Of a stretch of DNA of 64,000 nucleotides, positions 1 to 64,000 are shown one piece after another. How positions within the stretch are numbered: position 1 is the stretch's first letter; the number at the start of each line of letters is the position of its first letter. The stretch is from a virus (Duplodnaviria; Heunggongvirae; Uroviricota; Caudoviricetes). Under the pieces are notes generated by a model. That model ran no database searches. It was not told the DNA's origin and saw nothing but the letters and a program-made list of their open reading frames with translations. The stretch lies in IMG/VR virus record IMGVR_UViG_3300020202_000067, positions 17,335-81,334 of that record; one strand, 5' to 3'. A program made the position numbers and the translations under genes.

Positions 1-375
1 AAGCGTGAATGGGGTAAGGACTATGACGCCAATGTTGAAATTGGTCGTCGGTTCAGAGATCAATTCGGCGGACCTGAGCTTCAAGCATTCTTCAATGAAA
101 CGCAGCTAGCGACTGGCGGCTTGGTTGGCGATCATCCGGTGATTGTCAAGTTGATGGCCTCTCTCGGTCGCAAGAGCGGCGAAGGAGAGCTGTTGCTCGG
201 TGCCACGCCGCAGGAGCGGCAATCCATTCAAGACCAGATCAACAAACTTAATAATGATGTGCCGCCCGGCTCTGCGGGCTACACCAATCCGGAACATCAG
301 AAGAAGCTCCAGACGCTGTACTCTCAGCTGCATGGAAAGCAACCGATCGTCGGCGCTGGCAATCGCTCCTTCTGA
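1..375 (+). CDS. scaffolding-like protein, C-terminal fragment (5' end outside window)
   Basis: Frame 1 is open from base 1 to TGA 373-375 (track lists only the internal Met at 121). Hydrophilic and Q/K/E-rich, directly upstream of the capsid gene. Role inferred from position only. Confidence 0.45.
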   Translation, partial: KREWGKDYDANVEIGRRFRDQFGGPELQAFFNETQLATGGLVGDHPVIVKLMASLGRKSGEGELLLGATPQERQSIQDQINKLNNDVPPGSAGYTNPEHQKKLQTLYSQLHGKQPIVGAGNRSF

Positions 376-507
376 TTAACAGCCAACTGCAATGCCCCAC
401 AAGAATGAGCAGTGCGCCCCGAATTACCGGCTACCGCAATGCTCGTCAAGTGGCTACCAGTGCAGAAGGTAAACTCAACCCAAACTTCAACACGAAAGAG
501 GAATTGA

Positions 508-1404
508 ATGTCTACTTCAATTGACTCCTCCTTCGTGCGGCAGTATGAGGCTGAGGTCCACCACCTCTTCCAGAGGCAGGGTGGATACCTTCGCCCCGCT
601 GTCCGCACCAAGGACAATGTGATTGGTACGTCCACGACCTTCCAGAAGATCGGCAAGGGCGTGGCCACCACCAAGGCGCGTCATGGTGTCATCACTCCGA
701 TGAACCAGGACCACACGGCTATCACCTGCACGCTCTCGGATTTCTACGCGGGCGACTGGGTGGACAAGCTGGACGAGGCCAAGGTCAACCACGATGAGCG
801 CATGGCTATCGCTCAAGGTGGTGCCTGGGCGCTGGGTCGTAAGGTCGATGACCAGATCCTCACGGCGCTGGACTCAACGACCACGACGGCTGTGACTTGG
901 GTTTACACCTCGGTCATGGGCATCGAGAACTCGCTGCTTGCCACGGTGCGTTCTCTCGATGCTGCCGACGTGCCCAACGATGGCATGCGCTTCGTTGTGC
1001 TGACTTCGCATGCCTACTCGGCGGCAATGAAGGTTGAGTCCTTCGCCAGCGCCGACTACGTTGATCCGATGAACCGTCCGATGGAGCAGGGCATGCCCAT
1101 CTTCACCTGGCGGCGTTGGATGAATGCGTTGTGGACTGTTCACACCGGCTTGTCCGGCGTGGGCACTTCGTCTGCCAAGGGCTTCGCCTGGCACAAGTCC
1201 GCTGCTGGCTATGCCACTGGTGCACATGCTGGCAACGCGGCTCAGAACCAGGCTGTGGCTGCCGACATTACGTGGCACGGCGATCGTGCTGCGCACTTCG
1301 TGAACCACTCGATGTCTGGTGGGGCTTGCCTCATCGACGACACCGGTGTGTTCGAGCTCGATCTTGATGACTCGGCTTCGTTGCCGACTGTCGTCACGGT
1401 CTAA
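508..1404 (+). CDS. major capsid protein (T7 gp10-like, HK97 fold)
   Basis: 298 aa. The FVRQYEAEV..FQ N-terminus and overall pattern match T7-type capsid proteins as I recall them. RBS AAGAGGA upstream; follows the scaffold-like ORF. Confidence 0.8.
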   Translation: MSTSIDSSFVRQYEAEVHHLFQRQGGYLRPAVRTKDNVIGTSTTFQKIGKGVATTKARHGVITPMNQDHTAITCTLSDFYAGDWVDKLDEAKVNHDERMAIAQGGAWALGRKVDDQILTALDSTTTTAVTWVYTSVMGIENSLLATVRSLDAADVPNDGMRFVVLTSHAYSAAMKVESFASADYVDPMNRPMEQGMPIFTWRRWMNALWTVHTGLSGVGTSSAKGFAWHKSAAGYATGAHAGNAAQNQAVAADITWHGDRAAHFVNHSMSGGACLIDDTGVFELDLDDSASLPTVVTV

Positions 1405-1419
1405 AGGAGGACAGACAAC

Positions 1420-2079
1420 ATGGCATTTTCTGCTTCTGCTCTCCACCTGCTCTCTGGCGGCGCTGCTGGCAAGCTGCGCTTCCACTATTCCACCTCCGAC
1501 GACTCAATGGCAACGGTTCTCGCAAACGGCTACTTCTTGTCGTCGAGCGTGAACGTTGTTGGGTTGACGGCAGGAGACCACATCTTCTGCCAGTGCTCCG
1601 ACGGCAACATGCTCGTGCGTGTTTCCGCCGCTTCTCAGACTGCGGTGGTCTGCAAGTTCGCCGGTGGCGACCTGCCGATCCGCACCTGGGCGACGGGCAC
1701 TGCGGCTGGTGACGGCAAGCTGAAGGTCGGCTTCTACGAAGTTGGAACATCGATCGCTACTGGCTCTCGAGCGGTGCTTCCCACGCCTTATCCGGGCGCG
1801 GAAGTCATCGTCTTCAAGGTCGATAGCGGCACGCAGATCTTCCACTTCGATGCTGGCGGTTCGGCTTCTGACTTCTCCATGGACGCGTCTGATGGCGCGG
1901 CTGGTGGAGGCACCGGTGTCACCTATGACAGCGTCGGCAATCGTCGCATTCAGTTGCAAGCTGAAGGCGAATGGTTCCATGTCAAGGCGACCTCGACTTC
2001 GCGCTGGCGTCTCTATGGCCACGGCCATCAGGCGACTGCCGTGAACGAAGGCGCGTCCGTCTTCTTGGGCGGCACCTAA
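1420..2079 (+). CDS. hypothetical virion protein (possible capsid decoration/minor capsid)
   Basis: 219 aa, G/S/T/A-rich, RBS AAGGAGGA just upstream. Sits between the capsid gene and a hairpin terminator. No motif recognised. Confidence 0.6.
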   Translation: MAFSASALHLLSGGAAGKLRFHYSTSDDSMATVLANGYFLSSSVNVVGLTAGDHIFCQCSDGNMLVRVSAASQTAVVCKFAGGDLPIRTWATGTAAGDGKLKVGFYEVGTSIATGSRAVLPTPYPGAEVIVFKVDSGTQIFHFDAGGSASDFSMDASDGAAGGGTGVTYDSVGNRRIQLQAEGEWFHVKATSTSRWRLYGHGHQATAVNEGASVFLGGT

Positions 2080-2090
2080 GCAAGCCAAAA

Positions 2091-2114
2091 GGGAGGAGCG
2101 CAAATGCTCCTCCC
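2091..2114 (+). terminator. stem-loop after capsid mini-operon
   Basis: GGGAGGAGC-gcaaat-GCTCCTCCC, a perfect 9-bp stem 12 nt after the stop at 2079. Followed by TACTTCTTC, a weak U-tract. Confidence 0.5.
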
Positions 2115-2137
2115 TACTTCTTCATGGGAGAGAGTTT

Positions 2138-3004
2138 ATGAAAAGAAAAATTGCGATGGTAGGCACTGCAGCTTCGGGAATAGCTGCTCCTTATGCTGAC
2201 CCTTCCTGGGAAATCTGGGGCGTGTCGCAACGTGCTGAATACGTCACTCGCGCAACGCGCTGGTTTGAGTTGCATCGCCTAGACGGCGAGCCGCAGGATT
2301 GGGCCAATCTTTGGCGCAAGTCACTCAGCGGCTTCATTGGCGACACTGAGCTCATCATGATGTATCCGGAGCCTGGCCTGGCAAAGAATTTAACCGTTTA
2401 TCCGCACGAACAAATTGTCGCGCGGTTTGGCACTTTCTTTATGACTTCCACCTTTGCTTGGATGATGGCATTGGCACTCAATGAGCTGCGCCCCATTGGA
2501 GGTCAGCCAGTCGATGGCGAGATCGCTATCTACGGCGTGGACATGGAGTATGGCACGGAATATCGGCAGCAACGTTCTGGCTTCCGGCACTTCATTCAAC
2601 TTGCTGCTCACATGGGCGTGCCAGTGACGCGACTAGCGGATGGCGGCTTGGCTTATGAGCCTGTGCCTTATCCAATGTGGCAGGATGACCCATTGCTTTC
2701 CAAGCTGACGCTCCGATCCAAGATTGTAAAGGAACGTCTCGCTTCATTCAATGAGTCATTGGCAGTGACTCAAGAAATGATGGCTCAAGCGCGCGCTAAG
2801 CTCGATCTTCTGGAAGAGCTTAAGCGCTGTGTCGTGGCAGATGCAGACAGCGACTTCAGCTGCTTTATCAAGAACAAGGAAGAGCAACTGGAGCGAGACT
2901 TGCAGGCATTCACCAAGACATCAGCTACCATTAGCAAGGACATCGTCAAGCTGGAAGGCAATGATGATGAACAGCAATGGATGATTGATTATCTCCAACC
3001 TTGA
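2138..3004 (+). CDS. hypothetical protein, enzyme-like N-terminus plus coiled-coil C-terminus
   Basis: 288 aa. KIAMVGTAASG..PSWEIWGVS resembles a Rossmann-type start; the last ~90 aa are coiled-coil-like. Family not recognised. Confidence 0.65.
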   Translation: MKRKIAMVGTAASGIAAPYADPSWEIWGVSQRAEYVTRATRWFELHRLDGEPQDWANLWRKSLSGFIGDTELIMMYPEPGLAKNLTVYPHEQIVARFGTFFMTSTFAWMMALALNELRPIGGQPVDGEIAIYGVDMEYGTEYRQQRSGFRHFIQLAAHMGVPVTRLADGGLAYEPVPYPMWQDDPLLSKLTLRSKIVKERLASFNESLAVTQEMMAQARAKLDLLEELKRCVVADADSDFSCFIKNKEEQLERDLQAFTKTSATISKDIVKLEGNDDEQQWMIDYLQP

Positions 3005-3013
3005 GGTTTTGAA

Positions 3014-3631
3014 ATGAACAAGCGATTTGAAATTCCTCGCAATGCGATGTGCATGTCAGATCCGATGCCGTTCTCGCAGCACTGGGAAGTGCGCGTGTCG
3101 ATCCCGTTGGAAGACATTGACAACATGGGCGCTGCATTGCAGAATGGATACTCTTCCTTCCGTGCAGGCGATTTGATCCATGTTTGCTCATTCGATAAGC
3201 CAGACTGGAAACGGCTCAAGGAACTAGCAAGCTATCGCGTTGTCTCTGTAGAGAACAATAAGATCGAAGTTGTTCAGGTCACCGAGATCATACGCGTTGC
3301 TGCTGCCAAGGAAATTGCAAATCCGTTGCACCATCTCAAGCTCGAGATCAGGCAAGTTGGTCGCTCTTGGCAAGTGGTCGATGAAAAAGGAAACATCATC
3401 GAAGCATTCGTCGAGGAGAAACAGGCTCGCGCATTCTTGGCCAGTAATCAGCCAGAACCAGAAGCCGAGAAGAAGGCTGCTGAAGATGATCGCTCCGGCT
3501 ATATTGTCCGTCGCGGCTTTCAGGGCAAAGGCATCGTGCAGAATGCCGCTGGCGAAGTCGTCAAGGAATTTCGTTCTGTCAAGGAAGCGGAAGAGTGGCT
3601 TGGAAAGAAGTCAGCTGAGGCCGCTGCTTAA
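3014..3631 (+). CDS. hypothetical protein with two DUF2188-like repeats
   Basis: 205 aa. Internal repeats WQVVDEKGNIIEAFVEEKQARAFL and GIVQNAAGEVVKEFRSVKEAEEWL. Stop overlaps the next start (TAATG). Confidence 0.6.
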   Translation: MNKRFEIPRNAMCMSDPMPFSQHWEVRVSIPLEDIDNMGAALQNGYSSFRAGDLIHVCSFDKPDWKRLKELASYRVVSVENNKIEVVQVTEIIRVAAAKEIANPLHHLKLEIRQVGRSWQVVDEKGNIIEAFVEEKQARAFLASNQPEPEAEKKAAEDDRSGYIVRRGFQGKGIVQNAAGEVVKEFRSVKEAEEWLGKKSAEAAA

Positions 3632-4239
3632 TGACGACACAAACAGACATCGTCAATATAGCTCTCAGACGCATTGGCGCTAATCGCATTGACGATTTAG
3701 CCAAGAGCGGTTCCAAGGAAGCGATTGCGGCGCGAGACCTTTATGAGGAGGCGCGTCGCGATCTGCTCAATTTGCACAACTGGAACTTCGCCATTAAGCG
3801 AAGTCAATTGTCCGCATCATCAACAGATCCGACCTTTGGCTGGGATTACACTTATCCATTGCCAGAAGATTTGATCCGATTAGTTTCGGTTCACCCGCAC
3901 AATGACGATCACTCAATCGTTGATTATCGTCTTGAGTTTCAATCAAGCGATGATCGCGTGTTGGTGACTAATTCAAATCAGATTTACATCAGGTATGTTT
4001 GGGACATCGAAGATCCAAATCTGTTCAGCGCTTCATTCAGAGAAGCACTCGCTTGGCGCTTAGCCAGAGACTTGGCATTGGCACTTTCGAAGTCTGCTTC
4101 AGCGGCTGAGCTGGCTGACAAAGCTTACAGGCGCTCCTTGAGCCATTCGAAGTCCATCGATGGAATTGAGGACTATCCAGAGAAGATGGCAGAGGGCGAT
4201 TGGATCACCTCAAGGTTCCCTGACTATTCGAGGGCTTGA
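3631..4239 (+). CDS. tail tubular protein A / head-tail adaptor (T7 gp11-like)
   Basis: 202 aa. The DIVNIALRRIGANRI...NWNFA pattern and the size are typical of gp11-type proteins. ATGA-coupled to the next gene. Confidence 0.75.
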   Translation: MTTQTDIVNIALRRIGANRIDDLAKSGSKEAIAARDLYEEARRDLLNLHNWNFAIKRSQLSASSTDPTFGWDYTYPLPEDLIRLVSVHPHNDDHSIVDYRLEFQSSDDRVLVTNSNQIYIRYVWDIEDPNLFSASFREALAWRLARDLALALSKSASAAELADKAYRRSLSHSKSIDGIEDYPEKMAEGDWITSRFPDYSRA

Positions 4240-7184
4240 TGGCAACTCCATTTCTTTCATCGATCAATTCTGGTGAATTCTCCCCGCGCATGGAAGCGCG
4301 GGTTGATTTCGAGCGTTACGCTAATGCGGCAAAATTGTGCCGCAATTTCATATTGTTTCCGCAGGGCGGCATCTCTCGTCGTCCTGGCACCAGATTTGTC
4401 AAGGAAGTTAAATCCTCTTCTCTATCTACAAAGCTCATCCCATTCGAGTTTTCTGAGGATGACTCTTACATCATCGAGGCTGGTAACAACTATTTCCGCT
4501 TTTATCGTCGTCAAGGAAGTCTCACTGTTGACGACACAGACGCAGCCGTCACAAATGGCACATTTGCCTCGAACATAACAGGATGGACGGACGCTTCGAC
4601 TGGCGGCGCTGCAATTGCTCATGACTCAACAAATCAACGTTTGCAATTGACTGGAACGTCAGGCGGTGTCGCCTGGGCTAGACAAACCATCTCGATTGGA
4701 GCCAGCCACACTGCAAAAGTGCACGTTCTGAAGTTTCGACTCGCCATTGCCGGTGGCGGGAAGATCGGTTTTCAAGTTGGCACTTCAAATACAGGATCTG
4801 AGGTTCTGAGCGAAATTCTCCTCGGAGAAGGAGAGCATTCAATCAGCTTCACTCCAGGCGCTACTTCGATCTCAATCCAATTTCGCAACACGAATTCTCC
4901 GGCACGCAATGGCTTCGTTGACAATGTTGAATTCATCGACAATGCAGCGCTTGAACTAGTCTCTCCTTATGCAACAGCAGACCTGGAAGATCTTCGTTAC
5001 TTCCAAGCTGCTGACGTTGTTTACGTCTGCCATCCAGATTATGCTGTTCGGAAGATCGAGCGCAGAGGGCATCGTAGTTGGTCCATTGTTCAAGCGTTCT
5101 TTACAGATGGCCCCTATCTTGAGACGCACAACGGCGATGATCTTGCAACTATGCAGCTCGTTTCCAACTCATTGTTCGAAAACGGGATGATAGGATGGAC
5201 CGACAATTCCACAGGCGATGGCTTCGTTGTATTCAATGAAGCTGGCAAATTTGCAGAGCTTGATCCTGGGACGACTGGCGGGACCGGGGTTGCCATACTG
5301 AGAACGAGCGCAACTGTTGTTACTAGCAAGAAACATGTCGCGCACATACTCGTGGTTGCTGCTGGACCAGTGACCGTCAAGCTCGGCAGCGCCGCTGGCG
5401 GCACGCAATATATTAACACGACGCAATATCCAGGCTGGTCGTCTTATGAGTTCACGACCTCCGGAACAACGTTGCATGCTGAATTTTCGCATAATGATTA
5501 TGACAAGGGCCGTGCAGGCATCGGCGGGTTTCAAGTTTACAGCGAGGACCATAGTCTTCTTGAAGCTAGTGCAACTACAGGATCCGTGACACTAACCGCT
5601 CTGGGCTTTTCTCCATTCACCTCAGCGGATGTCGGACGGCTGATTCGCATGGAATGGCCTGGACAAGAGGCTGGTTATGGAGTGATCACTGCTTATAGCA
5701 GCAGCACCTCTGTGACGCTGTTCGTGCTCAGAGCTTTAGCTTCAACGGCTCCAACTGAGTCATGGCGCTTTGGTGCTTGGGGTGGTGACCAAGGCTATCC
5801 AAAGGTGGTAGGGTTCTATGACGGACGATCTGTGTTTGCGAACACGGAAGCCAAACCCAACTCTCTGTGGATGTCGCAGTCAGGACAGATCGAGAATATG
5901 CGTCTTGATTCCTTCTCTGAAGGCGACCTAACAGCTCAGGATGATGATGCCATTTCAGTGACATTACGTTCTACAAAGATCAATCCAATTTTTTGGGTCA
6001 GTGGCCAGAAGAACTTGATGGTCGGCACTGCAGGCGGGCAGTGGGTCATTCGTTCCTCTGGAGCTGTGGTGACCCCCAGCGACATCTCTACCAAGCAGCA
6101 TGCTGCCGTGCCTTGCGCTGACACCAAGAATATCGAGATCAATCAAACCATTCTTTTCGCCGATCGCGCTCGCAGAGAGGTTCATGATCTTGGCTTCTCT
6201 TTGGAAGAGGACTCATTCCTCGCGACTGATTTGACGATCCTTTCAGATCATATGTTTACCTCTAAGCTGGAGGAGATGGTCTATCAGCGTAATCCGTATT
6301 CCATCATATGGTGCCGAAGAGAAGACGGCAGAATGGCGTCATTGAGTTACAACAAACAGCATCAAGTTCTTGGCTGGTCACAAACCGTTATTGGTGGATC
6401 ATTTGGTAGTGGAGACGCGGTTGTTGAAAGTGTAGCCGTCATCCCAGGAGCGAATGACGACACGCAAACGCACACTTCCGACGAGCGTAATGAATTGTGG
6501 ATGATCGTTAAAAGAACGATTAACGGATCAACCAAACGTTACATTGAGTTCATGGAATACTTCTTCGATGGTCCTTTGCGCGAAGATTACGACACGGAAG
6601 CCGAATGGCAAGCGGCAATGCGCACGCAACAGGAAGACGCCTTCTATGTTGACTGCGGTCTGACATATGACGGCTCTGCCACTTCAGTCATCACCGGCCT
6701 CGATCATCTTGAAGGGCAGACCGTTAGGATCTTGGCAGACGGAAAGATCCATCCAACAAGAATTGTTTCGTCTGGCTCCATTTCTTTGAATGAGCAAGTC
6801 ACCAAGGCGCAAGTTGGGCTTGGTTACAAATCACGTTATGAAAGTCTGAAGCTGGCACCGCCAAATATGGAAGGCGGGTCTGGTGTCGGCAAGGTGAAGA
6901 TTATCTCTGAAGTCGGGATCATTCTTCTTGACGCCACAACTTTCGATGTAACAACAGTTGAGTATGACGAAGAGCAGGGCCGTCGCCAGCACACGCTTTA
7001 TTCACAAGAATTCCTTCGCGACTACATGGACAGAGACGACGCCATTCCGCTTTTCTCCGGAGAGATCGCTCCGTCAACAGACGGCGTTTGGTCGCGCGAC
7101 TCACGCATTTATATCGAATGCGAACAACCTTTGCCGCTGACTGTTCTCGGCCTGGCTCCGCGCATGGAAGTAAGGGCTCAATAA
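4236..7184 (+). CDS. tail tubular protein B / nozzle (T7 gp12-like) with two inserted beta-sandwich modules
   Basis: 982 aa. The N-terminus GEFSPRMEARVDFERY..GGISRRPGTRFV is typical of gp12-type proteins. Inserts at nt 4545-4937 and 5154-5543 share a NGxFxxxxxGWTD start. Confidence 0.8.
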   Translation: MMATPFLSSINSGEFSPRMEARVDFERYANAAKLCRNFILFPQGGISRRPGTRFVKEVKSSSLSTKLIPFEFSEDDSYIIEAGNNYFRFYRRQGSLTVDDTDAAVTNGTFASNITGWTDASTGGAAIAHDSTNQRLQLTGTSGGVAWARQTISIGASHTAKVHVLKFRLAIAGGGKIGFQVGTSNTGSEVLSEILLGEGEHSISFTPGATSISIQFRNTNSPARNGFVDNVEFIDNAALELVSPYATADLEDLRYFQAADVVYVCHPDYAVRKIERRGHRSWSIVQAFFTDGPYLETHNGDDLATMQLVSNSLFENGMIGWTDNSTGDGFVVFNEAGKFAELDPGTTGGTGVAILRTSATVVTSKKHVAHILVVAAGPVTVKLGSAAGGTQYINTTQYPGWSSYEFTTSGTTLHAEFSHNDYDKGRAGIGGFQVYSEDHSLLEASATTGSVTLTALGFSPFTSADVGRLIRMEWPGQEAGYGVITAYSSSTSVTLFVLRALASTAPTESWRFGAWGGDQGYPKVVGFYDGRSVFANTEAKPNSLWMSQSGQIENMRLDSFSEGDLTAQDDDAISVTLRSTKINPIFWVSGQKNLMVGTAGGQWVIRSSGAVVTPSDISTKQHAAVPCADTKNIEINQTILFADRARREVHDLGFSLEEDSFLATDLTILSDHMFTSKLEEMVYQRNPYSIIWCRREDGRMASLSYNKQHQVLGWSQTVIGGSFGSGDAVVESVAVIPGANDDTQTHTSDERNELWMIVKRTINGSTKRYIEFMEYFFDGPLREDYDTEAEWQAAMRTQQEDAFYVDCGLTYDGSATSVITGLDHLEGQTVRILADGKIHPTRIVSSGSISLNEQVTKAQVGLGYKSRYESLKLAPPNMEGGSGVGKVKIISEVGIILLDATTFDVTTVEYDEEQGRRQHTLYSQEFLRDYMDRDDAIPLFSGEIAPSTDGVWSRDSRIYIECEQPLPLTVLGLAPRMEVRAQ

Positions 7185-7616
7185 ATGCGTACAGCCCAAT
7201 TTGAAATTGAGCACATCGATCAATTCAAGAATTTCGCAGGACAAGAGAACATTGTTGTTGGCGCCAAGACAGAAGACTTCATTCATCTGAAAGATGGCGG
7301 TGCGTCTTATACCATATTCAATGATGATGATATTCCAATTGGATGCGGCGGATTGATAGAATGTCACAAGTATCGCGCCCTGGCTTGGTGTCTCTTTCAA
7401 CGCACGAATGATCCTGTGTCATTTGTTTATATTCACAAGATCGTTTCCAGGGTTATCAGAGACAGCAATTATCCTCGCATTGAGGCCTATGTTAATCCGA
7501 TGCTGCTTTCCTCTGTTAGGTGGATCAAGCAACTCGGGTTCAAGCTCGAAGTCTCCTATTATCCTTATTTCTTTGCGGATGGCACTGGAGCTTCGCTCTA
7601 TGCCATTATGAGGTGA
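7185..7616 (+). CDS. GNAT-like N-acetyltransferase
   Basis: 143 aa. The C-terminal RIEAYVNPMLLSSVRWIKQLGFKLE resembles the RimJ/RimL-type GNAT core, but no clear Q/RxxGxG motif. Visibly AT-richer than its neighbours. Confidence 0.5.
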   Translation: MRTAQFEIEHIDQFKNFAGQENIVVGAKTEDFIHLKDGGASYTIFNDDDIPIGCGGLIECHKYRALAWCLFQRTNDPVSFVYIHKIVSRVIRDSNYPRIEAYVNPMLLSSVRWIKQLGFKLEVSYYPYFFADGTGASLYAIMR

Positions 7617-7622
7617 AGAAGA

Positions 7623-8222
7623 ATGGCAATGCTCACGATGGGAGCAACTGTTGCTAGCGGCGTTGTCGGCGTTCTAGGCGCTCTGCAGAAAGGCAAAGCT
7701 GATGCCTTCAATGCGCAAGTAGAAGCCGAGAACCGCGCAAGGCAAGCGGATGCGCAGTCTGAAGCCGACATCTTCAATGCAAAGGTTGCCAGGCAGCTCG
7801 CTGAGTCTGAAACGCGACAAGGCGCTGCCAATGCGAAAGATTACCGACGCACCCAAAGCGCCCGTGCTGCCAGTCGCCGCGCAATTGTTTCAGCGTCAGG
7901 TGTTTCCATGGAAGGATCCCCGCTGCTGGTTGATGAAGCGATCTTCCAGGAAATTGAATTTGGAGCACAACGCATTGCTTTTGATTCGATGACCAAGTCG
8001 TCTCGTGCCAGAAACGCAGCCTCACTACTCGAACGTTCAGCATGGCACAATAAGGAAACAGCGCGCATCGCGCGTGAGACTGGACGCGCTAGCGTTGAGA
8101 ACATCCGCAAGGCTTCTTATCTTTCTGCCCTAGGCAGAGGTCTGTCAGGCTTTCTTGACACAAGCAAGGCAATAAATGAAATGGCGACACAAGCAGCTCT
8201 TGGCGGCGGAGGAGGAGGTTAA
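7623..8222 (+). CDS. internal virion (ejection) protein, gp14-position
   Basis: 199 aa. Hydrophobic N-terminus, A/R/Q-rich helical body and a poly-G tail whose codons form the RBS of the next gene. Assigned by position. Confidence 0.55.
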   Translation: MAMLTMGATVASGVVGVLGALQKGKADAFNAQVEAENRARQADAQSEADIFNAKVARQLAESETRQGAANAKDYRRTQSARAASRRAIVSASGVSMEGSPLLVDEAIFQEIEFGAQRIAFDSMTKSSRARNAASLLERSAWHNKETARIARETGRASVENIRKASYLSALGRGLSGFLDTSKAINEMATQAALGGGGGG

Positions 8223-10354
8223 TGGCTAATGAGCTTTTGACGCCTGCTGGAATTCAACGTCCTGGTCATGGCCAGGACCCTGGCGTTTCTATGCGCCCAT
8301 CAACGGTCCTTCTTTCGCCTGTCAGAGACCCGATGGGTGATGCGCTCAATGAGTTTTCTAGAGATCTGTCGGGCATTGCTGCCACATTCAAAGAACTATA
8401 TAAAACTCGTCAGGACGCGGAAGACAGATCATTTGTTGACAAATATCAACTTGAGTACAATAAGCGCGTCACTCCTATTGAAACGGACGCGCTCAATGGT
8501 CCTGATTCCAGCAAGCCAGACTTTGTGAACAAGCTGGATCAGCGCCTCGCTGAGACGCAGAATTCATTAATGGAAGAGTTGCTATCCAGCGGGCAGTTCA
8601 ATCCGAGCAAGAATGGCAAGGAGGCTGCAATTCGTGCAGCTATGCAATTGCGCATTGCAGCGGCTAGGCGTTCTGCTGTAACTGCGCACAACCAACGCGT
8701 TACTAGAGTTGTTGATGAGGCAACAGCGAATGTTGGAGAAGTGGCAAGGGCTTCTGGAGCAAGTGGAGAGTTGGATGCTGGCATAGACCGAGTTGACTCT
8801 ACCATTAAGTCTCTTGAGCGCGTTCTGCCTCCGGACAAATTGCGTGAACTGCAAAAGACAGCGCGTGAGCAAGTGGTGGAGAGCGTTGTTCGCTCTCATA
8901 TTGAGAGAGGCAATTTTGCTGCCGCTCGAATGCTGCTCGATCGCAATCGCGGCTATGCCGCCAACACGACGGAAGGTGCCATTGCCCAAGCTGCGGCCAA
9001 GCACGGAGTTGATCCAGCCTACCTTGTTGCGGCAGCGCGTGCTGAGTCTTCACTCGATCCTGGGGCGAAGCCAAGGGTCGATCCTGCAACTGGCAAGCGC
9101 CCGTCGAATGCGGCTGGCATTTTCCAAATGGTTCCGGAAACAGCCAAGCAATTCGGTCTTCCAGAAGACGCGTCCACAGCGCCGGTAGAGCAACAGATTG
9201 AAGCTGGCGCAAGGTTCGCGGCGCTCAATAAGAAGGTATTGCAGCAAGCGCTCAAGCGTGATCCAACGCCTGGCGAAATGTATCTTGCGCACTTCCTCGG
9301 TGCTGGTGATGCTGTTAAGGTGCTGACTGCGCCAAAGGATCTTAGCGGCAGAGGCGTATCTCTAGACGGCTTGGTCGGCAGCAAATCAATCGCTGCCAAT
9401 AAAGCCATCTTAGATGGCAAGACGACAGACGACGTTATTGAATGGGCGAACAGAAAAATGCTGGCAGCAGGTGCTGGCGGTTCAGCCAACTTCATCAAGG
9501 AAGACACGCGCATTGCATTGCTGTCCCAGCTTGAAACGCGACAGCACCAAATGGATGTTCGCGCTAGAGAGGAAGCAAATCGGCAGACCAAGCTGATTGG
9601 CGAAGCCTTCTTGAAAGAAGCATTCACACAAGCTAACAATGGAAGGCTCAGCCCAGATTATGTCGAGCAAATCAAGCCTTGGATTTCACCGACAGAATAC
9701 AAAGGTCTGCTCTCGACCTTGGGCAAAGAAGACAATATCGATGATCAAGCTGCGATCGTGGATCTGACCACGCGCATAGACACTGAAGATCCAAATGAGT
9801 TCATGACGCGTGCAACGGACTGGATGAACAAAGGCAAACTTAAGACCGGCACCTACACTGCGATGGTTCAGCGCAATCGCACAGCGTTCAGAGACGATCG
9901 TCCTGCCAGTCCGTTCAAGTCCGGTCGTGAACTTGTCAGCACCTCTTTGGATCCTGGCGCGCTGAGCACAGCCGGACCAGAGGCTACGCAACATATGCGC
10001 GTAGCCAGAGCAAATGCATTGATTGAATTTGACCAATGGATCGAAGCCAATCCGCAGGCCAAGCGCGAAGACATCATCAATGAGGCGCAAAACATTGTGC
10101 GTCGTTATGAGCCTGTGGCGCAAGAACGCATGAAGATGGCTATTGGACTTTCTCGCTATTTCGGAGACAAGTCGCGCAATGCCATTACGATGAAAGAAGT
10201 AGAAGATGCAGAATTGGCTCTGCATCGGGACATTGAGTCGGGAAGGCTCACGCCAGCGCAGCAAGGCTTTGAAATTCGCAAACTAAAGAACTGGCGCGAG
10301 ATCATTGCGCGTGAAACCGCGCTTAAGGCGCAGCAGCCTGGACAAAGGAAATAA
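8222..10354 (+). CDS. internal virion protein with lytic transglycosylase (SLT) domain, gp15-position
   Basis: 710 aa. AESSLDPGA...AAGIFQMVPETAK...YLAHFLG matches the SLT E-S / GLMQ / AYNxG pattern. Confidence 0.8.
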   Translation: MANELLTPAGIQRPGHGQDPGVSMRPSTVLLSPVRDPMGDALNEFSRDLSGIAATFKELYKTRQDAEDRSFVDKYQLEYNKRVTPIETDALNGPDSSKPDFVNKLDQRLAETQNSLMEELLSSGQFNPSKNGKEAAIRAAMQLRIAAARRSAVTAHNQRVTRVVDEATANVGEVARASGASGELDAGIDRVDSTIKSLERVLPPDKLRELQKTAREQVVESVVRSHIERGNFAAARMLLDRNRGYAANTTEGAIAQAAAKHGVDPAYLVAAARAESSLDPGAKPRVDPATGKRPSNAAGIFQMVPETAKQFGLPEDASTAPVEQQIEAGARFAALNKKVLQQALKRDPTPGEMYLAHFLGAGDAVKVLTAPKDLSGRGVSLDGLVGSKSIAANKAILDGKTTDDVIEWANRKMLAAGAGGSANFIKEDTRIALLSQLETRQHQMDVRAREEANRQTKLIGEAFLKEAFTQANNGRLSPDYVEQIKPWISPTEYKGLLSTLGKEDNIDDQAAIVDLTTRIDTEDPNEFMTRATDWMNKGKLKTGTYTAMVQRNRTAFRDDRPASPFKSGRELVSTSLDPGALSTAGPEATQHMRVARANALIEFDQWIEANPQAKREDIINEAQNIVRRYEPVAQERMKMAIGLSRYFGDKSRNAITMKEVEDAELALHRDIESGRLTPAQQGFEIRKLKNWREIIARETALKAQQPGQRK
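8975..9325 (+). other. SLT lytic transglycosylase domain
   Basis: aa 252-368 of the 710-aa protein. Putative catalytic Glu lies in the AES motif. Confidence 0.7.
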
Positions 10355-10358
10355 TTGA

Positions 10359-13300
10359 ATGGCTCCTCCGATTAAGACACCGTTCCCGGTTGCTGATTAC
10401 GCTGATCAAAATCCGACGACCATGGACATCCTCAAACAGAACGAGGAACAGATCGAATTGGCTAATGAAGGGCTAATTCCGCCGAAGAGCATGGCGGAGG
10501 AAATTGCTCCACAATTAGATGAGCTGCGTGCTTCTGAAGTCCGTCAGGCTTCACTGACTCCTGAGGACATTTTCATTCCTCCAAGCAATCCAAAAGAAGA
10601 CGACATCGCCTCGCAATATATTCAGATGGCGCAAGCACGCGACAATGACTCTGCCATTGAAGAGTTCAAGGAGCGTATGCGTGCGCGAGCGTCCACAATA
10701 GCTCCTAATGGACGACCGATGCTGCCAAATGCAGATGGGTCTGTCTCAACAGAAGAGAGCATCACGATAACAGATCCACGCATCAATGGCGGAGCACCAA
10801 CGAACATTCCTAGCATTTGGGGAGGACAGCGTCCTCCTTATAATGCTGGAACGCCTGAAGCGGAAAATTGGGCTGTTGAGAAAGCACTTGAGTCCAAGCA
10901 GCGCTTCCAATCGTATCGCTCAATCGAAGATGCTGTACAAGCCGCGCGTCAGCGCTCTTTGGAGTTAGGCAAAGCCATTGAGCGTGGCCGCCTTGAACAG
11001 CGCAGCGAAGTGAAGAAAGCTACCGACACCATCAATGCGATGGAGTCATTGATCGCGGGCAAGCCTATTAAGTCCGTGACAGAAGCGCAATCCATGACTG
11101 AACTTTTCGACATCATCATGGAACATGCTCAGAAGACTAATTGGTCTGATGCGCCTGGCGCTGTTGCCAAGGATATTGGCAAAGGCTTCTTCGTTGAAGG
11201 CGTTCCGCAGGCTGTCGGTGGCGTCAATCTGGCAGTCAAGAATACTTCACGCGCGTTGGCCGGTCTGGCTGATTGGATGACAACGAATGTTGGCGGTGAG
11301 ATCCCCGTTCCGTCAACAGGTAATAAGAAACTTGACCAAGCAATACAGCGCCCACTCGATTTCATCACCGAGTTGCTGCCTGGCGATGAAGGCATTAAGA
11401 AGGCGGAAACATTTACAGGCATCTTCATTAAGGAAGGTGCGCGCTTCCTCACCGGCTTCATCCCGCTGTTCCGTGCAGGTAAGGCGGCCGGAGCTGGCAA
11501 TATAACCACATCTATCGCTGCCGGCAGTCTGACTGATGCGATCACGCAAACGCCTGAAGAGCCGAACCTTTCTAATCTGATTGAGAAGGTTCCGCCGCTC
11601 AGAAACCCGGTGACGGAGTTTCTTGCCACAGACCCCAATGATCCTGAAGCCCTCAATCGCCTGCGTCAAGGCATTGAGGGCGCTGGCATGGGCGTTCTCA
11701 CAGAAGGTTTGCTCTGGGGAATACGCGCATTGGCCAATGCCCGTAAGGCAGTGCCAGAGCTTGAAGCGCAACGGCAATTGCATGGCGAGGTTGGTGACGG
11801 AACGGTTGTTGCTGCAACCAAGGACGAGCCTTATACCGCAGTTGGTGGAGCCAGTGCTAAAAACCCCTTCGTGCTCGACCTGACCTCAGAAGTGGCAAGA
11901 GAGGAAACTGAGCGTCGCCTGCGGGCGATCTTGACGGGACAAGCTGATGGGCCGGTGATAAAGCCTTCAACACGCCCGCTACAGGATGATTCCTTTGGCA
12001 CACGTATTGAAAAGGAAGAGGTGTTAGGCCTCATCGAGCGCAAGGCGCGGCCAGAAGAGATCTCTGCCCATCCGCTGATTCGCCGCGCAATGGAGCGACA
12101 GAAACGAGATCTTGAGGCGCCACAGATCAGGATTGAAGACATCACTCCTGAACATCGCGCGCAGCGCAAATTTGACTTTAATGGCGAGGAGGTCGTCGGT
12201 TACGACAAGGCCGTGCCGCGCCTTGCGGCTAATGCAGAAGCTTATGCTGGCTCTAACGGCGCCGCTGCGAATAAAGAAGCCATTATCCTCCTCGGCCCAC
12301 CTGCCGCTGGCAAAACAACCATTGGCGACAAGCTCGCGCGTGAGCTCAGATATGCCGTTGTTGATGCAGATGATGTGAAGGCCACGTTGCCCGAATATGC
12401 CGGTGGCGTAGGATCGACGCGCGTGCATCCGGAAAGCACGTTGATCAATGCCATGGTTCTTGAGGAGCTGGCGCGTTCCGGCAAGAACATGGTGATTCCG
12501 AAGCTCGGTCACGGCTCAGAACCAATAGTTGCCTTAGTACAAAAACTCAAGGAGCTTGGATACACGGTTGATGTCGTCAATGTTCGGATGGACGCTGAAG
12601 AAAATTACCGTCGGATGATCTCTCGGTTCATTCACACTGGCCGATTGATTGAGGAGAACTACTTTAAGCAGATCGGAGACCTTCCGACACAGACTTATGA
12701 ACGCCTCAAGAGAGAAGGATTGGTACGTGAAGCAGCCAACTACGATAACTCAACAGCAGCTCCAAAGCGCCTCGAAGCCTCAGAGCGGCTCGCAGCCGCA
12801 ATCGAGAGATCCGGAGGAGGTGGAGACGCAGCTTCAATTGGAGGCGCTGGAGCGCGCCAAGCGCCCCCGCAAATAGAGCGTCTGCGACAGGCCGCTGAGC
12901 CTGTTTACAATGACATGCTGGCGCAGCTCCGCGCCACTGGCATGAAGGAGGAAGAGGCTCTCGCCAATGCTGCTGTCGTGGCTGCACGCTATGCGGCGCG
13001 CGCCGAACGGCTAGGCACCGGCAAGACGGCGATGGATCTCTACAAGGAGTCAGGCCTGCGTGTCGAGCGGTCTGACGCTCCTCCGTCATCTGAGCGCTTC
13101 ATCGTCAATGCAGATGAACCGATGCCTTTCCGCCCAACCAAGGAGCAGACGCTTGAACAGCGTCGTGGTTGGTTTGGCACCGGTTACTGGATCAAAGATG
13201 GCAAACTGCACAAGATTGAAGAAGGCGCACTCGGTCCGCATGGCGATCATGATGGGTGGATCTCCATTGCCGATAATGCCAACAAGCTTGGAGTTGACGA

Positions 13301-16300
13301 AAAGAAATCTGCGGCTTTTCAAATTGCTACATATAATTTCGCGGATGCAAGCAAGAACAAGTGGGTTGACAAATTCTTCAAGAAGCATCCAGAATATGCA
13401 CAGGCCGCAGATGAAGGTACGCCGCTTCAAGACTTTGATTTCTTCGATAGCGACTTCAAAAAGTTTTTCGGAATGGAAGCGCACGAAGCGCTTGCTTGGC
13501 GTCCTGAAGGCATGTTCCGCATGCGCAAATGGCCTGATGGCCAACTCACCATCGACAATATTGATGCCATCAAGGACACTCGCAAATTCATTGAACAAGT
13601 CATGGCGCAGGAGCCGGAACTTCTCAATGGCGTCAAGAGGATCAGTGTCGCAAGCGCCAAGGATGATTCATACATCGATCTGACCGTTGAGCAATTTCTT
13701 GATGGCAAGTGGAAAGGCAAAGGCTACTCCTTCGAACAACGCGGCGCCGCTCCTCCTTTCTTCTCCGTCATAGACCGGGCCGTCGGTGGCGCCTCCTTCG
13801 ACAAGGGCTCGGCGGGCCAGTGGCTGGGGCTGTTGAAGAATACCGCAGGCGTCAAGCAAGAAGAGATCAAGTGGCGTGGCATCGACAAGTTCTTGGAAGA
13901 CCGCAAAGGCCAGATGGTCACCAAGGCAGAGATCGAGGAATGGTTGCGCATCTCTGAGGTGAAGATCAAGGAGATCAGGAAGGACAACGAAAAAGCTGGC
14001 TTCATCGATGAGGATGAAGTCATGGCTGAAGCTGACAGGATTTATCGGCGCTGGTCCAGTGGTGAAAATGTAACGGCCGACTACAGAGAAGTTGAGGCTG
14101 GCCCGAACATTGCCTTCGAAGTTATTGACAATCGCGGCATTGTTATTGAGAGGGTTTATTCTCCTGAAAGTGCTAGAGCGATCGCTGAAGATTTCAACCG
14201 TGCAATCAATGAACAAGATTTTGGTGCACTGGTAGATTGGAGCCAGATCGCTGCAGAACAGATTGCAAAGTCTGATGCAGCAGAAGTAACCCGCCACGGC
14301 ACTCACATCCTCCCCGGCCCAAACTCCAAGTACCGCGAGATCTTGCTGACTCTACCTGACAATGATCGTGTTGTTCCAAATCCTGCAAAAAGGGTTTGGT
14401 GGGTAGATGTTCCGGACAGTCCGGCACCGGCCATGGCCTTCAGCGAGGAACAGGTCGCACAAATTAGGTCTCGCTATCCGGAAGGAACTAATCTTCAGGT
14501 CAGGGAAGAAAACTTCACCGGCGTTGACGTCGCTGACAGCGGCGGCACCTTCCGTGTTGATGATCATTGGCACGAAGACAACGTGCTCGCGCATGCGCGC
14601 GTCACGGAGCGTGAGCTCGGCACCGGGCAGAAAGGCTACCAGTGGGTCAACACTGGTTCAGGCAACAAGAGTCAGATCTTTCCGTCATTGGAAGCGGCTA
14701 ACGGTTACTATTGGTCGCTGCCTGACAATCTGAAGTCACAGATCAAGCTTGCGCATGTCGAAGACCGCAAGGTCAAGACTCTCTTCATCGAGGAGATCCA
14801 GAGCGATTGGCATCAGCAAGGTCGCGAGCGCGGGTACAAGGAGCCGAATGCTAAAGCGGAGCATGAGCGCTTGACGCAGGCCCACAAAGATCTCATCCCG
14901 GAGATCAACAGAGTCATAGAGGAAAATGATCGTCTTGGATTTGATACCGTTCACGAGGCCAGAGGCGCGCTGTGGCGTGATGGAGTTGAGAGATGGGAAT
15001 TCAGCAAGCCAGAAGATCTTGAGATTGCCAAGAAGTACGTTGATGCTCTGAATGCGCTCAGAGAATTTGAAGCCAAGAAATCTGACAAAGCGGTTCCTGA
15101 CGCCCCGTTCAAGAAGAACTGGCATGAGCTTATGCTCAAACGCATGATCAAGCTCGCGGCTGATGAAGGCTATGACCAGATCGCATGGACCACGGGCAAG
15201 CAGCAGAATGATCGCTGGTCGCTGTCGCGTGAGCTGAAGCGCATTGAGTATGACGAAGCGACCAAGCAACTTCGCGCCACGCCAAAGAATGGACGTGAAG
15301 AACTGCACTGGCGCGATGTCGATGGCGAACGTCTGAAGGAGATCGTAGGCGCTGAGATGGCGCGGAAAATCCTGGAGACGCAACCTTCGTCAGTGAGGCA
15401 GGTTGCTCAGATCGAAAACGACATTGTCAAGTATGTCCGGGAATTCACTGGAGATGACAACTTCACCTTTCCTGCCGCCAATGAGCCTGGCAAATGGAGC
15501 ATTATAACTAATCTTGAGAGAAACAAGCCTGCGATGAAACGGCTTGTGCAAGAGTGGCAAGATGCTTCCAATGGCCGCCTTGTTGGCAAACGCATTCTCG
15601 AAGGAGAAGACCTTGAGCTAGGCGGCCAAGGCATGAAGTCGTTCTACGACCGCATGCTGGTCAACGCTGCCAATGATCTCGGCAAGCCGCACAAGGCGCA
15701 GGTGAAGCAGGGCGAGGTTGTTACGGGGCAGAGCCTCGAAACGGTGTTCAGAGGAGAAGCTCCGACTGCAGCGAAGTTGAATGAAGTGGTTGAAGACTTG
15801 CTAGACAAGCAGTCACAAGGCATTCTCACTGGCTTCTCCAGATCCGAAATTAAACATATTGCAATAATTGCAGACGCGATGGAGGGCGGGAAAACATTCG
15901 ATCAAGCGATGCAAGTGCATGGACTTGGGTCAACATACGCTCTCATGCAGAAAGTCGGTTACGATGTGGACATGCGGCCTGCCGTTAAAACCGAACCGGT
16001 CCACGTCCTAGAGATCACGCCTGAACTCCGCCGCACGGCGCGTGAGGATGGCTTTCGGTTGTTCCAGAACCCGCGTGGGTGGGAGGATGCACCCGGCGGG
16101 CCAGATTACTTTGGTCACCCAAAAGGCATCATCGACATCAAGAGCAATGAGGCTGTTGTCAAGCTGTTCCGCACGGCTGACGCTTCCACCTTCCAGCATG
16201 AAGCGGGTCACCTGTTCTTCTTCGAGCTCATGCGCGACGCCGCAATGGATGCAGCGCCCAAGCAGCTCAAGGACGACCTCGACACTGTCTTCCGCTGGCT

Positions 16301-19300
16301 GGGCGTGCAGGACGGCACCCAGCTCACCCGTGCGCACCATGAGCAATGGGCCAAGGGCTTCGAGCGCTACTTGGCAGAGGGCAGCGCGCCTTCACCCCAG
16401 CTCCAGTCCGCCTTCGAGCGCTTCAAGACTTGGCTGATTGAAATCTACCGGTCACTGACCTCCATTGGCGACAAGGAGATCACCGACGAGGTCAGGGGCG
16501 TGATGGATCGGCTGCTGGCCACTGACCCAGAATTGGCCTTGGCCGGGAAGGCACCGCTTGTTGGCCCAGCCGGGCTAACGGGCGACATCCTCGGTGCCGT
16601 GGTGCCCAGGTTGCAGGAGGCCGGGTTCGATGGCCTAGTGACCAAAAGCGTGGGCGGGAAGACCCGCGCCATGGCTCTTCCTGCCCAGCTAGCCGGGAGG
16701 GACAAGCTCGGCGCAGCCATGGAGGCCACCGAAACGGGCGTGCCCTCACAGGTAGTGGCCCAGGGATTGGTCGGCAGCGCGGAGGACGCCGCGAGCCGCG
16801 CAGGCATTGCGCGCGTGCTGCGGACCGATGACAGCCCGGTCGGGGCGACCGGCGAAGGTGCTATAGCACCGGGACCAGATGTCTATGTCAACTTCGGCCG
16901 TATCAATGAACCTGACGACGTCAAGCAGGTTATCCGCGACCTGGCAGACGCCTTCAAGGGCGAGATCAATGAAGCACGGCGCGGTGTGCAATCCAATGAG
17001 GAGACAATCAGACTGGCGGATCGCCTTGGCATGGGGGTTGACGAGCTGCTGCAGCGTCAGAAAGGTCAGCCCTTCAATGCTGAGCAAGCGCTAGCGGCAC
17101 GGCGGCTGTTGAACACGTCGGCAGAACAGCTTCTCGGCTTCGCGGAAAAAGCTGCGCTGCCGACAGCAACGCTTGCCGACCAATACAATTTCCGCCGCAT
17201 GCTCGCCGTGCATCAAGCGATCCAGACTGAAGTGATTGCGGCAAGAACAGAGACCGCGCGTGCACTTCAGTCCTGGGCGATCCCGGCTGGTGGCAATGTC
17301 GAGATGGCACGCAACATTCAACAACTCATCGATGGAGCTGGTGGCGCAAAAGTGACGCAAGAGCTGGCCAAGCGCATGGCCATTCTCAAGGCGCAAGGTT
17401 TGCCGCCTGCTGCCATTGACACTATGGTCAAACGTTCCTGGGCGGCTGTTTCTATGGACATGGTTAAGGAAGCCTTCGTCCTTGGCCTTCTGTGGAACCC
17501 CAAAACGCATGTCGCCAACTTCGCTTCCAATCTTGTCACCGCTGCGCAACAGGTTTACGAGCGTTCAGCCGCAAGAGCGATAGGAGACCTTCTCGGCACA
17601 GCAGTCAGTGGTTCACGCGTGGTTGATGGAGAGGCCATCGCCATGATGTATGGCTGGGTGACGTCGCTCAAGGACGCATTCCGCCTGGCAGGACGCGCTG
17701 CCGTCTATGGTGAAACAGGCCAAGCCATACCTGGCTCCAAGATGGACGAGCGCATTGGCGCGATCTCTTCTCGACACATTGCTGAATCACGTGGTTACTC
17801 TGCTGTTGAGACTCAACAGTTCGTCAGCTCAACAGCAGGGCGCGCCATCGACTTCATGGGAACAGTTGTACGTTTGCCAGGCAATGCTCTGGCAGCAGGC
17901 GACGAATTCTTCAAGACTATCGGCTATCGCATGGAGTTGCATGCACACTCTTTGCGGCAGGCGACAGACGAGGGCTATACTGGACCAGACTTGTGGAAGC
18001 GTATGATGGAGATCGTCAATGATCCTCCTGAGCACATTCGCATCGCGGCCGCCGACGCGGCGCTTTACGCGACATTCCAATCTAAGATGGGAGAGATCGG
18101 CACAGCAATCAGCATGGCGCGCAATGCTGGCAGCTACAATCCAACTTTCGCAGTGCTGCCATTCGTAAAGACGCCTACCAATATTCTGCGCTACACTTTC
18201 GAGCGCACGCCGCTTGCATTCCTTGTGAAGCGCTGGAGAGACGACATCGACGCTGGCGGCGCGCGGCGCGATCTGGCATTGGCTCGCATGTCAACTGGCA
18301 CTGCCATCATGGCTGTTGCTATGGACTTTGCAGCCAATGGACAGATCACCGGCACCGGTCCGCGCGAGCGCGGCCGCAAGGAAGCATTGATGCGCGACGG
18401 CTGGCAGCCATCCAGCGCTCTTGTTGATGGAAAATACTACTCCTTCAACCGTGGCGATCCACTTGCGATGCCGTTCACTGTCATGGGACAAGTCGCCGAG
18501 ATCATGCGTTCCAAGGATCTTGCACCAGAAGACTTTGATCAGCTTCAAGAGATCATGGGCGCGGCCATAGGCATCATGTCAACGACTGTTGTTGACAAGA
18601 CTTACTTCCAAGGCATTTCGCAGATCATCATGGCGATTGAGAGCTCAGAGAAAGGTTCTCAAGCTGCAGCCAATTGGATGAACCGCCAGGTCGGCGGCTT
18701 TGTGCCATTCTCTTCTGCGCAAGGAGTGGTGAAGCAATTCACGGATCCTGTGCAGCGAGAAGTCAACTCGATGTGGGATGGCATTCAGAACCGCCTGTTC
18801 TGGATGTCAGAAAATTTGCCCCCTGTTCGTGATCTCTGGGGCGAGGAGCGTAAGCCGGAAGAAGTGTTCGGTAAGGCTTATGATGTTCTGTCGCCAGCTC
18901 AGGTCACCAAACAGAAGGGCTCGCCCATTGATCAAGAGATCATTCGTCTTGGCGGCTCCATTGAGCGCATCAAGAAGAAGGGCGAATTCATGGGGGCTGA
19001 TGTCAACTTTTATGAATGGCCGAAGGTGTATGACGAATACGTGCGCCTCGCCGGCAATGAGCTCAAGCACCCTGCCTGGGGCGTGGGGCTCAAGGATCTA
19101 TTGAATCAGGTTGTTTCTGGCAAGCATGAGTTGTCTGAAGTCTACAACTTCATGTCGAATGGACCTGAAGGCGGAAAGATGGCATGGCTCAAGAATCAGG
19201 TTTCAGCTTATCGCCGTTTGGCGCAACAAGAGATTATGAACTCAGACAAGTTTCCTGAATTTGTTAATTACGTCAATACGCGCAGACAGCAACGGCAGGA

Positions 19301-19343
19301 GTTGAAGATGCCGCCCGAAATTCTCGAACAGATGAGGCAGTGA
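10359..19343 (+). CDS. giant polyvalent internal virion/ejection protein (gp16-position)
   Basis: Uninterrupted 2994-aa ORF directly after the SLT protein. Contains a P-loop zeta-toxin-like kinase segment and an HEAGH metallopeptidase-type motif. C-terminal third is long and hydrophobic/helical. Confidence 0.85.
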   Translation: MAPPIKTPFPVADYADQNPTTMDILKQNEEQIELANEGLIPPKSMAEEIAPQLDELRASEVRQASLTPEDIFIPPSNPKEDDIASQYIQMAQARDNDSAIEEFKERMRARASTIAPNGRPMLPNADGSVSTEESITITDPRINGGAPTNIPSIWGGQRPPYNAGTPEAENWAVEKALESKQRFQSYRSIEDAVQAARQRSLELGKAIERGRLEQRSEVKKATDTINAMESLIAGKPIKSVTEAQSMTELFDIIMEHAQKTNWSDAPGAVAKDIGKGFFVEGVPQAVGGVNLAVKNTSRALAGLADWMTTNVGGEIPVPSTGNKKLDQAIQRPLDFITELLPGDEGIKKAETFTGIFIKEGARFLTGFIPLFRAGKAAGAGNITTSIAAGSLTDAITQTPEEPNLSNLIEKVPPLRNPVTEFLATDPNDPEALNRLRQGIEGAGMGVLTEGLLWGIRALANARKAVPELEAQRQLHGEVGDGTVVAATKDEPYTAVGGASAKNPFVLDLTSEVAREETERRLRAILTGQADGPVIKPSTRPLQDDSFGTRIEKEEVLGLIERKARPEEISAHPLIRRAMERQKRDLEAPQIRIEDITPEHRAQRKFDFNGEEVVGYDKAVPRLAANAEAYAGSNGAAANKEAIILLGPPAAGKTTIGDKLARELRYAVVDADDVKATLPEYAGGVGSTRVHPESTLINAMVLEELARSGKNMVIPKLGHGSEPIVALVQKLKELGYTVDVVNVRMDAEENYRRMISRFIHTGRLIEENYFKQIGDLPTQTYERLKREGLVREAANYDNSTAAPKRLEASERLAAAIERSGGGGDAASIGGAGARQAPPQIERLRQAAEPVYNDMLAQLRATGMKEEEALANAAVVAARYAARAERLGTGKTAMDLYKESGLRVERSDAPPSSERFIVNADEPMPFRPTKEQTLEQRRGWFGTGYWIKDGKLHKIEEGALGPHGDHDGWISIADNANKLGVDEKKSAAFQIATYNFADASKNKWVDKFFKKHPEYAQAADEGTPLQDFDFFDSDFKKFFGMEAHEALAWRPEGMFRMRKWPDGQLTIDNIDAIKDTRKFIEQVMAQEPELLNGVKRISVASAKDDSYIDLTVEQFLDGKWKGKGYSFEQRGAAPPFFSVIDRAVGGASFDKGSAGQWLGLLKNTAGVKQEEIKWRGIDKFLEDRKGQMVTKAEIEEWLRISEVKIKEIRKDNEKAGFIDEDEVMAEADRIYRRWSSGENVTADYREVEAGPNIAFEVIDNRGIVIERVYSPESARAIAEDFNRAINEQDFGALVDWSQIAAEQIAKSDAAEVTRHGTHILPGPNSKYREILLTLPDNDRVVPNPAKRVWWVDVPDSPAPAMAFSEEQVAQIRSRYPEGTNLQVREENFTGVDVADSGGTFRVDDHWHEDNVLAHARVTERELGTGQKGYQWVNTGSGNKSQIFPSLEAANGYYWSLPDNLKSQIKLAHVEDRKVKTLFIEEIQSDWHQQGRERGYKEPNAKAEHERLTQAHKDLIPEINRVIEENDRLGFDTVHEARGALWRDGVERWEFSKPEDLEIAKKYVDALNALREFEAKKSDKAVPDAPFKKNWHELMLKRMIKLAADEGYDQIAWTTGKQQNDRWSLSRELKRIEYDEATKQLRATPKNGREELHWRDVDGERLKEIVGAEMARKILETQPSSVRQVAQIENDIVKYVREFTGDDNFTFPAANEPGKWSIITNLERNKPAMKRLVQEWQDASNGRLVGKRILEGEDLELGGQGMKSFYDRMLVNAANDLGKPHKAQVKQGEVVTGQSLETVFRGEAPTAAKLNEVVEDLLDKQSQGILTGFSRSEIKHIAIIADAMEGGKTFDQAMQVHGLGSTYALMQKVGYDVDMRPAVKTEPVHVLEITPELRRTAREDGFRLFQNPRGWEDAPGGPDYFGHPKGIIDIKSNEAVVKLFRTADASTFQHEAGHLFFFELMRDAAMDAAPKQLKDDLDTVFRWLGVQDGTQLTRAHHEQWAKGFERYLAEGSAPSPQLQSAFERFKTWLIEIYRSLTSIGDKEITDEVRGVMDRLLATDPELALAGKAPLVGPAGLTGDILGAVVPRLQEAGFDGLVTKSVGGKTRAMALPAQLAGRDKLGAAMEATETGVPSQVVAQGLVGSAEDAASRAGIARVLRTDDSPVGATGEGAIAPGPDVYVNFGRINEPDDVKQVIRDLADAFKGEINEARRGVQSNEETIRLADRLGMGVDELLQRQKGQPFNAEQALAARRLLNTSAEQLLGFAEKAALPTATLADQYNFRRMLAVHQAIQTEVIAARTETARALQSWAIPAGGNVEMARNIQQLIDGAGGAKVTQELAKRMAILKAQGLPPAAIDTMVKRSWAAVSMDMVKEAFVLGLLWNPKTHVANFASNLVTAAQQVYERSAARAIGDLLGTAVSGSRVVDGEAIAMMYGWVTSLKDAFRLAGRAAVYGETGQAIPGSKMDERIGAISSRHIAESRGYSAVETQQFVSSTAGRAIDFMGTVVRLPGNALAAGDEFFKTIGYRMELHAHSLRQATDEGYTGPDLWKRMMEIVNDPPEHIRIAAADAALYATFQSKMGEIGTAISMARNAGSYNPTFAVLPFVKTPTNILRYTFERTPLAFLVKRWRDDIDAGGARRDLALARMSTGTAIMAVAMDFAANGQITGTGPRERGRKEALMRDGWQPSSALVDGKYYSFNRGDPLAMPFTVMGQVAEIMRSKDLAPEDFDQLQEIMGAAIGIMSTTVVDKTYFQGISQIIMAIESSEKGSQAAANWMNRQVGGFVPFSSAQGVVKQFTDPVQREVNSMWDGIQNRLFWMSENLPPVRDLWGEERKPEEVFGKAYDVLSPAQVTKQKGSPIDQEIIRLGGSIERIKKKGEFMGADVNFYEWPKVYDEYVRLAGNELKHPAWGVGLKDLLNQVVSGKHELSEVYNFMSNGPEGGKMAWLKNQVSAYRRLAQQEIMNSDKFPEFVNYVNTRRQQRQELKMPPEILEQMRQ
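12264..12758 (+). other. zeta-toxin-like P-loop kinase domain
   Basis: ILLGPPAAGKTT (nt 12294-12320 encodes GPPAAGKTT), followed by VVDADDVKATLPEY. Resembles the Walker A plus D-x-D-xFR..HPxY layout of zeta/AAA_33 kinases. Confidence 0.6.
16197..16211 (+). other. HExxH motif (HEAGH) in giant protein
   Basis: FQHEAGHLFFFEL at about aa 1947. This context is reminiscent of metallopeptidase domains described in phage polyvalent proteins. Confidence 0.45.
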
Positions 19344-19347
19344 AGAA

Positions 19348-19773
19348 ATGGTCGCATACAATAAATTTCAAGTCTTTGTTGAGAACATCGCCGAGGGCGT
19401 TCACAATCTCGGAGCTGACACTCTCAAGGTGATGCTCTCCAATACAGCGCCGGTTGCCACCAACACAATCAAGGCGAACATCACAGAGATTTCCGCTGGC
19501 AATGGATATACCGCTGGCGGAACACAAGCGACAATTTCATCTTCATCGCACACAACCGGCACCTACAAGCTGGTTCTTGCCGACGTTGTGTTCACAGCAT
19601 CAGGTGGGACTATTGGTCCGCTGCGTTATGCAGTGCTCTACAATGACACGCCAACTTCGCCTGCGGACCCATTGATCTGCTGGCACGACTATGGCAGCTC
19701 TATCACGTTGCAGGATACCGAAACTTTTACCTGGGATGCGGATGCAACCAATGGCATCTTGACCATTGCATGA
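19348..19773 (+). CDS. virion structural protein (tail-associated, by position)
   Basis: 141 aa, T/S/G/A-rich beta-type sequence. First gene after the ejection proteins. Confidence 0.55.
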   Translation: MVAYNKFQVFVENIAEGVHNLGADTLKVMLSNTAPVATNTIKANITEISAGNGYTAGGTQATISSSSHTTGTYKLVLADVVFTASGGTIGPLRYAVLYNDTPTSPADPLICWHDYGSSITLQDTETFTWDADATNGILTIA

Positions 19774-20024
19774 GCGATCCAACAAACAAGATCATGCACC
19801 TCAAGACGCCGAACTATCCGCAGTTCCGTTTTGAGTATCACCCATTCAAGAAGAAGGTCTACATCATACGCGTAGGCATCCTTCCAGAGATCGGTGAGGC
19901 ATTCGCGCATGAAATTGAAACCGAAGGCGCAGCGTGGAATGCTGCGCTCATCTGGCTACGTGGCTACAAGGAAGCAAAAAGGGAACTGAGCAATGTCGGC
20001 ATTGAAATCAAGATTGCGAGCTGA
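19770..20024 (+). CDS. hypothetical protein
   Basis: 84 aa track ORF, ATGA-coupled to the previous gene. No motif recognised. Confidence 0.5.
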   Translation: MSDPTNKIMHLKTPNYPQFRFEYHPFKKKVYIIRVGILPEIGEAFAHEIETEGAAWNAALIWLRGYKEAKRELSNVGIEIKIAS

Positions 20025-20247
20025 GTTCGACGAACTTGTCCGTAAGCGCGATGAAATCCGCGCCATTTCTACGCCAATGCGTGAAACTCGTGACAAGTTC
20101 AAGAATGAAATGCAAGCTCGTCTCAGGCAGATGGATGATGAAATCAGGAAAATTGAAGAGCCGCTCTATGAACTAGAAACAGATATCGGCTCTCTCGCTC
20201 GCGCTGTCGGCGGGCGCTACATGAGTGATGGGCGCGGCAATAAATAA
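19993..20247 (+). CDS. hypothetical coiled-coil protein
   Basis: 84 aa, R/E/K-rich helical. Stop overlaps the next start (TAATG). Confidence 0.5.
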   Translation: MSALKSRLRAEFDELVRKRDEIRAISTPMRETRDKFKNEMQARLRQMDDEIRKIEEPLYELETDIGSLARAVGGRYMSDGRGNK

Positions 20248-20858
20248 TGCCGGCCTTCCAGCCAGTCAGCGGCGCTCCTGTTGCAGATCCGAACCTCTAT
20301 GTAAGAGGCCTGCTGGCTATAGAGACAGGCTTCTTCAATCTCAATGGCCAAGCAGTCACACTCAGAAAAGGCTCCAAGGTCCAGGCAGGAGCTGGATCTT
20401 ATGCGCTGACCGGGAATGAAATTGCTTTCACCATCTCAACTTCTCAAGCGGGCATCAATCAGGTGCTCCTCACTGGATCGACATCAAACAGGGTTTACGG
20501 GTTCACAATGACAACCAATTTCGTCATGACTGCCGGAGACACAAAGACGCTCGTGATCTCTGTCAAAGACGCTTCCGGTAACCCAGTCAATATTACAGAC
20601 GCAAGCATCAAGTGGCAGGCAGGACGGAGCTTTGGTAAGGCGTCATCCATATCAAAAGCCACTGGCGGCTCTGGAATTTCGATTACGGATGCGGCGAATG
20701 GAGTGTTCACAGTCACACTCAATCCAAGCGATACAGAAAGTCTGAAGGGAACTTTTTATCACGAAGCTCAGGTTACTGGATCTGACAGTGCAATCTCTAC
20801 TGTAATATCTGGAACGATGAAGATCAACCCAGCATTGATCGAGTCAACAGCGACCTAA
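20247..20858 (+). CDS. tail fibre/spike-like protein 1
   Basis: 203 aa. N-terminus MPAFQPVSGAPVA is shared with the next gene. One GSYALTG unit; Ig-like T/S-rich C-terminal part. Confidence 0.6.
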   Translation: MPAFQPVSGAPVADPNLYVRGLLAIETGFFNLNGQAVTLRKGSKVQAGAGSYALTGNEIAFTISTSQAGINQVLLTGSTSNRVYGFTMTTNFVMTAGDTKTLVISVKDASGNPVNITDASIKWQAGRSFGKASSISKATGGSGISITDAANGVFTVTLNPSDTESLKGTFYHEAQVTGSDSAISTVISGTMKINPALIESTAT

Positions 20859-21550
20859 TGCCTTCATTCACTCCAGTATCAGGAGCGCCAGTCGCAACAG
20901 CCGCATTTGGCGGCACTGTCAATCACTACATCATAACAATCGATGCTGGATCTTACACACTTTCAGGACAAGCTGTTGATTTAGATTTCGGCCGCAAGCT
21001 TACGCTCGGTGCAGGGTCTTACACACTCACCGGTCAAGCGATTATTTTCGACGTCAAGATGCCGGCAGAGGCTGGCAGCTACACACTCACCGGCCAAGAT
21101 GTTGATCTCGATGCTGACAGAAAGATCTATCCGGATGCCGGAGCTTACACACTCACCGGTCAAGCGATTATTTTCGACGTCAAGATGCCGGCAGAGGCTG
21201 GCAGCTACACGCTCACCGGCCAAGATGTTGATCTCGACTTCGGCCATAAGATCACGATTGGAGCTGGCAGCTACACGCTCACCGGCCAAGATGTTGATCT
21301 CGATGCTGACAGAAAGATCTATCCGGACGTTGGCAGCTATGCACTCACCGGCAAGGATGTTGCTTTTGTATTCAGCTTAGACACCGACAATGGCCTTTAC
21401 ATAGTGCTGCACGGGGAGCAAGAGAGCGAGTTGGAGTTGGAAGGTCTGTTGCAAACTTCAATCAATCTTCATGGCAGACTCGAGACAGAAGAAGATCTGG
21501 ACGCGTTGAAAGTTGGCGACAGCAACCTCACCGGTGGTCTGAAGGCTTAA
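20858..21550 (+). CDS. tail fibre/spike-like protein 2 with seven GSYTLTGQ repeats
   Basis: 230 aa. N-terminus MPSFTPVSGAPVA. Seven ~21-aa units G[SA]Y[TA]L[ST]G..[VI].[FL]D. Confidence 0.6.
   Translation: MPSFTPVSGAPVATAAFGGTVNHYIITIDAGSYTLSGQAVDLDFGRKLTLGAGSYTLTGQAIIFDVKMPAEAGSYTLTGQDVDLDADRKIYPDAGAYTLTGQAIIFDVKMPAEAGSYTLTGQDVDLDFGHKITIGAGSYTLTGQDVDLDADRKIYPDVGSYALTGKDVAFVFSLDTDNGLYIVLHGEQESELELEGLLQTSINLHGRLETEEDLDALKVGDSNLTGGLKA
20948..21373 (+). repeat. in-frame tandem coding repeats (60-66 nt units; 126-bp near-perfect duplication)
   Basis: About 21017-21112 and 21143-21238 are nearly identical (one mismatch seen). 21264-21326 repeats 21073-21135. Confidence 0.85.
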
Positions 21551-21575
21551 CTGGACTCCTCCCAGGAGCAACTTG

Positions 21576-21603
21576 ACCCGCCTGCAAAGGCGGGTTATTT
21601 TTT
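21576..21603 (+). terminator. rho-independent terminator at convergent junction (probably bidirectional)
   Basis: ACCCGCC-tgcaaa-GGCGGGT followed by TATTTTTTTG. On the other strand the stem directly follows the TAA of the last minus-strand gene. Confidence 0.8.
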
Positions 21604-21822
21604 GTCCACAATGCGGAACTCCTTCCCCACCGCGCCCAACGCTGCAGCAAGCGTTGTGTGTTGCGGTCGTTTGGTCTTCTTGGAGCGCCAGTTGCGGATA
21701 GTTGAAGCGCTGAGCCCGCTGATCTGATTGATCTCTCGCGGCTTGTAGCCATTCAACTCTTCAAGCACATTTCCGACGGCAGGGTCCTGATCGCGGAAGA
21801 CGTATGTCTTGTAGCGCTTCAT
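21595..21822 (-). CDS. Ner/Nlp-like HTH DNA-binding protein
   Basis: 75 aa. ISGLSASTIRNWRSKKTKRPQHTTLAAALG resembles the Ner/Nlp HTH region. Last gene of the leftward block. Confidence 0.5.
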   Translation of the reverse strand: MKRYKTYVFRDQDPAVGNVLEELNGYKPREINQISGLSASTIRNWRSKKTKRPQHTTLAAALGAVGKEFRIVDKK

Positions 21823-21956
21823 TTCTTCAACGCCTCCCAGAGCAATTCAACATAATAGGCAGCAGCGCTCAATGGTGAGATTTCCATCGCTTCGTAGACC
21901 TCCTCAAGCGTTTTGCACTTCCGCACCTTTTCGATGATCTGTTCTCTCATGTTCAT
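21819..21956 (-). CDS. small hypothetical protein (45 aa, not in track)
   Basis: MNMREQIIEKVRKCKTLEEVYEAMEISPLSAAAYYVELLWEALKK. ATGA overlaps at both ends fill an otherwise empty gap. Confidence 0.45.
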   Translation of the reverse strand: MNMREQIIEKVRKCKTLEEVYEAMEISPLSAAAYYVELLWEALKK

Positions 21957-22288
21957 TTCAGCACCTTGTAGTGAGCACGCTTGAGGCGCTTGATGCGCTT
22001 CTCTTTGATGAGCTCTGCGAGAACCGGAGTTAAATGTTTTGACTCCTTGCTGATTGCACCAGCCGCGTCTTGGGTCGTGAACTCTGCCACCTGAGTCTCC
22101 TTGATCCAGGCCAGCAGCATGCCCTTGATCGTGCCATCACTTTTCGCAGCCAGAGCCCCATTGCGCTGCGGACGCGCATTGACGACAGGCACGACCTTCA
22201 TATCATACACTTTCATGTTGGATCCCATGAACCACATGAACTTGGCAAGGTCCTTGCCATCGATCACACCATCAAATTTGAACAACAT
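21953..22288 (-). CDS. hypothetical protein
   Basis: Start moved to MLFKFDG (AAGGAGGA RBS 8 nt upstream, 13 nt after the previous stop). 111 aa with a basic C-terminal helix. Confidence 0.6.
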   Translation of the reverse strand: MLFKFDGVIDGKDLAKFMWFMGSNMKVYDMKVVPVVNARPQRNGALAAKSDGTIKGMLLAWIKETQVAEFTTQDAAGAISKESKHLTPVLAELIKEKRIKRLKRAHYKVLK

Positions 22289-22301
22289 CAAGGTTCCTCC
22301 T

Positions 22302-22586
22302 TTATTCCCAAAGTTCCCATGCTCCATTGACACGACGCACATGCTGTAATGGCTCCCAGCGCTCTCCTTTCTTGTCCCATTTCACAATGATGCCTGGATA
22401 GCGACCGTTTGAATGTGGGCTAGGCGCGTGCCTAACAATGTCGCCAGTGTCGATTTCCTTGCGGACGTTAGCCATGCAACCGTCCCAATCGATCTTAGTG
22501 ATTGTGTGTCCTGATTTGATATCGGCAGCTTCAAAGGTGCCTGGACCAAAGCCTGCGACGTTCAGAATGTGATCCATCAGACTCAT
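22302..22586 (-). CDS. hypothetical protein
   Basis: 94 aa track ORF, 4-nt overlap with the upstream gene. Confidence 0.55.
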   Translation of the reverse strand: MSLMDHILNVAGFGPGTFEAADIKSGHTITKIDWDGCMANVRKEIDTGDIVRHAPSPHSNGRYPGIIVKWDKKGERWEPLQHVRRVNGAWELWE

Positions 22587-22981
22587 TTTGACTCCCTTTT
22601 ATTCCATGGCTTGAACGCCTTGAGTTCGCCAAGATCAGGCCACGAACCTGTGAAGTTGAGCGCGCGGTCGTCGATGGTAACCATGGCGCTAGGCTTGAGA
22701 CGCACGAAGAGGACGTCCTCGAGACCTGGCCCAAGTGGCGTTTCGTTCCAAAGGTTTCCGGCATGCTTCTTGAGCCAACGACGCATTGCCAAGGGGCCAA
22801 AGATGTGCCGCGCCCGCGAGGAGTGCACAACGACATCCCAGCCACTGTTGATTGCATGGTACATGAACAGCAGCGCGCCCGGCACCGGCGGATCCGGGAT
22901 GTTCGTAGCGCCCTTCCATCCTGACGTGTAGGAATGGATGACGCCATCGAAGTCAAGGCAAAGTATTGGTTTCCGTTGCAT
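22583..22981 (-). CDS. HAD-superfamily phosphatase (5'-nucleotidase-like)
   Basis: LCLDFDGVIH (DxDG motif I) near the N-terminus, TIDDR near the C-terminus. Start set at MQRKP after a GGAG RBS. Confidence 0.55.
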   Translation of the reverse strand: MQRKPILCLDFDGVIHSYTSGWKGATNIPDPPVPGALLFMYHAINSGWDVVVHSSRARHIFGPLAMRRWLKKHAGNLWNETPLGPGLEDVLFVRLKPSAMVTIDDRALNFTGSWPDLGELKAFKPWNKRESK

Positions 22982-23237
22982 CTTCCAACTCCACATTGAT
23001 AGCTTTTTTGAGATCAAAGTAATGGTTGCAGATCAGATCAACCACTTCATTAATTTCAATTTCTCCTCTACGCAAAGAGAAGAGATCGAAGAATGCTTGA
23101 ACATTCAGCTTGCGCTGATGATCGAGTGCGTTGGACAATACGAGGTGTTCCTCGCCGTCAGATGTCTGATAGATCGTTTTCTCTATCGCTTTAATCTTGA
23201 CATTCATTTCGGTATCCTTTCCAGATTTTCCATCCAT
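22953..23237 (-). CDS. hypothetical protein
   Basis: 94 aa track ORF. The true start may be MNVKIK at 23207. Confidence 0.45.
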   Translation of the reverse strand: MDGKSGKDTEMNVKIKAIEKTIYQTSDGEEHLVLSNALDHQRKLNVQAFFDLFSLRRGEIEINEVVDLICNHYFDLKKAINVELEDATETNTLP

Positions 23238-23439
23238 GACGCTTCCACTCCTTCATCATTCGCTTCCAGCGCTCTGTCCCAACTTTGCAGTAGCTATAGT
23301 TGAGTGACTGCGCCAGGATCGTCTTGCGTTCATTGGATCCACATCGCTGCAGCGTGACGCTACGTTCGTATGCATAGATCACCTTCCAAGGCGGCCGTCC
23401 GGGGTTCTGAGCGACATTCTCACCCGGTTGATAGCTCAT
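23191..23439 (-). CDS. hypothetical protein
   Basis: 82 aa track ORF, W/K/R-rich. ATGA-coupled upstream. Confidence 0.45.
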   Translation of the reverse strand: MSYQPGENVAQNPGRPPWKVIYAYERSVTLQRCGSNERKTILAQSLNYSYCKVGTERWKRMMKEWKRHGWKIWKGYRNECQD

Positions 23440-23597
23440 GTCGTACTCTCCGGCAGGCCAAGGGCCTTGTTGACTTCCTCTCTTGTCAGCAACCGCTCAA
23501 TCGGTAGCTCATCGCACTTGCGCGTTAGCGGCCCGCTCAAGTTTGCTATGACAGCCATGCAGCTTCCGATCCGTTTGACTTTTCTGGGAAAGATCAT
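23436..23597 (-). CDS. small hypothetical protein (53 aa, not in track)
   Basis: MIFPRKVKRIGSC...LGLPESTT. ATGA overlaps with the SNF2 stop and the next start. Confidence 0.4.
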   Translation of the reverse strand: MIFPRKVKRIGSCMAVIANLSGPLTRKCDELPIERLLTREEVNKALGLPESTT

Positions 23598-25063
23598 ATG
23601 AGCCACTCGCGCCAAGTGTCGCCGTTAATAATAGCAGCCAGATCGATCTTGTCGCGCAGCGCCTTGATGAACTTCTCTTCAACTGTGCCGGGCGCTATCA
23701 GATCAATGTAGCCGATTGACTTGGTCTTGCCTACGCCTTTCGGACGCTCCTCGCTCTGGGAGCGGTGTTCAAGGTCCGATGTCGAAGAGTAATAGACCAC
23801 GAGATCTGCGCAGTCCCAAGTTCGTCCACGTCCACCTGCAGCTGCCGTAGCAACAATGAAACGGCAGGAAGGATCCGTTTTGAAAGATCTCTCCTCGTCT
23901 TCCCTGGTTGCACGATTGCCGCCCCAGAAGCGCGCCACCTTGCAATCAAACTCTTTGGCGAGCGCTTCCGAGACCTTTTTGATGTCGTGGTCGTACGAAC
24001 ACCAGATGATCGCCTTGCCATCGTAGTCCTCCAGCAACTCAATGAGCGCCTCAGTGCGCTTCTCAGGGATGGTGTGCCACCCACCCTCCTCATCACGCAC
24101 ATGCCCACACAACACCTGGTGCATGCGCAGGATCTGAGAGATGACGATGGTGGCAGTGACATGCTTCTCGCCAGAGAGCTTGGCGGTCGCAAACTGTTTC
24201 AGCTCCTTGTAGATGCGCTTCTGCTCATCCGTCAACGGCACCTCACGGAAGGCGTAGGTTGATGGCGGCAGATCGTAGCAGTCCTCGAGACGCACACGGA
24301 AGGAATGTGGCGCGATGCGGCGCTGCAAATCCTCGGCGTCTCGGTATCCGACGATGATCGGCACCTCGCGGCCACCGAACTTCATCGACTTCATCACGGC
24401 GTAGCGCGCACGGAAAGTGTAGAATGACTTGTGGCCAAGGATCCTTGGATCAAGGAACTCAAATTGGGAGAACAGATCCATCGGTGAACGCGGCGTGATG
24501 AGGCCTGAAAGAATGCGCTTGTACTCCGCCAATGGCGCAACGTTCTTGTTGATGAACTTGGTGCGCTTGGCCTTGTGATTCTTTATTGCTGTGGACTCGT
24601 CCACTGCGACAGCGTTCCGACCCTTGCGCTGGCGAAGTAAATTGAGCAGAAGATCTCGCGCCTGCTCGACTGTACTCAACGCCTCGATGTTCATCAACAA
24701 GATGCGAGGGCCGTTATGAGACATAAAGTCACGGATCTCTTGCTTCGCCCTCGCTGACCCATGGCTTCCGCTTTCCCAGACGAAGACGCGCGTCGCGCTG
24801 AGCACTTCGTCTGGCACATCGTCCTTGATGGCCTGGACCCATGTCTTGTAAACACCGGCCGGGGCGAGGACGACGAGGTCAAGGCACAAGCCTTCCCACA
24901 CCATCTTCGCCCAGTCATCGAGCGTGACTTTGGTCTTGCCGGTGCGCATAGCCATGAGCAGAGCGAACACCTTCTTGCCAGCCATACGCTTCAGAGCTTC
25001 AGATTGCTTCTCGCGCGGCTTGCGCTTGAATGGGTAGCGTTTTGTCATCTTGCATTGTTCCAT
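23594..25063 (-). CDS. SNF2-family DNA helicase/translocase
   Basis: 489 aa. GTGKT-like motif I (RTGKTKV), DESTAIKN (DExx box) and a C-terminal helicase lobe with AAGGRGRT. Confidence 0.85.
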   Translation of the reverse strand: MEQCKMTKRYPFKRKPREKQSEALKRMAGKKVFALLMAMRTGKTKVTLDDWAKMVWEGLCLDLVVLAPAGVYKTWVQAIKDDVPDEVLSATRVFVWESGSHGSARAKQEIRDFMSHNGPRILLMNIEALSTVEQARDLLLNLLRQRKGRNAVAVDESTAIKNHKAKRTKFINKNVAPLAEYKRILSGLITPRSPMDLFSQFEFLDPRILGHKSFYTFRARYAVMKSMKFGGREVPIIVGYRDAEDLQRRIAPHSFRVRLEDCYDLPPSTYAFREVPLTDEQKRIYKELKQFATAKLSGEKHVTATIVISQILRMHQVLCGHVRDEEGGWHTIPEKRTEALIELLEDYDGKAIIWCSYDHDIKKVSEALAKEFDCKVARFWGGNRATREDEERSFKTDPSCRFIVATAAAGGRGRTWDCADLVVYYSSTSDLEHRSQSEERPKGVGKTKSIGYIDLIAPGTVEEKFIKALRDKIDLAAIINGDTWREWLI

Positions 25064-25245
25064 CTCTTCTGGAGCTCATCACGCACAGCGGTCGTGGCTT
25101 CCCATTCTCTTGCACCGCCCTTCTTCTGACGGATCTCACAAAGATCTTCCGCTCGACAGTAAGGATTGCCATCGGGCGTCAGCTTCATGTTTGAACGCAC
25201 CAGGGTGCCGTATCCACACTTGTGGCACGTGAAACCCCTACTCAT
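25045..25245 (-). CDS. small zinc-ribbon-like protein
   Basis: 66 aa with CHKCG ... CRAEDLC cysteine pairs. Confidence 0.5.
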   Translation of the reverse strand: MSRGFTCHKCGYGTLVRSNMKLTPDGNPYCRAEDLCEIRQKKGGAREWEATTAVRDELQKRWNNAR

Positions 25246-25411
25246 GCCGGACTCCGAGATGCTCTGTCAAAAGACGGTAAGTCAACATGCTTTCACTCGG
25301 GCTCAACTTAGCGAACTCATCAGGGTTCTCGCTGGGACCGTGATCAGCACTGGTCTTAAGCTTGTCAAGAACAACATTGACTGTTTCTTGCAGGTGCTTG
25401 ATGTCGCTCAT
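25238..25411 (-). CDS. hypothetical protein
   Basis: Start set at MSDIKHLQ (ATGA overlap with the upstream small ORF). 57 aa. Confidence 0.5.
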   Translation of the reverse strand: MSDIKHLQETVNVVLDKLKTSADHGPSENPDEFAKLSPSESMLTYRLLTEHLGVRHE

Positions 25412-25554
25412 CGCAACCACTCTCCTCCTTTTTCAATCCACTCTGTTACGCCCCAGAACAAGAATACTGTGATCACTCCCAAGAGGAAGTAGTCAATCGC
25501 TCTTGGCCCGGTTGCGGGTGGCTGCCCGCGTATCTGCCATGGTTTCTTCATCAT
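25408..25554 (-). CDS. small membrane protein (48 aa, not in track)
   Basis: MMKKPWQIRG...DYFLLGVITVFLFWGV...; one predicted TM helix. ATGA overlaps at both ends. Confidence 0.45.
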   Translation of the reverse strand: MMKKPWQIRGQPPATGPRAIDYFLLGVITVFLFWGVTEWIEKGGEWLR

Positions 25555-25745
25555 GTGAATATCTTTCCAAGAGTCTCCTTGATTTCTCCCTTGTACTTCG
25601 CCAACCTGCCATTGTCTTCATTGACAAGGTTCAACAAGTTGATCGCGTGGTTGATATAAGGAACTTCATCAGAAGTGAACGCAGCGCCTACGCCATGACG
25701 CAATGCGTCATCCAGCTTGTCCTGGATGGACATGAGCATCTCCAT
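25551..25745 (-). CDS. hypothetical protein
   Basis: 64 aa track ORF. First gene after an intergenic hairpin. Confidence 0.55.
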   Translation of the reverse strand: MEMLMSIQDKLDDALRHGVGAAFTSDEVPYINHAINLLNLVNEDNGRLAKYKGEIKETLGKIFT

Positions 25746-25763
25746 ATTTGTTAGAGGGAAGGT

Positions 25764-25814
25764 GACCCCACGCTTCCCAGGGAGGGAAGGGGCGGTTGCG
25801 GGAAGCGCGGGGTC
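25764..25814 (-). other. 15-bp GC-rich stem-loop in 83-nt intergenic gap
   Basis: GACCCCACGCTTCCC ... GGGAAGCGCGGGGTC (14/15 complementary, 21-nt loop). No U-tract on the transcribed strand. Confidence 0.6.
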
Positions 25815-25828
25815 TAGACGTCGCGCAC

Positions 25829-26122
25829 TCAGTGGTGGGGACGAGCGCTGACGTCTTTCTTTTGGTCGATCCAGAACTCAATGGGCTTCGGGCCGCGTCT
25901 GGTGGACCTACGCACTCGAAAAGGCTCGCGCTTAATCACGACCTTGTCGATCAGAGACCGCATCGCTGACATAACAATCTTCTGTCCATTGAGCGGAACG
26001 TTCTTGCCATACCGCTTGTTCACAAGATCGCTGGTCGTGATGCGGGTGCCATCCTTCGGGAGCAAGTTCAGGAGCTGCTGCTCTGATGGAGAGTAGCGCA
26101 CCTTACTTGCGGTTGATGCCAT
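25829..26122 (-). CDS. winged-helix-like DNA-binding protein
   Basis: Start moved to MASTASK (the N-terminal R/S-rich extension of the track ORF overlaps the upstream gene). 97 aa. SEQQLLNLL..TTSDLV suggests wHTH. Confidence 0.5.
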   Translation of the reverse strand: MASTASKVRYSPSEQQLLNLLPKDGTRITTSDLVNKRYGKNVPLNGQKIVMSAMRSLIDKVVIKREPFRVRRSTRRGPKPIEFWIDQKKDVSARPHH

Positions 26123-26585
26123 ACGTCTTTTCCTTGCGGTCACGCGTGAGGACGTACGGGAGCTTCTTCTTCTGGATGACATCCTTGATGCCCTTCATGA
26201 CCATTGCGAGCGCTCCTGTGTTCTCTGTGTTCTGAGAGCCATAGGCCGCCTTGAGCAATTCGCCCTGAGGGATTTGTTTGCCGAGGTTTGGCAGGAGCTT
26301 CTTCAACACCTTCTCGCGGTTCGTCCCAGAGCGAACCTCGAATGCCTCGATCTTCTTTTCCAACGCGGTCATGTCACTGTCTCCACTTTCGGCTTTCTTG
26401 GGTTCAGGAGCTCCCCCCTTTTGCCCCGACGAAATGGTCAAAGCAAGTTCTTTGACCCTCTTGAGACCGGAAACCCGGTCTGCGAACCGGGTCACTGGCT
26501 TAACACCAGTGGCCTGCTCAGCCAGCTTATTGTAAGCGGTCACAAGTTCCGGACCACTCATTTCCTCATACGGCTTGTCTGTCAT
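26103..26585 (-). CDS. hypothetical protein, C-terminal domain paralogous to 34049-34291
   Basis: Start at MTDKPYEE (AGAGGAAG RBS). The C-terminal ~78 aa (GTNRE..LPYVLTRD) align with the C-terminus of the gene at 34049. Confidence 0.6.
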   Translation of the reverse strand: MTDKPYEEMSGPELVTAYNKLAEQATGVKPVTRFADRVSGLKRVKELALTISSGQKGGAPEPKKAESGDSDMTALEKKIEAFEVRSGTNREKVLKKLLPNLGKQIPQGELLKAAYGSQNTENTGALAMVMKGIKDVIQKKKLPYVLTRDRKEKTYGINRK

Positions 26586-26620
26586 GTTAGTTCTTCCTCT
26601 GTTGTTAGTCCGCAGCGTGA

Positions 26621-27055
26621 TCATGATAAAGGCTCGAATTTGGCTTTGCGGGTCACCCTGCCTATCCTGCCAAAGATAGGGTGGTCAACGGTGTCATTCA
26701 CCTGTTCAATGCCAGAGAACTTAACGTTGGGGAACTCGACCTGGTGCTTAATGAGATCGAGCGTAATGTCGTCAGGCAGAGATGCTATGTCGTCGTCTTC
26801 AATGCCGGTGATGACAGCATTGCCTGCCATGATTTGATTCTCCGGCAGGCCGATACGGAAAAACTTATCTGGAGTTGGAGACTTGAGCAAGCCTTCCTCG
26901 TCCACCCAGGCGAAGACACCTTCATGCAACTGCACAGTCTGCAACCATTGACAGTTGCACAGATGTCTGATCTCCTCAAATGCGCTCTGAGCATCCTCAC
27001 TGAGCTCTGTTTCCGTGACCGTCTCGTCCGCGCTGTTTATTAAAATTGCTCTCAT
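26621..27055 (-). CDS. DUF3846-like protein
   Basis: Start at MRAILIN (ATGA coupling). AWVDEEGLLK...IMAGNAVITG matches the DUF3846 pattern as I recall it. Confidence 0.6.
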   Translation of the reverse strand: MRAILINSADETVTETELSEDAQSAFEEIRHLCNCQWLQTVQLHEGVFAWVDEEGLLKSPTPDKFFRIGLPENQIMAGNAVITGIEDDDIASLPDDITLDLIKHQVEFPNVKFSGIEQVNDTVDHPIFGRIGRVTRKAKFEPLS

Positions 27056-27261
27056 GCGCCTCTCTCCTTCAACACGCGACACTCAATCAAGCGCCAACGA
27101 CCGCCGCGCTTGGAGCTTTCATTAAAGATCTTCCTGGCAGTCTCCGGAGATTGCGCCGCATCAAAAACTCGAAAGTTGACCTCGCCAGTTCGTGGGTCTT
27201 CGATGCCTTGCAGCACTTCATAGTAGGTATCAAGAATTTGTGTATGCTCGCTCATGTCCAA
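27052..27261 (-). CDS. hypothetical protein
   Basis: 69 aa track ORF, coupled on both sides. Confidence 0.55.
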   Translation of the reverse strand: MDMSEHTQILDTYYEVLQGIEDPRTGEVNFRVFDAAQSPETARKIFNESSKRGGRWRLIECRVLKERGA

Positions 27262-27695
27262 GCCTCCTCTCTGTCTAGCCAGTTGTCAGGCGCGCGGCCA
27301 TCGTGGACCTTTTGCGCATCCCAGATCTTATGCAGATCACTCTCCACCGGGAACCCAGAAGGGAAAGCAGCACAGAATTTCAAAAGATCTGTTTCACCTT
27401 CGTGAGCGCTGTCTTCCTGGATCGCCTTGAGCGCAGCTGCATAAAGCACTACTGTTCCCGGTCTGTCACAAAGCACAGCAATGAACGCCTTCAAGTAATC
27501 ATTGACTTTCAGACCATGCACCTCAACACGTTTGTCCAGGATTTTGTATGCAAACATTTCCCTGAAGATGTCTGGCAGCGGCTCTCCGGCAGCTTCCATC
27601 AAGCCTAAAACTGCCATAACTTTTGATGCGTCTTCATTCATCTGATGCTGCGGCGCTGCCAACATTGCGCGACCAACTTCGACTGCTTTCATCAT
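27252..27695 (-). CDS. hypothetical protein
   Basis: 147 aa track ORF. The start directly follows the upstream stop. Confidence 0.6.
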   Translation of the reverse strand: MMKAVEVGRAMLAAPQHQMNEDASKVMAVLGLMEAAGEPLPDIFREMFAYKILDKRVEVHGLKVNDYLKAFIAVLCDRPGTVVLYAAALKAIQEDSAHEGETDLLKFCAAFPSGFPVESDLHKIWDAQKVHDGRAPDNWLDREEAWT

Positions 27696-27881
27696 TCACT
27701 GCTCCCATTGCTTGTAGACAACGATGCCTCCTTCGAACCCCTCGATGGAGTAGTGGTCAGCCAACTTGATCGGGCAAGTCTCGCTGACGAACCGGAAGCC
27801 CTGCTCCTTCATTTGTCGCATCACGCCATCCGGGCCAAGCTCGATAGCCATCTTTGGCGTCACTGTGAACTCGCGCATCAT
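27696..27881 (-). CDS. hypothetical protein
   Basis: Start moved to MMREFTV (ATGA overlap with the 27878 stop). The upstream part of the 117-aa track ORF is R/G/Q junk overlapping a better ORF. Confidence 0.5.
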   Translation of the reverse strand: MMREFTVTPKMAIELGPDGVMRQMKEQGFRFVSETCPIKLADHYSIEGFEGGIVVYKQWEQ

Positions 27882-28153
27882 CCGTCCTCCAGGAACCGTT
27901 CTGCTTGCAGGATCAATTTCAAGTTGGCTTCCTCCTGCTTGGATCCAGGCGGAATGATGCTGAGCAGCCGCTTGACAAGCAGCTTCGCCTTGTACCCATT
28001 CAGTTCCTTGGCGATGTCGGCCGCCTTGACGCCTGGCCCTGCCTCGCAAACGGCGAAGCCAAGCGTCGTGCTGGTCGTGCCATTGCGGTTCTTCTTCGTG
28101 ATCGGCAACTGGTAGACCACATCACCCCGCGCTCTGAACCTTGCTCTCGGCAT
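27878..28153 (-). CDS. hypothetical protein
   Basis: 91 aa track ORF with a basic N-terminus. Confidence 0.55.
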   Translation of the reverse strand: MPRARFRARGDVVYQLPITKKNRNGTTSTTLGFAVCEAGPGVKAADIAKELNGYKAKLLVKRLLSIIPPGSKQEEANLKLILQAERFLEDG

Positions 28154-28319
28154 CTTTGCTCTCCCTCACGACACGTTCCGCATTGCTCATCAAGGATTGT
28201 CGAAGATCCTTGTAGTATGGATCATAACCAAGAAAGTCTTCATGCTTCAATATTGCTTCGAGCATTTTGACAGGATCCTTGATTGCATCCCATTCACGCC
28301 TCAGATCTTCGTCAGCCAT
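28122..28319 (-). CDS. hypothetical protein
   Basis: 65 aa. The ATG shares one base with the upstream TGA. Confidence 0.55.
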   Translation of the reverse strand: MADEDLRREWDAIKDPVKMLEAILKHEDFLGYDPYYKDLRQSLMSNAERVVRESKDAESKVQSAG

Positions 28320-29242
28320 CAATCAAGATCCTCCTTTGGGTCGTATTCGTGGGCATGCTCTAATTCACCAATCATGAACTCCAGCTCCTCCTTGTCATGC
28401 GCTTCTTGCAGCAAGGCGCGCTCCCATTCCTTCTCATCACGAATACGACGCACGGCGTCGTCGATGAGATTGCGAATCACCGTCGGTTCAAGGGCATCAA
28501 GCTCCCAGCTCTGTTCGCCGAAGCGGCGTATGTATTCAGGAGAACGAACATCGCTGAACTTCACAGGGTTTGGCGGCGGATTGTAGCGCTCAATTTGATC
28601 CATGTTGAGCGCAAGACGAACAACCTGAATCTGCGTGCCAGCAAACAAGGACAACCGTGCTTGGTTGTCACGCGTCATGTCAATCCCACTTGGGTCGTGG
28701 TCGCCAAGATAAAAGACAATTGGCGTCTGCCCCTTGGAGATGTAACGAGCGAACCGGCGTCCTGCGCGCCACGCCTCGCTTTGCGAGTTGTAGCCTACAG
28801 TGGTGAAAAAATCGACACGCAACTGATTGCAGATCTGTCCGACCACGCCCACGAGCGCTTCCTTCTCCACCCAAACCTCTGGCCGGAAGCGCTGGTTCTC
28901 CCACATGTCAATGCGGTAGTGCTGCTCCTTCAACCACTTGACCGCGCCTTCAGGCGTATTGAAGGTGGTGAGACCCATAAGATTGCGGCGTCGATCCTCG
29001 ATCGCGGTCCATGAAATCAGGCCAGCGAGGCGACCTTCAGAGACAAGGTCTCCAAGACGATCGTAATTTGCCTTTTTGTTTTCCATCAACCCGCGCGCAA
29101 CGAATTGGTAATAGAGCTGACGCAGCGTGATGGACATGCCCTTGCTCTCATACTCTTCGATGATGTCGTTAGCTTGCTTGATGCGAGCCAGCGCATCGGG
29201 GCCGAAATTCTTCGGCACATAGGCGACGTAGTGTCCCTTCAT
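28319..29242 (-). CDS. Topo VI-A/Spo11-like protein (5Y-CAP + Toprim, 'Mini-A'-type)
   Basis: 307 aa. LRQLYYQFV (candidate catalytic Tyr in a winged helix), VWVEKEAL (Toprim Glu) and YLGDHDPSGIDM (DxD). No B-subunit/ATPase gene nearby. Confidence 0.7.
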   Translation of the reverse strand: MKGHYVAYVPKNFGPDALARIKQANDIIEEYESKGMSITLRQLYYQFVARGLMENKKANYDRLGDLVSEGRLAGLISWTAIEDRRRNLMGLTTFNTPEGAVKWLKEQHYRIDMWENQRFRPEVWVEKEALVGVVGQICNQLRVDFFTTVGYNSQSEAWRAGRRFARYISKGQTPIVFYLGDHDPSGIDMTRDNQARLSLFAGTQIQVVRLALNMDQIERYNPPPNPVKFSDVRSPEYIRRFGEQSWELDALEPTVIRNLIDDAVRRIRDEKEWERALLQEAHDKEELEFMIGELEHAHEYDPKEDLD

Positions 29243-29538
29243 TTTCTGATGAACCCCGTCAACATCCTCGTGAAATTGTGTTCGACCTCAATGACCTCGA
29301 AGTCACGCGGCTTACACCACCATGGATGACCCTTCCAAGACTTGCCAAACTCTTCAGCTTCCTCGCGCGTCTTGAATGTCTTCAAGCTCAGCGGGAACAA
29401 GACGCTTTCTTTACCTTTTTCAATGCGTTCGGAAGTGGCAAAGCCCTGCAGTTCCACCACCATGAATTTTTCACCCTCCTCGGCAATAGTCTCCCCGTCC
29501 AATCTTACCTCTTCTCCAGTCACAATTAAAGCGAACAT
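29239..29538 (-). CDS. hypothetical protein
   Basis: Start moved to MFALIVTG (AAGGAGGG RBS). 99 aa. Confidence 0.55.
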   Translation of the reverse strand: MFALIVTGEEVRLDGETIAEEGEKFMVVELQGFATSERIEKGKESVLFPLSLKTFKTREEAEEFGKSWKGHPWWCKPRDFEVIEVEHNFTRMLTGFIRK

Positions 29539-29554
29539 CACACCCTCCTTCTTC

Positions 29555-29785
29555 TCAGCTCTCCAGCTCCTCATAAGCCTTGTCCACGGCGACAATGAAA
29601 TCCATCGCCGGTGTTCTTGCAGGGTGATGCATCGAAAATTGCATTGCGATCTGGTTCATTACACCGCCAGCTTTGGCACCAGCTTCGAAATAAGCTGATG
29701 CCAATTTGAGATGATGGGCACAGAGGAACTCAGCTTCCGTCTGATTGACCTTGTCGTCAAGACTCACGCCACTTCGCTTATCCAT
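29555..29785 (-). CDS. hypothetical protein
   Basis: 76 aa track ORF. Confidence 0.55.
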   Translation of the reverse strand: MDKRSGVSLDDKVNQTEAEFLCAHHLKLASAYFEAGAKAGGVMNQIAMQFSMHHPARTPAMDFIVAVDKAYEELES

Positions 29786-30791
29786 GCTTCAACCTCCTCT
29801 TGTCCTCATCAACTTGTGGATCGATCGACACTTTATCTCCCGTGCGAAGACCATGGTGATAGGCGTCTGAGTTCTGACGCATGTCCTCCTTGGTCATGCG
29901 AAAGTATCTTTGGCGATTGACGCGTCGTTCCGCAGCACGTTCACGTGCACGCTGCCTAGCCGCTTCCTTCTTGGCTTCAGCCGCAGCTTCTTCAGGATGC
30001 GCCGCAGCCCATTCAGCATACTCCTTCTCAGCCGCAGCTTGCGCTTCAGCTTGATGGCGGCGACGCTCCATCATTTCTTTTTTCAGCTCTTCAAGATGCG
30101 CCTGTTTCCGCGCCCATGCACCTTCACCATGGAGGAAGTCGTAGTTAGCCTGCTCCTCACGCGCCTCTACATCCGCAAGCGTGAGCGCAGTGGATGTAGA
30201 AACCCCATGAGCTGCCGCCCGCTTCGCAGCTTCGCGCTTTTCCAACTCCTCCTTGTCCTTAATGTCTTGACGACGCTGCTGAATTTTCTCGATCACAGCG
30301 TCAGCAATGCCTTCACGGAAGGCGACAGCCCAGGAGGAGTACCGCTGCTTGTGCGCCTCACCGCCGAGCCGCTCGATCGTCAAACGCTCAATGGTGCCGA
30401 GCAGGTAGCTAGCCATGTTCTTGGTGGCAATAACATTGACCTCACGCCCAACAAGGCGCAACTCATGGGTGTAACGTCGTCCGCGCCTTTCCTGAATTGA
30501 TCCTGGCTTAACACGAACTTTCATCACCCAGAAGAAGCAGTAGTTCAGCTCAGCGATCGCTTCCCACAAGCGGCGCTGGAATTTGTGCATACCGCCGGAG
30601 ACATATTCATCCACGCGCTTGCCCGCCTTGCCAGTGGCAGACTCAATGGTGGACATGTCAAGGTTGTAAGCTTCAAGAAGCTCATTCGCCTTAGCCAAGG
30701 CTGAAGCAGCTTCCTCCTGGTTTGGATTGCGTTCCGCCAACTGCATCAGCTTGGCGATGCGCTCAACGACCTTCTGGGTTGCGTCGTCCAC
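29778..30791 (-). CDS. DUF2786-like protein with long charged coiled-coil
   Basis: GTG start giving MDDATQKVVERIAKLMQLAERNPNQEEAASALAKANELL, a typical DUF2786 N-terminus. The upstream 68 aa of the 405-aa track ORF overlap other frames. Confidence 0.6.
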   Translation of the reverse strand: MDDATQKVVERIAKLMQLAERNPNQEEAASALAKANELLEAYNLDMSTIESATGKAGKRVDEYVSGGMHKFQRRLWEAIAELNYCFFWVMKVRVKPGSIQERRGRRYTHELRLVGREVNVIATKNMASYLLGTIERLTIERLGGEAHKQRYSSWAVAFREGIADAVIEKIQQRRQDIKDKEELEKREAAKRAAAHGVSTSTALTLADVEAREEQANYDFLHGEGAWARKQAHLEELKKEMMERRRHQAEAQAAAEKEYAEWAAAHPEEAAAEAKKEAARQRARERAAERRVNRQRYFRMTKEDMRQNSDAYHHGLRTGDKVSIDPQVDEDKRRLKHG

Positions 30792-30946
30792 TATTTGAGC
30801 TCCGTTTCGTTGATCGCTTTCTTGAGTTGATTGAATTCTTCTTCCGTCATATGGAAGCTGAGCGAGATGCCGCGATCCTCCATAATGAGCGTGACTTTTC
30901 GTTCGATGCCCCAAGGAGCAGTGCGCCAGTGCCTTGTTGTGTTCAC
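30791..30946 (-). CDS. small hypothetical protein (51 aa, not in track; start uncertain)
   Basis: GTGA-coupled GTG start; an internal ATG (MEDRGISLSF...) is an alternative. The TAG overlaps the GTG of the next gene. Confidence 0.3.
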   Translation of the reverse strand: MNTTRHWRTAPWGIERKVTLIMEDRGISLSFHMTEEEFNQLKKAINETELK

Positions 30947-31185
30947 CACCGATACTCCTGATAGATGCCGATCGGCTTAACTTCGATCTTATCACTCTTG
31001 TAGAGTGTGTCAGACCAGCGCGATGCTAGCCGTTCCGCATGAGCTTGACGCTTCGCATTCCGCCGCTCAAGTGATTCGACGTCCAACTCATTGGGCGCGA
31101 CCCGCACCCGATTGAGTACAGTCTTGCGCTCAGGCAGCACGACGAGGTAGTGCAGTTCTTGTCCGATCATAACTAATCTCTCCAT
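30943..31185 (-). CDS. hypothetical protein
   Basis: 80 aa track ORF. An alternative start is MIGQEL at 31170, after an ATGGAGAG RBS. Confidence 0.55.
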   Translation of the reverse strand: MERLVMIGQELHYLVVLPERKTVLNRVRVAPNELDVESLERRNAKRQAHAERLASRWSDTLYKSDKIEVKPIGIYQEYRW

Positions 31186-31358
31186 TTGATTTCAACGTTG
31201 GCGAGTTCAAGCGCGCGGATGGCTCGCTCAGCGCGCCCGATGTATTGACCTTGCAGCCGCTGGCGCATTTCCTCCTTGGTGTTGTCCACCCAGAGGTACA
31301 TGTCCTGCGCAGCAAGGTGCTTGGCCAGCACCATGACAGCCTCAGCTCGGGAGATCAT
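31173..31358 (-). CDS. hypothetical protein
   Basis: Start moved to MISRAEAV (GGAGGAAG RBS). 61 aa. Confidence 0.5.
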   Translation of the reverse strand: MISRAEAVMVLAKHLAAQDMYLWVDNTKEEMRQRLQGQYIGRAERAIRALELANVEIKWRD

Positions 31359-31545
31359 CGATCTTCCTCCAATATGAAGCCACGACGCGCAGCGGCCCGA
31401 TGTCAAGATGGAAATCGAACCACATGCCATCAATCTCAAAGCCAGGACCAAGCGCCCAGCTCCTGATGTCCCACTGCAGAAAGAGGCTGAAGGAGCCGGG
31501 CGGATGCTCGGTCTTGCTGTGCGTATTGATAGACCATGATTTCAC
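31342..31545 (-). CDS. hypothetical protein
   Basis: 67 aa track ORF, W-rich. Confidence 0.45.
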   Translation of the reverse strand: MKSWSINTHSKTEHPPGSFSLFLQWDIRSWALGPGFEIDGMWFDFHLDIGPLRVVASYWRKIDDLPS

Positions 31546-31727
31546 TTGCCATCCCTCCCCATGTCCTGGTAAGCGGTGAGGGCATTAGCAAGTTGCCTGA
31601 TGTCCTCTCCGACATTGTGTCCATCAGTCTTGTAGTGCTGCAGACGTCCCAAAATTCTTCGGGCTGCATCTTGCGGAAACAACCCCTGCAGAATTCTCTC
31701 CCACCCTTCGACGCTTTCAACTTTCAT
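31542..31727 (-). CDS. hypothetical protein
   Basis: Start moved to MKVESVEGW (ATGA coupling). 61 aa. Confidence 0.5.
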   Translation of the reverse strand: MKVESVEGWERILQGLFPQDAARRILGRLQHYKTDGHNVGEDIRQLANALTAYQDMGRDGK

Positions 31728-31984
31728 TCCTGATCCTTGAAGCTTGTGTCCCACTCCTCCGGCGTGATGCCAGAGAGCAGGAATTCACGCTGCGCATTGG
31801 TCAAGTTCGGCATGGCGTTCTGAATGAGTTCGCCGCCCTTGTCCCATTTGTCGTACTGCTCCTGCGTGACGGGCAGGTCCATGGTGTTGATCTGCCGTGA
31901 CACAGCCGACTTGCGCGTGATGCGCATCAAGCCGTTGGGGAGAACCTCCTCCTTGTTCTCAGCGAACTTGAGTTGTGGCATCAT
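31724..31984 (-). CDS. hypothetical protein
   Basis: 86 aa track ORF. Confidence 0.6.
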   Translation of the reverse strand: MMPQLKFAENKEEVLPNGLMRITRKSAVSRQINTMDLPVTQEQYDKWDKGGELIQNAMPNLTNAQREFLLSGITPEEWDTSFKDQE

Positions 31985-32226
31985 CTCCTCCTGTCAAGCC
32001 GCGCCGCCCATTCAGCGCGGTCTGCATAGTCATCGACGTCAGGATCATCCTCCACTTCAAGCGGCGCAGTCGGGAAGGGCCACTCTTGATCACGCCATCT
32101 GTAGATGGCATAGGTGAGCCCGCCTGAATCATGCACACTGTGTTGGTATTCCCCGAATGTCCGCGCAAGCGCCAAGGTGAAAGCGATCCGCAGCGTGCTG
32201 CGCAGCTTGCGTATGAAGTGAATCAT
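31981..32226 (-). CDS. hypothetical protein
   Basis: 81 aa track ORF with an acidic C-terminal half. Confidence 0.55.
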   Translation of the reverse strand: MIHFIRKLRSTLRIAFTLALARTFGEYQHSVHDSGGLTYAIYRWRDQEWPFPTAPLEVEDDPDVDDYADRAEWAARLDRRR

Positions 32227-32227
32227 C

Positions 32228-32623
32228 TCAACTCACCCTCCCTGTGTGGACCAATACGTATGGCACGCCGCCGGGCATCGCCTGAGCGATCTCACGCAGC
32301 ATCCATTCTGCAGACCCGACAGCGATGCCCAAGCAGACAAGCGCTTCGGCTTCACGATGCTCGCCCCACTGCCGACCGTTCTTGTCAAATGGAACATTCA
32401 GGAAGCTATATCCACCACCTCCCCCTTCCTTGAAGTCATCATGCAACTCATCGAGCAACGCATCAATGCGTGGCTTGGCCTCCTGAACGCGCTGCGGGTG
32501 GAAGCCAAAGCGTCTGACGAGGCCATCCACGTGCAACGCCATCTTTGGCGCGTCATCCTTTTCCTCTTCCTTAAAGAGGACGTCCTTCATGATGTCATCA
32601 ACAGCTTGTGAAGTCAGCTTCAT
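32228..32623 (-). CDS. hypothetical protein
   Basis: 131 aa track ORF. Confidence 0.6.
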   Translation of the reverse strand: MKLTSQAVDDIMKDVLFKEEEKDDAPKMALHVDGLVRRFGFHPQRVQEAKPRIDALLDELHDDFKEGGGGGYSFLNVPFDKNGRQWGEHREAEALVCLGIAVGSAEWMLREIAQAMPGGVPYVLVHTGRVS

Positions 32624-32880
32624 CAGTCTCTCCCAAATCCGAGCGGAAGGTCCAAGCCTTCCGCTTCATCCACGACAGCAAGCGCCTCGTCGATTTGCAC
32701 ATCAACGACCGCCTGCAGCTTCTCACCGAGCGCGCTGTTGGCTAGGTTCTCTGGCAGGTTGTCTTGCCACTCCTCAAACTCCTCGCGCAAGCCTTGCAGC
32801 AGCTCGAGACCTTCTCGTGCCTTGGCGCATGCATCCGCCCACCTGGCAGCGCGTGAGTTGTTCTTCTTTCTCTTCGCCAT
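32623..32880 (-). CDS. hypothetical protein (W..W.DNLPENL ... LPLGFGRD motif family)
   Basis: 85 aa. I recognise the motif pattern as a recurring phage/MGE small protein but cannot name the family. Confidence 0.55.
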   Translation of the reverse strand: MAKRKKNNSRAARWADACAKAREGLELLQGLREEFEEWQDNLPENLANSALGEKLQAVVDVQIDEALAVVDEAEGLDLPLGFGRD

Positions 32881-33039
32881 TCACTTCCCCTTTTCAAGCA
32901 TAGCCAATCCTAGCAATCGCTCGATCTCTTCAGCCTCCCAACGCAGATGCCTAGCGCGTGATTCGAGGTTCTGTGCCTCTTTGCGCTTGGCTTCTGCTGC
33001 TGCGCGATCCTTAATTATTCTCTCGCCAATATTATCCAT
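32881..33039 (-). CDS. small coiled-coil protein (52 aa, not in track)
   Basis: MDNIGERIIKDRAAAEAKRKEAQNLESRARHLRWEAEEIERLL...; fills the gap exactly between neighbouring stop and start codons. Confidence 0.4.
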   Translation of the reverse strand: MDNIGERIIKDRAAAEAKRKEAQNLESRARHLRWEAEEIERLLGLAMLEKGK

Positions 33040-33251
33040 CAGTCAACGTCCTCCTCCTTCAACCCAGACCACTCGCGCGGCTTGCCATGTTGATCCAGAT
33101 ACTCAAGCGTGCTGAGCACATCGCGCTTCTCCTGAGCAGACATGCCTAACACATTGCATGCCTTCAGGACGCGCTTGGCGCTAGCCATGCTTGGGTTCTG
33201 GTTGTTGCCATAATCGCGCATGAGCGCAATCGCTGCTTCTGCCTTGTTCAT
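33039..33251 (-). CDS. hypothetical protein
   Basis: 70 aa track ORF. Confidence 0.55.
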   Translation of the reverse strand: MNKAEAAIALMRDYGNNQNPSMASAKRVLKACNVLGMSAQEKRDVLSTLEYLDQHGKPREWSGLKEEDVD

Positions 33252-33252
33252 C

Positions 33253-33714
33253 TCAATTCCTCACCGGGTGAAAGTTGCCGTCGCCATACTGATACGCCTT
33301 GGGGAAGGAGAGCAGCAGCTCAACGCCCTCAAGGAAGGTTTTATTGACCAACTTTATAGCAGGCATTCTGCTGCCTGCTATAACATGGCCGAGCCAACGG
33401 TGATTGCCGTCAAGGATGTAAGGCTCCTTGCTCAGCAGGCACGGCTTGCTCAGCACGCCGGAGCCGACCAAAGCCTTAGCCTTGCGCGCGTCCACCCGCT
33501 GGTGGGCGCGCACGAGCCACGGATCAATGGTGCACTCACGGACCTCCTCGCCCTTGTCCTTTAGGAAATCAAGGAGCTCAGGCATGTCATCACCGTCAAT
33601 TTGCGGCATGACTTCACGCGGGATGTAGAACGGTTCAAACTCTCCGCCTTTGTAAAAGCGGCCAAGGAGGGAGTTGCACTCCCCGCCTTTCGGTGCATGT
33701 TGCAGGCTCATCAT
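33253..33714 (-). CDS. ParB-like nuclease domain protein
   Basis: Start at MMSLQ (ATGA coupling). YILDGNHRW is the ParB/Srx-type DGxHR motif. Confidence 0.65.
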   Translation of the reverse strand: MMSLQHAPKGGECNSLLGRFYKGGEFEPFYIPREVMPQIDGDDMPELLDFLKDKGEEVRECTIDPWLVRAHQRVDARKAKALVGSGVLSKPCLLSKEPYILDGNHRWLGHVIAGSRMPAIKLVNKTFLEGVELLLSFPKAYQYGDGNFHPVRN

Positions 33715-34052
33715 GGCAGGTCCGGCCTTTCCTTTGCTGTGCATGAGCTATGATCATCGACATCTATGTGTGAAGGCAGCATTGCTTCCGCCTTCGCAAT
33801 GGCTTCACGCGGCGAGGCTGCACGCGCATAGTACTTGCGATAGAACCAGCGCTCGCCGTCACCGCAAGCAAGGTCAACTTCATAGACCATGTTTGCGGCG
33901 ATGACGTCCTGGTCGCATGCGCGACACGCCACGGAGTATGGTCCGTGCTTTTCGCAAACCTCCATCATGCGCTTACCTCTCAGTTGCTGGCGCAAGTCTT
34001 CTTGCGCGCGTTCGTTGAATGGATAGATCGCCTTCATAAGATCGGCCATCAC
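33711..34052 (-). CDS. hypothetical Cys-containing protein
   Basis: 113 aa track ORF. Confidence 0.6.
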   Translation of the reverse strand: MMADLMKAIYPFNERAQEDLRQQLRGKRMMEVCEKHGPYSVACRACDQDVIAANMVYEVDLACGDGERWFYRKYYARAASPREAIAKAEAMLPSHIDVDDHSSCTAKERPDLP

Positions 34053-34585
34053 AACCTTTCCAGCTTGAATGTCTTCGCCTTCTTGTCTTCTGTTAATCGA
34101 TAGGGAAGCTTATCCCTGTCGATCGACATCAGCATGCCCTTGATGACCATGCGCAGCGGACCGAGTTCTGCATGTGGGTTGCCGTAGACGGTCTCCAACA
34201 AGTCGCTGTAGGAGACCGTCTTCCCCAAGTCCCTAACCAACCGAGTGATGCATCTCTCCCTGTTGGTGCCATGCTTGGTCTTGAACTCAGCCAATACCGG
34301 ACCACCAGGGCCAGAGTATTTGGCACTCACCGGGACCACCCACTTAACCTTCTTGGGATCCCAGACCGCGTCCGGGTGCGGCTGGCGGGATTGGCGCTTA
34401 GCCGCCTTGCCCGCCTGCTTGGCTTCTAGGAAGGCAGCTTGAGCAGCGCGAAACCGCTCAAGCTCCTCTTCACGCTTTTCATCGCGGATGAGCAACGGCT
34501 TGGGAGGCGCTGCCTCCCACACCTTCGCCCGCTCCTCACGGCTCATGAAGCAGATGTCAGGCGCTCCATCTTCCATCATCATCTG
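34049..34585 (-). CDS. hypothetical protein, C-terminal domain paralogous to 26103-26345 (start uncertain)
   Basis: The track ORF extends to 34714, but its first 43 aa are low-complexity and overlap a better-looking frame. MMMEDG is taken as the start. Confidence 0.5.
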   Translation of the reverse strand, partial: QMMMEDGAPDICFMSREERAKVWEAAPPKPLLIRDEKREEELERFRAAQAAFLEAKQAGKAAKRQSRQPHPDAVWDPKKVKWVVPVSAKYSGPGGPVLAEFKTKHGTNRERCITRLVRDLGKTVSYSDLLETVYGNPHAELGPLRMVIKGMLMSIDRDKLPYRLTEDKKAKTFKLERL

Positions 34586-34754
34586 CTGCGCCTTCGTCAA
34601 GGCGCGAGGCGTAGGCTTCTCTGACTCTGGCAGGGAAGACGCGGGACTTGGCTTTTTTGACCGCGTGTTCCGGGCTGAGCGCGTAGACTGTGCGTTCTGC
34701 TTTCGTGCCGTCATTGAGCGTGAGCTCCACTCTGTACCTTGATCTCTCTGTCAT
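34557..34754 (-). CDS. hypothetical protein
   Basis: 65 aa. The N-terminal RYRVELTLNDGTKAERTVYALSPEHAVKK looks like a genuine small fold. The C-terminal half overlaps the next gene in another frame. Confidence 0.45.
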   Translation of the reverse strand: MTERSRYRVELTLNDGTKAERTVYALSPEHAVKKAKSRVFPARVREAYASRLDEGAADDDGRWSA

Positions 34755-35274
34755 AACGCTTCACCACGCTGTTATAGATACGGGACCCGACTTCATCGGC
34801 CTCCTGCTCCCATGGAGCATTCTCGTACCTAGCCTCCTGTCCGTTGACGAGGCGTCCGTTGTAGACAACGCCTTGCCGCGTCTGGCGCAAGCGACCCTGC
34901 AACATCTGTGAGACATGGACCATCTCGTGACAGAACACCGCAAGCGGCGTAGGTGCACTGAGACACTTGTCGCACTTGCCGCACCCAGACATGCTCTCAT
35001 TGAGCGTCATCATGATCTCGCCATTCGGTCCGAGAGCGGTGCTCGTGGAGCCCCGTGCATTGCCGTTGTAGCTGTCGTCATTCAGCTCGCCTGGCTCGAT
35101 GCCGAACAGCATGCGCAGAACATTTTCCGCCGGGTTGGGCGCCTTATTGTAGAAGCGAAGGATCACTTTATTTGGGAAGCGCGCGATCCAAAGCTCACGC
35201 ACGATCTCCTTGAACGCAGCTTGGTACTGCGCTTCCTTGTCCGGTGCATTTTCGATGATCAATTCCATTCTCAT
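34711..35274 (-). CDS. HExxH metallopeptidase-like protein
   Basis: Start moved to MRMELIIEN (ATGA coupling). FCHEMVHVSQ motif. 187 aa. Confidence 0.55.
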   Translation of the reverse strand: MRMELIIENAPDKEAQYQAAFKEIVRELWIARFPNKVILRFYNKAPNPAENVLRMLFGIEPGELNDDSYNGNARGSTSTALGPNGEIMMTLNESMSGCGKCDKCLSAPTPLAVFCHEMVHVSQMLQGRLRQTRQGVVYNGRLVNGQEARYENAPWEQEADEVGSRIYNSVVKRYDREIKVQSGAHAQ

Positions 35275-35432
35275 TCCTCCAGCAACCAGGCAACACTGAC
35301 GAAGGTCTGCACAGCCGCGACCGCAGCTTGAGCAGCATCCATACCAAGCGACACTTGCACGAGGAAGGTGCCGCTGAGCATTACGGCTAGCGCCATGTGG
35401 CGCTGCCGCTTGTTGGTGATGATCTTGCTCAC
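35271..35432 (-). CDS. small hydrophobic protein (53 aa, not in track)
   Basis: GTGA-coupled GTG start. MSKIITNKRQRHMALAVMLSGTFLVQVSLG...VSVAWLLEE. Confidence 0.4.
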   Translation of the reverse strand: MSKIITNKRQRHMALAVMLSGTFLVQVSLGMDAAQAAVAAVQTFVSVAWLLEE

Positions 35433-35605
35433 TCCTCGCCTCCCAGAACCGGGCTGAGGATGATGAACGCTGCAAGTGCGCCAGCGGCCCAGGAGTGGAC
35501 GCCGTGCCCTTCCAAGAAGGCGAAGGCAAGATAGGTAAGGTGCGCTGTCTCCTCGCCCATCTTGCGAGTTGCCTTGCCTTTAATCTTTTCAATGAACTTC
35601 TTCAT
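35429..35605 (-). CDS. small membrane protein
   Basis: MKKFIEKIKG...HSWAAGALAAFIILSPVLGG. Start chosen at 35605 by analogy with the spacing in the other conserved-block copies. Confidence 0.5.
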   Translation of the reverse strand: MKKFIEKIKGKATRKMGEETAHLTYLAFAFLEGHGVHSWAAGALAAFIILSPVLGGEE

Positions 35606-35611
35606 CTGCAT

Positions 35612-35632
35612 CTCTCCATGTTGCAGGCTTCA
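35612..35632 (-). promoter_or_regulatory. start-associated conserved block, copy 1
   Basis: Minus strand TGAAGCCTGCAACATGGAGAG, then ATGCAG-ATG. Confidence 0.8.
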
Positions 35633-35980
35633 GCACGGGTCCAGAATGACTTCGATCTCCTCGGTCAGACCTCCGTTGGGGTTGTCGGCCAAACGCGCGA
35701 AGGCGTTGGCCATCGTGTTGCCGAGCTCAGTGAGCGGCTGGCCATTGCGCTGCGCCAGCGTCACGGCCGCGTTGAACAGCGCGATCATGTAGCAGCCGGG
35801 GCAGAGCGTGCCTTCGTAGCTCTTGCCCTGCCAACGCGCACGATAGCGCATGGCTCGGTCGATGGTCGTGGCCAGTTCAGCGCCGAAGTTTCCACGTGTC
35901 TTGTCAGCGATGTGCACGAGGTCCCTGTCGCCGCCATAGACGCGGCCGTCGGTGCCATTGCGAGTGAGTTCGTTCGTCAT
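35630..35980 (-). CDS. hypothetical protein
   Basis: Start moved to MTNELTRNG, immediately after block copy 2. 116 aa. Confidence 0.6.
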   Translation of the reverse strand: MTNELTRNGTDGRVYGGDRDLVHIADKTRGNFGAELATTIDRAMRYRARWQGKSYEGTLCPGCYMIALFNAAVTLAQRNGQPLTELGNTMANAFARLADNPNGGLTEEIEVILDPC

Positions 35981-35984
35981 GTAG

Positions 35985-36005
35985 CTCTCCATGTTGCAGG
36001 CTTCA
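35985..36005 (-). promoter_or_regulatory. start-associated conserved block, copy 2
   Basis: TGAAGCCTGCAACATGGAGAG, then CTAC-ATG. Confidence 0.8.
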
Positions 36006-36200
36006 TAAACCAAACCACATCGGCTTGATTGCATCAACAACAGCCAACCAGAATTCCTTCTGATCAGCAAGGTCTGCGCCGCCATAGGCGTCGTAGTAGT
36101 TGGCATTGGACAACGCTTTCTTGTGCGCCTCTTCAGCGCCAAGAGCATTGATTAGCTGCTGCGCTCGCGCATCAGCCTCCTGGTAATCAGCAAGTTTCAT
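36003..36200 (-). CDS. hypothetical protein
   Basis: Start moved to MKLADYQ (ATGA coupling; GGAGG in AAGCCGGAGGCTGC upstream). 65 aa. Confidence 0.55.
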   Translation of the reverse strand: MKLADYQEADARAQQLINALGAEEAHKKALSNANYYDAYGGADLADQKEFWLAVVDAIKPMWFGL

Positions 36201-36622
36201 GCAGCCTCCGGCTTGAAAGGGTTGTAGCCCATCGCTTTTTCTTCTTCGAACGAAGGTGCCCATGACTCCACCTTGCTGCGTCCATAGTACAGCTTGCGCA
36301 GCAGGTCGTCGCGCGTTTCCACCGGCTCAACTGCGAGCGCGGCGAGCACTTCCTTATAGCGCTCCGCACCCCACAGCTTCTTCGCGATGTCATGGTCGAA
36401 GATGAGGCTGTCAGCAGAGGGGATCTCCTCGACGATGGTGTAATCGAAGCCGTCGCGCTTCTCGGTCACAACGTAGACCAAGTGATGCGCCACGATCACG
36501 TCGGTGACACCGAAGGCTTCGCGGATGATGTCCTTGAAAAGGTCTGCATGTTCAGCGTTGCGATCATTTTCCCAGGGTCCGGCGAGGCGCATGCCCTGCG
36601 GCGTGAAGTCATCCTTCATCAT
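36197..36622 (-). CDS. hypothetical protein
   Basis: 141 aa track ORF. Its start follows block copy 3. Confidence 0.65.
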   Translation of the reverse strand: MMKDDFTPQGMRLAGPWENDRNAEHADLFKDIIREAFGVTDVIVAHHLVYVVTEKRDGFDYTIVEEIPSADSLIFDHDIAKKLWGAERYKEVLAALAVEPVETRDDLLRKLYYGRSKVESWAPSFEEEKAMGYNPFKPEAA

Positions 36623-36627
36623 TTCAT

Positions 36628-36648
36628 CGCTCCATGTTGCAGGCTTTA
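36628..36648 (-). promoter_or_regulatory. start-associated conserved block, copy 3
   Basis: TAAAGCCTGCAACATGGAGCG, then ATGAA-ATG. Confidence 0.75.
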
Positions 36649-37275
36649 AATGTATTCCATCTGCTTGGGGCTCAGCGGGCGCGCGTACTTAGGCGCAGGG
36701 TCCTTGAGCCACTCGATGAGTTGCTTGCGCAGTGACTTCTTGAAGTCGCTACGCAGGTTGGTGGTGAGCAGCTTGCGGTAGCGCGCCCACTCGTAGTATG
36801 AGCGACGGCGCAGACGCAGAAGAGGCACATAGCTCTTGAGGCCGATCTTAGAGGCGATCTCCTTGATGTCCTTACGCGCCATGCGGAGCTCAGCCGCCTT
36901 CTGAGCGCGCTGCTGAGCACGATGCCTGGCTCTCTGTTCCTTCTGCCAAGCTTCGTATTTCGCCAGCGTCTCAGCGTCAGCATCAACCGACGTAGCGAAC
37001 AATGGGTAGGTCCACCCGCGCGTCGTGGCAAACATGACCGTGAACGGCTCGCCCTTTTCATCGTCCCAAATGAGACAAAAGAAGTCGCTGTCCCAAGCGC
37101 CGTTGTGCTCCCACTCCTTGAGCACGCGACCTTCGTATTTCTTCTTGGTCCAGTAGAGCCGCGTGACGGGCCACTCTTCACCCTTGAAGGGTCCGTCATA
37201 TTGCTTCTCGGTTCCTTGCGAGTGGCCCATGGTCGCACCCGGCTCCCATGGCTCTGCGAAGACGATGAGTGCCAT
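36646..37275 (-). CDS. hypothetical protein
   Basis: Start moved to MALIVFAEPW (GGAGCG RBS). 209 aa with a basic helical C-terminal half. Confidence 0.6.
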   Translation of the reverse strand: MALIVFAEPWEPGATMGHSQGTEKQYDGPFKGEEWPVTRLYWTKKKYEGRVLKEWEHNGAWDSDFFCLIWDDEKGEPFTVMFATTRGWTYPLFATSVDADAETLAKYEAWQKEQRARHRAQQRAQKAAELRMARKDIKEIASKIGLKSYVPLLRLRRRSYYEWARYRKLLTTNLRSDFKKSLRKQLIEWLKDPAPKYARPLSPKQMEYI

Positions 37276-37277
37276 GA

Positions 37278-37613
37278 TCAATCGCTCCACTTCTCGATGT
37301 AAGCGTTCGTCTCCTTGAGCACATCCTCAAGGTTGGTGGTATAGTCGGCGAGGCAGTCCTCGACGTTGCCCCAGATGAACTGCACCCAGCCTTGATAGCC
37401 GCGCTTATCAACATTGACCGGTATCTTGGTGACGTAGAACCGATCCTCGTCGGTCGTGAACATTACATTAAGAATGGCTTCTACATCCTTGCTGCAAATC
37501 AGCACATCCTCATCGCCTTCATTCACGGTGATGAAGTAGCCAGCAGCAATCAATTCTTCCGCTGCCTTGCGCGCGATGTTGCGCTCAAGCTCTTGATCCC
37601 ATTTGCGGCTCAT
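37278..37613 (-). CDS. hypothetical protein
   Basis: 111 aa track ORF with a GGAGG RBS. Confidence 0.65.
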   Translation of the reverse strand: MSRKWDQELERNIARKAAEELIAAGYFITVNEGDEDVLICSKDVEAILNVMFTTDEDRFYVTKIPVNVDKRGYQGWVQFIWGNVEDCLADYTTNLEDVLKETNAYIEKWSD

Positions 37614-37614
37614 G

Positions 37615-37695
37615 TCAGAACCTCCAGAAGAACGGCGCTGCGAACAGCGCGACCATTGCGAGCAGTCCTGCGGTTGCGATGAGTTGCTTGATCAC
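37615..37695 (-). CDS. tiny hydrophobic peptide (26 aa, not in track)
   Basis: GTGA-coupled GTG. MIKQLIATAGLLAMVALFAAPFFWRF. Its codons supply the GGAGG RBS of the next gene. Speculative. Confidence 0.3.
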   Translation of the reverse strand: MIKQLIATAGLLAMVALFAAPFFWRF

Positions 37696-37874
37696 TCAGC
37701 CCACCCCTGCAGCTCGCCGGTGTTCTTGGAGCGGACGGCGACGGCCAACCCACCCTGCGGCGCATCTTCGATCTTCCAGGTCTGATAGGGCATGGTGCTC
37801 TCACGAGCAAAGGTGCGCGCCCACTTGAGCGCGGCTTCGAAGTCGTTGAAGGTCTTGACAGGCATCTTGTTCAT
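37692..37874 (-). CDS. hypothetical protein
   Basis: 60 aa track ORF. Its start follows block copy 4. Confidence 0.6.
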   Translation of the reverse strand: MNKMPVKTFNDFEAALKWARTFARESTMPYQTWKIEDAPQGGLAVAVRSKNTGELQGWAE

Positions 37875-37879
37875 TTCAG

Positions 37880-37900
37880 CTCTCCATGTTGCAGGCTTCA
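37880..37900 (-). promoter_or_regulatory. start-associated conserved block, copy 4
   Basis: TGAAGCCTGCAACATGGAGAG, then CTGAA-ATG. Confidence 0.85.
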
Positions 37901-38248
37901 GAAACCGTTGGTGATGCGCTCCAGCGCCTCAGCCCATGCCGCCGTGCGGTCGGCGCTCATCGCATTCGACACCGGCGAAGTCGAGCGCTCCGGCCACCGC
38001 GCGCCGCGCAGCACCAGCCGCTTGATTTCGGACAACGCAGCTTCCGGCTTGTACTCCGGCAGCTCCGTCCATGCCTTGAGGGTCAGCGCAACCTCGAACC
38101 GTGCCGCAGCCTCCATGGCATTCTGCGCCCACTCGAAGGCGTAGGCGGGATTGGACTTGAAGTTTTCCTCGAACTTGCTGAGCGCGCCGCGCACCGCTGA
38201 GTTGGAAAATTCTTCGATGAGGCTGTCGATCTTATCTTGCAGTTCCAT
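37898..38248 (-). CDS. hypothetical protein
   Basis: Start moved to MELQDKIDSL after block copy 5. 116 aa, helical. Confidence 0.6.
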   Translation of the reverse strand: MELQDKIDSLIEEFSNSAVRGALSKFEENFKSNPAYAFEWAQNAMEAAARFEVALTLKAWTELPEYKPEAALSEIKRLVLRGARWPERSTSPVSNAMSADRTAAWAEALERITNGF

Positions 38249-38252
38249 TTCT

Positions 38253-38273
38253 CTCTCCATGTTGCAGGCTTCA
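38253..38273 (-). promoter_or_regulatory. start-associated conserved block, copy 5
   Basis: TGAAGCCTGCAACATGGAGAG, then AGAA-ATG. Here the leading TGA is not the upstream stop, which lies at 38293-38295. Confidence 0.85.
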
Positions 38274-38292
38274 GGCGTCCAGGGCAGTTCAG

Positions 38293-38574
38293 TCATCCAA
38301 GGTTGAATGGCTTGCGTCCTCCCCTTGTGGCATTGTCGATCTTGTCCATGACCGCGTAGAGAGCAGCCTGCTCTTTCTTCAGCGCCTTGCCGCGTGCACT
38401 CTTGAGCACGCTGTTGACCAGCCGTCGGCTATAGCGCTGGGTCTTGCTCTTGTTGATCGCGGCTTCAATGAGCTCGTCGATCTCCTTATCGATCACGTCA
38501 CAACGTGTTTCGGCGAGGCGGTAGATGCCCCACGTGGTGTTGATCGCTGCCTTCTCTTCCTTCGTTAGTTTCAT
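38293..38574 (-). CDS. hypothetical protein
   Basis: 93 aa track ORF. Its start follows block copy 6. Confidence 0.65.
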   Translation of the reverse strand: MKLTKEEKAAINTTWGIYRLAETRCDVIDKEIDELIEAAINKSKTQRYSRRLVNSVLKSARGKALKKEQAALYAVMDKIDNATRGGRKPFNLG

Positions 38575-38579
38575 TTCAG

Positions 38580-38600
38580 CTCTCCATGTTGCAGGCTTGA
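38580..38600 (-). promoter_or_regulatory. start-associated conserved block, copy 6
   Basis: TCAAGCCTGCAACATGGAGAG, then CTGAA-ATG. Confidence 0.85.
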
Positions 38601-38602
38601 AT

Positions 38603-38806
38603 TCACTTCATCGCTTCTTCAAAGAAGTTCGCCCACATGTCCGGCTGCCTCTCCGCCTTGGCCGCAGCCTCTCGGACCTTCGCGCCGGAGAAGGGCGGAT
38701 ACTTCTTGGAGCGCGGCTTCTTGTACGTGTCGGTCGCCTCGTCGTAGCGGTAGTTGCCGAATTGGCGCAGCATGCGCTCGAACTCTTGCAGCATCGTCGG
38801 TTTCAT
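38603..38806 (-). CDS. hypothetical protein
   Basis: 67 aa track ORF. Its start follows degenerate block copy 7. Confidence 0.6.
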   Translation of the reverse strand: MKPTMLQEFERMLRQFGNYRYDEATDTYKKPRSKKYPPFSGAKVREAAAKAERQPDMWANFFEEAMK

Positions 38807-38811
38807 TTCAG

Positions 38812-38832
38812 CTCTCCATGTTCAAGCAGGCC
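38812..38832 (-). promoter_or_regulatory. start-associated conserved block, copy 7 (degenerate 5' half)
   Basis: GGCCTGCTTGAACATGGAGAG, then CTGAA-ATG. Confidence 0.6.
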
Positions 38833-39049
38833 ATTCTTCGATCAAGGCGACGAATTCGTCCCCATCCATCATCGCGAGCTTTTCGAGTTGATTGTTGCTG
38901 AACTTGCCGCTGTCTTCGAGTTGATCGAAGACTTCCTGACCCAGCTCCAACCACGACTTGTTGAGCAACTTGCCGGGCTCGGACGGATCGATCTTCTTGA
39001 CTTCAGTGCTCACACCTTGGTAACGGAAAACATATGTCTTCGTCTTCAT
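38822..39049 (-). CDS. hypothetical protein (first gene after the 400-bp non-coding gap)
   Basis: 75 aa track ORF. Its start follows half-copy 8. Confidence 0.6.
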   Translation of the reverse strand: MKTKTYVFRYQGVSTEVKKIDPSEPGKLLNKSWLELGQEVFDQLEDSGKFSNNQLEKLAMMDGDEFVALIEEWPA

Positions 39050-39054
39050 TTCAG

Positions 39055-39063
39055 CTCTCCATG
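39055..39063 (-). promoter_or_regulatory. start-associated block, half-copy 8 (3' half only)
   Basis: CATGGAGAG then CTGAA-ATG. The 5' half is replaced by a long hairpin. Confidence 0.55.
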
Positions 39064-39120
39064 AGACAACAGGAAAGCGGCGGCAGGGTTGCGCCCCGTC
39101 GCCGCTTGATCTCTTGTCTC
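39063..39120 (-). other. extended stem-loop directly upstream of the first RBS of the small-gene array
   Basis: GAGACAA / TTGTCTC outer stem and AAGCGGCG / CGCCGCTT inner stem (8 bp perfect). On the minus strand it is followed by UUUCCUGUUGUCUC. Confidence 0.6.
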
Positions 39121-39453
39121 CAATTTTACTCTCTTGCCCCCGCTAGCAGCGTCTGTCGGCTAAGCGATCACGGCACCGTCGCGGTGGCGCGTCGCTCGCT
39201 CGGGATGCAGGACCGCCCGGTGAGCATGTTGCTCATCAACGCGAGAGGTCGCTACGCTCTTGCGTTGATGAACTCCCGCTGGAGACCACCTCTCGCTGCC
39301 CAACTGTTGTTGTCTTATTGGCTTGGTGGCGAGGGTACCAGTCAGAAGGACCTTTTATGCTTGGGCGTTCCGACCCGCTTTCTTTCTTTTTCAACCTGTG
39401 GCCGGATTATGCCTGAAATGATAAAGAAAGAAAACATATTTTTTCAACAGTGA

Positions 39454-39894
39454 TTACATGGACTTAGCGTAAATCAGGTCGTGGTAGACCTGGTCCCAAT
39501 CCCACTGCGCAGGTCCGCCAGAGTTTTCGAAAATCCAAAAACGCTTCGGCACGCCAACAAGTCCGGACGTGGCAAGATCGCGTATAGCCGCGCCTCTCAA
39601 CAGAATGAGATCATCACGCGCTTCACGTCGTTTGCCAGCCTTCGCCAGACGACGCACAGCGATGAAGACGCGACCACCATTGCGTATGCGACGCTCTATC
39701 CAACCCACCTGCGATGGCTGCACTTCACACGCGCTCGCCTCACAGCGCTTGTTCTCGATCCAACCTTCTGTGCCATCATGGCAGTAGTTCATGTCGGGCA
39801 CTCCTTGGCCCGTGCTCCATGTCTCCACCGCCTGCCAATGCACCATCGGTAGATGTTGTTGAAATAGTTGTCGCAGTCCCCCGTCGGTCTTCAC
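39454..39894 (-). CDS. VRR-NUC / PD-(D/E)xK endonuclease
   Basis: 146 aa, GTG start with a GAGG RBS. GVPDMNY...GWIENK matches the D...E.K nuclease core. Confidence 0.65.
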   Translation of the reverse strand: MKTDGGLRQLFQQHLPMVHWQAVETWSTGQGVPDMNYCHDGTEGWIENKRCEASACEVQPSQVGWIERRIRNGGRVFIAVRRLAKAGKRREARDDLILLRGAAIRDLATSGLVGVPKRFWIFENSGGPAQWDWDQVYHDLIYAKSM

Positions 39895-40099
39895 GCTGAA
39901 ACCTCGTCCATGGCAAATCGCGCGGCTTCATCACGCGCTCCATTGTGGTGAATGTTCTTCCACAAGACAAACATTTGCGATGCCGTCTAGCACGACGTGT
40001 CTGCATCACCTTGCTTGCGCTGTACCGGCAATAGGGGCAACAGACCTCTGTCTGCGAACTCTTTGCTCCGGATCTTGGCAGTCTGATCCTAGCCATCAA
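39776..40099 (-). CDS. NrdR-like zinc-ribbon protein (no ATP-cone)
   Basis: CPYCRYSASKVMQTRRA..RRHRKCLSCGRTFTTMERV parallels the NrdR N-terminal zinc ribbon. The 3' 119 nt overlap the VRR-NUC gene and look like out-of-frame sequence. Confidence 0.45.
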   Translation of the reverse strand: MMARIRLPRSGAKSSQTEVCCPYCRYSASKVMQTRRARRHRKCLSCGRTFTTMERVMKPRDLPWTRFQREDRRGTATTISTTSTDGALAGGGDMEHGPRSARHELLP

Positions 40100-42929
40100 T
40101 TTCTCCGAGGTACTTCACAGCCTTGATCTTGATCATGCGGAAGTCAGGCGGAACTGAGCCCTTGATTGCATAGAGCGACTTGCCTACTCGACCTTGCTCC
40201 ACGATCTGCCGACCAATGCGCTCGAAGTCGTAGCGGCTCACCTTGCAAAAGATCATGTCGGTGTCGTCCTTAATGAACAAGTTCAACGCAGCCGTCGGCC
40301 CATTGACCGCGTAGCCGCGCTTCATGACGTTGACGGCTTCGTTCTCATCCTTGGGCGCGATCTTGGAAGCGACGCCGATGATGACAACATCCTTGAACGC
40401 ACCGTCCGCTTGCACATCAATGACTGGCGTTGGCGCAGTGACAATGTTGATTGCTCCAAGATCTGGATGCAGCTCCTTCACCTTGTCAGCTATTGGGAAC
40501 AACGTGTCAATGTCGGTCTTGGCGTTGTCAAGTCGCTTCTTCAAGGTGGCACGCAGCGGTGTTCCTGAGGACCTCGCTTCCATGATCTCGCGGACGGTTG
40601 CTGAACCGATGCCCTTGATCGAGGTGAGAGGACCCACAAGGATCGTCCTCTCACCTTTCTTGATTGGCATCCACTTGTCTGTGGAGTGGTCCGGGTCAAA
40701 GGCGAGATAGTCAATGCCTTCTTCCTTCAACTCGCGCAGCAGCGCAATCTGTTTTGCTGGATCGCTCTCAGCATCTAATGTGGCAGCGGCAAACTCAACA
40801 GGATAATGCGCCTTGAGCCAACAGCAATAATACGACACGAGACCGTAGGCGACAGCGTGCGAACGGTTAAAAGCCCAAGAGCCGAAGGTGTTGATCTGAT
40901 CCCAAACAAGGCGCGCTGTGTCTTCATCGATCCCATTTTTCAATGCTCCATCCTTGAACTTCAACCAGTAGCGTTCGAAGAACTCATTGCCGAGACGGCC
41001 AGACATCGCCTTACGAATAGCAGACGTGTCCTCCCAGGACATGCCTCCCATCTCACGCACGATCTTCATCACCTGTTCCTGATAGATGGTGATGCCGAGC
41101 GTCTCCTTGGTGAGCTCGGTAAGCATAGGATGATAAGAAGATATCGGCTCCTTGCCGAGCTTACGTCGCACCCAGGACCCAGCGCCGCCCGTGGCCATTG
41201 GTCCAGGGCGCGCAAGCGCTGTAATCGAGATGATGTCTTCTAGGTGCGTCACCTCAATCTGCTTCACTAGCGATTGCAACGCCTGACCAGCAAATTGGAA
41301 CACACCAGCGAAGCGGTGCTGACTGAGAACATTGAATGCCGCCGCATCGTCCAATGGCAATCGATCAAAGAAGCGGAAATTTCCCTCTTCGCCGATCAGC
41401 TCCAATGCGCGCTCGAAGATTGAAAGCTGCGTCAGACCCAGAGCGTCGATCTTGAGTAGGTTCAGATCCTCAGCATCCTTCTTGTCGCACATGGCTGCGT
41501 TGGTGCGGCTGTCTACAGCGACATATTCAAGAATAGGCTCATCGGTGACAAGAACGCCAGCCGCGTGTTGCGAGGACGTTGTCGGGTGGCCTTCCATGCG
41601 GGAAGCCATCATGGCTTCTGGAAATTCATTCAGAAGAGACTGACCATTGATTGTCTCCTTGAGCGTGTCCTCAAGTTGCTGCATGGCGCGTGAGTCACCG
41701 GAGGAGCGTTCGATGATGCCGTCAAGCGCCTTGTCAACCTTCCACTTTGGTATGCGCAAGGAGATGCCAGCTTGCTGCAACGCGCTCTTGGGGCCGTACA
41801 TCATCACGGTTCCCAGCCGAGCCATGCGCTCCTCGCCATATTTCTCGGCAATGTACTTGAACACCTCCTCACGCTGCTTGTCAGAGAAGTCAACGTCGAT
41901 ATCTGGCAAATCCGCGCGATTGATATCGATGAAACGCTCAAAGATCAGTCCGTAAGGGATGGGATCTACTGTAGTGATATCGAGTAGGTAGCACACGAGA
42001 CTTCCACAAGAGGAGCCACGTGCCGGTCCGACAGCCATGCGGTCTCGAGCCCAACCAACAATATCTGAGAGGATGTAGAAATAGTCTTCAAACTTCTTGT
42101 CGGCGATAAGCTTAAGCTCCCGATCAAGACGCTCAGCATAGACCTTGTCTTTCAAATTGATGGAGCGTTTCTTCGCTCCTTCAATACACAATTGACGCAG
42201 CGTCTTCTTGCGCTCAGGCTTCAGGAGCGTCGCCTTCCTCAGTTCAGCTCGACATTGCTTGATTGCGTTATCTCTGGCCTTGATGGCAGCAGCCTTGTCC
42301 CGTTCACTAGCAAACCAGACAGCCTCCATCCATTCGTCATCATCAATGATCCATTGCGGATATGTTTGAGTGCCAGCTCTCTTCCCGAGAGCGACACGGT
42401 AAAGCTCAAGATCGGCTTGGCGAGGAAAGACATTGTCGCCGCTAGCGATGAAGCGGAACCCAGCAGCCTTCGCTTGTTTGTAGAGACCAATTGGCGTTGA
42501 TGGTGATAGAGCAACATAGAGATCCTTGTCCTTTTTCTTCACACGCTCAAGCTGCAGACGCTCGCCAGCGATCTTGATCACGCCCTGTGCGGCAAGCGCC
42601 TGCTTGTAAAGCAAGCTCGGCTCACGGCCAGGATTGGCTGTTGCAAGCGCAATGAGCTCATGGATAGAACGCAATGAGTCCTTGGCGAAGAATGTCCAGT
42701 AGTCTGGGCTTGGCCGCTTCTCCCCCAGAGAAGAGACCACTGCTAGTTCTACACCATAGATCGGTCTAAGCTCGTGCTTTGCGCACAGCTTAGACCAACG
42801 ATTAAATCCGAAGGCGCTCGTCCTGTCTGAAATCGGCGCGGCCTTCCACTTGATCTCCTTCAGACGCTCTATAATGTCTGGCAGGTGCCCCACCGCAGTG
42901 CGGAAGGAATATCCCGTGCGTATTCTCAT
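40089..42929 (-). CDS. dnaE: DNA polymerase III alpha subunit (DnaE-type)
   Basis: 946 aa. FERFIDINRADLPDIDVDF and downstream palm/fingers motifs are typical of DnaE. The N-terminal PHP-like region lacks obvious His clusters. Confidence 0.9.
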   Translation of the reverse strand: MRIRTGYSFRTAVGHLPDIIERLKEIKWKAAPISDRTSAFGFNRWSKLCAKHELRPIYGVELAVVSSLGEKRPSPDYWTFFAKDSLRSIHELIALATANPGREPSLLYKQALAAQGVIKIAGERLQLERVKKKDKDLYVALSPSTPIGLYKQAKAAGFRFIASGDNVFPRQADLELYRVALGKRAGTQTYPQWIIDDDEWMEAVWFASERDKAAAIKARDNAIKQCRAELRKATLLKPERKKTLRQLCIEGAKKRSINLKDKVYAERLDRELKLIADKKFEDYFYILSDIVGWARDRMAVGPARGSSCGSLVCYLLDITTVDPIPYGLIFERFIDINRADLPDIDVDFSDKQREEVFKYIAEKYGEERMARLGTVMMYGPKSALQQAGISLRIPKWKVDKALDGIIERSSGDSRAMQQLEDTLKETINGQSLLNEFPEAMMASRMEGHPTTSSQHAAGVLVTDEPILEYVAVDSRTNAAMCDKKDAEDLNLLKIDALGLTQLSIFERALELIGEEGNFRFFDRLPLDDAAAFNVLSQHRFAGVFQFAGQALQSLVKQIEVTHLEDIISITALARPGPMATGGAGSWVRRKLGKEPISSYHPMLTELTKETLGITIYQEQVMKIVREMGGMSWEDTSAIRKAMSGRLGNEFFERYWLKFKDGALKNGIDEDTARLVWDQINTFGSWAFNRSHAVAYGLVSYYCCWLKAHYPVEFAAATLDAESDPAKQIALLRELKEEGIDYLAFDPDHSTDKWMPIKKGERTILVGPLTSIKGIGSATVREIMEARSSGTPLRATLKKRLDNAKTDIDTLFPIADKVKELHPDLGAINIVTAPTPVIDVQADGAFKDVVIIGVASKIAPKDENEAVNVMKRGYAVNGPTAALNLFIKDDTDMIFCKVSRYDFERIGRQIVEQGRVGKSLYAIKGSVPPDFRMIKIKAVKYLGEIDG

Positions 42930-43375
42930 GCAGCCCTCTTCCCCTTGCGCTTATACCTTGGAATGCCAACTTCGCCTTCAACGACGCTGACCAATGCAAC
43001 AGAGCAATCACAACGCTTAGCAATTTCCTGCTGGCTCAATCCCTGCTTCGCCAAGGCGATGATCTTGGCGCGGCGCTCTGGATCATCTGTCTTCGGGCGC
43101 TTCTCAAGGCCAGCGATCCTTGCATAACGTAACACTGTATTGCGGGAGCATCCGTATTTCTTCTGAATATCATTCACCGGAACGCCAGCCTTGTAGTCTG
43201 CCACCACATGCTCAAAGCGCACCAAACGATTGGCGCGCTCATGAGTGAATGAAAAGATGCGCTTCACTTGCGCAATGAATTCAAGGAACGGCTTCACCGC
43301 CTTCCTGGTTCTCAGATACTCCGCCGCATCCTTCAGTGTGAACAGCATCATCTGGATCCTTCTTATTACGCTCAT
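42926..43375 (-). CDS. tandem-HTH DNA-binding protein
   Basis: 149 aa. Two resolvase/psq-type HTH units (IQKKYGCSRNTVLRYA and QQEIAKRCDCSVALVS). The start may be at MMLFTL. Confidence 0.55.
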   Translation of the reverse strand: MSVIRRIQMMLFTLKDAAEYLRTRKAVKPFLEFIAQVKRIFSFTHERANRLVRFEHVVADYKAGVPVNDIQKKYGCSRNTVLRYARIAGLEKRPKTDDPERRAKIIALAKQGLSQQEIAKRCDCSVALVSVVEGEVGIPRYKRKGKRAA

Positions 43376-43616
43376 TGATGCGTTTCATATCTTCAAGCGT
43401 GGCTGCGCCAGACGCCACAACAGCGCATTGCGCCCAACCTAGCCAACGGCATTTCTTGCCATATGACATTGGATCATTTTCATCTTCTCGTTCCCGCATG
43501 CGGTGATACATATTGATCAAATGCGCTGCGCTCAGAGGTCCGCTGTTAGGCAATTTCTGCGCAACGGACGATGCAAGATAAACGGTTTCTTTCATCGCTT
43601 CCATAACATTCATCAA
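43281..43616 (-). CDS. hypothetical protein (RWLGWAQC motif)
   Basis: 111 aa track ORF. The 95-nt 3' overlap with the next gene is unusual. Confidence 0.5.
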   Translation of the reverse strand: MMNVMEAMKETVYLASSVAQKLPNSGPLSAAHLINMYHRMREREDENDPMSYGKKCRWLGWAQCAVVASGAATLEDMKRINERNKKDPDDAVHTEGCGGVSENQEGGEAVP

Positions 43617-44155
43617 AGAATTCCCTTTTTAATGAGTTCAACACAACAGCGCTTGAGCGCCATGACGTCAACCTTGGCGCGATGAGCGCCCTCGAACTTC
43701 TCACCGAACAACAACTCGTGTAGGCCTGAAAGATTCAAGCGGTGACCTTTCAGGTGCACAGTCTGTTCCACAGTGCAGATCCTAATCTTTGGCCAATTAA
43801 CCTTGAGACCGCAACGTTCCGCCTCAATGTCGATCATCTCGATATCGAACGATAAGTTGTGCCCGATAACGATAGGTGATGCCTCGATCAGCTTAATGAT
43901 CTTCGAAGCTACATCCTTGAACGTTGGTGCGTCTTTCACATCCTCCCATTTGAGCCCTGTGATGGAGGTAATCAACTCAGTAATTGCCTCTGGTGAAGAG
44001 GGGCGTACAAGCTGATCGAGCTCATTGATCTTCTTGTCCTTAGCCAAGTCCCAAGTGCAGCCGTAGAATTCGATGAGCTCCGGCAGCTTGTCGTTCTTGA
44101 CTGTGCGGTTCTCAATGAGGCCGGTGGTCTCTGTGTCAAACAATAGAGCCTTCAT
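43613..44155 (-). CDS. dnaQ: DnaQ-like 3'-5' exonuclease (DEDDh)
   Basis: LLFDTETTGL (Exo I), GHNLSFDIEM (Exo II), HRAKVDVMAL (Exo III). Confidence 0.85.
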   Translation of the reverse strand: MKALLFDTETTGLIENRTVKNDKLPELIEFYGCTWDLAKDKKINELDQLVRPSSPEAITELITSITGLKWEDVKDAPTFKDVASKIIKLIEASPIVIGHNLSFDIEMIDIEAERCGLKVNWPKIRICTVEQTVHLKGHRLNLSGLHELLFGEKFEGAHRAKVDVMALKRCCVELIKKGIL

Positions 44156-44595
44156 CCTGGCACCTTGATCCTTGGGCCATCACAACTGACGACTGGCTTG
44201 TGCTCAATATCGCTCCAATCAAAACGCCAGAAAAGTCCGTCTGGCATCTTGAAGATCACCGGAAAGCCTGTTGTCGCTTCGTCTCTGTAGTCATTATTCG
44301 CTTGCTCCTCATCAACTGATTCCACCATAGCGCAATAAACACCGGCATCATGGATAGAGTCGCGATGCGGCTTGCCTGCTTCAATGGAGACAGCATAACG
44401 CGAGAGCTTGACGACGATTAAAGAGAACAGGTGGAAGCGGTCGTGATCCTCCTTGGTCTTCAACGTCACGCCATTCGGAAAGAGTGCAGCGAAGGCTCCG
44501 CCAGCGCGCTTGTAGTTGTCGCCATAGACCTTGTTGCGCTCGCGGAAGGTGTTAGCGCCTTCAGCCAAGATGTCAGCCGCTGTCCGCTTAGTCAT
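44152..44595 (-). CDS. DUF1599-like all-alpha (MazG-superfamily-like) protein
   Basis: Start moved to MTKRTAAD. RNKVYGDNY...VVKLSRY...HRDSIHDAGVYCAM matches the DUF1599 pattern as I recall it. Confidence 0.5.
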   Translation of the reverse strand: MTKRTAADILAEGANTFRERNKVYGDNYKRAGGAFAALFPNGVTLKTKEDHDRFHLFSLIVVKLSRYAVSIEAGKPHRDSIHDAGVYCAMVESVDEEQANNDYRDEATTGFPVIFKMPDGLFWRFDWSDIEHKPVVSCDGPRIKVPG

Positions 44596-45184
44596 TGCTA
44601 TTCCCCTTGGGGTGGATGCGGCGGATGTACTTAATGTAGGTTCCGGGCGCGAGCTCAAAGATGCGGTAGTGGTACTTGCGTCCGGCGCCTCCGCCAGTTG
44701 TAAGATATTCACTGGTGTGACTCTGCGTAAATGTCTCCTGGACGAGCGTGCACCCATCCATTGCAGGAAAATCTGCGCCGTCATCGAGGTGTATTCCTAC
44801 ATGGGAGATGAACTCTCTTCCAATGCCCCATAGAGGATTTCCTGCTTGGTTGTAGCTCACCGGAGCGCCCATTGCATAATGATCTCCAGAAGCTAGGTGC
44901 CAGTGCCTGCCTTCAATGTAAGTCAAGATCTCAAGCTCAATGCCGAGAGAATAGTTGAACTGCAGACGGCCCTTGTTGATGCACCACTGGCCGTCCGGGA
45001 ACAGTGACTTGGCGGTCACGACGTCCTCGACCCAAGGCTCTGTGTCAAGACCCAAGAGAACCTTGATGCGTTCTTCTTGGTCCTTGGTCCTTGCGTAGAA
45101 GGCAATCTGATCAATCTTCATCGGAGGTTTTTCTAGTTTCACGTTCACCACCTTCGTTTTCCAGTTGTCCGGAGAAATGTTCAT
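44588..45184 (-). CDS. VOC (glyoxalase/epimerase)-fold protein
   Basis: Start at MNISPD (ATGA coupling to the SDR gene). KIDQIAFY, IELEIL, ISHVGIHLDD and YRIFEL give a paired beta-alpha-beta-beta-beta pattern. Confidence 0.5.
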   Translation of the reverse strand: MNISPDNWKTKVVNVKLEKPPMKIDQIAFYARTKDQEERIKVLLGLDTEPWVEDVVTAKSLFPDGQWCINKGRLQFNYSLGIELEILTYIEGRHWHLASGDHYAMGAPVSYNQAGNPLWGIGREFISHVGIHLDDGADFPAMDGCTLVQETFTQSHTSEYLTTGGGAGRKYHYRIFELAPGTYIKYIRRIHPKGNSND

Positions 45185-45879
45185 GGCCCACCATACGGAA
45201 TGTCGCACCCGGCGAGATATTTGTGGCGCTCCTTGGAGGAGAGAAGGAATGCGATGAACTCAGCGATGATAGCTGGTGGAGTTTCCTCGCCTGCAGGCAA
45301 AGCAGCAAGTTGATATTCTCTAGCTTGCTGTTCCGTCCACCCTCTGAGCTGCACCACGCGCCGGTCGATCTCTGCACTCATGTGCGTGCCTGACATCTTG
45401 TTGGGAGAGACGCTGAACACGGTGATGTTGTGCGTCTTCTTCAACTCACGCGCCAACTGCTTTGTCAGAATGGCGGCCGCGCCCTTGGAAGCGTTGTAAG
45501 CCGCTGAAGATGTCATTGGCACATGGCTGGCATTGGAAACGATGTTCACCACCGTCCCATCACGCAGCTCTTCAAGAAGCGCCTTGGTGCAAAGGAAGAT
45601 GCCCTTGGCATTGGTGTCCATCACATCATCCCACTCCTGCTCTGGAACGTTTGGCAGGAAGTTGATGCGATTGATGCCTGCACAATTGATTAGAACATCG
45701 ATCTTGTCCAGCCCCCGCTTCAAAAGATCGAGCCGAGCCTGCCCAATAGAAAAGCTGCTCGACACATCAATGTGGTGCTTCAGCGACCAGTCAATCACTC
45801 TCCAGCCATTCTTCAAGAGATGGTTGGAGATCGCTTCACCCAAGCCACTGCTCGCGCCTGTGATAACTGCTGTCTTCAA
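45181..45879 (-). CDS. short-chain dehydrogenase/reductase (classical SDR)
   Basis: TGASSGLG, NCAG and S...YNASK motifs. 232 aa. Confidence 0.85.
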   Translation of the reverse strand: MKTAVITGASSGLGEAISNHLLKNGWRVIDWSLKHHIDVSSSFSIGQARLDLLKRGLDKIDVLINCAGINRINFLPNVPEQEWDDVMDTNAKGIFLCTKALLEELRDGTVVNIVSNASHVPMTSSAAYNASKGAAAILTKQLARELKKTHNITVFSVSPNKMSGTHMSAEIDRRVVQLRGWTEQQAREYQLAALPAGEETPPAIIAEFIAFLLSSKERHKYLAGCDIPYGGP

Positions 45880-46319
45880 TTCTGCCTCCCATGCACCAAG
45901 AGCGCTGTGATACCAGCCTCTCTGAACGCTGCAACGACATCTTCTCTGTCGTCAATGATCAAGGCAACTTCATCTTTGAACCGCTCGCCGAAGCGTTCGG
46001 CGGCCAGCTTAAGCTTTATTTCCGCTGCCGGATGATAAGCCTCGTCCGGCCGCATAAGCAGCTCATCGAACATGGCGCCATGCTTGACGAGCAGCTCCAT
46101 AGTAAGCTTGCGCCACTTCTCCGGTCGTGCCGTAATGCCAACGATGTACATGCCGCCAGCGCGCATTGCATTAATCATGTTGACAACGTCATGGATCGGC
46201 TCGTCATCCTTGGAAGCGGCATGATAAGCGTCCCATCCTCCAGGGCCACCGATCATGTCGTCACGCCAGAAAGCATTCGACACTGTATGATCAATGTCAC
46301 ACAAAACGATCTTCCTCAT
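45876..46319 (-). CDS. HAD-superfamily phosphatase (PNK-phosphatase/5'-nucleotidase-like)
   Basis: CDIDHTV (DxDxT), GITAR (motif II), IIDDRED (motif IV). Confidence 0.65.
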   Translation of the reverse strand: MRKIVLCDIDHTVSNAFWRDDMIGGPGGWDAYHAASKDDEPIHDVVNMINAMRAGGMYIVGITARPEKWRKLTMELLVKHGAMFDELLMRPDEAYHPAAEIKLKLAAERFGERFKDEVALIIDDREDVVAAFREAGITALLVHGRQN

Positions 46320-46561
46320 TGCTTTTGCACTCCTGCCATATTCTCGTAGAGTGCAAGCAATGAAGCATAGACCTTTTGCGGTGGATAAGGCGATGTGCCT
46401 GCATCGAACATCTTGAACTCGTTATCGCGATCACCCTTAAAGAAAGCGATCAAGATAACATGCTCCGCTCCAAGCCGCTCCTTGACTGCAACAGCCTCCT
46501 GATTGGCCGCCTGCTTACGCTGCAAGGCTACTTCTTGTTTGCCCAATTCGTCCTGCGCCAT
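46316..46561 (-). CDS. hypothetical protein
   Basis: Start moved to MAQDELGK (GAGGAGGGAG RBS). 81 aa. Confidence 0.5.
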   Translation of the reverse strand: MAQDELGKQEVALQRKQAANQEAVAVKERLGAEHVILIAFFKGDRDNEFKMFDAGTSPYPPQKVYASLLALYENMAGVQKQ

Positions 46562-46776
46562 GACGCTCCCTCCTCTGCGCACTTGCGCGCTTCTGAAACC
46601 ATTTCCATGTCTTGGGTTGGACGCAACCCGCACTTGACCATCATCTCCCGACGATTGGCCCAGAGCTCAAGAAGCTCTTGGAACAACGGATCGCGCGCCA
46701 ACAATACGAACATTGGCTCGTCATCCTTGGCCTTCTCGTAACAGTCAAACTTGCCGGGGTTCTTCTTGGTTCCCAT
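46528..46776 (-). CDS. hypothetical protein (PGKFDCYEKA..DEPMFVLLARD family)
   Basis: Start at MGTKK after ATGGAGCTGAAG. The motif recurs in phage small proteins, function unknown. Confidence 0.55.
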   Translation of the reverse strand: MGTKKNPGKFDCYEKAKDDEPMFVLLARDPLFQELLELWANRREMMVKCGLRPTQDMEMVSEARKCAEEGASWRRTNWANKK

Positions 46777-46966
46777 CTTCAGCTCCATAGATCTTCATTC
46801 GGACTTTGTGTTCAGTTCTCATAGTGCGGTTCATCTCTTCTGTCATTTCATTTTGCTTCTCCAATGCGTCAGCGATGCGTTTGAGGGAAATTGCTACAGA
46901 TCTGTCATAAAAAGCCTTCCCCGAGCTGAAACTGCCAGCCTCAAATAATTCAACATCTCTGTTCAT
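46745..46966 (-). CDS. hypothetical protein
   Basis: 73 aa track ORF. The ATG shares one base with the upstream stop. Confidence 0.5.
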   Translation of the reverse strand: MNRDVELFEAGSFSSGKAFYDRSVAISLKRIADALEKQNEMTEEMNRTMRTEHKVRMKIYGAEDGNQEEPRQV

Positions 46967-47382
46967 CAGAACTGTTTACCTCCTTCTTTCAGACGGTTCT
47001 CAGGCTTGTGATCTTCACGCTTTTCATTGTACCAGACCTTCTCGAGCACAGCGCCAGAGAGATCAAGTCTGAACGCTCCTCCATAGTCAAAAGCGCGAAT
47101 GAATAGATCTCCCAGCTCGACCTCCTCGCTCTTACGGTGCGGCAAGTGATCATCCATCTTGTCCTTACGCACACCTTCGAGCATCTCAGATAGTTCAGAA
47201 TGCTTGAGCGCAATCATCTCACCTTTGTTTCTTTCGATCCGCTCTCCCGTTCTTGGGTCCTGCCACCACCTTGCGTTTTTGTGGTGCAGGATCGCGGCCA
47301 GCCAGTTGAGGCTTTGCGCGTGTTGAACGAGCAGTCTGTTGATCGTCTCTTCGCTGAACCGGCTCAAGTCTGGTAAGCTCAT
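46966..47382 (-). CDS. MazG-like nucleotide pyrophosphohydrolase
   Basis: Start at MSLPDL. ALKHSELSEMLEGVRK ... EEVELGDLFIRAFD ... EKVWYNEKREDH fits the all-alpha NTP-PPase E..E/E..D pattern. Confidence 0.6.
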   Translation of the reverse strand: MSLPDLSRFSEETINRLLVQHAQSLNWLAAILHHKNARWWQDPRTGERIERNKGEMIALKHSELSEMLEGVRKDKMDDHLPHRKSEEVELGDLFIRAFDYGGAFRLDLSGAVLEKVWYNEKREDHKPENRLKEGGKQF

Positions 47383-47545
47383 CTTCCATCTCCACTCCGA
47401 CAATGTAAAGTTCATTACGCAGCTCGGTGAGTGACATCCTGCTTAGCCGTCCTGAAGTTACGGCCAAGGTCGAGGTGACTTTGGAAAGACGTTGATGCCA
47501 CCTCACCCAAGCGATGATTTTCTCAGTAATGGTCTCACCCCGCAT
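47219..47545 (-). CDS. hypothetical ORF (only the 5' ~130 nt are unique; the rest overlaps the MazG-like gene)
   Basis: The only ORF covering 47416-47534. Its C-terminal two thirds are low-complexity and out of frame with the MazG-like gene. Confidence 0.3.
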   Translation of the reverse strand: MRGETITEKIIAWVRWHQRLSKVTSTLAVTSGRLSRMSLTELRNELYIVGVEMEDELTRLEPVQRRDDQQTARSTRAKPQLAGRDPAPQKRKVVAGPKNGRADRKKQR

Positions 47546-47741
47546 GCTTGACCATCACTTCGATATTCAATACTCTGAGTTGCTTAAGCACACTTTCAGC
47601 GCCTTCCCGATAGCCCTGAAGTCTTGCTTGCGCCTCCGCTTCATCTCTTGTGCGTTTGAGCTCATGAAGTTCTTTCAACAACTCCTCAACTTTCTTTTGA
47701 TCGCCACATATTTCTTGGGCGAACAGTTTATAGTCTGTCAT
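47535..47741 (-). CDS. hypothetical coiled-coil protein
   Basis: 68 aa track ORF. Confidence 0.55.
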   Translation of the reverse strand: MTDYKLFAQEICGDQKKVEELLKELHELKRTRDEAEAQARLQGYREGAESVLKQLRVLNIEVMVKHAG

Positions 47742-47863
47742 GACAACGCCCTCATCTGATCGATCAACTTGATCATGTGCGTCTTCTGTTCAGCAGAGAT
47801 TGTGTTGTCAATTCCTGGAAACTGAGAAACAGGAATTGATCTGACGACTTCTCCACGCATCAT
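47738..47863 (-). CDS. small protein (41 aa, not in track) ending in the same 12 aa as ThyX
   Basis: MMRGEVVRSIPVSQFPGIDNTISAEQKTHMIKLIDQMRALS. ATGA overlaps at both ends. Confidence 0.5.
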   Translation of the reverse strand: MMRGEVVRSIPVSQFPGIDNTISAEQKTHMIKLIDQMRALS

Positions 47864-48825
47864 TGCGCCGGAACCGCGACTGGTGTTGAACTTGGCAGAA
47901 CCATAACATTAACCTTGCCTGTCTCTACAGCCTTCATGAGAGCATCGGCTCGCTCCTTCTCAGCCAGAGCCAACAGCACATCACGAATTTGCGCTGGCGT
48001 GAAGTTGTCAGGCAATTGCTCAAACAAGCGCTTGACACCAATGCCTTCATTCGAGCGTCTTGCCGCTTGCTCCTCAGCTATCTGCGTCAGCAATTTTTGG
48101 CGCTTGCGGTCCTCTTCAGAAGCCATGCGTTCAGCAATAGCGTTAAGCACCTTGGCGTCTGGCAGCACTTCGCGCAGAAGCACCGGCATGAAGGTGATTG
48201 CGCCCTTGGCCTCTGTATCCGTGAAGCCAAGCTTGATGAGATCATTGTTCACGGCGCGAACGACTTCCTCCATCATGCGCTGTTCAACGTCCGCGCGCCG
48301 CTCAACGCTAGCGTCTGCCCATGGAAATGAGGCGATTGCGTCTCTGACCGCGGCCCTTGCGGCGGGAACAATAAGATTGCGTTCAAGTGCATCCTCGTCG
48401 CCAATGCGCTGCAGGATCTTCCATGCGACTGAAGGGTTGATGGAGTAGGGGAAGGAAGCTTCCACCTGCACCGGGTTATGATCCTTAGACATCGACACAA
48501 TGGTCGGGCCGTCTGCGTCTTTGGCCTTGGCTGAGAAGTCAACGGACCGGCGCTGGATGGAGATCTTGGTGACGTCGTACATCGGGTTCATGAAGCGCAA
48601 CCCTTCAGGATAGGCTGTCTCCTGCACCGCGCCGAACCATTGGCCAACGCCAACATGGCCTGTGGAGACAGGGCTGATGGACATGATCAATGACCAAATG
48701 GCAGTGACCACCACACCTGCAACAAACCACAAACCAGCCAGACCTCCGCGACCGTCCAGCAACGAGAAAAGAGTCGCAATCAGAACGATAAAAGCGATGA
48801 TGCCTACACCAACAAGAAACAACAT
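47860..48825 (-). CDS. SPFH/band-7 (prohibitin/stomatin-like) membrane protein
   Basis: 321 aa. Two N-terminal TM helices, an SPFH-like core, then an A/E/R-rich coiled coil. Confidence 0.7.
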   Translation of the reverse strand: MLFLVGVGIIAFIVLIATLFSLLDGRGGLAGLWFVAGVVVTAIWSLIMSISPVSTGHVGVGQWFGAVQETAYPEGLRFMNPMYDVTKISIQRRSVDFSAKAKDADGPTIVSMSKDHNPVQVEASFPYSINPSVAWKILQRIGDEDALERNLIVPAARAAVRDAIASFPWADASVERRADVEQRMMEEVVRAVNNDLIKLGFTDTEAKGAITFMPVLLREVLPDAKVLNAIAERMASEEDRKRQKLLTQIAEEQAARRSNEGIGVKRLFEQLPDNFTPAQIRDVLLALAEKERADALMKAVETGKVNVMVLPSSTPVAVPAQ

Positions 48826-48835
48826 GTCTTCCTCC

Positions 48836-49594
48836 TCAGGAAAGAGCTCTCATCTGGTCGATCAGCTTGATCATGAACCTCTTCTCCTCGATTGAGATCG
48901 GGAGTTGTCTGATGTGATTGTCAAGATCATTCGCTGCCTTATCGAACGTTCGCTCGATAAACAAGTCGATCCAAGGGTGCACGGCGCGCACCGCAGTCTT
49001 CATGTCCTCAAGCACGTCACGGTATTCGCCCTGGGTGCGGGATGAGGAGCGCTTGCGCACCACATCAACAAACGTGCGCATGTTCATCTTGGCGACGATG
49101 TTGGTCAAGATGTTGGTGGGCAAGATGCCGCGTGCGTCTTCGATCGCAGCGCCATTCTTAATTAGCTCCTTGTAAACTGTATCAGTGAACGACATGCCTT
49201 GATCATAGATATGTTGTAGTCCTTCACTCTCAACGATGCTCGGCCCTGTCAGGTAGTCCCACCCCGGACCCTCGCTCACGTCCAAAACGCGCATGGTCTG
49301 TTGAGCAAAGCTGGCGGTGCGCGTGCGCACAAACTGGTGCGTGAAGGCGCGCGTCACATCCTCAATGACGAAGGTGTAGTCAACAAACTCCCAACTCGAT
49401 GGGATCGTATTGGCCATGTATTCGAGCTCCTTCCAGAGCTCAGCGATCGGCATGTCGAGGTATTTGCGCAAGCCTTCCGGGTTCATGGTGAGGCGCGTGT
49501 TCTTGGTGAACACAAGCAGTGCCGCCGCATAGTGGCTGGCATCCAGCCGCCCAGACCCGGTGTAGTCAAGCAGTGAGACCTTCAGCTTCTTCAT
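48836..49594 (-). CDS. thyX: flavin-dependent thymidylate synthase-like protein (divergent signature)
   Basis: Start at MKKLKVSLLDYTG. Signature RTRTASFAQQTMR versus the canonical RHRxxSxxxxSxR. About 30-aa C-terminal extension. Confidence 0.7.
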   Translation of the reverse strand: MKKLKVSLLDYTGSGRLDASHYAAALLVFTKNTRLTMNPEGLRKYLDMPIAELWKELEYMANTIPSSWEFVDYTFVIEDVTRAFTHQFVRTRTASFAQQTMRVLDVSEGPGWDYLTGPSIVESEGLQHIYDQGMSFTDTVYKELIKNGAAIEDARGILPTNILTNIVAKMNMRTFVDVVRKRSSSRTQGEYRDVLEDMKTAVRAVHPWIDLFIERTFDKAANDLDNHIRQLPISIEEKRFMIKLIDQMRALS

Positions 49595-50273
49595 CGCTCT
49601 CTCCATAAACTCTCTCAAGCACCTGCCGGACCTTCATGAGATCCATCTTGTCGTCCACTGTCCGCACGCCGCTTTCCATGTCGATGTAGTACGGGCCGCG
49701 CGCATTCATCTTGACCAGTTCAGCAACAACTTTGTCAGGGTTGAGGCCGCCTGAATAACCGTTGATGCCTTGCTTGTTTTCAAGATAGCGAGGCCAATGC
49801 TCTGGTCGGAGACCTCTTCCGCCTGAAGGATCATACAACCAATCTACCCGAGGATCAGTCGGCATCGCCGGTAATTGATGCTGCAACACCACGCGCACGC
49901 CATACTTCTTGCTGAACTCTACAGCATGGTCTTTCCAAAAGACATCTCCTGAAACAGGACGATAGTTGACCTGCACCCTCTGGAAACGCGACCATGGTAT
50001 GCTTGGACTGACAGGGTCAAGATCGCCGGTGTCGATGATCTTCTTCGCAAAGTAACCACAGATGTGCGCGGAGAGCGGCAACATCGATCTGGCCAGCTCC
50101 TTCACGTATGCGTAATCTGGGTAGCGAGGATGATTGCCGCTCTTGGTCGGCGAGAAGAGCACACCCCATTCAATGCGGCCGAGGTTCTCACGCGTGATCA
50201 CTTCAGCGTCGTTGATGTAGATGCTCTCATCGATGCCGGTGAAGGTGATGTGGTTAGGGAGCAACATTGCCAA
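49566..50273 (-). CDS. TrpF (phosphoribosylanthranilate isomerase)-like TIM-barrel protein
   Basis: Collinear with TrpF blocks: ITFTGID, EWGVLF, VQVNY, LYDPSGGRG, YSGGLNPDKV, IDMESGV. The TrpF catalytic Cys position is Thr. Confidence 0.5.
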   Translation of the reverse strand: MAMLLPNHITFTGIDESIYINDAEVITRENLGRIEWGVLFSPTKSGNHPRYPDYAYVKELARSMLPLSAHICGYFAKKIIDTGDLDPVSPSIPWSRFQRVQVNYRPVSGDVFWKDHAVEFSKKYGVRVVLQHQLPAMPTDPRVDWLYDPSGGRGLRPEHWPRYLENKQGINGYSGGLNPDKVVAELVKMNARGPYYIDMESGVRTVDDKMDLMKVRQVLERVYGESDEEAEGLTA

Positions 50274-50526
50274 ACCTCATTTGCCCGATGGTCCTTGCAT
50301 CAAGTTCTTTTACCCGCTCTTCCAATTTCTTCAGCCTTTCAACTTCATCCTTGCCTTTAAAAGAGCCACAAAAGTCGTCCTTAAAGGTTAATGGCCAATT
50401 GGCGCTTTTCCAAGATCCAGGAGCCATTTCTTCTGCGCCACTCTTAGGAGGAGCGCCGTGACAGAACCCATATCCCTCCTTCCAAGGTGCAAACCAAGAA
50501 CACTTTTCACAATTGTTGTTGTTCAT
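50254..50526 (-). CDS. small Cys-rich protein
   Basis: CEKCSWF...GFCHGAPP...WPLTFKDDFCGSF, then a coiled-coil tail. 90 aa. Confidence 0.55.
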   Translation of the reverse strand: MNNNNCEKCSWFAPWKEGYGFCHGAPPKSGAEEMAPGSWKSANWPLTFKDDFCGSFKGKDEVERLKKLEERVKELDARTIGQMRFGNVAP

Positions 50527-51455
50527 CTATGCCTCGCTAGCTTGTATCCACGGTCCTTGGATGCGATCCATTTGTCAATGAGGCGGACGTCATTGACGAG
50601 GTCGTCTAGCAGCAAACCAGGACGCCACGTCGCGAAGCGTCCCAAGGAGAAGACGCCGTGCTTGTCGGTCGCCCAGTGAATGAACTCTTTGCGCATGTAG
50701 TCATCCACCGGAGCTATTTTTGCATAGCGCTGCTCCACGGCACGAGGATTTTCCACCCAAGCGCTCGAGATGCCAAGCATCGTGCAGGCTTCTCTCGCCA
50801 AGTCGTCTGCATCGATTTGACTGGCATTCACTCCAGGGATCTCGACAATGAGCTCATTGCCAGTGAGCGAAACGCGCGAGATCGGGTTGCCTGGATCTGT
50901 GACCAGGATCGAAACATAAGCGTCGCAACGCGCAACAGCAGCTCGTACATTGACACCGTGCATCCAATTGAAAAGGAACTTGTCGCGCAACGGATATTGA
51001 AGGGCATCCATCAACAAAGGCATAGGGATGGTCGAGACCGTCACCACATTCGGGTCTCTTTCTGCACCCTCCCTATAAAATTCATAGTCTGTGTCAAAGA
51101 GCGCGCGCACAGGATCAGCCATCTGCTGGATGAGATCTGGCGGAGCGATCCAACGTTCAGACGCGACGAGGCCATCAATGACGGACCGGTCTGAGCGGTA
51201 AACCTGATTGTTCTTGTAGGAATAAGCCAACGCATCCGCCACCGGGTTCAGCCACGGCAGCGCATACTTGATCATCTTCACCTTCTTGAACTCGATGCCG
51301 AGAACGTCGCCAATCTGCGGCGTGCGGAAGCGCAACACGGCTGAGTGATTGTTCGGCAGACCCTTTTGCTTTTCATACACGATAGGCTGGCGATGTTGCA
51401 GCATCCGCGCCGCGAGTAGACCTGCCATCCCGGCACCTACAATTTCGAGTTTCAT
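50523..51455 (-). CDS. FAD-dependent enzyme, UDP-galactopyranose-mutase/amine-oxidase-like
   Basis: N-terminal IVGAGMAGLLAA (GxGxxG) and C-terminal GRFATWRPGLLLDD, resembling the UGM GRLxxYxYxxMD segment. Confidence 0.55.
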   Translation of the reverse strand: MKLEIVGAGMAGLLAARMLQHRQPIVYEKQKGLPNNHSAVLRFRTPQIGDVLGIEFKKVKMIKYALPWLNPVADALAYSYKNNQVYRSDRSVIDGLVASERWIAPPDLIQQMADPVRALFDTDYEFYREGAERDPNVVTVSTIPMPLLMDALQYPLRDKFLFNWMHGVNVRAAVARCDAYVSILVTDPGNPISRVSLTGNELIVEIPGVNASQIDADDLAREACTMLGISSAWVENPRAVEQRYAKIAPVDDYMRKEFIHWATDKHGVFSLGRFATWRPGLLLDDLVNDVRLIDKWIASKDRGYKLARHR

Positions 51456-51688
51456 GACGCAACCTCCATACCGCGCGATGAAATGCGCATGGCAAGCAAG
51501 GAGCGCTGGCCGACCGCTGAAGTGAGATCGACCATCACTGTGAAAATTTCAATCAGCCCTAACTGACGAAGCTCTCTGGCCGTTTCAAACTCACTGGCAC
51601 TGATCAAGAATGAATTGTTCATTCCTGCATTGTAAAGAGACCTCAACAGAACATGTTGTTCGTGAGGAAGAAGCAGCTTGTTATTCAT
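51452..51688 (-). CDS. hypothetical protein
   Basis: 78 aa track ORF, ATGA-coupled downstream. Confidence 0.5.
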   Translation of the reverse strand: MNNKLLLPHEQHVLLRSLYNAGMNNSFLISASEFETARELRQLGLIEIFTVMVDLTSAVGQRSLLAMRISSRGMEVAS

Positions 51689-51721
51689 GACACGAACCTG
51701 ACCTCCTTGGCTCCACGTTCC

Positions 51722-51967
51722 TTAAGCAAGGCTTCGAGCGTCGCGTGCACTAGCGCAACGTTGGCATATTTCCTGCCGCCTGTCACGATCACCTTGCATG
51801 TACTCACCGTAATGCTCCCAGCAAAGAATGCCCACACCATCTAACCAGACAATTCCGTACTCCTTACACAAATCACAAGCGCCGTTGTGCAACCTCTCGC
51901 TCTCTGCGTGCGATCCACGCATCCAACGAATGAGCGAAGTTAGGGCGTTTCTCACGGCGACGAGCAT
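51722..51967 (-). CDS. hypothetical Cys-rich protein (start uncertain)
   Basis: CDLCKEYG...CWEHY...CQRC. The 5' part overlaps 51873-52031 in another frame. Confidence 0.35.
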   Translation of the reverse strand: MLVAVRNALTSLIRWMRGSHAESERLHNGACDLCKEYGIVWLDGVGILCWEHYGEYMQGDRDRRQEICQRCASARDARSLA

Positions 51968-52031
51968 CCTTCAGCTCCTTGAGTGTCATGTCGCCCATCT
52001 GCTTGGCGGGCGGCATAGTGTAACTAACCAT
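51873..52031 (-). CDS. small basic protein (start re-assigned)
   Basis: MVSYTMPPAKQMGDMTLKELKDARRREKR...; the start overlaps the TAG of the upstream gene. The upstream part of the track ORF is K/R/S junk. Confidence 0.35.
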   Translation of the reverse strand: MVSYTMPPAKQMGDMTLKELKDARRREKRPNFAHSLDAWIARREREVAQRRL

Positions 52032-52266
52032 TGCAGTAGTCTTCGTAACTGCCATAGACCTTGACACCGTTGACGTACTTGAAGCGCGGCTTCGGCCACG
52101 AGGCTTCTGCGCGCGCCCAGCTTTGAGCTTGGGCCTTGATTTGAGCTTGCTTTTCTTCATCGCTCATTGCATCCCATTTCTTTTTCGCTTCAGCGAGGAG
52201 TCTGTCTAGAGGCACTGGCATCGAGCTCATCGCCACACTCCTTGCATTGATGTTTCCATTCACCAT
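52024..52266 (-). CDS. hypothetical protein
   Basis: 80 aa track ORF. The true start is possibly MSSMPVPL. Confidence 0.5.
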   Translation of the reverse strand: MVNGNINARSVAMSSMPVPLDRLLAEAKKKWDAMSDEEKQAQIKAQAQSWARAEASWPKPRFKYVNGVKVYGSYEDYCNG

Positions 52267-52399
52267 CGACTTTCAGCACGCTCCATCCTGCCTCACGCAT
52301 TGCGGCGAGTGCTATTTGAAAATTCTCTGAATTTGTCTCGAGAACTTCTTCGCACTCGTCGCAGATGAAGATGATCTTTCGGTGCTGGCGATCGATCAA
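52190..52399 (-). CDS. zinc-ribbon-like small protein
   Basis: CDEC ... CKEC pairs. 69 aa. Confidence 0.5.
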   Translation of the reverse strand: MIDRQHRKIIFICDECEEVLETNSENFQIALAAMREAGWSVLKVDGEWKHQCKECGDELDASASRQTPR

Positions 52400-52821
52400 G
52401 CTACTTCCTCAACTTTAGAGACATCTTTCCAAATTGGCTCAAGCGTTATCACGCCATCACTTGTGTTCTGCCAACGCTCCCATTTCTGCTGCAGAATGTT
52501 CTCTCCGTCACGGAACAAGAACCGGAACTCATTGGTGCGTCCTTCAATGATGTTGTATCCTGGAGCCGGGCTGCTGTAGGGCGAAGGCAGAGCAATCGGT
52601 TCAGCCCAATGCGTGACTTCGAAGCCGTAGTCTGATAGGTCTGTGTTTATGACATCGAGCCACCGCGTCTTGCCATTGCGCGGCGGGCGATACTCATTGT
52701 CATAGAAACCGAGAGTCAAGAACCTAGCCTTGTCCCCGACCATTCCACTGTCACCTGTCAACATGACAATACGCTTTTGCTGCGGCATGACCTTGCTGAC
52801 GTCGTACCAGTTGACATTCAT
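52396..52821 (-). CDS. DUF551-like protein
   Basis: WYDVSKVMP...THWAEPIALPSP matches the DUF551 pattern as I recall it. Confidence 0.55.
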   Translation of the reverse strand: MNVNWYDVSKVMPQQKRIVMLTGDSGMVGDKARFLTLGFYDNEYRPPRNGKTRWLDVINTDLSDYGFEVTHWAEPIALPSPYSSPAPGYNIIEGRTNEFRFLFRDGENILQQKWERWQNTSDGVITLEPIWKDVSKVEEVA

Positions 52822-52937
52822 GCTGCATCCTCCGGAACTTCAGCGTGGTGAAGATAGCGCACAATCTTCTCCTCAGCGAGCAGCGCGAGCCGCTCTGCTT
52901 GGGTCTCGGTCAAGCCGTTGTGATGATTTGTGGTCAT
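52818..52937 (-). CDS. small hypothetical protein (39 aa, not in track)
   Basis: MTTNHHNGLTETQAERLALLAEEKIVRYLHHAEVPEDAA. ATGA overlaps at both ends. Confidence 0.4.
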   Translation of the reverse strand: MTTNHHNGLTETQAERLALLAEEKIVRYLHHAEVPEDAA

Positions 52938-53305
52938 GAAATTGCAACCTCAAATGTGGGCCATCGAACTTGGCGCTTGGGTTGATATGGAAACGTCACT
53001 GGAACATTGCTGTCGATGTCATACACGCGTCCAGTTCTAGCATCTTTGAATACAGAACCACAACGCTTGTTCTGAAACAATGGGCCATCATCTGAAATTT
53101 CCATCCACTCATCGTCCTCACCCGTGAGCGGAGAGAGCGGACCGCCCGCAAGCAATTGCATGAACACCGGAGCGACAGCCGCGACGGCTCCTCCACTGTC
53201 CCATTGATCGAGAAACTTTTCCAAGATCTCAATCATGACTGCGCTGTCTTCCTCGCCGAAGTTGATGCGCTCAAGCTCAGCCTTGGCTTGATCGATGATG
53301 CTCAT
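52934..53305 (-). CDS. hypothetical protein
   Basis: 123 aa track ORF. Confidence 0.6.
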   Translation of the reverse strand: MSIIDQAKAELERINFGEEDSAVMIEILEKFLDQWDSGGAVAAVAPVFMQLLAGGPLSPLTGEDDEWMEISDDGPLFQNKRCGSVFKDARTGRVYDIDSNVPVTFPYQPKRQVRWPTFEVAIS

Positions 53306-53559
53306 GATATCGGCTCCTCCATAATGTCTGAGTAGTCGCCAACATTGTAACCGACAATAGGTGGAATTTCAACAGATGGCACGTGCCGCGCCATAGCCGC
53401 TTCCTTGCTCTCCAAGGCGCAATCGACTTCTTCACATGCGCCATACTCATTCCATCCTGCACCGCAAGTTGTGCAATAGAACGGCTCACCGTCCTTCGAG
53501 TCACGGAACCCGCGCTTGCGGTTCATGGCCAGTTCGATTTCAGGTGCAATCTCTGCCAC
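53302..53559 (-). CDS. hypothetical Cys-containing protein
   Basis: GTG start 7 nt after GGAGGA. 85 aa. Confidence 0.5.
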   Translation of the reverse strand: MAEIAPEIELAMNRKRGFRDSKDGEPFYCTTCGAGWNEYGACEEVDCALESKEAAMARHVPSVEIPPIVGYNVGDYSDIMEEPIS

Positions 53560-53881
53560 GATAGTTCCTCCTGATGTTCTCCTTGAGCGACACCGCTTCA
53601 AGGTGCTCTGGGTTAACGCATCTGCGGTGTGCTAGCGGCAACCAGCCCCAGTGCTTGCATATATGGTCAACTGTCTGGCTGCGACGCAACTTCTTCCCAT
53701 TGAACAACTCCCATGCGCGACGATGCACGTAAAACCACACCTCAACGCCACCAATCCAGCGCTTCGCTTTTGGATAATTCCGCCCGCGCCCCTTGCCGTC
53801 TCCGCTATCAGCCCCAATCCACAACCAACAACCTGATGGACACACAATTACCCGTTCAAGAATTTCCTCGATTGATTGCAT
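53540..53881 (-). CDS. HNH endonuclease
   Basis: CWLW..., VDHICKHW...CVNPEHLEAVSLKENIRRN. This is the HNH_3-type homing-endonuclease pattern. Confidence 0.75.
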   Translation of the reverse strand: MQSIEEILERVIVCPSGCWLWIGADSGDGKGRGRNYPKAKRWIGGVEVWFYVHRRAWELFNGKKLRRSQTVDHICKHWGWLPLAHRRCVNPEHLEAVSLKENIRRNYRGRDCT

Positions 53882-53991
53882 TCTTGCCCCTCAAATACTC
53901 TCCATACGACATTCGCAGCCAAACGGTTTCTTTTGCATTATCAGATCTAACAACACGCTCATCCGCATCTCTAGCCGGCATTTTGAACGGC

Positions 53992-54057
53992 TCAAGACTT
54001 GCACGAAGCTCTTTCGCGTCGAGAGGCCCACGGCTGCCAGAGCGAGATTGCCTTCAT
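53992..54057 (-). pseudogene. possible remnant of an ASCH-like gene (21 codons)
   Basis: MKAISLWQPWAS is the characteristic ASCH-type N-terminus, preceded by a GGAGAC RBS. It stops after 21 codons and the downstream ~110 nt are open in other frames. Confidence 0.3.
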
Positions 54058-54059
54058 GG

Positions 54060-54368
54060 TCAGGTCTCCTGCGGTTCTGTGATGTCAGCGTCAGCAAGGC
54101 TACAGCCTTGCTCTTCGTTAGCGATTGCTGCCCGGCCAGCCGCGGTTATGCGCCACGAATACCGTGCCTGCCGATGGCCGCCGTCGCGCTTCGCCTCGAT
54201 CAATCCTAGGCGTTCCAGGGAGAGCAGCGTGCGGGACGATCTTGCGGCGACGCCGCCAGAAATCTCGGTCGTGCAAAACCACGTCGTCGGAAGCTTCATG
54301 CGCTCCATGGACGCGCGGCACGCCTCCAGCTCGCGCAGCGCTTCCACTTGATGCCTGCTCAGGTCCAT
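54060..54368 (-). CDS. winged-helix (MarR-like) DNA-binding protein
   Basis: 102 aa. SSRTLLSLERLGLIEAK is a typical wHTH recognition region. Confidence 0.55.
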   Translation of the reverse strand: MDLSRHQVEALRELEACRASMERMKLPTTWFCTTEISGGVAARSSRTLLSLERLGLIEAKRDGGHRQARYSWRITAAGRAAIANEEQGCSLADADITEPQET

Positions 54369-54490
54369 GGCTCGTGGTTCCTATTGAACAGCGCGGACCA
54401 GCTTGTGCCAGTATAAAAATGCGAACGCTCCGCTGTGGCCTGCTTGTGCAGGTCCTCCAGTGCGGCGATGAGGTCATCAGACCCGCTCAT
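54359..54490 (-). CDS. small hypothetical protein (43 aa, not in track)
   Basis: MSGSDDLIAALEDLHKQATAERSHFYTGTSWSALFNRNHEPWT. Fills the gap. Confidence 0.4.
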   Translation of the reverse strand: MSGSDDLIAALEDLHKQATAERSHFYTGTSWSALFNRNHEPWT

Positions 54491-54494
54491 GAGC

Positions 54495-55061
54495 CTAGAC
54501 CCCCATCCAATCATTGTCCATTGCTTCATTAGTGTCCCAGATGCAGTACTCCACCTCAGTCTTTCCGATAATGTAGTTGCGCCTCATCAAGACTTCCCTT
54601 GCATCTTGCAGCAGCTTCTCAAACCAATAGCGCGTGGTCCGCGCTCGCATGGTGAGGATCCTGTATTCGCGATCATGCCGTGTGGAGAGATGCATATTGA
54701 GGCAGTGCAACAGCTCCCGGTCGAAGAGCTCAGGAGTGTGCACATGCACGTGCGCCTCGAAGTATCCCTTCTCATCGAACGGCACTCGTTGCGGTGCGTT
54801 CGGGTGCCATGGAACGGTTTCGATTTTCTTGCGAATGATTTCAATGTCGAAGTCTTTTTGTAAAAACTCCGACTGGTCCTCCATCTCACGCCGCGCTTGC
54901 AGTTCAAGCTCACAACGAACAATTTCAGACGTGAGAAACTCACGCTTCAAGTTGCCGTCCGGAAGATGATTGTCGATGACAATCAAATCAAGCCCAGCAG
55001 CTCTGATTTTATCGCCAGGATCATTTGCCAGCGTGAGATGAATTTCATACGGCAAATTCAT
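54495..55061 (-). CDS. putative 2H phosphoesterase (LigT/CPDase-like)
   Basis: Start at MNLPYE (CAGGAGAA RBS). Two H-x-T/S-x candidates: EIHLTLA and NMHLSTR. 188 aa. Confidence 0.4.
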   Translation of the reverse strand: MNLPYEIHLTLANDPGDKIRAAGLDLIVIDNHLPDGNLKREFLTSEIVRCELELQARREMEDQSEFLQKDFDIEIIRKKIETVPWHPNAPQRVPFDEKGYFEAHVHVHTPELFDRELLHCLNMHLSTRHDREYRILTMRARTTRYWFEKLLQDAREVLMRRNYIIGKTEVEYCIWDTNEAMDNDWMGV

Positions 55062-55084
55062 GACCATTCTCCTGATTGGGAGAC

Positions 55085-55150
55085 GGCGGGAGAGTGCTCC
55101 CTTCTCCCCCGCCGCCATCACCGTCTGCGCTTTCCGTGTTGAACAGACGG
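55085..55150 (-). other. two GC-rich hairpins in 92-nt gap after the 300-aa gene
   Basis: GGCGGGAGAG / CTCCCCCGCC (55085-55113, 9/10 bp) and CCGTCTG / CAGACGG (55121-55150). Confidence 0.5.
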
Positions 55151-55153
55151 CAA

Positions 55154-56056
55154 TTACATCGTTTCGCTGTCACCAGCCGGGCGCTCAACACCTTCAGCAG
55201 CATCAAACGTCCGGGCACCAGTCGCCATGTCTTGTGCGAGCTTCTGACCGCGCTGCAGATCCTCCAGCGTGGGCACCCAGAAGGTGGACGGGATGCCTTC
55301 CTCTTCCTCACCGGCGTCCGTGATCTTGAACACGTACCAGGACTGCGCACCCTTGGTGCGGATCTCAGTGGTGAAGCGATAATAAACAGCGCAAGAGTCA
55401 GCACGCTGACCGTCGATCTGCTTATTGTTCATAAGCATCATCCAGGCCTTCGCGACAGAATGGCCTGTGGAAGCGAAGGGGATGACCAGCGGGATTGGCG
55501 GGTTCTCGCCATTCTCGTCAATGAGCCACCCACCATGGTAGCGCGTCTCCACGATGATGTTGCCATTCGGCCGCACGAGGAATTCACGATCCGGGTTCTG
55601 CGGATCAATGCCCTTCTTGCTCACTGTATCGCGAGGCATATCGTCATGCATGGCGACGAAGCCTTGACCGCCGCCGCCACCCGAATTGCGCGGCAGCCAC
55701 TCCACCCACTTCTTCTGGAAGTAGCAAGGCTGGAACAGAAAGCCCTGCTCGCCCTTGATCAGCGGGTTCGGGGCGTTCTTGATCAGGATGTCACCAGCCT
55801 GCGCGCCAGGGATCTGGGTCTGGGAGCCACGCATCACTTCAGGCGAATTAGCCTGCAGCACCCGTGCCATCGGGATGAGCAGGTCTGAGGCATCCTGCGA
55901 GGTGCCAGCGCCTGTCATCTTGGCTTGAGCGAGATGTGCAGGAACCTTGCCGCCTGAAGCAGTCACGGCACGCTGTTGGGACCTCTTGTCATTCACCGCT
56001 GGCACGGACGCCTTGCCCTTGGTCGGCGTCGCGGCCTTCTGTGCAGTCTTAGCCAT
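55154..56056 (-). CDS. hypothetical protein (possible ssDNA-binding/annealing protein)
   Basis: Start moved to MAKTAQK (GGAGAA RBS). Basic disordered N-terminus, GGGGGQG loop and acidic C-terminal tail. Function is a guess from architecture and position. Confidence 0.6.
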   Translation of the reverse strand: MAKTAQKAATPTKGKASVPAVNDKRSQQRAVTASGGKVPAHLAQAKMTGAGTSQDASDLLIPMARVLQANSPEVMRGSQTQIPGAQAGDILIKNAPNPLIKGEQGFLFQPCYFQKKWVEWLPRNSGGGGGQGFVAMHDDMPRDTVSKKGIDPQNPDREFLVRPNGNIIVETRYHGGWLIDENGENPPIPLVIPFASTGHSVAKAWMMLMNNKQIDGQRADSCAVYYRFTTEIRTKGAQSWYVFKITDAGEEEEGIPSTFWVPTLEDLQRGQKLAQDMATGARTFDAAEGVERPAGDSETM

Positions 56057-56342
56057 TGTCTTTCTCCAGGTTATCATCTCGGCCGAAAACGCCGAATGCT
56101 TCAAGAGCCTTGCGTGCACACTCACGATCACGCAAGGCCATGAACTCCTCAAACGCCTTGATCGCTTCTTCTGGACCAAGGTTGTGGATTTCTAAATTCT
56201 GGTCCTCCATCGGTAAGTGTGGCTCACAGCGCACGGCTTCAAAGTGCGTCACGTTCGTGCGCATCGTCCATGCGCCTTCCTCCCTGCGCCATGCCTGCGC
56301 GACCTTGTTGAGCGTTTCTTGAGTGATCACCGAACGCTCCAC
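56049..56342 (-). CDS. hypothetical protein
   Basis: 97 aa track ORF. Confidence 0.55.
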   Translation of the reverse strand: MERSVITQETLNKVAQAWRREEGAWTMRTNVTHFEAVRCEPHLPMEDQNLEIHNLGPEEAIKAFEEFMALRDRECARKALEAFGVFGRDDNLEKDNG

Positions 56343-56653
56343 AAGACAATGGAGAACATTGCAAGCCCCAAGTAGCTTGGCCAGTAGGCAGGCTTGGCTT
56401 CAAGAGGCACGACTTTCAAATCTGAATGAATAACAGGCTCGCGCTCGATGATGCCGTAGGCCAGCGCCCAATAGGTCCACGCCCGCGCCCACACACGCGC
56501 TTCTGAATACCAATCATTGCATGGACCAAAAGCGCCGTTGTGAGCGCAATAGCACGCGCCAGGATATTCAGGAAAGAAGCCAACACAACTTTGACATTCA
56601 TACTGCGGCCAAGCGTAGTTGATGATGAGACGTTGCAGCCATGTATTCTTCAC
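56327..56653 (-). CDS. Cys/Trp-rich membrane protein
   Basis: 108 aa with a C-terminal TM helix (YLGLAMFSIVLWSV). Confidence 0.55.
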   Translation of the reverse strand: MKNTWLQRLIINYAWPQYECQSCVGFFPEYPGACYCAHNGAFGPCNDWYSEARVWARAWTYWALAYGIIEREPVIHSDLKVVPLEAKPAYWPSYLGLAMFSIVLWSVR

Positions 56654-56656
56654 TTG

Positions 56657-56863
56657 TCAATCTCCATCGACCAAGAAATGCAGCGGCTCGAATTGCTCGC
56701 CGCCGTCAGGAATGAAGCGATGAACATACACGACGCGATTGGTGGCGACATAGATCTTATTATTGAAGATCACCATTCCCACGACAGCTTCGCCTTCCGG
56801 AAGCTCTTTCATCAGGCGTGTACCTGGGCGGTGTCCACAAGGGCACTTGATCACTTCAGCCAT
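56657..56863 (-). CDS. hypothetical protein
   Basis: 68 aa track ORF. Confidence 0.55.
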   Translation of the reverse strand: MAEVIKCPCGHRPGTRLMKELPEGEAVVGMVIFNNKIYVATNRVVYVHRFIPDGGEQFEPLHFLVDGD

Positions 56864-57098
56864 GATTCAACTCCAGCAATTCGATCTCAACGAATGGCTC
56901 TCGCGCTTCAGCCAGCACCCAGAACGGATCAGAGGCGACCAAATAACGCTTGCCCCCAATTGAGAGACGATTGTTCAGCTGAGGAACTGCATGCATGTTC
57001 TGCGCGTGAACAACGGTCTTGCTTGTTCCTTTGGTCACGAAGCGAACGAAAGGGGCGGAGCCTTCTGTCGCTGACTTCAATTGCGCAAAATCTGGCAT
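56856..57098 (-). CDS. hypothetical protein
   Basis: Start taken at MPDFAQLK. 80 aa. Confidence 0.5.
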   Translation of the reverse strand: MPDFAQLKSATEGSAPFVRFVTKGTSKTVVHAQNMHAVPQLNNRLSIGGKRYLVASDPFWVLAEAREPFVEIELLELNHG

Positions 57099-57205
57099 GC
57101 GCTCTTTCCCCAATGCAAATCAACCAAAGCGCACAAGGAGCCCTTCACTCCAATTGCAAACAAGGTGGCAGCCACCAAGGCTACGATGATCACCAGTTGA
57201 TTCAT
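57077..57205 (-). CDS. small membrane protein (42 aa)
   Basis: MNQLVIIVALVAATLFAIGV...; ATGA overlap with the upstream stop. The rest of the 96-aa track ORF is junk. Confidence 0.45.
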   Translation of the reverse strand: MNQLVIIVALVAATLFAIGVKGSLCALVDLHWGKSACQILRN

Positions 57206-57804
57206 GCACGCTTCACCTTCGGCTTCACGACGCGGCCGACGGATGCCCCAAGCAGCTCCAGCGGCGGCATCACGCCCTTTTCCTCGACCATCTCCTTCAC
57301 AAACGCTGTGAGCGTCTGCGGGTGCACCGTCTCCTTGAACTTGGCGCTCACGCCTTTCTTCTTGCACACGCTCTCAAAGAACTTCTCAGCTTGCTCCTTG
57401 CGGCCGCGCTCGAAGGAGGAGATGACATCAACCTTGATCAAGTCGCCATGACCGTTCTTTTCAAGCCAATCGAAGGCAGCACGGCGCTTTTCCTCCGGCC
57501 ATGTGGCCGCGATGTTGGCGCTGTAGTACGGTTTCATCTCATATTCAATGGCCGGGTAATTGCCATCAGCCTGGAGCGTGAAGGCTTCCATCTTGCATTC
57601 ATCAAAGAGATCAGGAATGGTCTTGGAATAGAGACCATTGAGTTGTTGGCGCATCTCCGACAACCGTTCTTCGAGGGACGTGATTTCCCTCTCAAGGTCT
57701 CTGGCGTCTGTCAGATGCTTTTCAAGGCGGGACAGCTTGTCTTGGGGGACTTCTTGCTTGCTAGAAACTGCGGCGGCTGCCACAGCGGCGCTAGGTTTCG
57801 ACAT
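57202..57804 (-). CDS. coiled-coil protein (Gam/Gp157-like architecture), first gene of leftward block
   Basis: 200 aa. N-terminal coiled coil then a globular domain. The similarity to Mu Gam-type proteins is architectural only. Confidence 0.6.
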   Translation of the reverse strand: MSKPSAAVAAAAVSSKQEVPQDKLSRLEKHLTDARDLEREITSLEERLSEMRQQLNGLYSKTIPDLFDECKMEAFTLQADGNYPAIEYEMKPYYSANIAATWPEEKRRAAFDWLEKNGHGDLIKVDVISSFERGRKEQAEKFFESVCKKKGVSAKFKETVHPQTLTAFVKEMVEEKGVMPPLELLGASVGRVVKPKVKRA

Positions 57805-57946
57805 TCGGGAGCTCCTCTAACTGGGGTGATCCTGCCTCGGCAAAAGCCACACGAAAAGTGAATTTTTTTCTTTCTCTACGATTTTTATTTTCCTGTGGCA
57901 ATTTTCCAGCCTTAGATAGCGCGTCCTGAAACAAAGGAGAAGTCCC
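57805..57946. promoter_or_regulatory. divergent control region between leftward and rightward blocks
   Basis: 142-nt AT-rich gap between divergent starts. Direct repeats ATTTTCCTG (57887-57895) and ATTTTCCAG (57901-57909). No confident -35/-10 assignment. Confidence 0.5.
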
Positions 57947-58090
57947 ATGTTGCCAGAGGAAGACCGTAAAAAGAAGGAAGAAGAGGAGCGCAAGCGTCGA
58001 GCCCAAGAAGGCAGCGCGCCAGTGACAAGTGATTATTCGACAACAACAAGCGACAATGGAGGATGCGACACTGCTGGAGGATGCGACTGA
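57947..58090 (+). CDS. small acidic/basic protein (47 aa, not in track)
   Basis: AAGGAGAAG RBS. MLPEEDRKKKEEEERKRRAQEG... The terminal GGAGGATGCGAC x2 repeat supplies the next RBS. Confidence 0.45.
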   Translation: MLPEEDRKKKEEEERKRRAQEGSAPVTSDYSTTTSDNGGCDTAGGCD

Positions 58091-58320
58091 TGAAGAGGCA
58101 TCAACTGCACATTATGGATCAAACTGGTCACACCACCATTGACTTCGATCCTGCCAATGATGAGCAAGTCAAGAACGCAATGAAGAAATTTGCAGCTCTG
58201 GTGATAGAGAAAAAGTTCACGGCGGCAAAGCGTACGGGTGGAGGCGATTACACTCTGACGAAAGCATTTGACCCGAACGCAGAGGAGCACTTGTTCATTC
58301 CGCAACTCAAAGGCGGGTGA
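58090..58320 (+). CDS. hypothetical protein
   Basis: Start moved to MKRHQLH (GGAGG 9 nt upstream; TGATG overlap). 76 aa. Confidence 0.55.
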   Translation: MKRHQLHIMDQTGHTTIDFDPANDEQVKNAMKKFAALVIEKKFTAAKRTGGGDYTLTKAFDPNAEEHLFIPQLKGG

Positions 58321-59039
58321 TGCTCCGGGGTCCTGGACGCATTATAGAACATGAACTCGCGGGGTTCTTCTCTGAAATGAGAAGAGTCCCGCGACTGCGT
58401 GGCGTTGAAATTCGAGAGCGCTTTGATGATATGTCCATAAGCGTCATATTCAGAACCGATGAAAGCTCATTCAGCGTCCGCATTGATCAGAGATATTTTG
58501 AAGGCCTGACTCAACAATATTGGGTGATCGACAGCTTCCGTCGCTATTGCGAAGAGTTGTACTGTCACGTCGCTAATAATTTCACCAGAGGCTGCGAAGC
58601 AATAGGTCATCGTCATTATGAGAGAATGCAAACCATTGAAGATGAAGTCTCTCGTTCTATTCACCAGACACCTCCGGCGTACTGGCTACCTCCAGTAATA
58701 GCAGAATATGGCCGAGAACTTGAGCGCGTTTATGGCATTAATCCGGCAACCGAACGTTCCATGGAACTGTTACGACGATGGCTCTCAAAAGAGCAACTTG
58801 AACAGTTCGAAGCTGATGGACACTTCATTGTTGTCGGCAACGTAACAAGGCATGAATATCGCATTGAGCAAGCGCATATGTTTGGCGTAGTACGCATGAA
58901 AGATCAAATGAGCTTCTGCTTTGTGCCGCAAGGCGCGCTATCCATTGGAGACATCATGCTGGCGCAAAAGATCAGTTTAGAGACCGATGAGCTTGCTGCA
59001 TTGCGCATTGCTAACAAAAGACCATACAATGTCTTCTGA
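58317..59039 (+). CDS. hypothetical protein
   Basis: 240 aa track ORF. Confidence 0.65.
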   Translation: MMLRGPGRIIEHELAGFFSEMRRVPRLRGVEIRERFDDMSISVIFRTDESSFSVRIDQRYFEGLTQQYWVIDSFRRYCEELYCHVANNFTRGCEAIGHRHYERMQTIEDEVSRSIHQTPPAYWLPPVIAEYGRELERVYGINPATERSMELLRRWLSKEQLEQFEADGHFIVVGNVTRHEYRIEQAHMFGVVRMKDQMSFCFVPQGALSIGDIMLAQKISLETDELAALRIANKRPYNVF

Positions 59040-59163
59040 TTTCAAAAGAGGAGCGCTGGTCGGATTTTTGGCCACACTGGCGTTCAATGAATTGATCTGG
59101 CAAAGATGGATCATGGCTGCGCTTCTATGCGTGCTGATCTACTTGCTCTCACGGAGGGGATGA
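59029..59163 (+). CDS. small membrane protein (44 aa, not in track)
   Basis: MSSDFKRGALVGFLATLAFNELIWQRWIMAALLCVLIYLLSRRG. Two hydrophobic segments. Confidence 0.4.
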   Translation: MSSDFKRGALVGFLATLAFNELIWQRWIMAALLCVLIYLLSRRG

Positions 59164-59164
59164 G

Positions 59165-61474
59165 GTGGATACCAGCTACAAGAAAATACCAGCGCTCGCG
59201 GCATACATCGACCGCGTCGGCGCTGAGCAACTCAACTTCAAGCGCTTCATGGTGAAAGACTACAAGGGGCACTACTACACTGAACGCGCAATGATCGTGA
59301 TCAAGGAAGACTTCACGATCTTTTGCTCCAATAAGAACTATGCTCCGACCAAAGAAGAAGCAGAAGCCATCAAGCATGAGATGGCCAAGCATGACTTCCC
59401 CAAAGCGATCAAGGTCAGAGACATCAAGGCGCTGGTCAAGATGCTCAAGGAAGAAAAAGAGATCTCTTCCGAAGATGAGCTCTTCACATTCATAGACCGC
59501 CATGACGGTCAAATCATCATGGTGCAGCAACTCAAGCGCTTGCCCGATGGTCGGAAGATCTACCCGCCTTGGTCCTTCTGGAGTGATGGTGAATGGCGAC
59601 GCATGGAGCCGGGCGGCTTGCTGCCCTTCTGGAAGCCCGCTAAGCAGCGCAAGACCAAAGTGATGCTCCATGAAGGAGCCAAGGTCTCACGGTACCTGGA
59701 GACAGAACTATCGAAGAAGGGCCATGGTGAGCTTGCTAACCATCCATGGTTGACAATCTTGCTAGAATTCGAGCATTGGGGAATGATTGGTGGTGCTCTC
59801 TCTCCTCATCGCGCTGATTATGCTGAGCTGCGACGCGAGAAACCCACTGAAGTTGTTTATGTGTGCGACAATGACTGGCCCGGTCAGGCCGCGCTTCAAG
59901 AAGTCTCCAAGGCTTATGGCTACTCACTCAAGGGGATCCGCTTCGATGAACGCTGGCCGCAGTCATGGGATCTGGCAGATCCGATGCCAGAAGCTTTCTT
60001 CAAGAGCGGACGATATCTCGGTCCGGCTCTTGAAGAACTCCTGGTACCGGCCACGCGAGCCACTGAAATCGTGCCGAACCCCGAAGGCAAGGGACGACCT
60101 GCAACTCGTCTGCTGAGGGATTTTCGCGAAGAGTGGTTTCATTGCGTCAAGCCTGAAGTGTTTGTGCACGGCGGCTGGCCCAACCGTATCTTCACAGCGC
60201 AAGAGTTCAACAACTTTGTGGCACCATTCAGTGATGTACTTGAGACCGCCAACTTGCTCAAGAAGGACGGCGCATCAAAGTCTGCGGTCCTCAAGTACAG
60301 CCCGGCAATGGAACCAGGCATCTACGGCTCCGGCGATGACGGGCGCTTCATCAACACGCATGTTCCAGCGCCCATCAAAGCTGAGAAAGGCAACGCTGCG
60401 CCGTGGGTGGAGTTCATGGAGCACTTGGTGCCTGATGAAGGTGATCGCAAAGAGTTAATCAGGTGGTGCGCCACCTTGATCTGTCGCCCAGACATCAAGA
60501 TGCTGTACGGTGTGCTGCTGATCTCTGAGATCCAGGGCATGGGGAAGGGGACATTAGGCGAGAAGATCCTCGCACCGCTCGTGGGTGAGACCAATGTGTC
60601 CTACCCATCGGAGCAAGAAATCGTTGACTCCAACTACAATTACTGGCTCGCACACAAGCGACTAGCCGTGGTCCATGAGATCTATGCTGGACACTCCTCC
60701 AAGGCATACAACAAGCTCAAGTCGATCATCACAGACAAGAACGTGAACGTGTCGATGAAGTATATGGCCAACTACACCGTTGAGAATTGGATCCATGTAT
60801 TCGCATGTTCCAATTCGATGCGTGCATTGCAGCTTGCCTCCGACGATCGCAGGTGGTTCGTGCCTAAGATCTCTGAGGTCAAGAAGCCTCGGCAATTTTG
60901 GTTAGACTTCAACCACTGGCTGAAAGAGCAAGGTGGCCTCGGCATCATCAAGTGGTGGATGGAGCGTTGGCTCGAAAAGAACGAACCAGTGTTGCCTGGC
61001 ACCGACGCTCCTTGGTCCGTGCTTAAAGGCGAGATCGTTGAGGAAGGCTACTCTCCCGGCATGAAGTTGGTGGCTGATACACTCGACTACATCAAGGGAG
61101 TGCTCAATGGCGATGATCCTAAGAAGAAGGCGGAATGGGAAGGTGCGGGCTACCTACGGGACGGAAGCATATTTGTTCTTGACACAGCGCTCGTGGAGCT
61201 CATTCGCCAAGCCATCTATGAAGGCCGCCACAATGATCGCCTTGAGCGCCCGGCCACAATACGTCGCGTCGCGAAGTCTAAAGGATGGTTTATCGGTGAG
61301 ACGCGGTCTTCCGTCAAGGAGTGGATAAATAGCACAAAGGCGGCTATGGGTGGGAGAGTGATAGCCAATACCAGAGAGTTGGCCATCACTCGTCCAGGAG
61401 ATCTGTGCAATGAAACCATGTCAGAGAAGGATAAGCGTCGTCCACTCGACGTCGCGCAGTTTATGAGGATGTGA
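59165..61474 (+). CDS. primase-helicase (Toprim + D5/VirE-type SF3 helicase)
   Basis: 769 aa, GTG start after GGAGGGG. VVYVCDNDWPGQAA (Toprim DxD), GMGKGTL (Walker A), AVVHEI and DDRRWFV. Confidence 0.8.
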   Translation: MDTSYKKIPALAAYIDRVGAEQLNFKRFMVKDYKGHYYTERAMIVIKEDFTIFCSNKNYAPTKEEAEAIKHEMAKHDFPKAIKVRDIKALVKMLKEEKEISSEDELFTFIDRHDGQIIMVQQLKRLPDGRKIYPPWSFWSDGEWRRMEPGGLLPFWKPAKQRKTKVMLHEGAKVSRYLETELSKKGHGELANHPWLTILLEFEHWGMIGGALSPHRADYAELRREKPTEVVYVCDNDWPGQAALQEVSKAYGYSLKGIRFDERWPQSWDLADPMPEAFFKSGRYLGPALEELLVPATRATEIVPNPEGKGRPATRLLRDFREEWFHCVKPEVFVHGGWPNRIFTAQEFNNFVAPFSDVLETANLLKKDGASKSAVLKYSPAMEPGIYGSGDDGRFINTHVPAPIKAEKGNAAPWVEFMEHLVPDEGDRKELIRWCATLICRPDIKMLYGVLLISEIQGMGKGTLGEKILAPLVGETNVSYPSEQEIVDSNYNYWLAHKRLAVVHEIYAGHSSKAYNKLKSIITDKNVNVSMKYMANYTVENWIHVFACSNSMRALQLASDDRRWFVPKISEVKKPRQFWLDFNHWLKEQGGLGIIKWWMERWLEKNEPVLPGTDAPWSVLKGEIVEEGYSPGMKLVADTLDYIKGVLNGDDPKKKAEWEGAGYLRDGSIFVLDTALVELIRQAIYEGRHNDRLERPATIRRVAKSKGWFIGETRSSVKEWINSTKAAMGGRVIANTRELAITRPGDLCNETMSEKDKRRPLDVAQFMRM

Positions 61475-61489
61475 ATTGGAGCTGGCTCG

Positions 61490-61789
61490 ATGAAATTGAA
61501 ATATTTAACAAAGCGTGAACGCCAAGTTTTTGATGCGTGCGTTGGCGGCTTGCTCGACAAGGAAATTGCCCACACTCTCGATATCAAGTCAGAGACAGTC
61601 AAGGTGCACAAACACCACATTTACAAAAAGCTAGGATTGAGGAACAAAGCTGAACTCGCCTTCATACGTGGAAAACAGGAAGCCGTTTCAATCCTCGAAC
61701 TCATTGCCTTGACCGAATTTGCCGGCGATGAATCAGTCAGCAGGCTTGTGGCCAAATTCAAGGAGAAAGTCGAAAATGGCCTGGGTTGA
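61490..61789 (+). CDS. LuxR/GerE-type HTH regulator
   Basis: LTKRERQVFDACVGGLLDKEIAHTLDIKSETVKVHKHHIYKKLG. Confidence 0.8.
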   Translation: MKLKYLTKRERQVFDACVGGLLDKEIAHTLDIKSETVKVHKHHIYKKLGLRNKAELAFIRGKQEAVSILELIALTEFAGDESVSRLVAKFKEKVENGLG

Positions 61790-62414
61790 AAGTGAGGTTG
61801 CAGAGCTCAAGCGACTTGTTGAAGACACGGATCTTTCACGCAAAGAGATCGCTGCGCTCTTGGGCAAGACCAAGGGCATGGTTTCCTCCAAGCTCTGGGC
61901 CATGGGTCTGACGCTGAAGGATGAGACGTGGAATGCTGAAAGAGAACAGGCTCTGAGAGAACTCGCTCTCGCTGGAAGAACTGCCAAGGACATCGCCAAG
62001 GAGCTTGGCAATGGGATCACGCGCAATGCTGTGGTTTCAAAAGCTGCAAGAATGAAGATCTCGCTCAACGGCGATCTCAAGCAACGCAATGTGCACGGCA
62101 AGCACCCCACCATGAAAGAGATCGCCGAGCGCTCTTCTGCGCGCTACAAGCCGCGAGAGCGTGAGGTTCCAGGGATCATATTCAGACATTGTCAGTGGCC
62201 AATCGGAGACCCTCTTGAGGAGGGCTTCCATTTCTGCTGCCAGCCTGTCATGGAACCGAAGAGGATGCCGAACGCTCGGCGCGAGACCCGCTATCCTTAC
62301 TGCGAGGCGCATTGCTGTCGAGCGTATGGCGGATGGACCTACGAGGAATATGTTGAAGCCTTTGGTGAAGAGAAGGCCAAGAAGTACTGGGCGCAGAAGA
62401 GGCAGCGCCAATGA
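61776..62414 (+). CDS. gcrA: GcrA-like cell-cycle regulator homologue with duplicated N-terminal HTH
   Basis: Start at MAWVESE (AAGGAG RBS). Two W..E....L..L......s...IA..LG...RNAV.SK..R units and a C-terminal CQWPIGDP...FHFC...PYCEAHC. Confidence 0.7.
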   Translation: MAWVESEVAELKRLVEDTDLSRKEIAALLGKTKGMVSSKLWAMGLTLKDETWNAEREQALRELALAGRTAKDIAKELGNGITRNAVVSKAARMKISLNGDLKQRNVHGKHPTMKEIAERSSARYKPREREVPGIIFRHCQWPIGDPLEEGFHFCCQPVMEPKRMPNARRETRYPYCEAHCCRAYGGWTYEEYVEAFGEEKAKKYWAQKRQRQ

Positions 62415-62605
62415 AGCGCCATGTGCTTTGCTACTTTGGCATTCACAAGTGGCGCTATGAAGGCCAGCAACTTGGTTGTTGCGGCTTGGGCCTTGAGCGA
62501 TTTGAGGTCTGGGTCTGTGAGCGCTGTCCAAGGATGTTCTCGCAAATAGCTAACACGCATGAAGGCAAGATGCCGCTGTATGAGGACAGACTATGCACAA
62601 AATAG
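62411..62605 (+). CDS. small Cys-rich protein
   Basis: 64 aa, ATGA-coupled. Confidence 0.5.
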   Translation: MKRHVLCYFGIHKWRYEGQQLGCCGLGLERFEVWVCERCPRMFSQIANTHEGKMPLYEDRLCTK

Positions 62606-62730
62606 AATTTGACATATTTGTCTTCGGCTTGCGGGCCGACATCGCGCTGGCGGGCTACATCGCGCCCATGTTCCGTGATGCGCCGAGCAACTGCATCTTG
62701 CCAGAGGAGTGGAGGCAATGGCTAACATAA
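62593..62730 (+). CDS. small hypothetical protein (45 aa, not in track)
   Basis: MHKIEFDIFVFGLRADIALAGYIAPMFRDAPSNCILPEEWRQWLT. Bridges two track ORFs. Confidence 0.35.
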   Translation: MHKIEFDIFVFGLRADIALAGYIAPMFRDAPSNCILPEEWRQWLT

Positions 62731-62909
62731 TCAACGCTTTCGGTGACACGGCTGTTGTCATCGAATATCTGGGAGGCTTGCGTCAGAGAGTCATCCCATT
62801 TTCCATTCGCCACAACGGGAACCAGTGGCTCCTTAGAGCTTGGTGCTGTGAGAAGGATGAGGAAGTGTTCATTGAGATGAACAAGATCTATGATTGGTGT
62901 GAGAAATGA
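62718..62909 (+). CDS. WYL-like mini-domain protein
   Basis: Start at MANIIN (GGAGTGGAGG RBS). RQRVIPFSIRHNGNQWLLRAWCCEKDEEVFIEMNKI resembles a WYL beta-barrel. Confidence 0.4.
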   Translation: MANIINAFGDTAVVIEYLGGLRQRVIPFSIRHNGNQWLLRAWCCEKDEEVFIEMNKIYDWCEK

Positions 62910-63106
62910 CCAAGGCACTCAGCGATGCACAACAAGCTTGGCTCAAGGAGCATCCTGACTACGTGCTCGTAGGGCCGCCGCGCGTCGGCTCTTGGTACGT
63001 GGATTGTGGGACGCTTTATGCCGATGGAAAGTTTATTTTGCATCGGCAGGGAAATGCAGTCGAGCTCAAGGAAGGTTGCAAAATGGTAGGCATCAGACAC
63101 ACATGA
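62906..63106 (+). CDS. hypothetical protein
   Basis: 66 aa track ORF. Confidence 0.55.
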   Translation: MTKALSDAQQAWLKEHPDYVLVGPPRVGSWYVDCGTLYADGKFILHRQGNAVELKEGCKMVGIRHT

Positions 63107-63277
63107 GCTCAAGCTGCGACGTCCATTCCGCTCATGTGAAGTGCTAAGCGGCAAGGGCGTGCACATCTTCATTCCGCTGCCGAAGTTTAAACAGACAGCG
63201 CTCTGTAATCTTCTCGGAAGAAATCAAAGGGGATCGCGCAAAGAGAGCTGTGTGTCTCAACAAGATGAGGTGTGGTG

Positions 63278-63445
63278 ATGAATGAGGTCGAATTCAGAGC
63301 CAAGATCGTCATGGCGCTGAGAGCCCTGGCGAAGGGCAATGTCGATGATGCTCAAGACTGCATCGATGATTTGGAAGAATTTGTCATCCAAGAAATCATG
63401 GACGAGCCTGAACTTGGCTTCCTCATCAAGGAAATGGAGCGGTGA
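63278..63445 (+). CDS. small acidic protein (55 aa, not in track)
   Basis: GAGGTG RBS. MNEVEFRAKIVMALRALAKGNVDDAQDCIDDLEEF... Confidence 0.45.
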   Translation: MNEVEFRAKIVMALRALAKGNVDDAQDCIDDLEEFVIQEIMDEPELGFLIKEMER

Positions 63446-63618
63446 TGGAAATCGTGCTTCTGTTCTTGCCCATTTACCTCTCCATTGGCTTGGTGTGTGG
63501 AATAGCCAATGTTCTGCAGAACCTCGCGCGCTTTCACGGTGGTGGGTTCCATTGGAAACGCATAGCGAAGTATCTGCTGCTTTTCGCTTTCCTCTGGCCA
63601 TTATGGGTGCTCGGATGA
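63445..63618 (+). CDS. small membrane protein (57 aa, not in track)
   Basis: MEIVLLFLPIYLSIGLVCGIANVL...YLLLFAFLWPLWVLG. Two TM helices, coupled at both ends. Confidence 0.45.
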   Translation: MEIVLLFLPIYLSIGLVCGIANVLQNLARFHGGGFHWKRIAKYLLLFAFLWPLWVLG

Positions 63619-63926
63619 TCTCAATCGTGGAAGCTGCTGCGAGAGGCATTGAGCGTGTGCGGATGGAGGAATGGTCGAATGCGTTCGACCATTTGAAAAT
63701 CGATATTGTGGATACGCTCCCTGGTCCTTGGTTGAAGCTTTACAGCCCCATGAACAAGGCGGTCAATGGCAAGGATCCTGTGTTATTCGCCTGGGCTGTC
63801 GGACCAATGAAAACGGACGTGCATGCCAAGATTTTCGAGCCTTACAATGGGCCGTTGCCTGATTCTGAGGAATATAAAGAGGAGGTGGAGAAGTGGAATG
63901 AAACGCGTGATACTCAGAAGGCCTAA
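63615..63926 (+). CDS. hypothetical protein
   Basis: Start moved to MISIVEAAARG (ATGA coupling). The upstream part of the 195-aa track ORF overlaps the two small genes above. Confidence 0.5.
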   Translation: MISIVEAAARGIERVRMEEWSNAFDHLKIDIVDTLPGPWLKLYSPMNKAVNGKDPVLFAWAVGPMKTDVHAKIFEPYNGPLPDSEEYKEEVEKWNETRDTQKA

Positions 63927-64000
63927 GAACAAGAGTGAAAAATTCTATCGGGCATGGCTCAAAATTGTGGGCGAACACCACAAGAAGCACAAGCCGCTTC
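63898..64000 (+). CDS. hypothetical protein, N-terminal fragment (runs off window)
   Basis: MKRVILRRPKNKSEKFYRAWLKIVGEHHKKHKPL... is open to the window end. GGAGG upstream. Confidence 0.35.
   Translation, partial: MKRVILRRPKNKSEKFYRAWLKIVGEHHKKHKPL

Follow-up and report, generated by a model that had tools for sequence, protein, structure and literature searches.

A conserved flavoprotein and variant ThyX gene pair in an uncultivated phage, a candidate for thymidine modification

In the known pathways of thymidine hypermodification, nucleophiles attack an exocyclic-methylene electrophile, as in the intermediate of ThyX (PMC8989533). No ThyX- or flavin-based hypermodification route was found to be described in the searchable literature. 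In the DNA of Pbunavirus phages F8 and 14-1, sugar-bearing thymidines with masses of 362 and 390 Da have been reported at TG sites, with about a quarter of the thymidine being replaced and approximately 75% remaining ordinary thymidine (bioRxiv 10.1101/2025.03.31.646159). Pbunaviruses are among the most-used therapy phages against Pseudomonas aeruginosa, and this hypermodification, found in 2025, sets their sensitivity to END nucleases. The literature was found to name no genes behind it. Regarding ThyX itself, Ser88 and Tyr91 have been described as contacts of the flavin-carbinolamine one-carbon intermediate (PMC11940539).

The operon and its conserved core

Inspection of the window (the whole 64 kb stretch of DNA analysed) showed four minus-strand ORFs with starts that overlap the upstream stops (Table 1). 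This start-to-stop overlap had been described in the initial annotation, and both its junction sequences and the motifs that it quoted were located where it had placed them. The flavoprotein and Cys-rich genes share an ATGA overlap (50523-50526), and the stop of the latter (50254) overlaps the start of the TrpF-like gene by 14 nt (20 nt with an alternative TTG start at 50273, which gives an ORF of 235 aa at 49566-50273). The TrpF-like ATG is preceded by a GAGG 7 nt upstream. The stop of this gene (49566) overlaps the ThyX ATG (49594), which has a GGAG 6 nt upstream, by 29 nt; the ThyX ORF spans 48836-49618, with gene callers placing its start at ATG 49594 and that of the TrpF-like gene at ATG 50267. 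These overlaps are genuine, yet ordinary, as overlapping starts preceded by a ribosome binding site are normal in phage operons. The four genes would be translated together from a single coupled message. Homologues were found for each of the four ORFs and they are therefore real genes. A megablast search of GenBank phages with the region 47.8-52.0 kb gave no match, thus the phage has no close cultured relative among them.

Table 1. Features of the window discussed in the text
Feature	Position	Strand	Remarks
147-aa all-alpha domain protein	44152..44595	-	phrog_4889, 1.2e-21; in 66/80 flavoprotein loci
Short-chain dehydrogenase/reductase (SDR)	45181..45879	-	Pfam adh_short, 3.3e-37; in 23/80 flavoprotein loci
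HAD phosphatase (HAD_PNKP)	45876..46319	-	In 74/80 flavoprotein loci; conserved module member
ThyX, variant clade	48836..49594	-	252 aa from ATG 49594
Variant ThyX signature RTRTASFAQQTMR	49289..49327	-	Residues 90-102 of the 252-aa ThyX; followed by Val where the canonical residue is Tyr
TrpF-like barrel	49566..50267	-	233 aa from ATG 50267; (beta/alpha)8, related to phosphoribosylanthranilate isomerase (PRAI)
Cys-rich protein	50254..50526	-	90 aa; four invariant Cys; C-terminal coiled-coil-like tail
FAD-binding flavoprotein	50523..51455	-	310 aa; PHROG 4828; UDP-galactopyranose mutase (UGM) / protoporphyrinogen oxidase (PPOX) / amine oxidase fold; upstream partner of variant ThyX

Examination of 80 IMG/VR loci chosen by the flavoprotein identified the variant ThyX downstream of it in 78 (median gap approximately 100 bp), the remaining two being truncated contigs (78 of 78 informative loci). 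When 80 loci were chosen by ThyX, the flavoprotein was again present in 78, the exceptions being one truncated and one genuine (78 of 79 informative). The same order was found in Pbunavirus Banzai, F8 and 14-1, Wifcevirus Bas99, Vibrio phage VA-RY-3 and a Ralstonia phage, at an identity of only 30-36%. Among GenBank phages, 361 records carry the flavoprotein and 383 a full-length variant ThyX, while canonical ThyX occurs in approximately 360 further records from cyanophages, actinophages, haloviruses and Bacillus phages, with the host groups of these phages missing from the flavoprotein list. The conserved core of the operon is a two-gene unit of flavoprotein and variant ThyX, found in more than 550 viral contigs and co-inherited in essentially every phage having either gene. 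This near-obligate adjacency is held down to approximately 30% identity, across phage morphotypes and hosts. No description of any ThyX-flavoprotein pairing was found in the literature.

None of the 158 related pair-bearing loci has the TrpF-like or the Cys-rich gene, and neither do Pbunavirus and Wifcevirus; for the Cys-rich gene, the absence extends to 160 related loci. Both genes are passengers specific to the window phage, lying between flavoprotein and ThyX in a slot of variable content, and the initial annotation's view of the four genes as one conserved unit did not hold. In relatives, the inserts at this position are diverse small ORFs and MazG-like and TnpB-like genes; as these are diverse and unrelated, the slot is a hot spot for morons. 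Sugar enzymes were considered for these inserts and rejected on the same content.

The pair belongs to a module for replication and nucleotide metabolism, which also includes a phosphatase, an exonuclease and a polymerase. The HAD phosphatase corresponds to the N-terminal half of the Pbunavirus and Wifcevirus protein annotated as "polynucleotide kinase" (PNK), with the all-alpha protein being a homologue of its C-terminal half (phmmer against Bas99 PNK, 8e-29) that possesses no P-loop. A role for this "polynucleotide kinase" beside ThyX as a 5-hmdU DNA kinase was rejected, given its composition of HAD phosphatase and all-alpha domain with no P-loop. The SDR matches the Wifcevirus "FabG-like" Bas99_0048 (phmmer, 2e-52). 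A Tad3-like anti-defence gene also lies near the pair. Scanning of 34 ORFs of the window with Pfam and PHROG, the larger unassigned ones included, identified no glycosyltransferase, sugar-nucleotide, 5-hmdU-kinase or ThyA-family dUMP hydroxymethylase gene, the whole genome being 81 kb long, of which approximately 17 kb fall beyond the window.

Features of the encoded proteins

The ThyX of the window was matched by Pfam Thy1 (PF02511) with 112.7 bits (E 2.4e-32, cut-off 24.8) and by NCBIfam TIGR02170 (thyX) with 86.5 bits, just under the equivalog cut-off of 87.9, and its sequence matches in the PDB were to ThyX only. The canonical signature RHRxxSxxxxSxR is altered, with its three Arg and first Ser kept and the His and the second Ser each replaced by Thr. 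Alignment to Thermotoga maritima ThyX (reference sequence checked against 1kq4) showed that the residues binding dUMP and FAD (Q75, R78, R80, R90, R147, N163, R165 and R174) are all kept, along with Q180 and E182, and that the changes are H53I, H59F, H79T, E86Q, S88T, Y91V and H178R. In the T. maritima enzyme, His53 is the residue that stacks on folate. The altered signature reported by the initial annotation was thus confirmed for His79, Ser88 and Tyr91 and extended to His53, but it is no peculiarity of this gene: the pattern R[TS]R..S....[TS].R[VIM] was found in 118 of the 120 nearest homologues (with 40 of the 120 identical to the window in this string), and the ThyX of Pbunavirus, Wifcevirus, Vibrio and Ralstonia phages likewise lacks His and Tyr. 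On these alignments, the protein belongs to a distinct clade with the signature R[T/S]R..S....[T/S].R[V/I], which is large and under purifying selection, and throughout which the replacements at His53, His79, Ser88 and Tyr91 are fixed. The Tyr91 position is Phe in Corynebacterium ThyX.

The flavoprotein carries GAGMAG (GxGxxG) at residues 7-12 and GRFATWRPGLLLDD at residues 272-285. Its closest folds are those of UGM and PPOX; a fold search placed UGM as the closest solved structure, bearing out the UGM-like fold suggested earlier, with a small lead over PPOX and amine oxidases. No match to the GLF domain (PF03275) was obtained in a Pfam scan at E up to 1, the only matches being weak ones to NAD_binding_8 and DAO, and its length of 310 aa compares to 361-510 aa for the matched UGM chains. 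Arg and Lys are invariant at many positions in the family, as might be expected if its ligand is phosphorylated. Some GenBank records label the protein as a polyamine oxidase.

An AF2 model of the TrpF-like protein (pLDDT 91.8) gave T. maritima PRAI (1dl3) as its best Foldseek match in the PDB (E 9.5e-6), and a profile search of the PDB returned only PRAI chains at E <=0.1 (0.004-0.05), over beta6-beta8. The window protein itself has no Pfam match and obtains 15-20 bits with the NCBIfam PRAI models, whose cut-offs exceed 210; PF00697 is on record for many homologues. LYDPSGG is found at residues 146-152, GG at 175-176 and SG at 201-202, and D148, G175-G176 and S201-G202 vary little or not at all in the family, aligning with LLD, AGGL and SSGVE of Pyrococcus furiosus PRAI. 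Where TrpF has its general base, a catalytic Cys at the end of beta1, the window protein has Thr12, nearly invariant in the family, as placed by matching T-F-T-G-I-D to K-I-C-G-I-T, the TrpF motif bearing this Cys. The collinearity with PRAI proposed in the initial annotation therefore stands, with PRAI as the only PDB relatives, the Asp and phosphate loops kept and Thr in place of Cys.

Next to bacterial homologues of the barrel lie genes for an IU nucleoside hydrolase (in 32 of 80 loci), for a CNT transporter and for a PfkB kinase. By sequence and neighbourhood, the barrel is assigned to a PRAI-like family, so far unannotated, that is tied to bacterial nucleoside catabolism. In 80 viral loci that contain the barrel gene, neither ThyX nor the flavoprotein occurred within 8 kb and no consistent partner was found: 19 of these loci have an ASCH-like ORF downstream, and the other neighbours are methylases, radical SAM genes and small ORFs, with methylases, radical SAM genes and the like each in fewer than 10. 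A fixed phage pathway was rejected on this inconsistency, and a class I aldolase was rejected as the family has no invariant Lys. The barrel probably isomerises a ribosyl-5-phosphate-type compound, and in the window phage it may be an add-on salvaging nucleosides or altering pentose supply.

The Cys-rich protein follows the pattern CxxC..GxC[H/R]..WP..CG, with C6, C9, C22 and C53 invariant in alignment, and an exhaustive search of 1.8 billion representatives yielded approximately 20 homologues, weak, small and without annotation. It is probably a metal-binding mini-protein, and may serve as a small metal-binding add-on.

Possible roles of the gene pair

Both F8 and 14-1 carry the flavoprotein-ThyX pair, which is a candidate for the Pbunavirus thymidine-modification machinery. 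A search for a difference in gene content around the pair that would go with the different adducts of these two phages showed none (flavoprotein 97% and ThyX 94% identical). The variant ThyX may still bind dUMP, with its flavin N5 placing a carbon on C5 via the exocyclic-methylene intermediate, and the partner flavoprotein may have as its substrate either this C5 substituent or a sugar that is to be joined to it; through these two steps the lineage would come to make sugar- or polyol-bearing thymidine in addition to thymidine. This account of a conserved pair with two passengers, in a lineage that may make both nucleosides as in F8 and 14-1, is the one we tentatively favour, at somewhat less than an even chance. 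More specifically, the UGM-fold flavoprotein and variant ThyX might constitute an undescribed flavin-based route to hypermodified thymidine that requires no ThyA-type hydroxymethylase, a proposal that is possible but rather doubtful. As options within it, a sugar-derived nucleophile could intercept either the exocyclic-methylene intermediate of ThyX or the reverse of it (flavin oxidation of the thymine methyl), or a sugar aldehyde could take the place of the one-carbon donor on flavin N5. The non-canonical pyrimidine suggested by the initial annotation is thus plausible, because pair-bearing Pbunaviruses have hypermodified thymidine, although not as a four-gene pathway, the pair alone being conserved. 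Plain dTMP synthesis and a non-canonical pyrimidine appear about as likely as each other.

Several points count against hypermodification by the pair. Modification is TG-specific and affects about all TG sites, which implies an enzyme acting at the DNA level. The arginines with which a mononucleotide enzyme binds the 5'-phosphate are intact in the window ThyX, and with approximately 75% of the thymidine being ordinary, a working thymidylate synthase would be useful to a Pbunavirus in any case. Residues regarded as strictly conserved often vary in divergent subfamilies, and the two genes could be inherited together as parts of a single, vertically descending replication module and not through shared chemistry. 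Furthermore, the scanned ORFs of the window hold no glycosyltransferase, sugar-nucleotide or 5-hmdU-kinase gene, and the lead of UGM over PPOX and amine oxidases is small.

It is quite possible, if again short of an even chance, that the variant ThyX makes plain dTMP, with the flavoprotein as a linked gene or a helper (re-reducing or re-oxidising flavin, or giving a one-carbon unit or formaldehyde) and the TrpF-like and four-Cys genes as unrelated morons. Such ordinary supply is consistent with the strong Thy1 match, the intact dUMP- and FAD-binding residues, the size of the clade and the purifying selection on it, the mostly canonical thymidine of Pbunavirus, the unrelated inserts (MazG-like and TnpB-like among them) in the slot between the pair, and the phosphatase, exonuclease and polymerase of the surrounding module. 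Use of free formaldehyde by ThyX through a flavin carbinolamine has been described (PMC8316439), and with it loss of the folate-stacking His would be tolerable. However, ordinary supply leaves unexplained why a partner of UGM/PPOX fold accompanies the variant clade only and never canonical phage ThyX, as well as the clade-wide replacement of the reportedly critical Ser88 and Tyr91, and leaves no candidate enzyme for the Pbunavirus hypermodification.

That the flavoprotein is unrelated to pyrimidines, acting in renalase-like NAD(P)H isomer repair, as an amine or polyamine oxidase or in anti-defence, with its adjacency to thyX being historical, is unlikely. The polyamine oxidase label and the nearby Tad3-like gene would suit this, but the adjacency kept across morphotypes and hosts at such low identity and the many invariant Arg and Lys residues suiting a phosphorylated ligand argue against it. 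Very improbable is the four-gene pathway of the initial annotation, in which UGM-type and TrpF-type enzymes would act at the anomeric carbon of a phosphosugar or nucleotide and, with ThyX, yield a non-canonical pyrimidine nucleotide: the translational coupling, both fold assignments, the nucleoside link of the bacterial TrpF-like family and the sugar-like Pbunavirus adducts agree with it, but the 158 related pair-bearing loci, Pbunavirus and Wifcevirus all lack the TrpF-like and Cys-rich genes, and the viral TrpF-like loci, with their varying neighbours (methylases, radical SAM genes and small ORFs), had ThyX or flavoprotein within 8 kb in 0 of 80 cases.

The pair provides two concrete candidate genes for the Pbunavirus modification and is also found in Wifcevirus, which is resistant to most restriction-modification systems tested. 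Were the favoured account of sugar- or polyol-bearing thymidine true, thymidine hypermodification by a ThyX- or flavin-based pathway would be without precedent, the pair would be a sequence marker predicting modified DNA in metagenomic phages, and hundreds of uncultivated pair-bearing phages, that of the window included, would have modified DNA. If the pair is not responsible, the analysis still defines a large signature-breaking ThyX clade, its partner protein and a PRAI-like family.

Comparison with known systems

Comparison of the flavoprotein was made to UGM (Glf; PDB 4dsg, 3hdq, 1i8t). The barrel shares with TrpF (PDB 1dl3/1nsj, 4aaj; PF00697) its overall structure, the catalytic Asp in L-x-D, the beta7 GG loop and the beta8 SG phosphate loop, but has Thr for the catalytic Cys, scores far under PRAI cut-offs and possesses invariant residues of its own family (E35, H70, C72, R99, Q101, N103, E200 and R204). 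Its context is nucleoside utilisation or phage DNA, whereas that of TrpF is trp operons. T. maritima ThyX (TM0449, PDB 1kq4/1o26, PF02511) and the window ThyX have in common the Thy1 domain, the dUMP/FAD-binding residues and Q180 and E182, with the window reading R-T-R..S....T.R-V where the canonical form is R-H-R..S....S.R-Y, and Ile and Phe replacing His53 and His59. The flavoprotein partner is near-invariably found with variant ThyX and not with canonical ThyX.

Pbunavirus (F8, 14-1, PB1) and Wifcevirus share with the window phage the flavoprotein, variant ThyX, HAD phosphatase with alpha-domain ("PNK") and DEDDh exonuclease in the same order, with the SDR shared by Wifcevirus as well. Identity is 30-37%, and the window phage differs in having internal-virion-protein and tail-protein genes, a different primase and, uniquely, the TrpF-like and four-Cys insertion between the pair. 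In the pathways of M6, ViI, SP10 and PhiW-14 (Lee et al. 2018, 2021), the starting enzymes are a dUMP hydroxymethylase of the ThyA family and a 5-hmdU DNA kinase; no gene for either was found among the scanned ORFs of the window or is reported in Pbunavirus. The likeness to these pathways would lie in chemistry on a carbon at deoxyuridine C5 by way of an exocyclic-methylene electrophile (PMC8989533), and in modification that is partial and context-dependent.

Gene block and conservation of the flavoprotein–ThyX pair

Four minus-strand ORFs, encoding an FAD flavoprotein, a Cys-rich protein, a TrpF-like barrel and a ThyX-like protein, were described in the initial annotation as overlapping start-to-stop, and this was borne out by the ORF coordinates and junction sequences. 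The flavoprotein and Cys-rich genes share an ATGA stop/start overlap (50523-50526), the Cys-rich and barrel genes overlap by 14 nt (GAGG 7 nt 5' of the barrel ATG) and the barrel and ThyX genes by 29 nt (GGAG 6 nt 5' of the ThyX ATG). The four genes are translationally coupled, and such overlaps are ordinary for phage operons. This DNA also turns up in public metagenomes (e.g. SRR7003765), on contigs that reach 81 kb and for which gene callers placed two of the start codons further downstream.

Features of the window in and around the gene block
Feature	Position	Strand	Product or remark
Internal-virion-like protein	10359-19343	+	one ORF, 2994 aa
Alpha-domain protein	44152-44595	-	
Protein adjoining SDR	44588-45184	-	198 aa
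SDR	45181-45879	-	
HAD phosphatase	45876-46319	-	
MazG-like/pyrophosphatase-type	46966-47415	-	
Direct repeat, first copy	47738-47800		63 nt
ORF sharing ThyX C-terminus	47738-47863		41 aa
SPFH/Band_7	47860-48825		
Direct repeat, second copy	48836-48898		63 nt
ThyX-like protein	48836-49618	-	public-contig gene callers: ATG 49594, 252 aa
TrpF-like barrel	49566-50273	-	235 aa; public-contig gene callers: ATG 50267, 233 aa
Cys-rich protein	50254-50526	-	90 aa
Flavoprotein	50523-51455	-	310 aa
ORF with Tad3 match	52934-53305	-	123 aa
MazG-like/pyrophosphatase-type	54495-55121	-	

Among IMG/VR loci selected with the flavoprotein (41-55% identity), a variant ThyX gene was found downstream in 78 of 80, with a median gap of about 100 bp, and in the other two the contig stops about 100-145 bp past the flavoprotein gene. 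An independent retrieval with ThyX identified the flavoprotein in 78/80 loci, the exceptions being one truncated contig and one genuine case (viral locus L247). At the latter, a variant ThyX (RTRAASYAQQSMRV, 2509-3222) is directly followed by a HAD phosphatase gene, and no flavoprotein was found within the 2.5 kb before it or the 4 kb after it. Gene order is unchanged in Pbunavirus Banzai, F8 and 14-1, Wifcevirus Bas99 (flavoprotein Bas99_0052, ThyX Bas99_0050), a Ralstonia phage and Vibrio phage VA-RY-3 (30-36% identity), the two genes being directly adjacent in the last of these. Among GenBank phages, 361 records held the flavoprotein and 383 a full-length variant ThyX, the host groups being the same for both. 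Only a distant canonical ThyX was present in about 360 others (cyanophages, actinophages, haloviruses and Bacillus phages), and these host groups are missing from the flavoprotein list.

No TrpF-like or Cys-rich gene was found in the 160 related loci, and wider flavoprotein–ThyX gaps in relatives contain unrelated small ORFs, MazG-like or TnpB-like genes. The 'four-gene operon' therefore consists of a conserved two-gene unit with two phage-specific inserts in a variable slot. Likewise, neither ThyX nor the flavoprotein was found within 8 kb of the TrpF-like gene at 80 viral loci, so that the four genes do not form a conserved set. The observation made in the initial annotation stands, and its interpretation is supported in part. 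The finding is one instance of a widespread, apparently undescribed gene pair, and no unique oddity of the window.

Properties of the four proteins

Judged by its matches, the ThyX-like protein is clearly a Thy1-domain protein (Pfam Thy1, 112.7 bits, E 2.4e-32), with only ThyX among its PDB sequence relatives and a score slightly short of the cut-off of the NCBIfam thyX equivalog model (86.5 vs 87.9 bits). The canonical signature, RHRxxSxxxxSxR followed by Tyr, here reads RTRTASFAQQTMR (residues 90-102, nt 49289-49327), and alignment to Thermotoga maritima ThyX, a sequence checked residue by residue against 1kq4, showed that the alteration is real. Q75, R78, R80, R90, R147, N163, R165, R174, Q180 and E182 are retained, among them the dUMP- and FAD-binding set, and the one-carbon site is altered. 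The substitutions are H53I, H59F, H79T, E86Q, S88T, Y91V and H178R. Ser88 and Tyr91 have been described as strictly conserved and critical (PMC11940539). The change is not private to this phage, as the pattern R[T/S]R..S....[T/S].R[V/I/M] was found in 118 of the 120 nearest homologues (40 with a string identical to that of the window), and in none of the 120 is position 2 a His or the last Arg followed by Tyr. Both residues are equally lost in ThyX of Pbunavirus, Wifcevirus, one Vibrio phage and one Ralstonia phage. The variant proteins form a large clade, subject to purifying selection, in which the one-carbon site is re-tooled whereas the site for nucleotide and flavin is intact.

Sequence searches with the flavoprotein matched only its Rossmann start and placed it in PHROG 4828, a group whose function is not known. 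Its AlphaFold model is confident (pLDDT 90.7) and has a UGM/PPOX-type fold (UDP-galactopyranose mutase/protoporphyrinogen oxidase). UGMs rank first with Foldseek (E 1.5e-9), in agreement with the resemblance proposed initially, so that 'UGM-like' is the best description at hand, though by a small margin. No GLF domain was matched, and in length the protein falls far short of UGMs. The motifs cited for this protein (GAGMAG and GRFATWRPGLLLDD), for ThyX and for the barrel (LYDPSGG, GG and SG) were all located at their positions. The flavoprotein family is very large (2536 matches), and numerous Arg, Lys, Tyr and His positions stay invariant down to 30% identity, a pattern that would suit a phosphorylated ligand.

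The TrpF-like protein was modelled as a confident (beta/alpha)8 barrel (pLDDT 91.8). Its likeness to phosphoribosylanthranilate isomerase (PRAI), with Thr for the catalytic Cys, is supported: the nearest solved structure is T. maritima PRAI (Foldseek E 9.5e-6, TM 0.5-0.6); an 82-member family profile matched only PRAI chains in the PDB at E <=0.1 (0.004-0.05), pairing L-x-D, the GG loop and the SG loop; and in the family alignment a nearly invariant Thr stands where the catalytic Cys would be. PF00697 matches are recorded for many homologues. Family members share a separate set of invariant residues (E35, H70, C72, R99, Q101, N103, E200, R204), and the family is PRAI-related yet distinct. Bacterial homologues were identified in nucleoside-utilisation loci of about 97 species. 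Across the 80 loci retained (L250-L329), neighbours included IU nucleoside hydrolase (32), CNT nucleoside transporter (19), PfkB kinases (16 + 7), xanthine/uracil permease (14), TonB receptors (14) and LacI (13) and GntR (12) regulators. The barrel probably isomerises a ribose-5-phosphate or N-ribosyl-5-phosphate compound. The Cys-less barrel is an unannotated part of these bacterial loci (e.g. L252 5001-5627, Duganella sp. 1411), usually encoded immediately 5' of the inosine-uridine nucleoside hydrolase gene. A TrpF-like gene is also carried by the cultured cyanophage Microcystis phage Mwe-JY13 (locus L002, 4986-5717), where the block around it comprises two ParB/sulfiredoxin genes, one PAPS-reductase-like gene (COG3969) and the recombination genes YqaJ and RecT, with no ThyX in the 10.7 kb covered. 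The Cys-rich family is tiny (57-112 aa), with four invariant cysteines (CxxC..GxC..C) that presumably bind metal.

Genome setting

The window is part of a phage genome, with genes for a major head protein, tail proteins, the internal-virion-like protein, a DUF5906 primase-helicase, DNA polymerase III alpha, an RNase T-type exonuclease, a topoisomerase-like protein and an SNF2 helicase, in addition to a HAD phosphatase, an SDR and MazG-like pyrophosphatases. No cultured relative was found by megablast of 47.8-52.0 kb against GenBank phages. The internal-virion-like ORF has patchy matches to internal virion or minor head proteins and a short lysin-like stretch. Upstream of the operon, a Pfam Tad3 match (PF25185) is recorded on an identical public contig for an ORF whose only PHROGs match is a group of unknown function; a counter-defence role of anti-Thoeris type is possible. 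The MazG-like/pyrophosphatase-type genes on either side of the operon region (phrog_5658 at 7e-51; phrog_1247 at 2e-05), with the split HAD and alpha-domain genes, make an unusually rich nucleotide phosphohydrolase set.

Directly behind thyX, the Band_7 gene lies between copies of a direct repeat (75% identity) that duplicates the thyX 3' end, coding for MIKLIDQMRALS, and yields the 41-aa ORF; the gene looks like an inserted moron. The SDR is strikingly similar to the Wifcevirus Bas99 'FabG-like' gene (2e-52) and the adjoining protein matches Bas99_0046 (1e-07), both belonging to the shared module in only some relatives (23/80 and 20/80 loci). The Pbunavirus/Wifcevirus 'polynucleotide kinase/phosphorylase' (L001 8272-9300; L095 7250-8122) corresponds to the window's separate HAD phosphatase and alpha-domain genes. 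Its kinase label seems doubtful, because the protein joins a HAD phosphatase to an all-alpha stretch (~100 aa) from which a P-loop is absent.

Possible roles and comparison with thymidine hypermodification

Virion DNA of Pbunavirus F8 withstands restriction enzymes with TG in their site, and novel nucleosides derived from thymidine (362 and 390 Da), which take the place of ~1/4 of T, were reported in F8 and 14-1 and read as an erythrose/threose sugar-alcohol adduct and a cyclised aldopentose adduct (10.1101/2025.03.31.646159, 2025 preprint). The preprint names no biosynthetic genes, and its authors stress that known modification genes are missing from these phages. Both phages encode the pair, the flavoprotein as ORF65 and ThyX as ORF59. 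By arithmetic, the masses are compatible with 5-hmdU joined to a pentose or tetritol with loss of water, and equally with dU plus aldose through reductive or cyclising C-C attachment, which does not tell the routes apart.

Involvement of the pair in thymidine hypermodification is a possibility that falls somewhat short of an even chance. The variant ThyX would still alkylate C5 of dUMP via flavin N5, the partner flavoprotein would act on the same C5 substituent or on a sugar, and the lineage would hence produce sugar-bearing thymidine. Against this, the near-complete TG-specific modification implies a DNA-level enzyme, T is mostly canonical, neither a glycosyltransferase nor a 5-hmdU kinase was found in Pfam and PHROG scans of selected ORFs of the window (the neighbouring 'polynucleotide kinase' being the P-loop-less fusion), and co-inheritance could reflect vertical descent of a single replication module. 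Plain dTMP synthesis with the flavoprotein as a helper is about as likely as this involvement. A flavoprotein role unrelated to pyrimidines is improbable, and the literal four-gene pathway proposed initially is very improbable.

No literature linking ThyX or the PHROG 4828 flavoprotein to hypermodification was found. As the pair offers concrete candidates for the genes behind the thymidine hypermodification of Pbunavirus, a question raised in 2025, it is worth experimental follow-up in cultured relatives. Described thymidine hypermodifications all begin with a ThyA-type dUMP hydroxymethylase, and their exocyclic-methylene electrophile is an intermediate of ThyX too (PMC8989533).

Follow-up and report, generated by a model that had tools for sequence, protein, structure and literature searches.

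Our analysis revealed that the window, the whole stretch of 64,000 nucleotides of phage DNA that was analysed, encodes a very divergent 212-aa member of the GcrA family. Its C-terminal sigma70-interacting domain (SID) is preceded by two GcrA-type DNA-binding units (DBDs), a degenerate unit 1 and a canonical unit 2. The family membership of this protein, its domain anatomy, the conservation of its functional residues, its phage context and the recurrence of its two-unit head are established here. We propose that the protein would serve early in infection as a sigma70-docking transcription cofactor whose bipartite DNA-binding head has a site preference unlike that of host GcrA, a reading to which we give a probability of roughly 0.6. 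GcrA is among the few bacterial transcription factors that ride on sigma70 and read DNA methylation, and phage copies of it have been on record since 2012. The window adds a very divergent member with a recurrent two-unit head, and it raises the question of whether a second HTH changes the promoter choice of a sigma70-tethered factor. What is new is the divergent member; the two-unit layout itself is already present in other phage and prophage GcrA-like genes.

The gene lies in a dense same-strand block (59.1-63.9 kb, + strand) of early/replication genes, consisting of a primase-helicase gene, a LuxR-type HTH gene, the GcrA-like gene and small ORFs. Its features and those of its neighbors are as follows.

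59165..61474, + strand: DUF5906/D5-type primase-helicase, 769 aa (Pfam PF19263; PHROG DNA primase).
61490..61789, + strand: GerE/LuxR-type HTH gene, 99 aa, stand-alone (Pfam PF00196; PHROG sigma-factor/regulator families).
61760..61765, + strand: Shine-Dalgarno-like AAGGAG, 10 nt 5' of the GcrA ATG and within the LuxR gene.
61776..62414, + strand: GcrA-family gene, 212 aa plus stop (Pfam PF07750, phmmer, Foldseek).
61776..61919, + strand: unit 1, divergent GcrA-type three-helix HTH, aa 1-48 (hhalign, single-unit DBD HMM, AF2 pLDDT 93-96).
61923..62069, + strand: unit 2, canonical GcrA DNA-binding domain, aa 50-98 (phmmer, HMM, Foldseek).
62070..62171, + strand: linker, aa 99-132 (pLDDT 56-78, mostly low confidence; single predicted helix 113-123).
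62172..62345, + strand: SID, aa 133-190 (phmmer against 5yix, HMM, Foldseek, CCCH zinc motif).
62346..62411, + strand: C-terminal helical tail with the basic end KAKKYWAQKRQRQ (AF2 helices 189-196 and 198-211).

The GcrA-like ORF begins with an ATG at 61776 and runs for 213 codons to a TGA at 62412-62414. The coordinates and peptide motifs given in the first-pass annotation, including CQWPIGDP...FHFC...PYCEAHC, were correct. The start overlaps the stop of the 99-aa GerE/LuxR ORF (TGA at 61787-89) by 14 nt, ATGGCCTGGGTTGA, in different frames, which bears out the overlap described in that annotation, where it was also considered unusual. Instead, it looks like ordinary compact operon packing, as in phages generally: the GcrA-like stop overlaps the start of the next gene as well, by 4 nt (ATGA). 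The LuxR start lies 15 nt from the end of the primase-helicase gene. Translation of the GcrA-like gene probably depends on that of the LuxR gene through coupling. A TTG at 61719 was considered as the start of the GcrA-like gene and rejected, since a 71-nt overlap would result and the homologues begin with MAW. A scan of 56-64 kb for sigma70-type promoters found 4 against 5.2 expected, at or below chance.

An identical protein was found on the 81-kb ENA metagenome contig ERZ27257313 k141_2927950, which also encodes a large terminase, a Phage_capsid_2 capsid, a nozzle-like protein, an SLT transglycosylase, a NusG-like gene and a primase. The sequence is therefore that of a phage. At the nucleotide level, megablast of positions 59000-64000 of the window against 50,697 deposited phage genomes gave no match.

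On profile, alignment and fold-prediction evidence, the 212-aa protein is solidly placed as a true GcrA family member on a phage contig. The assignment made at first reading was upheld by the profile search, which recovered GcrA (PF07750) in two stretches at 60.2 bits against a cutoff of 26.9 (Pfam). In phmmer comparisons with solved structures, residues 49-96 aligned to the DBD of Caulobacter crescentus GcrA (5yiu/5yiv; 5yiu E 8e-6) and residues 135-160 to its sigma-interacting domain (5yix, 7ye1), while our own domain HMMs detected unit 2 at 3e-25 and the SID at 1e-20. In the AF2 model, built with 19 homologues (mean pLDDT 84), residues 5-43 and 54-92 each fold into a three-helix bundle at pLDDT 92-96. 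The linker that follows is poorly ordered, the Cys-rich domain contains little helix, and the chain ends in two helices. With a pTM of 0.46, the model does not predict how the domains are arranged relative to one another. The best Foldseek match in the PDB was 7ye1_G, which is GcrA in a transcription activation complex; unit 2 superposed on 5yiv_A with a TM of 0.88 and rmsd of 0.6 Å, and the SID on 5yix_B with a TM of 0.80 and rmsd of 1.3 Å. The tandem head gave weak Foldseek matches (E 0.13-1.3) to bipartite binders, namely the Tc3 transposase DNA-binding domain, Myb R2R3 and double homeodomains.

Several results indicate that unit 1 is, as judged from sequence comparison, a real homologue of the GcrA-type DBD, neither a chance likeness nor a start artefact. 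It matched a profile of ten GcrA DBDs with E 3e-6 (hhalign). With an HMM made from 117 single-unit DBDs its score was 28.3 bits, while no shuffled sequence exceeded 11.1 (n=2000). Many database relatives align from residues 1-3 across both units (P0134 over 1-186, P0155 over 2-184, P0032 over 2-184), the homologues P0082 and P0157 do so too and likewise start with M-A-W, and PHROG 323 covers residues 2-108, that is, both units, as one stretch. These profile scores, full-length alignments, MAW starts and the PHROG coverage speak against the possibility, raised at first reading, that the first repeat is a mis-called upstream region. The next in-frame Met codons, M34 and M42, would cut through the unit 1 bundle.

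The same annotation had described the head as a duplicated HTH. Two GcrA-type units are indeed present, but they are not equivalent copies, as they share 29% identity and unit 1 is without the DNA-reading residues. BLASTP of residues 1-49 against 50-105 found no match, so the two units are not recent copies of each other. Unit 1 is nearer to the DBDs of other proteins (40-44%) than to its own unit 2, which points to an old duplication or to a domain acquired by recombination.

The residues of GcrA that contact DNA and the methyl group are W3, T32, R33, N34, I37, G38, K39 and R42, and R42A impairs GcrA function (Wu et al., PMC5887438). When mapped onto C. crescentus GcrA, unit 2 retains W3, T32, R33, N34, K39 and R42 and passes the DNA-contact residue test (W,T,R,N,V,S,K,R). 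Its substitutions I37V, G38S, S20T and W15A are all found among single-unit homologues (V37 in 4 and S38 in 7 of 117), and it also carries H41A. W3, T32 and K39, the residues of the fold and of backbone contact, are retained in unit 1. It differs by R33K, N34G, I37S, G38S, H41W and R42A and thus fails the test (K,G,S,S,K,A); position 42 is arginine in 116 of the 117 single-unit homologues. Because the readers R33, N34, I37 and R42 have been lost from unit 1, canonical reading of a GANTC site by this unit is impossible.

The SID keeps all four ligands of its zinc motif, C139-X14-C154-X21-C176-X2-H179. At the sigma70 interface, whose residue roles are known for the GcrA SID (PMC5887438), 10 of 12 contact residues are identical (W120, G123, D124, P125, G129, F130, F132, Y142, A150 and Y151), and the differences are K119Q and V149R. 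The second Cys-Cys spacer measures 21 residues, as compared with about 10 typically. We considered this loop as a special feature and rejected it: spacers of 8-23 residues occur throughout the family (n=176 members), so its length is ordinary variation. Together with K119Q and V149R, the loop could alter sigma binding. The basic C-terminal tail sits where the basic patch of GcrA lies.

C. crescentus GcrA (PF07750; 5yiu, 5yiv, 5yix, 7ye1) is one of the closest known counterparts of the protein. Like unit 2, it has a three-helix DBD with W3, T32-R33-N34, K39 and R42, and it shares with the window protein the CCCH zinc SID, the signature WPIGDP...GF.F.C...PYC..H...AY and a basic C-terminal end. 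In contrast to C. crescentus GcrA, the window protein is phage-encoded, adds an N-terminal DBD-like unit, has a linker of about 35 aa instead of about 60 and a second Cys spacer of C-X21-C instead of C-X9-C, and carries the two interface substitutions given above.

When 1.84 billion cluster representatives were searched exhaustively with phmmer, 2225 matched at E ≤ 0.001. Besides the window protein itself, no match was better than 4.5e-21, which marks the protein as very divergent. The best homologues are 30-37% identical, with none closer in a word-indexed search of 5.8 billion proteins, and an IMG/VR scan with the window protein recovered no relative. We scanned the 158 nearest 50%-cluster representatives with our own DBD and SID HMMs. 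In this sample, which is biased towards the tandem query, one DBD plus a SID was found in 117 proteins, two in 31, three in 5 and six in 1, several DBDs with no confident SID in 4, and neither domain in 1. A second, word-index-limited sample contained 2 tandem proteins among 67 new ones. Given the bias of the first sample and the 2 of 67 in the second, the true tandem share should lie between a few percent and a quarter.

The tandem HTH was described as unusual at first reading, a view that the 31 two-unit, 5 three-unit and 1 six-unit proteins contradict, as do Brucella phage Tb gp04, PHROG 323 and the "cell cycle regulator" of Brevundimonas phage vB_BgoS-Bajun. Across the homologues compared here, the two-unit head is a recurrent layout of phage and prophage GcrA-like proteins, already found in deposited and annotated phage genomes. 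We found no description of a multi-unit GcrA architecture in the open-access literature, and the window protein exposes an undescribed yet widespread multi-unit GcrA subfamily.

Identity between the units within one protein ranges from 93% to 20% among tandem proteins, and in P0074, P0060, P0053 and Bajun each unit has its nearest relative within the same protein. These four cases indicate that the duplication arose several times independently. Among the two-unit proteins tallied, the R-N recognition pair is kept by the second unit in 14 and by the first in 8; both units are canonical in P0078, P0074 and P0155.

The Bajun protein (UTC29682.1, ON529858), from a 207-kb phiCbK-like phage, has two DBDs plus a SID like the window protein, of which it is the only INPHARED match (27% identity over 84% of the query). 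Its units are 56% identical and mutual closest relatives, so this duplication is recent, whereas the window units are 29% identical. N34 has been lost from both Bajun units and R33 is present only in unit 1 (SRAAV and THRAV as compared with TRNAV). In the "GcrA-like protein" gp04 of the Brucella phage Tb group (YP_007002012.1, 225 aa; Pfam GcrA 48.9 bits), a GcrA-type unit is followed by another that is HTH-like and by a C-terminal Cys/His region. The order is the reverse of that in the window protein, with the canonical unit first and the degenerate unit second; this second unit was matched weakly and only in part, over aa 69-85 (i-E 0.0017), and the SID of gp04 is strongly degenerate and lacks WPIGDP.

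The metagenomic proteins P0134, P0155 and P0081 (30-34% identity) also consist of two DBDs plus a SID. P0134 and P0081 resemble the window protein in having a degenerate first and a canonical second unit, while both units of P0155 hold the R-N pair (SRNGV and TRNAV), unlike window unit 1. All three come from temperate phages with a repressor and integrase. P0134 lies on temperate-phage-like contigs with CI/Cro, ParB_N, VRR_NUC and D5_N, and P0155 neighbors an S24 repressor, RusA, SNF2 and DnaB. Maf and YacG flank the integrated prophage that encodes P0081, which also carries integrase, ERF, YqaJ, DnaB and terminase; a search of GTDB genomes with P0081 gave no confirmed match. P0022 neighbors HNH and DUF1376, and Bajun and Tb are isolated phages. 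Every informative context of a tandem relative is a phage or prophage, in which the two-unit relatives occupy early or replication modules. In two of the three temperate phages, an N6_N4 methyltransferase gene lies a few genes from the GcrA-like gene; in contrast, no DNA methyltransferase domain was found among the scanned ORFs of the window.

The neighboring 99-aa protein matched GerE (PF00196) at 62.3 bits against a cutoff of 23.5 over aa 5-57 (Pfam). It has no second Pfam domain within its 99 aa, and the sensor or receiver domain of quorum-sensing LuxR or NarL-type regulators is absent; it is thus a predicted stand-alone sigma-region-4-like HTH with a 40-aa tail. A word-indexed search with this protein recovered itself alone. 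Since it has no relatives, conservation of the LuxR-GcrA pair can be checked from the GcrA side alone. A GerE/LuxR gene stood beside the GcrA-like gene at none of 7 other loci, whose neighbors were Pfam-scanned or had precomputed annotation. For these two reasons, the pairing is a single observation.

How such a protein might act is suggested by the cellular factor. The SID of GcrA docks on sigma70 region 2 before promoter binding, and the flexibly tethered DBD then picks methylated sites (PMC5887438, PMC4647560). By analogy, we infer sigma70 binding, DNA specificity, timing and the effects on host and phage transcription for the window protein. Early in infection, its zinc domain would bind the host sigma70-RNA polymerase, and the holoenzyme would thereby gain a bipartite DNA-binding head. 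Unit 2 would contact a GANTC-like element, and unit 1, only a few residues away, would add contacts to the adjoining DNA, sequence-specific or not. The outcome would be a promoter preference unlike that of host GcrA, such that RNA polymerase may be redirected to phage promoters or host promoters retuned. It is possible, though we advance this only tentatively, that the multi-unit GcrA-like proteins as a whole form a phage-borne class of sigma70-tethered activators whose heads recognize composite sites and steer the host's RNA polymerase towards promoters of the phage, with the degenerate unit 1 of the window protein extending or retuning the GANTC reading of unit 2. In the open-access literature, we found no phage GcrA homologue whose function had been tested.

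A takeover of the host cell cycle was favored at first reading, and the same idea has been put forward for phiCbK gp222, a phage-encoded PF07750 member proposed to modulate the host cell cycle (PMC3556154). The window protein would then act as host GcrA does, switching on the GcrA regulon of replication and division genes at CcrM-methylated promoters and bringing the cell into a replication-competent state. Unit 2 and the SID hold the residues required for this canonical activity, and a phage with its own replication enzymes and a GANTC-avoiding sequence background is also in keeping with it. With their single DBD, gp222 and related Caulobacter phage homologues cover no more than unit 2 and the SID when aligned with tandem queries. 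Simple mimicry by the window protein is, however, made less likely by its added degenerate unit, by H41A in unit 2, and by its differing linker and tail. Moreover, with a DnaE-type polymerase, exonuclease, primase-helicase and ThyX of its own, the phage leans less on host replication genes. We regard the takeover as unlikely.

We consider it very unlikely that the protein is a competitive inhibitor that occupies the GcrA site on sigma70 region 2, displaces host GcrA and shuts off host S-phase promoters, with N-terminal units that are minor or only sequestering. [quoted passage not shown] On the other hand, all key DNA-contact residues are kept in unit 2, which is not expected of a pure competitor, and 35 of 36 relatives with 2-3 units plus a SID hold at least one confident DBD unit (i-E 2e-12 or better), the exception being P0035.

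Equally improbable is that unit 1 is a protein-interaction or regulatory module instead of a DNA binder, for example one that binds the co-expressed LuxR-type protein or masks unit 2: it has lost R42, N34 and I37 and would be co-translated with a small HTH protein, but the LuxR neighbor is missing at all 7 other loci checked, the backbone-contact residues are retained, and the three relatives named above have two canonical units.

GANTC enrichment in phage promoters had been suggested as a check of GcrA activity, and we found the opposite, strong avoidance: the window contains 79 GANTC sites, whereas 247 are expected from base composition and 344 ± 17 from a first-order Markov model. In a maximal-order Markov model, no other of the 1024 pentamers is as depleted as GAATC/GATTC (O/E 0.28), and GAGTC/GACTC ranks 9-10 (O/E 0.59). 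Of the 79 sites that remain, 7 lie between genes, which is no enrichment given that 11.4% of the sequence is intergenic (p = 0.8), and the extended C. crescentus motif YGAKTCK is about as frequent as chance predicts (22 against about 20 expected). The flanks of the GANTC sites share no motif beyond T/A adjoining the core, and no convincing intergenic k-mer motif was found.

Avoidance of GANTC fits a host in which this site is methylated by CcrM or restricted by a HinfI-type enzyme, and the genomes of alphaproteobacteria are known to be poor in GANTC. No tRNAs were found in the window. The closest cultured relative of the capsid is that of a Pelagibacter phage (33% identity), followed by those of Vibrio phages, and the DnaE-type polymerase is closest to those of phages of Gammaproteobacteria. 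The GcrA-like gene had been taken at first reading to indicate an alphaproteobacterial host. The strong avoidance of GANTC makes this plausible, but GcrA-like genes also occur in phages deposited with the cyanobacterial hosts Synechococcus and Microcystis, which keeps the assignment short of proof. Because of the GcrA gene and GANTC avoidance together, an alphaproteobacterial host is our best guess. For host prediction in general, a GcrA-like gene combined with extreme GANTC avoidance is a useful, non-decisive pointer to GANTC-methylating hosts.

Our analysis revealed a strong word bias in the window DNA. Over its whole length (1-64000), 79 GANTC sites were observed versus 247-344 expected, and GAATC/GATTC was the rarest relative to expectation among all 1024 pentamers (O/E 0.28). 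In contrast, GATC showed the opposite bias over the same span, being approximately 2-fold over-represented (486 observed versus 247).

CcrM belongs to the Pfam family N6_N4_Mtase. A search for an N6_N4_Mtase gene in the window found none. Two temperate-phage or prophage contigs with a tandem GcrA-like gene, encoding two GcrA-type HTH units in one protein, carry such a gene in the operon of the GcrA-like gene, a few genes farther downstream:

L012, 15532-16209: N6_N4_Mtase
L014, 9031-9936: N6_N4_Mtase

This gene order hints that the tandem GcrA-like gene and N6_N4_Mtase may constitute a phage-borne reader-plus-writer pair.

Among the database relatives of the window protein, unit number reached extremes, both with and without the sigma-interacting domain (SID):

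P0015, 398 aa (L015 86-1282): six GcrA-type HTH units and the SID
P0011, 617 aa: four strong GcrA-type units in the C-terminal half, without the SID
P0133, 685 aa: four confident partial units and weaker ones, without the SID

Single-unit proteins were found in phages deposited with Synechococcus hosts, where the GcrA-like proteins have a fully canonical WPIGDP zinc domain:

L011, 2528-3139: single-unit GcrA-like gene of Synechococcus phage Ssp-JY42 (PP438432)

OM868079 is likewise listed as a phage with a Synechococcus host and a single-unit GcrA-like protein. Thus, with hosts taken as annotated, GcrA-like genes are not confined to phages of Alphaproteobacteria.

Other candidate transcription regulators occur in the same phage. 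A pooled Pfam scan of 51 smaller window ORFs, the output of which gives counts per family and does not tie matches to one ORF, returned one-member matches to each of HTH_23, HTH_7, and HTH_28, together with a weak GerE match. These HTH families overlap one another, and the matches probably point to a single additional gene for a small HTH regulator in the window. The contig L001, which bears an identical GcrA-like protein, extends past the window end, where, ahead of the terminase and approximately 5 kb downstream from the GcrA-like gene, it encodes a second candidate modifier of the transcription machinery:

L001, 14981-15478: NusG-family protein, 165 aa

The remaining window genes of interest concern replication and metabolism, anti-defence, and the virion:

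40089-44155, 45181-49618, and 23594-25063, all minus strand: bacterial-type replication and metabolism genes
52934-53305, minus strand: 123-aa protein with a Pfam match to Tad3, early region
10359-19343, plus strand: single 2994-aa ORF, after the gene for an SLT-domain protein

The first set comprises a DnaE-like Pol III alpha (946 aa), an RNase_T/epsilon-like exonuclease, ThyX, an SNF2 helicase, a short-chain dehydrogenase, and an SPFH/Band 7 protein. Tad3 is an inhibitor of type I Thoeris, and the 123-aa match is a predicted anti-defence gene within the early region. In the 2994-aa ORF, aa 637-790 match a kinase-like Zeta_toxin/AAA_33 domain, and the PHROG matches include internal virion proteins; the product is probably a giant virion protein that is ejected and bears a zeta-toxin-type kinase.
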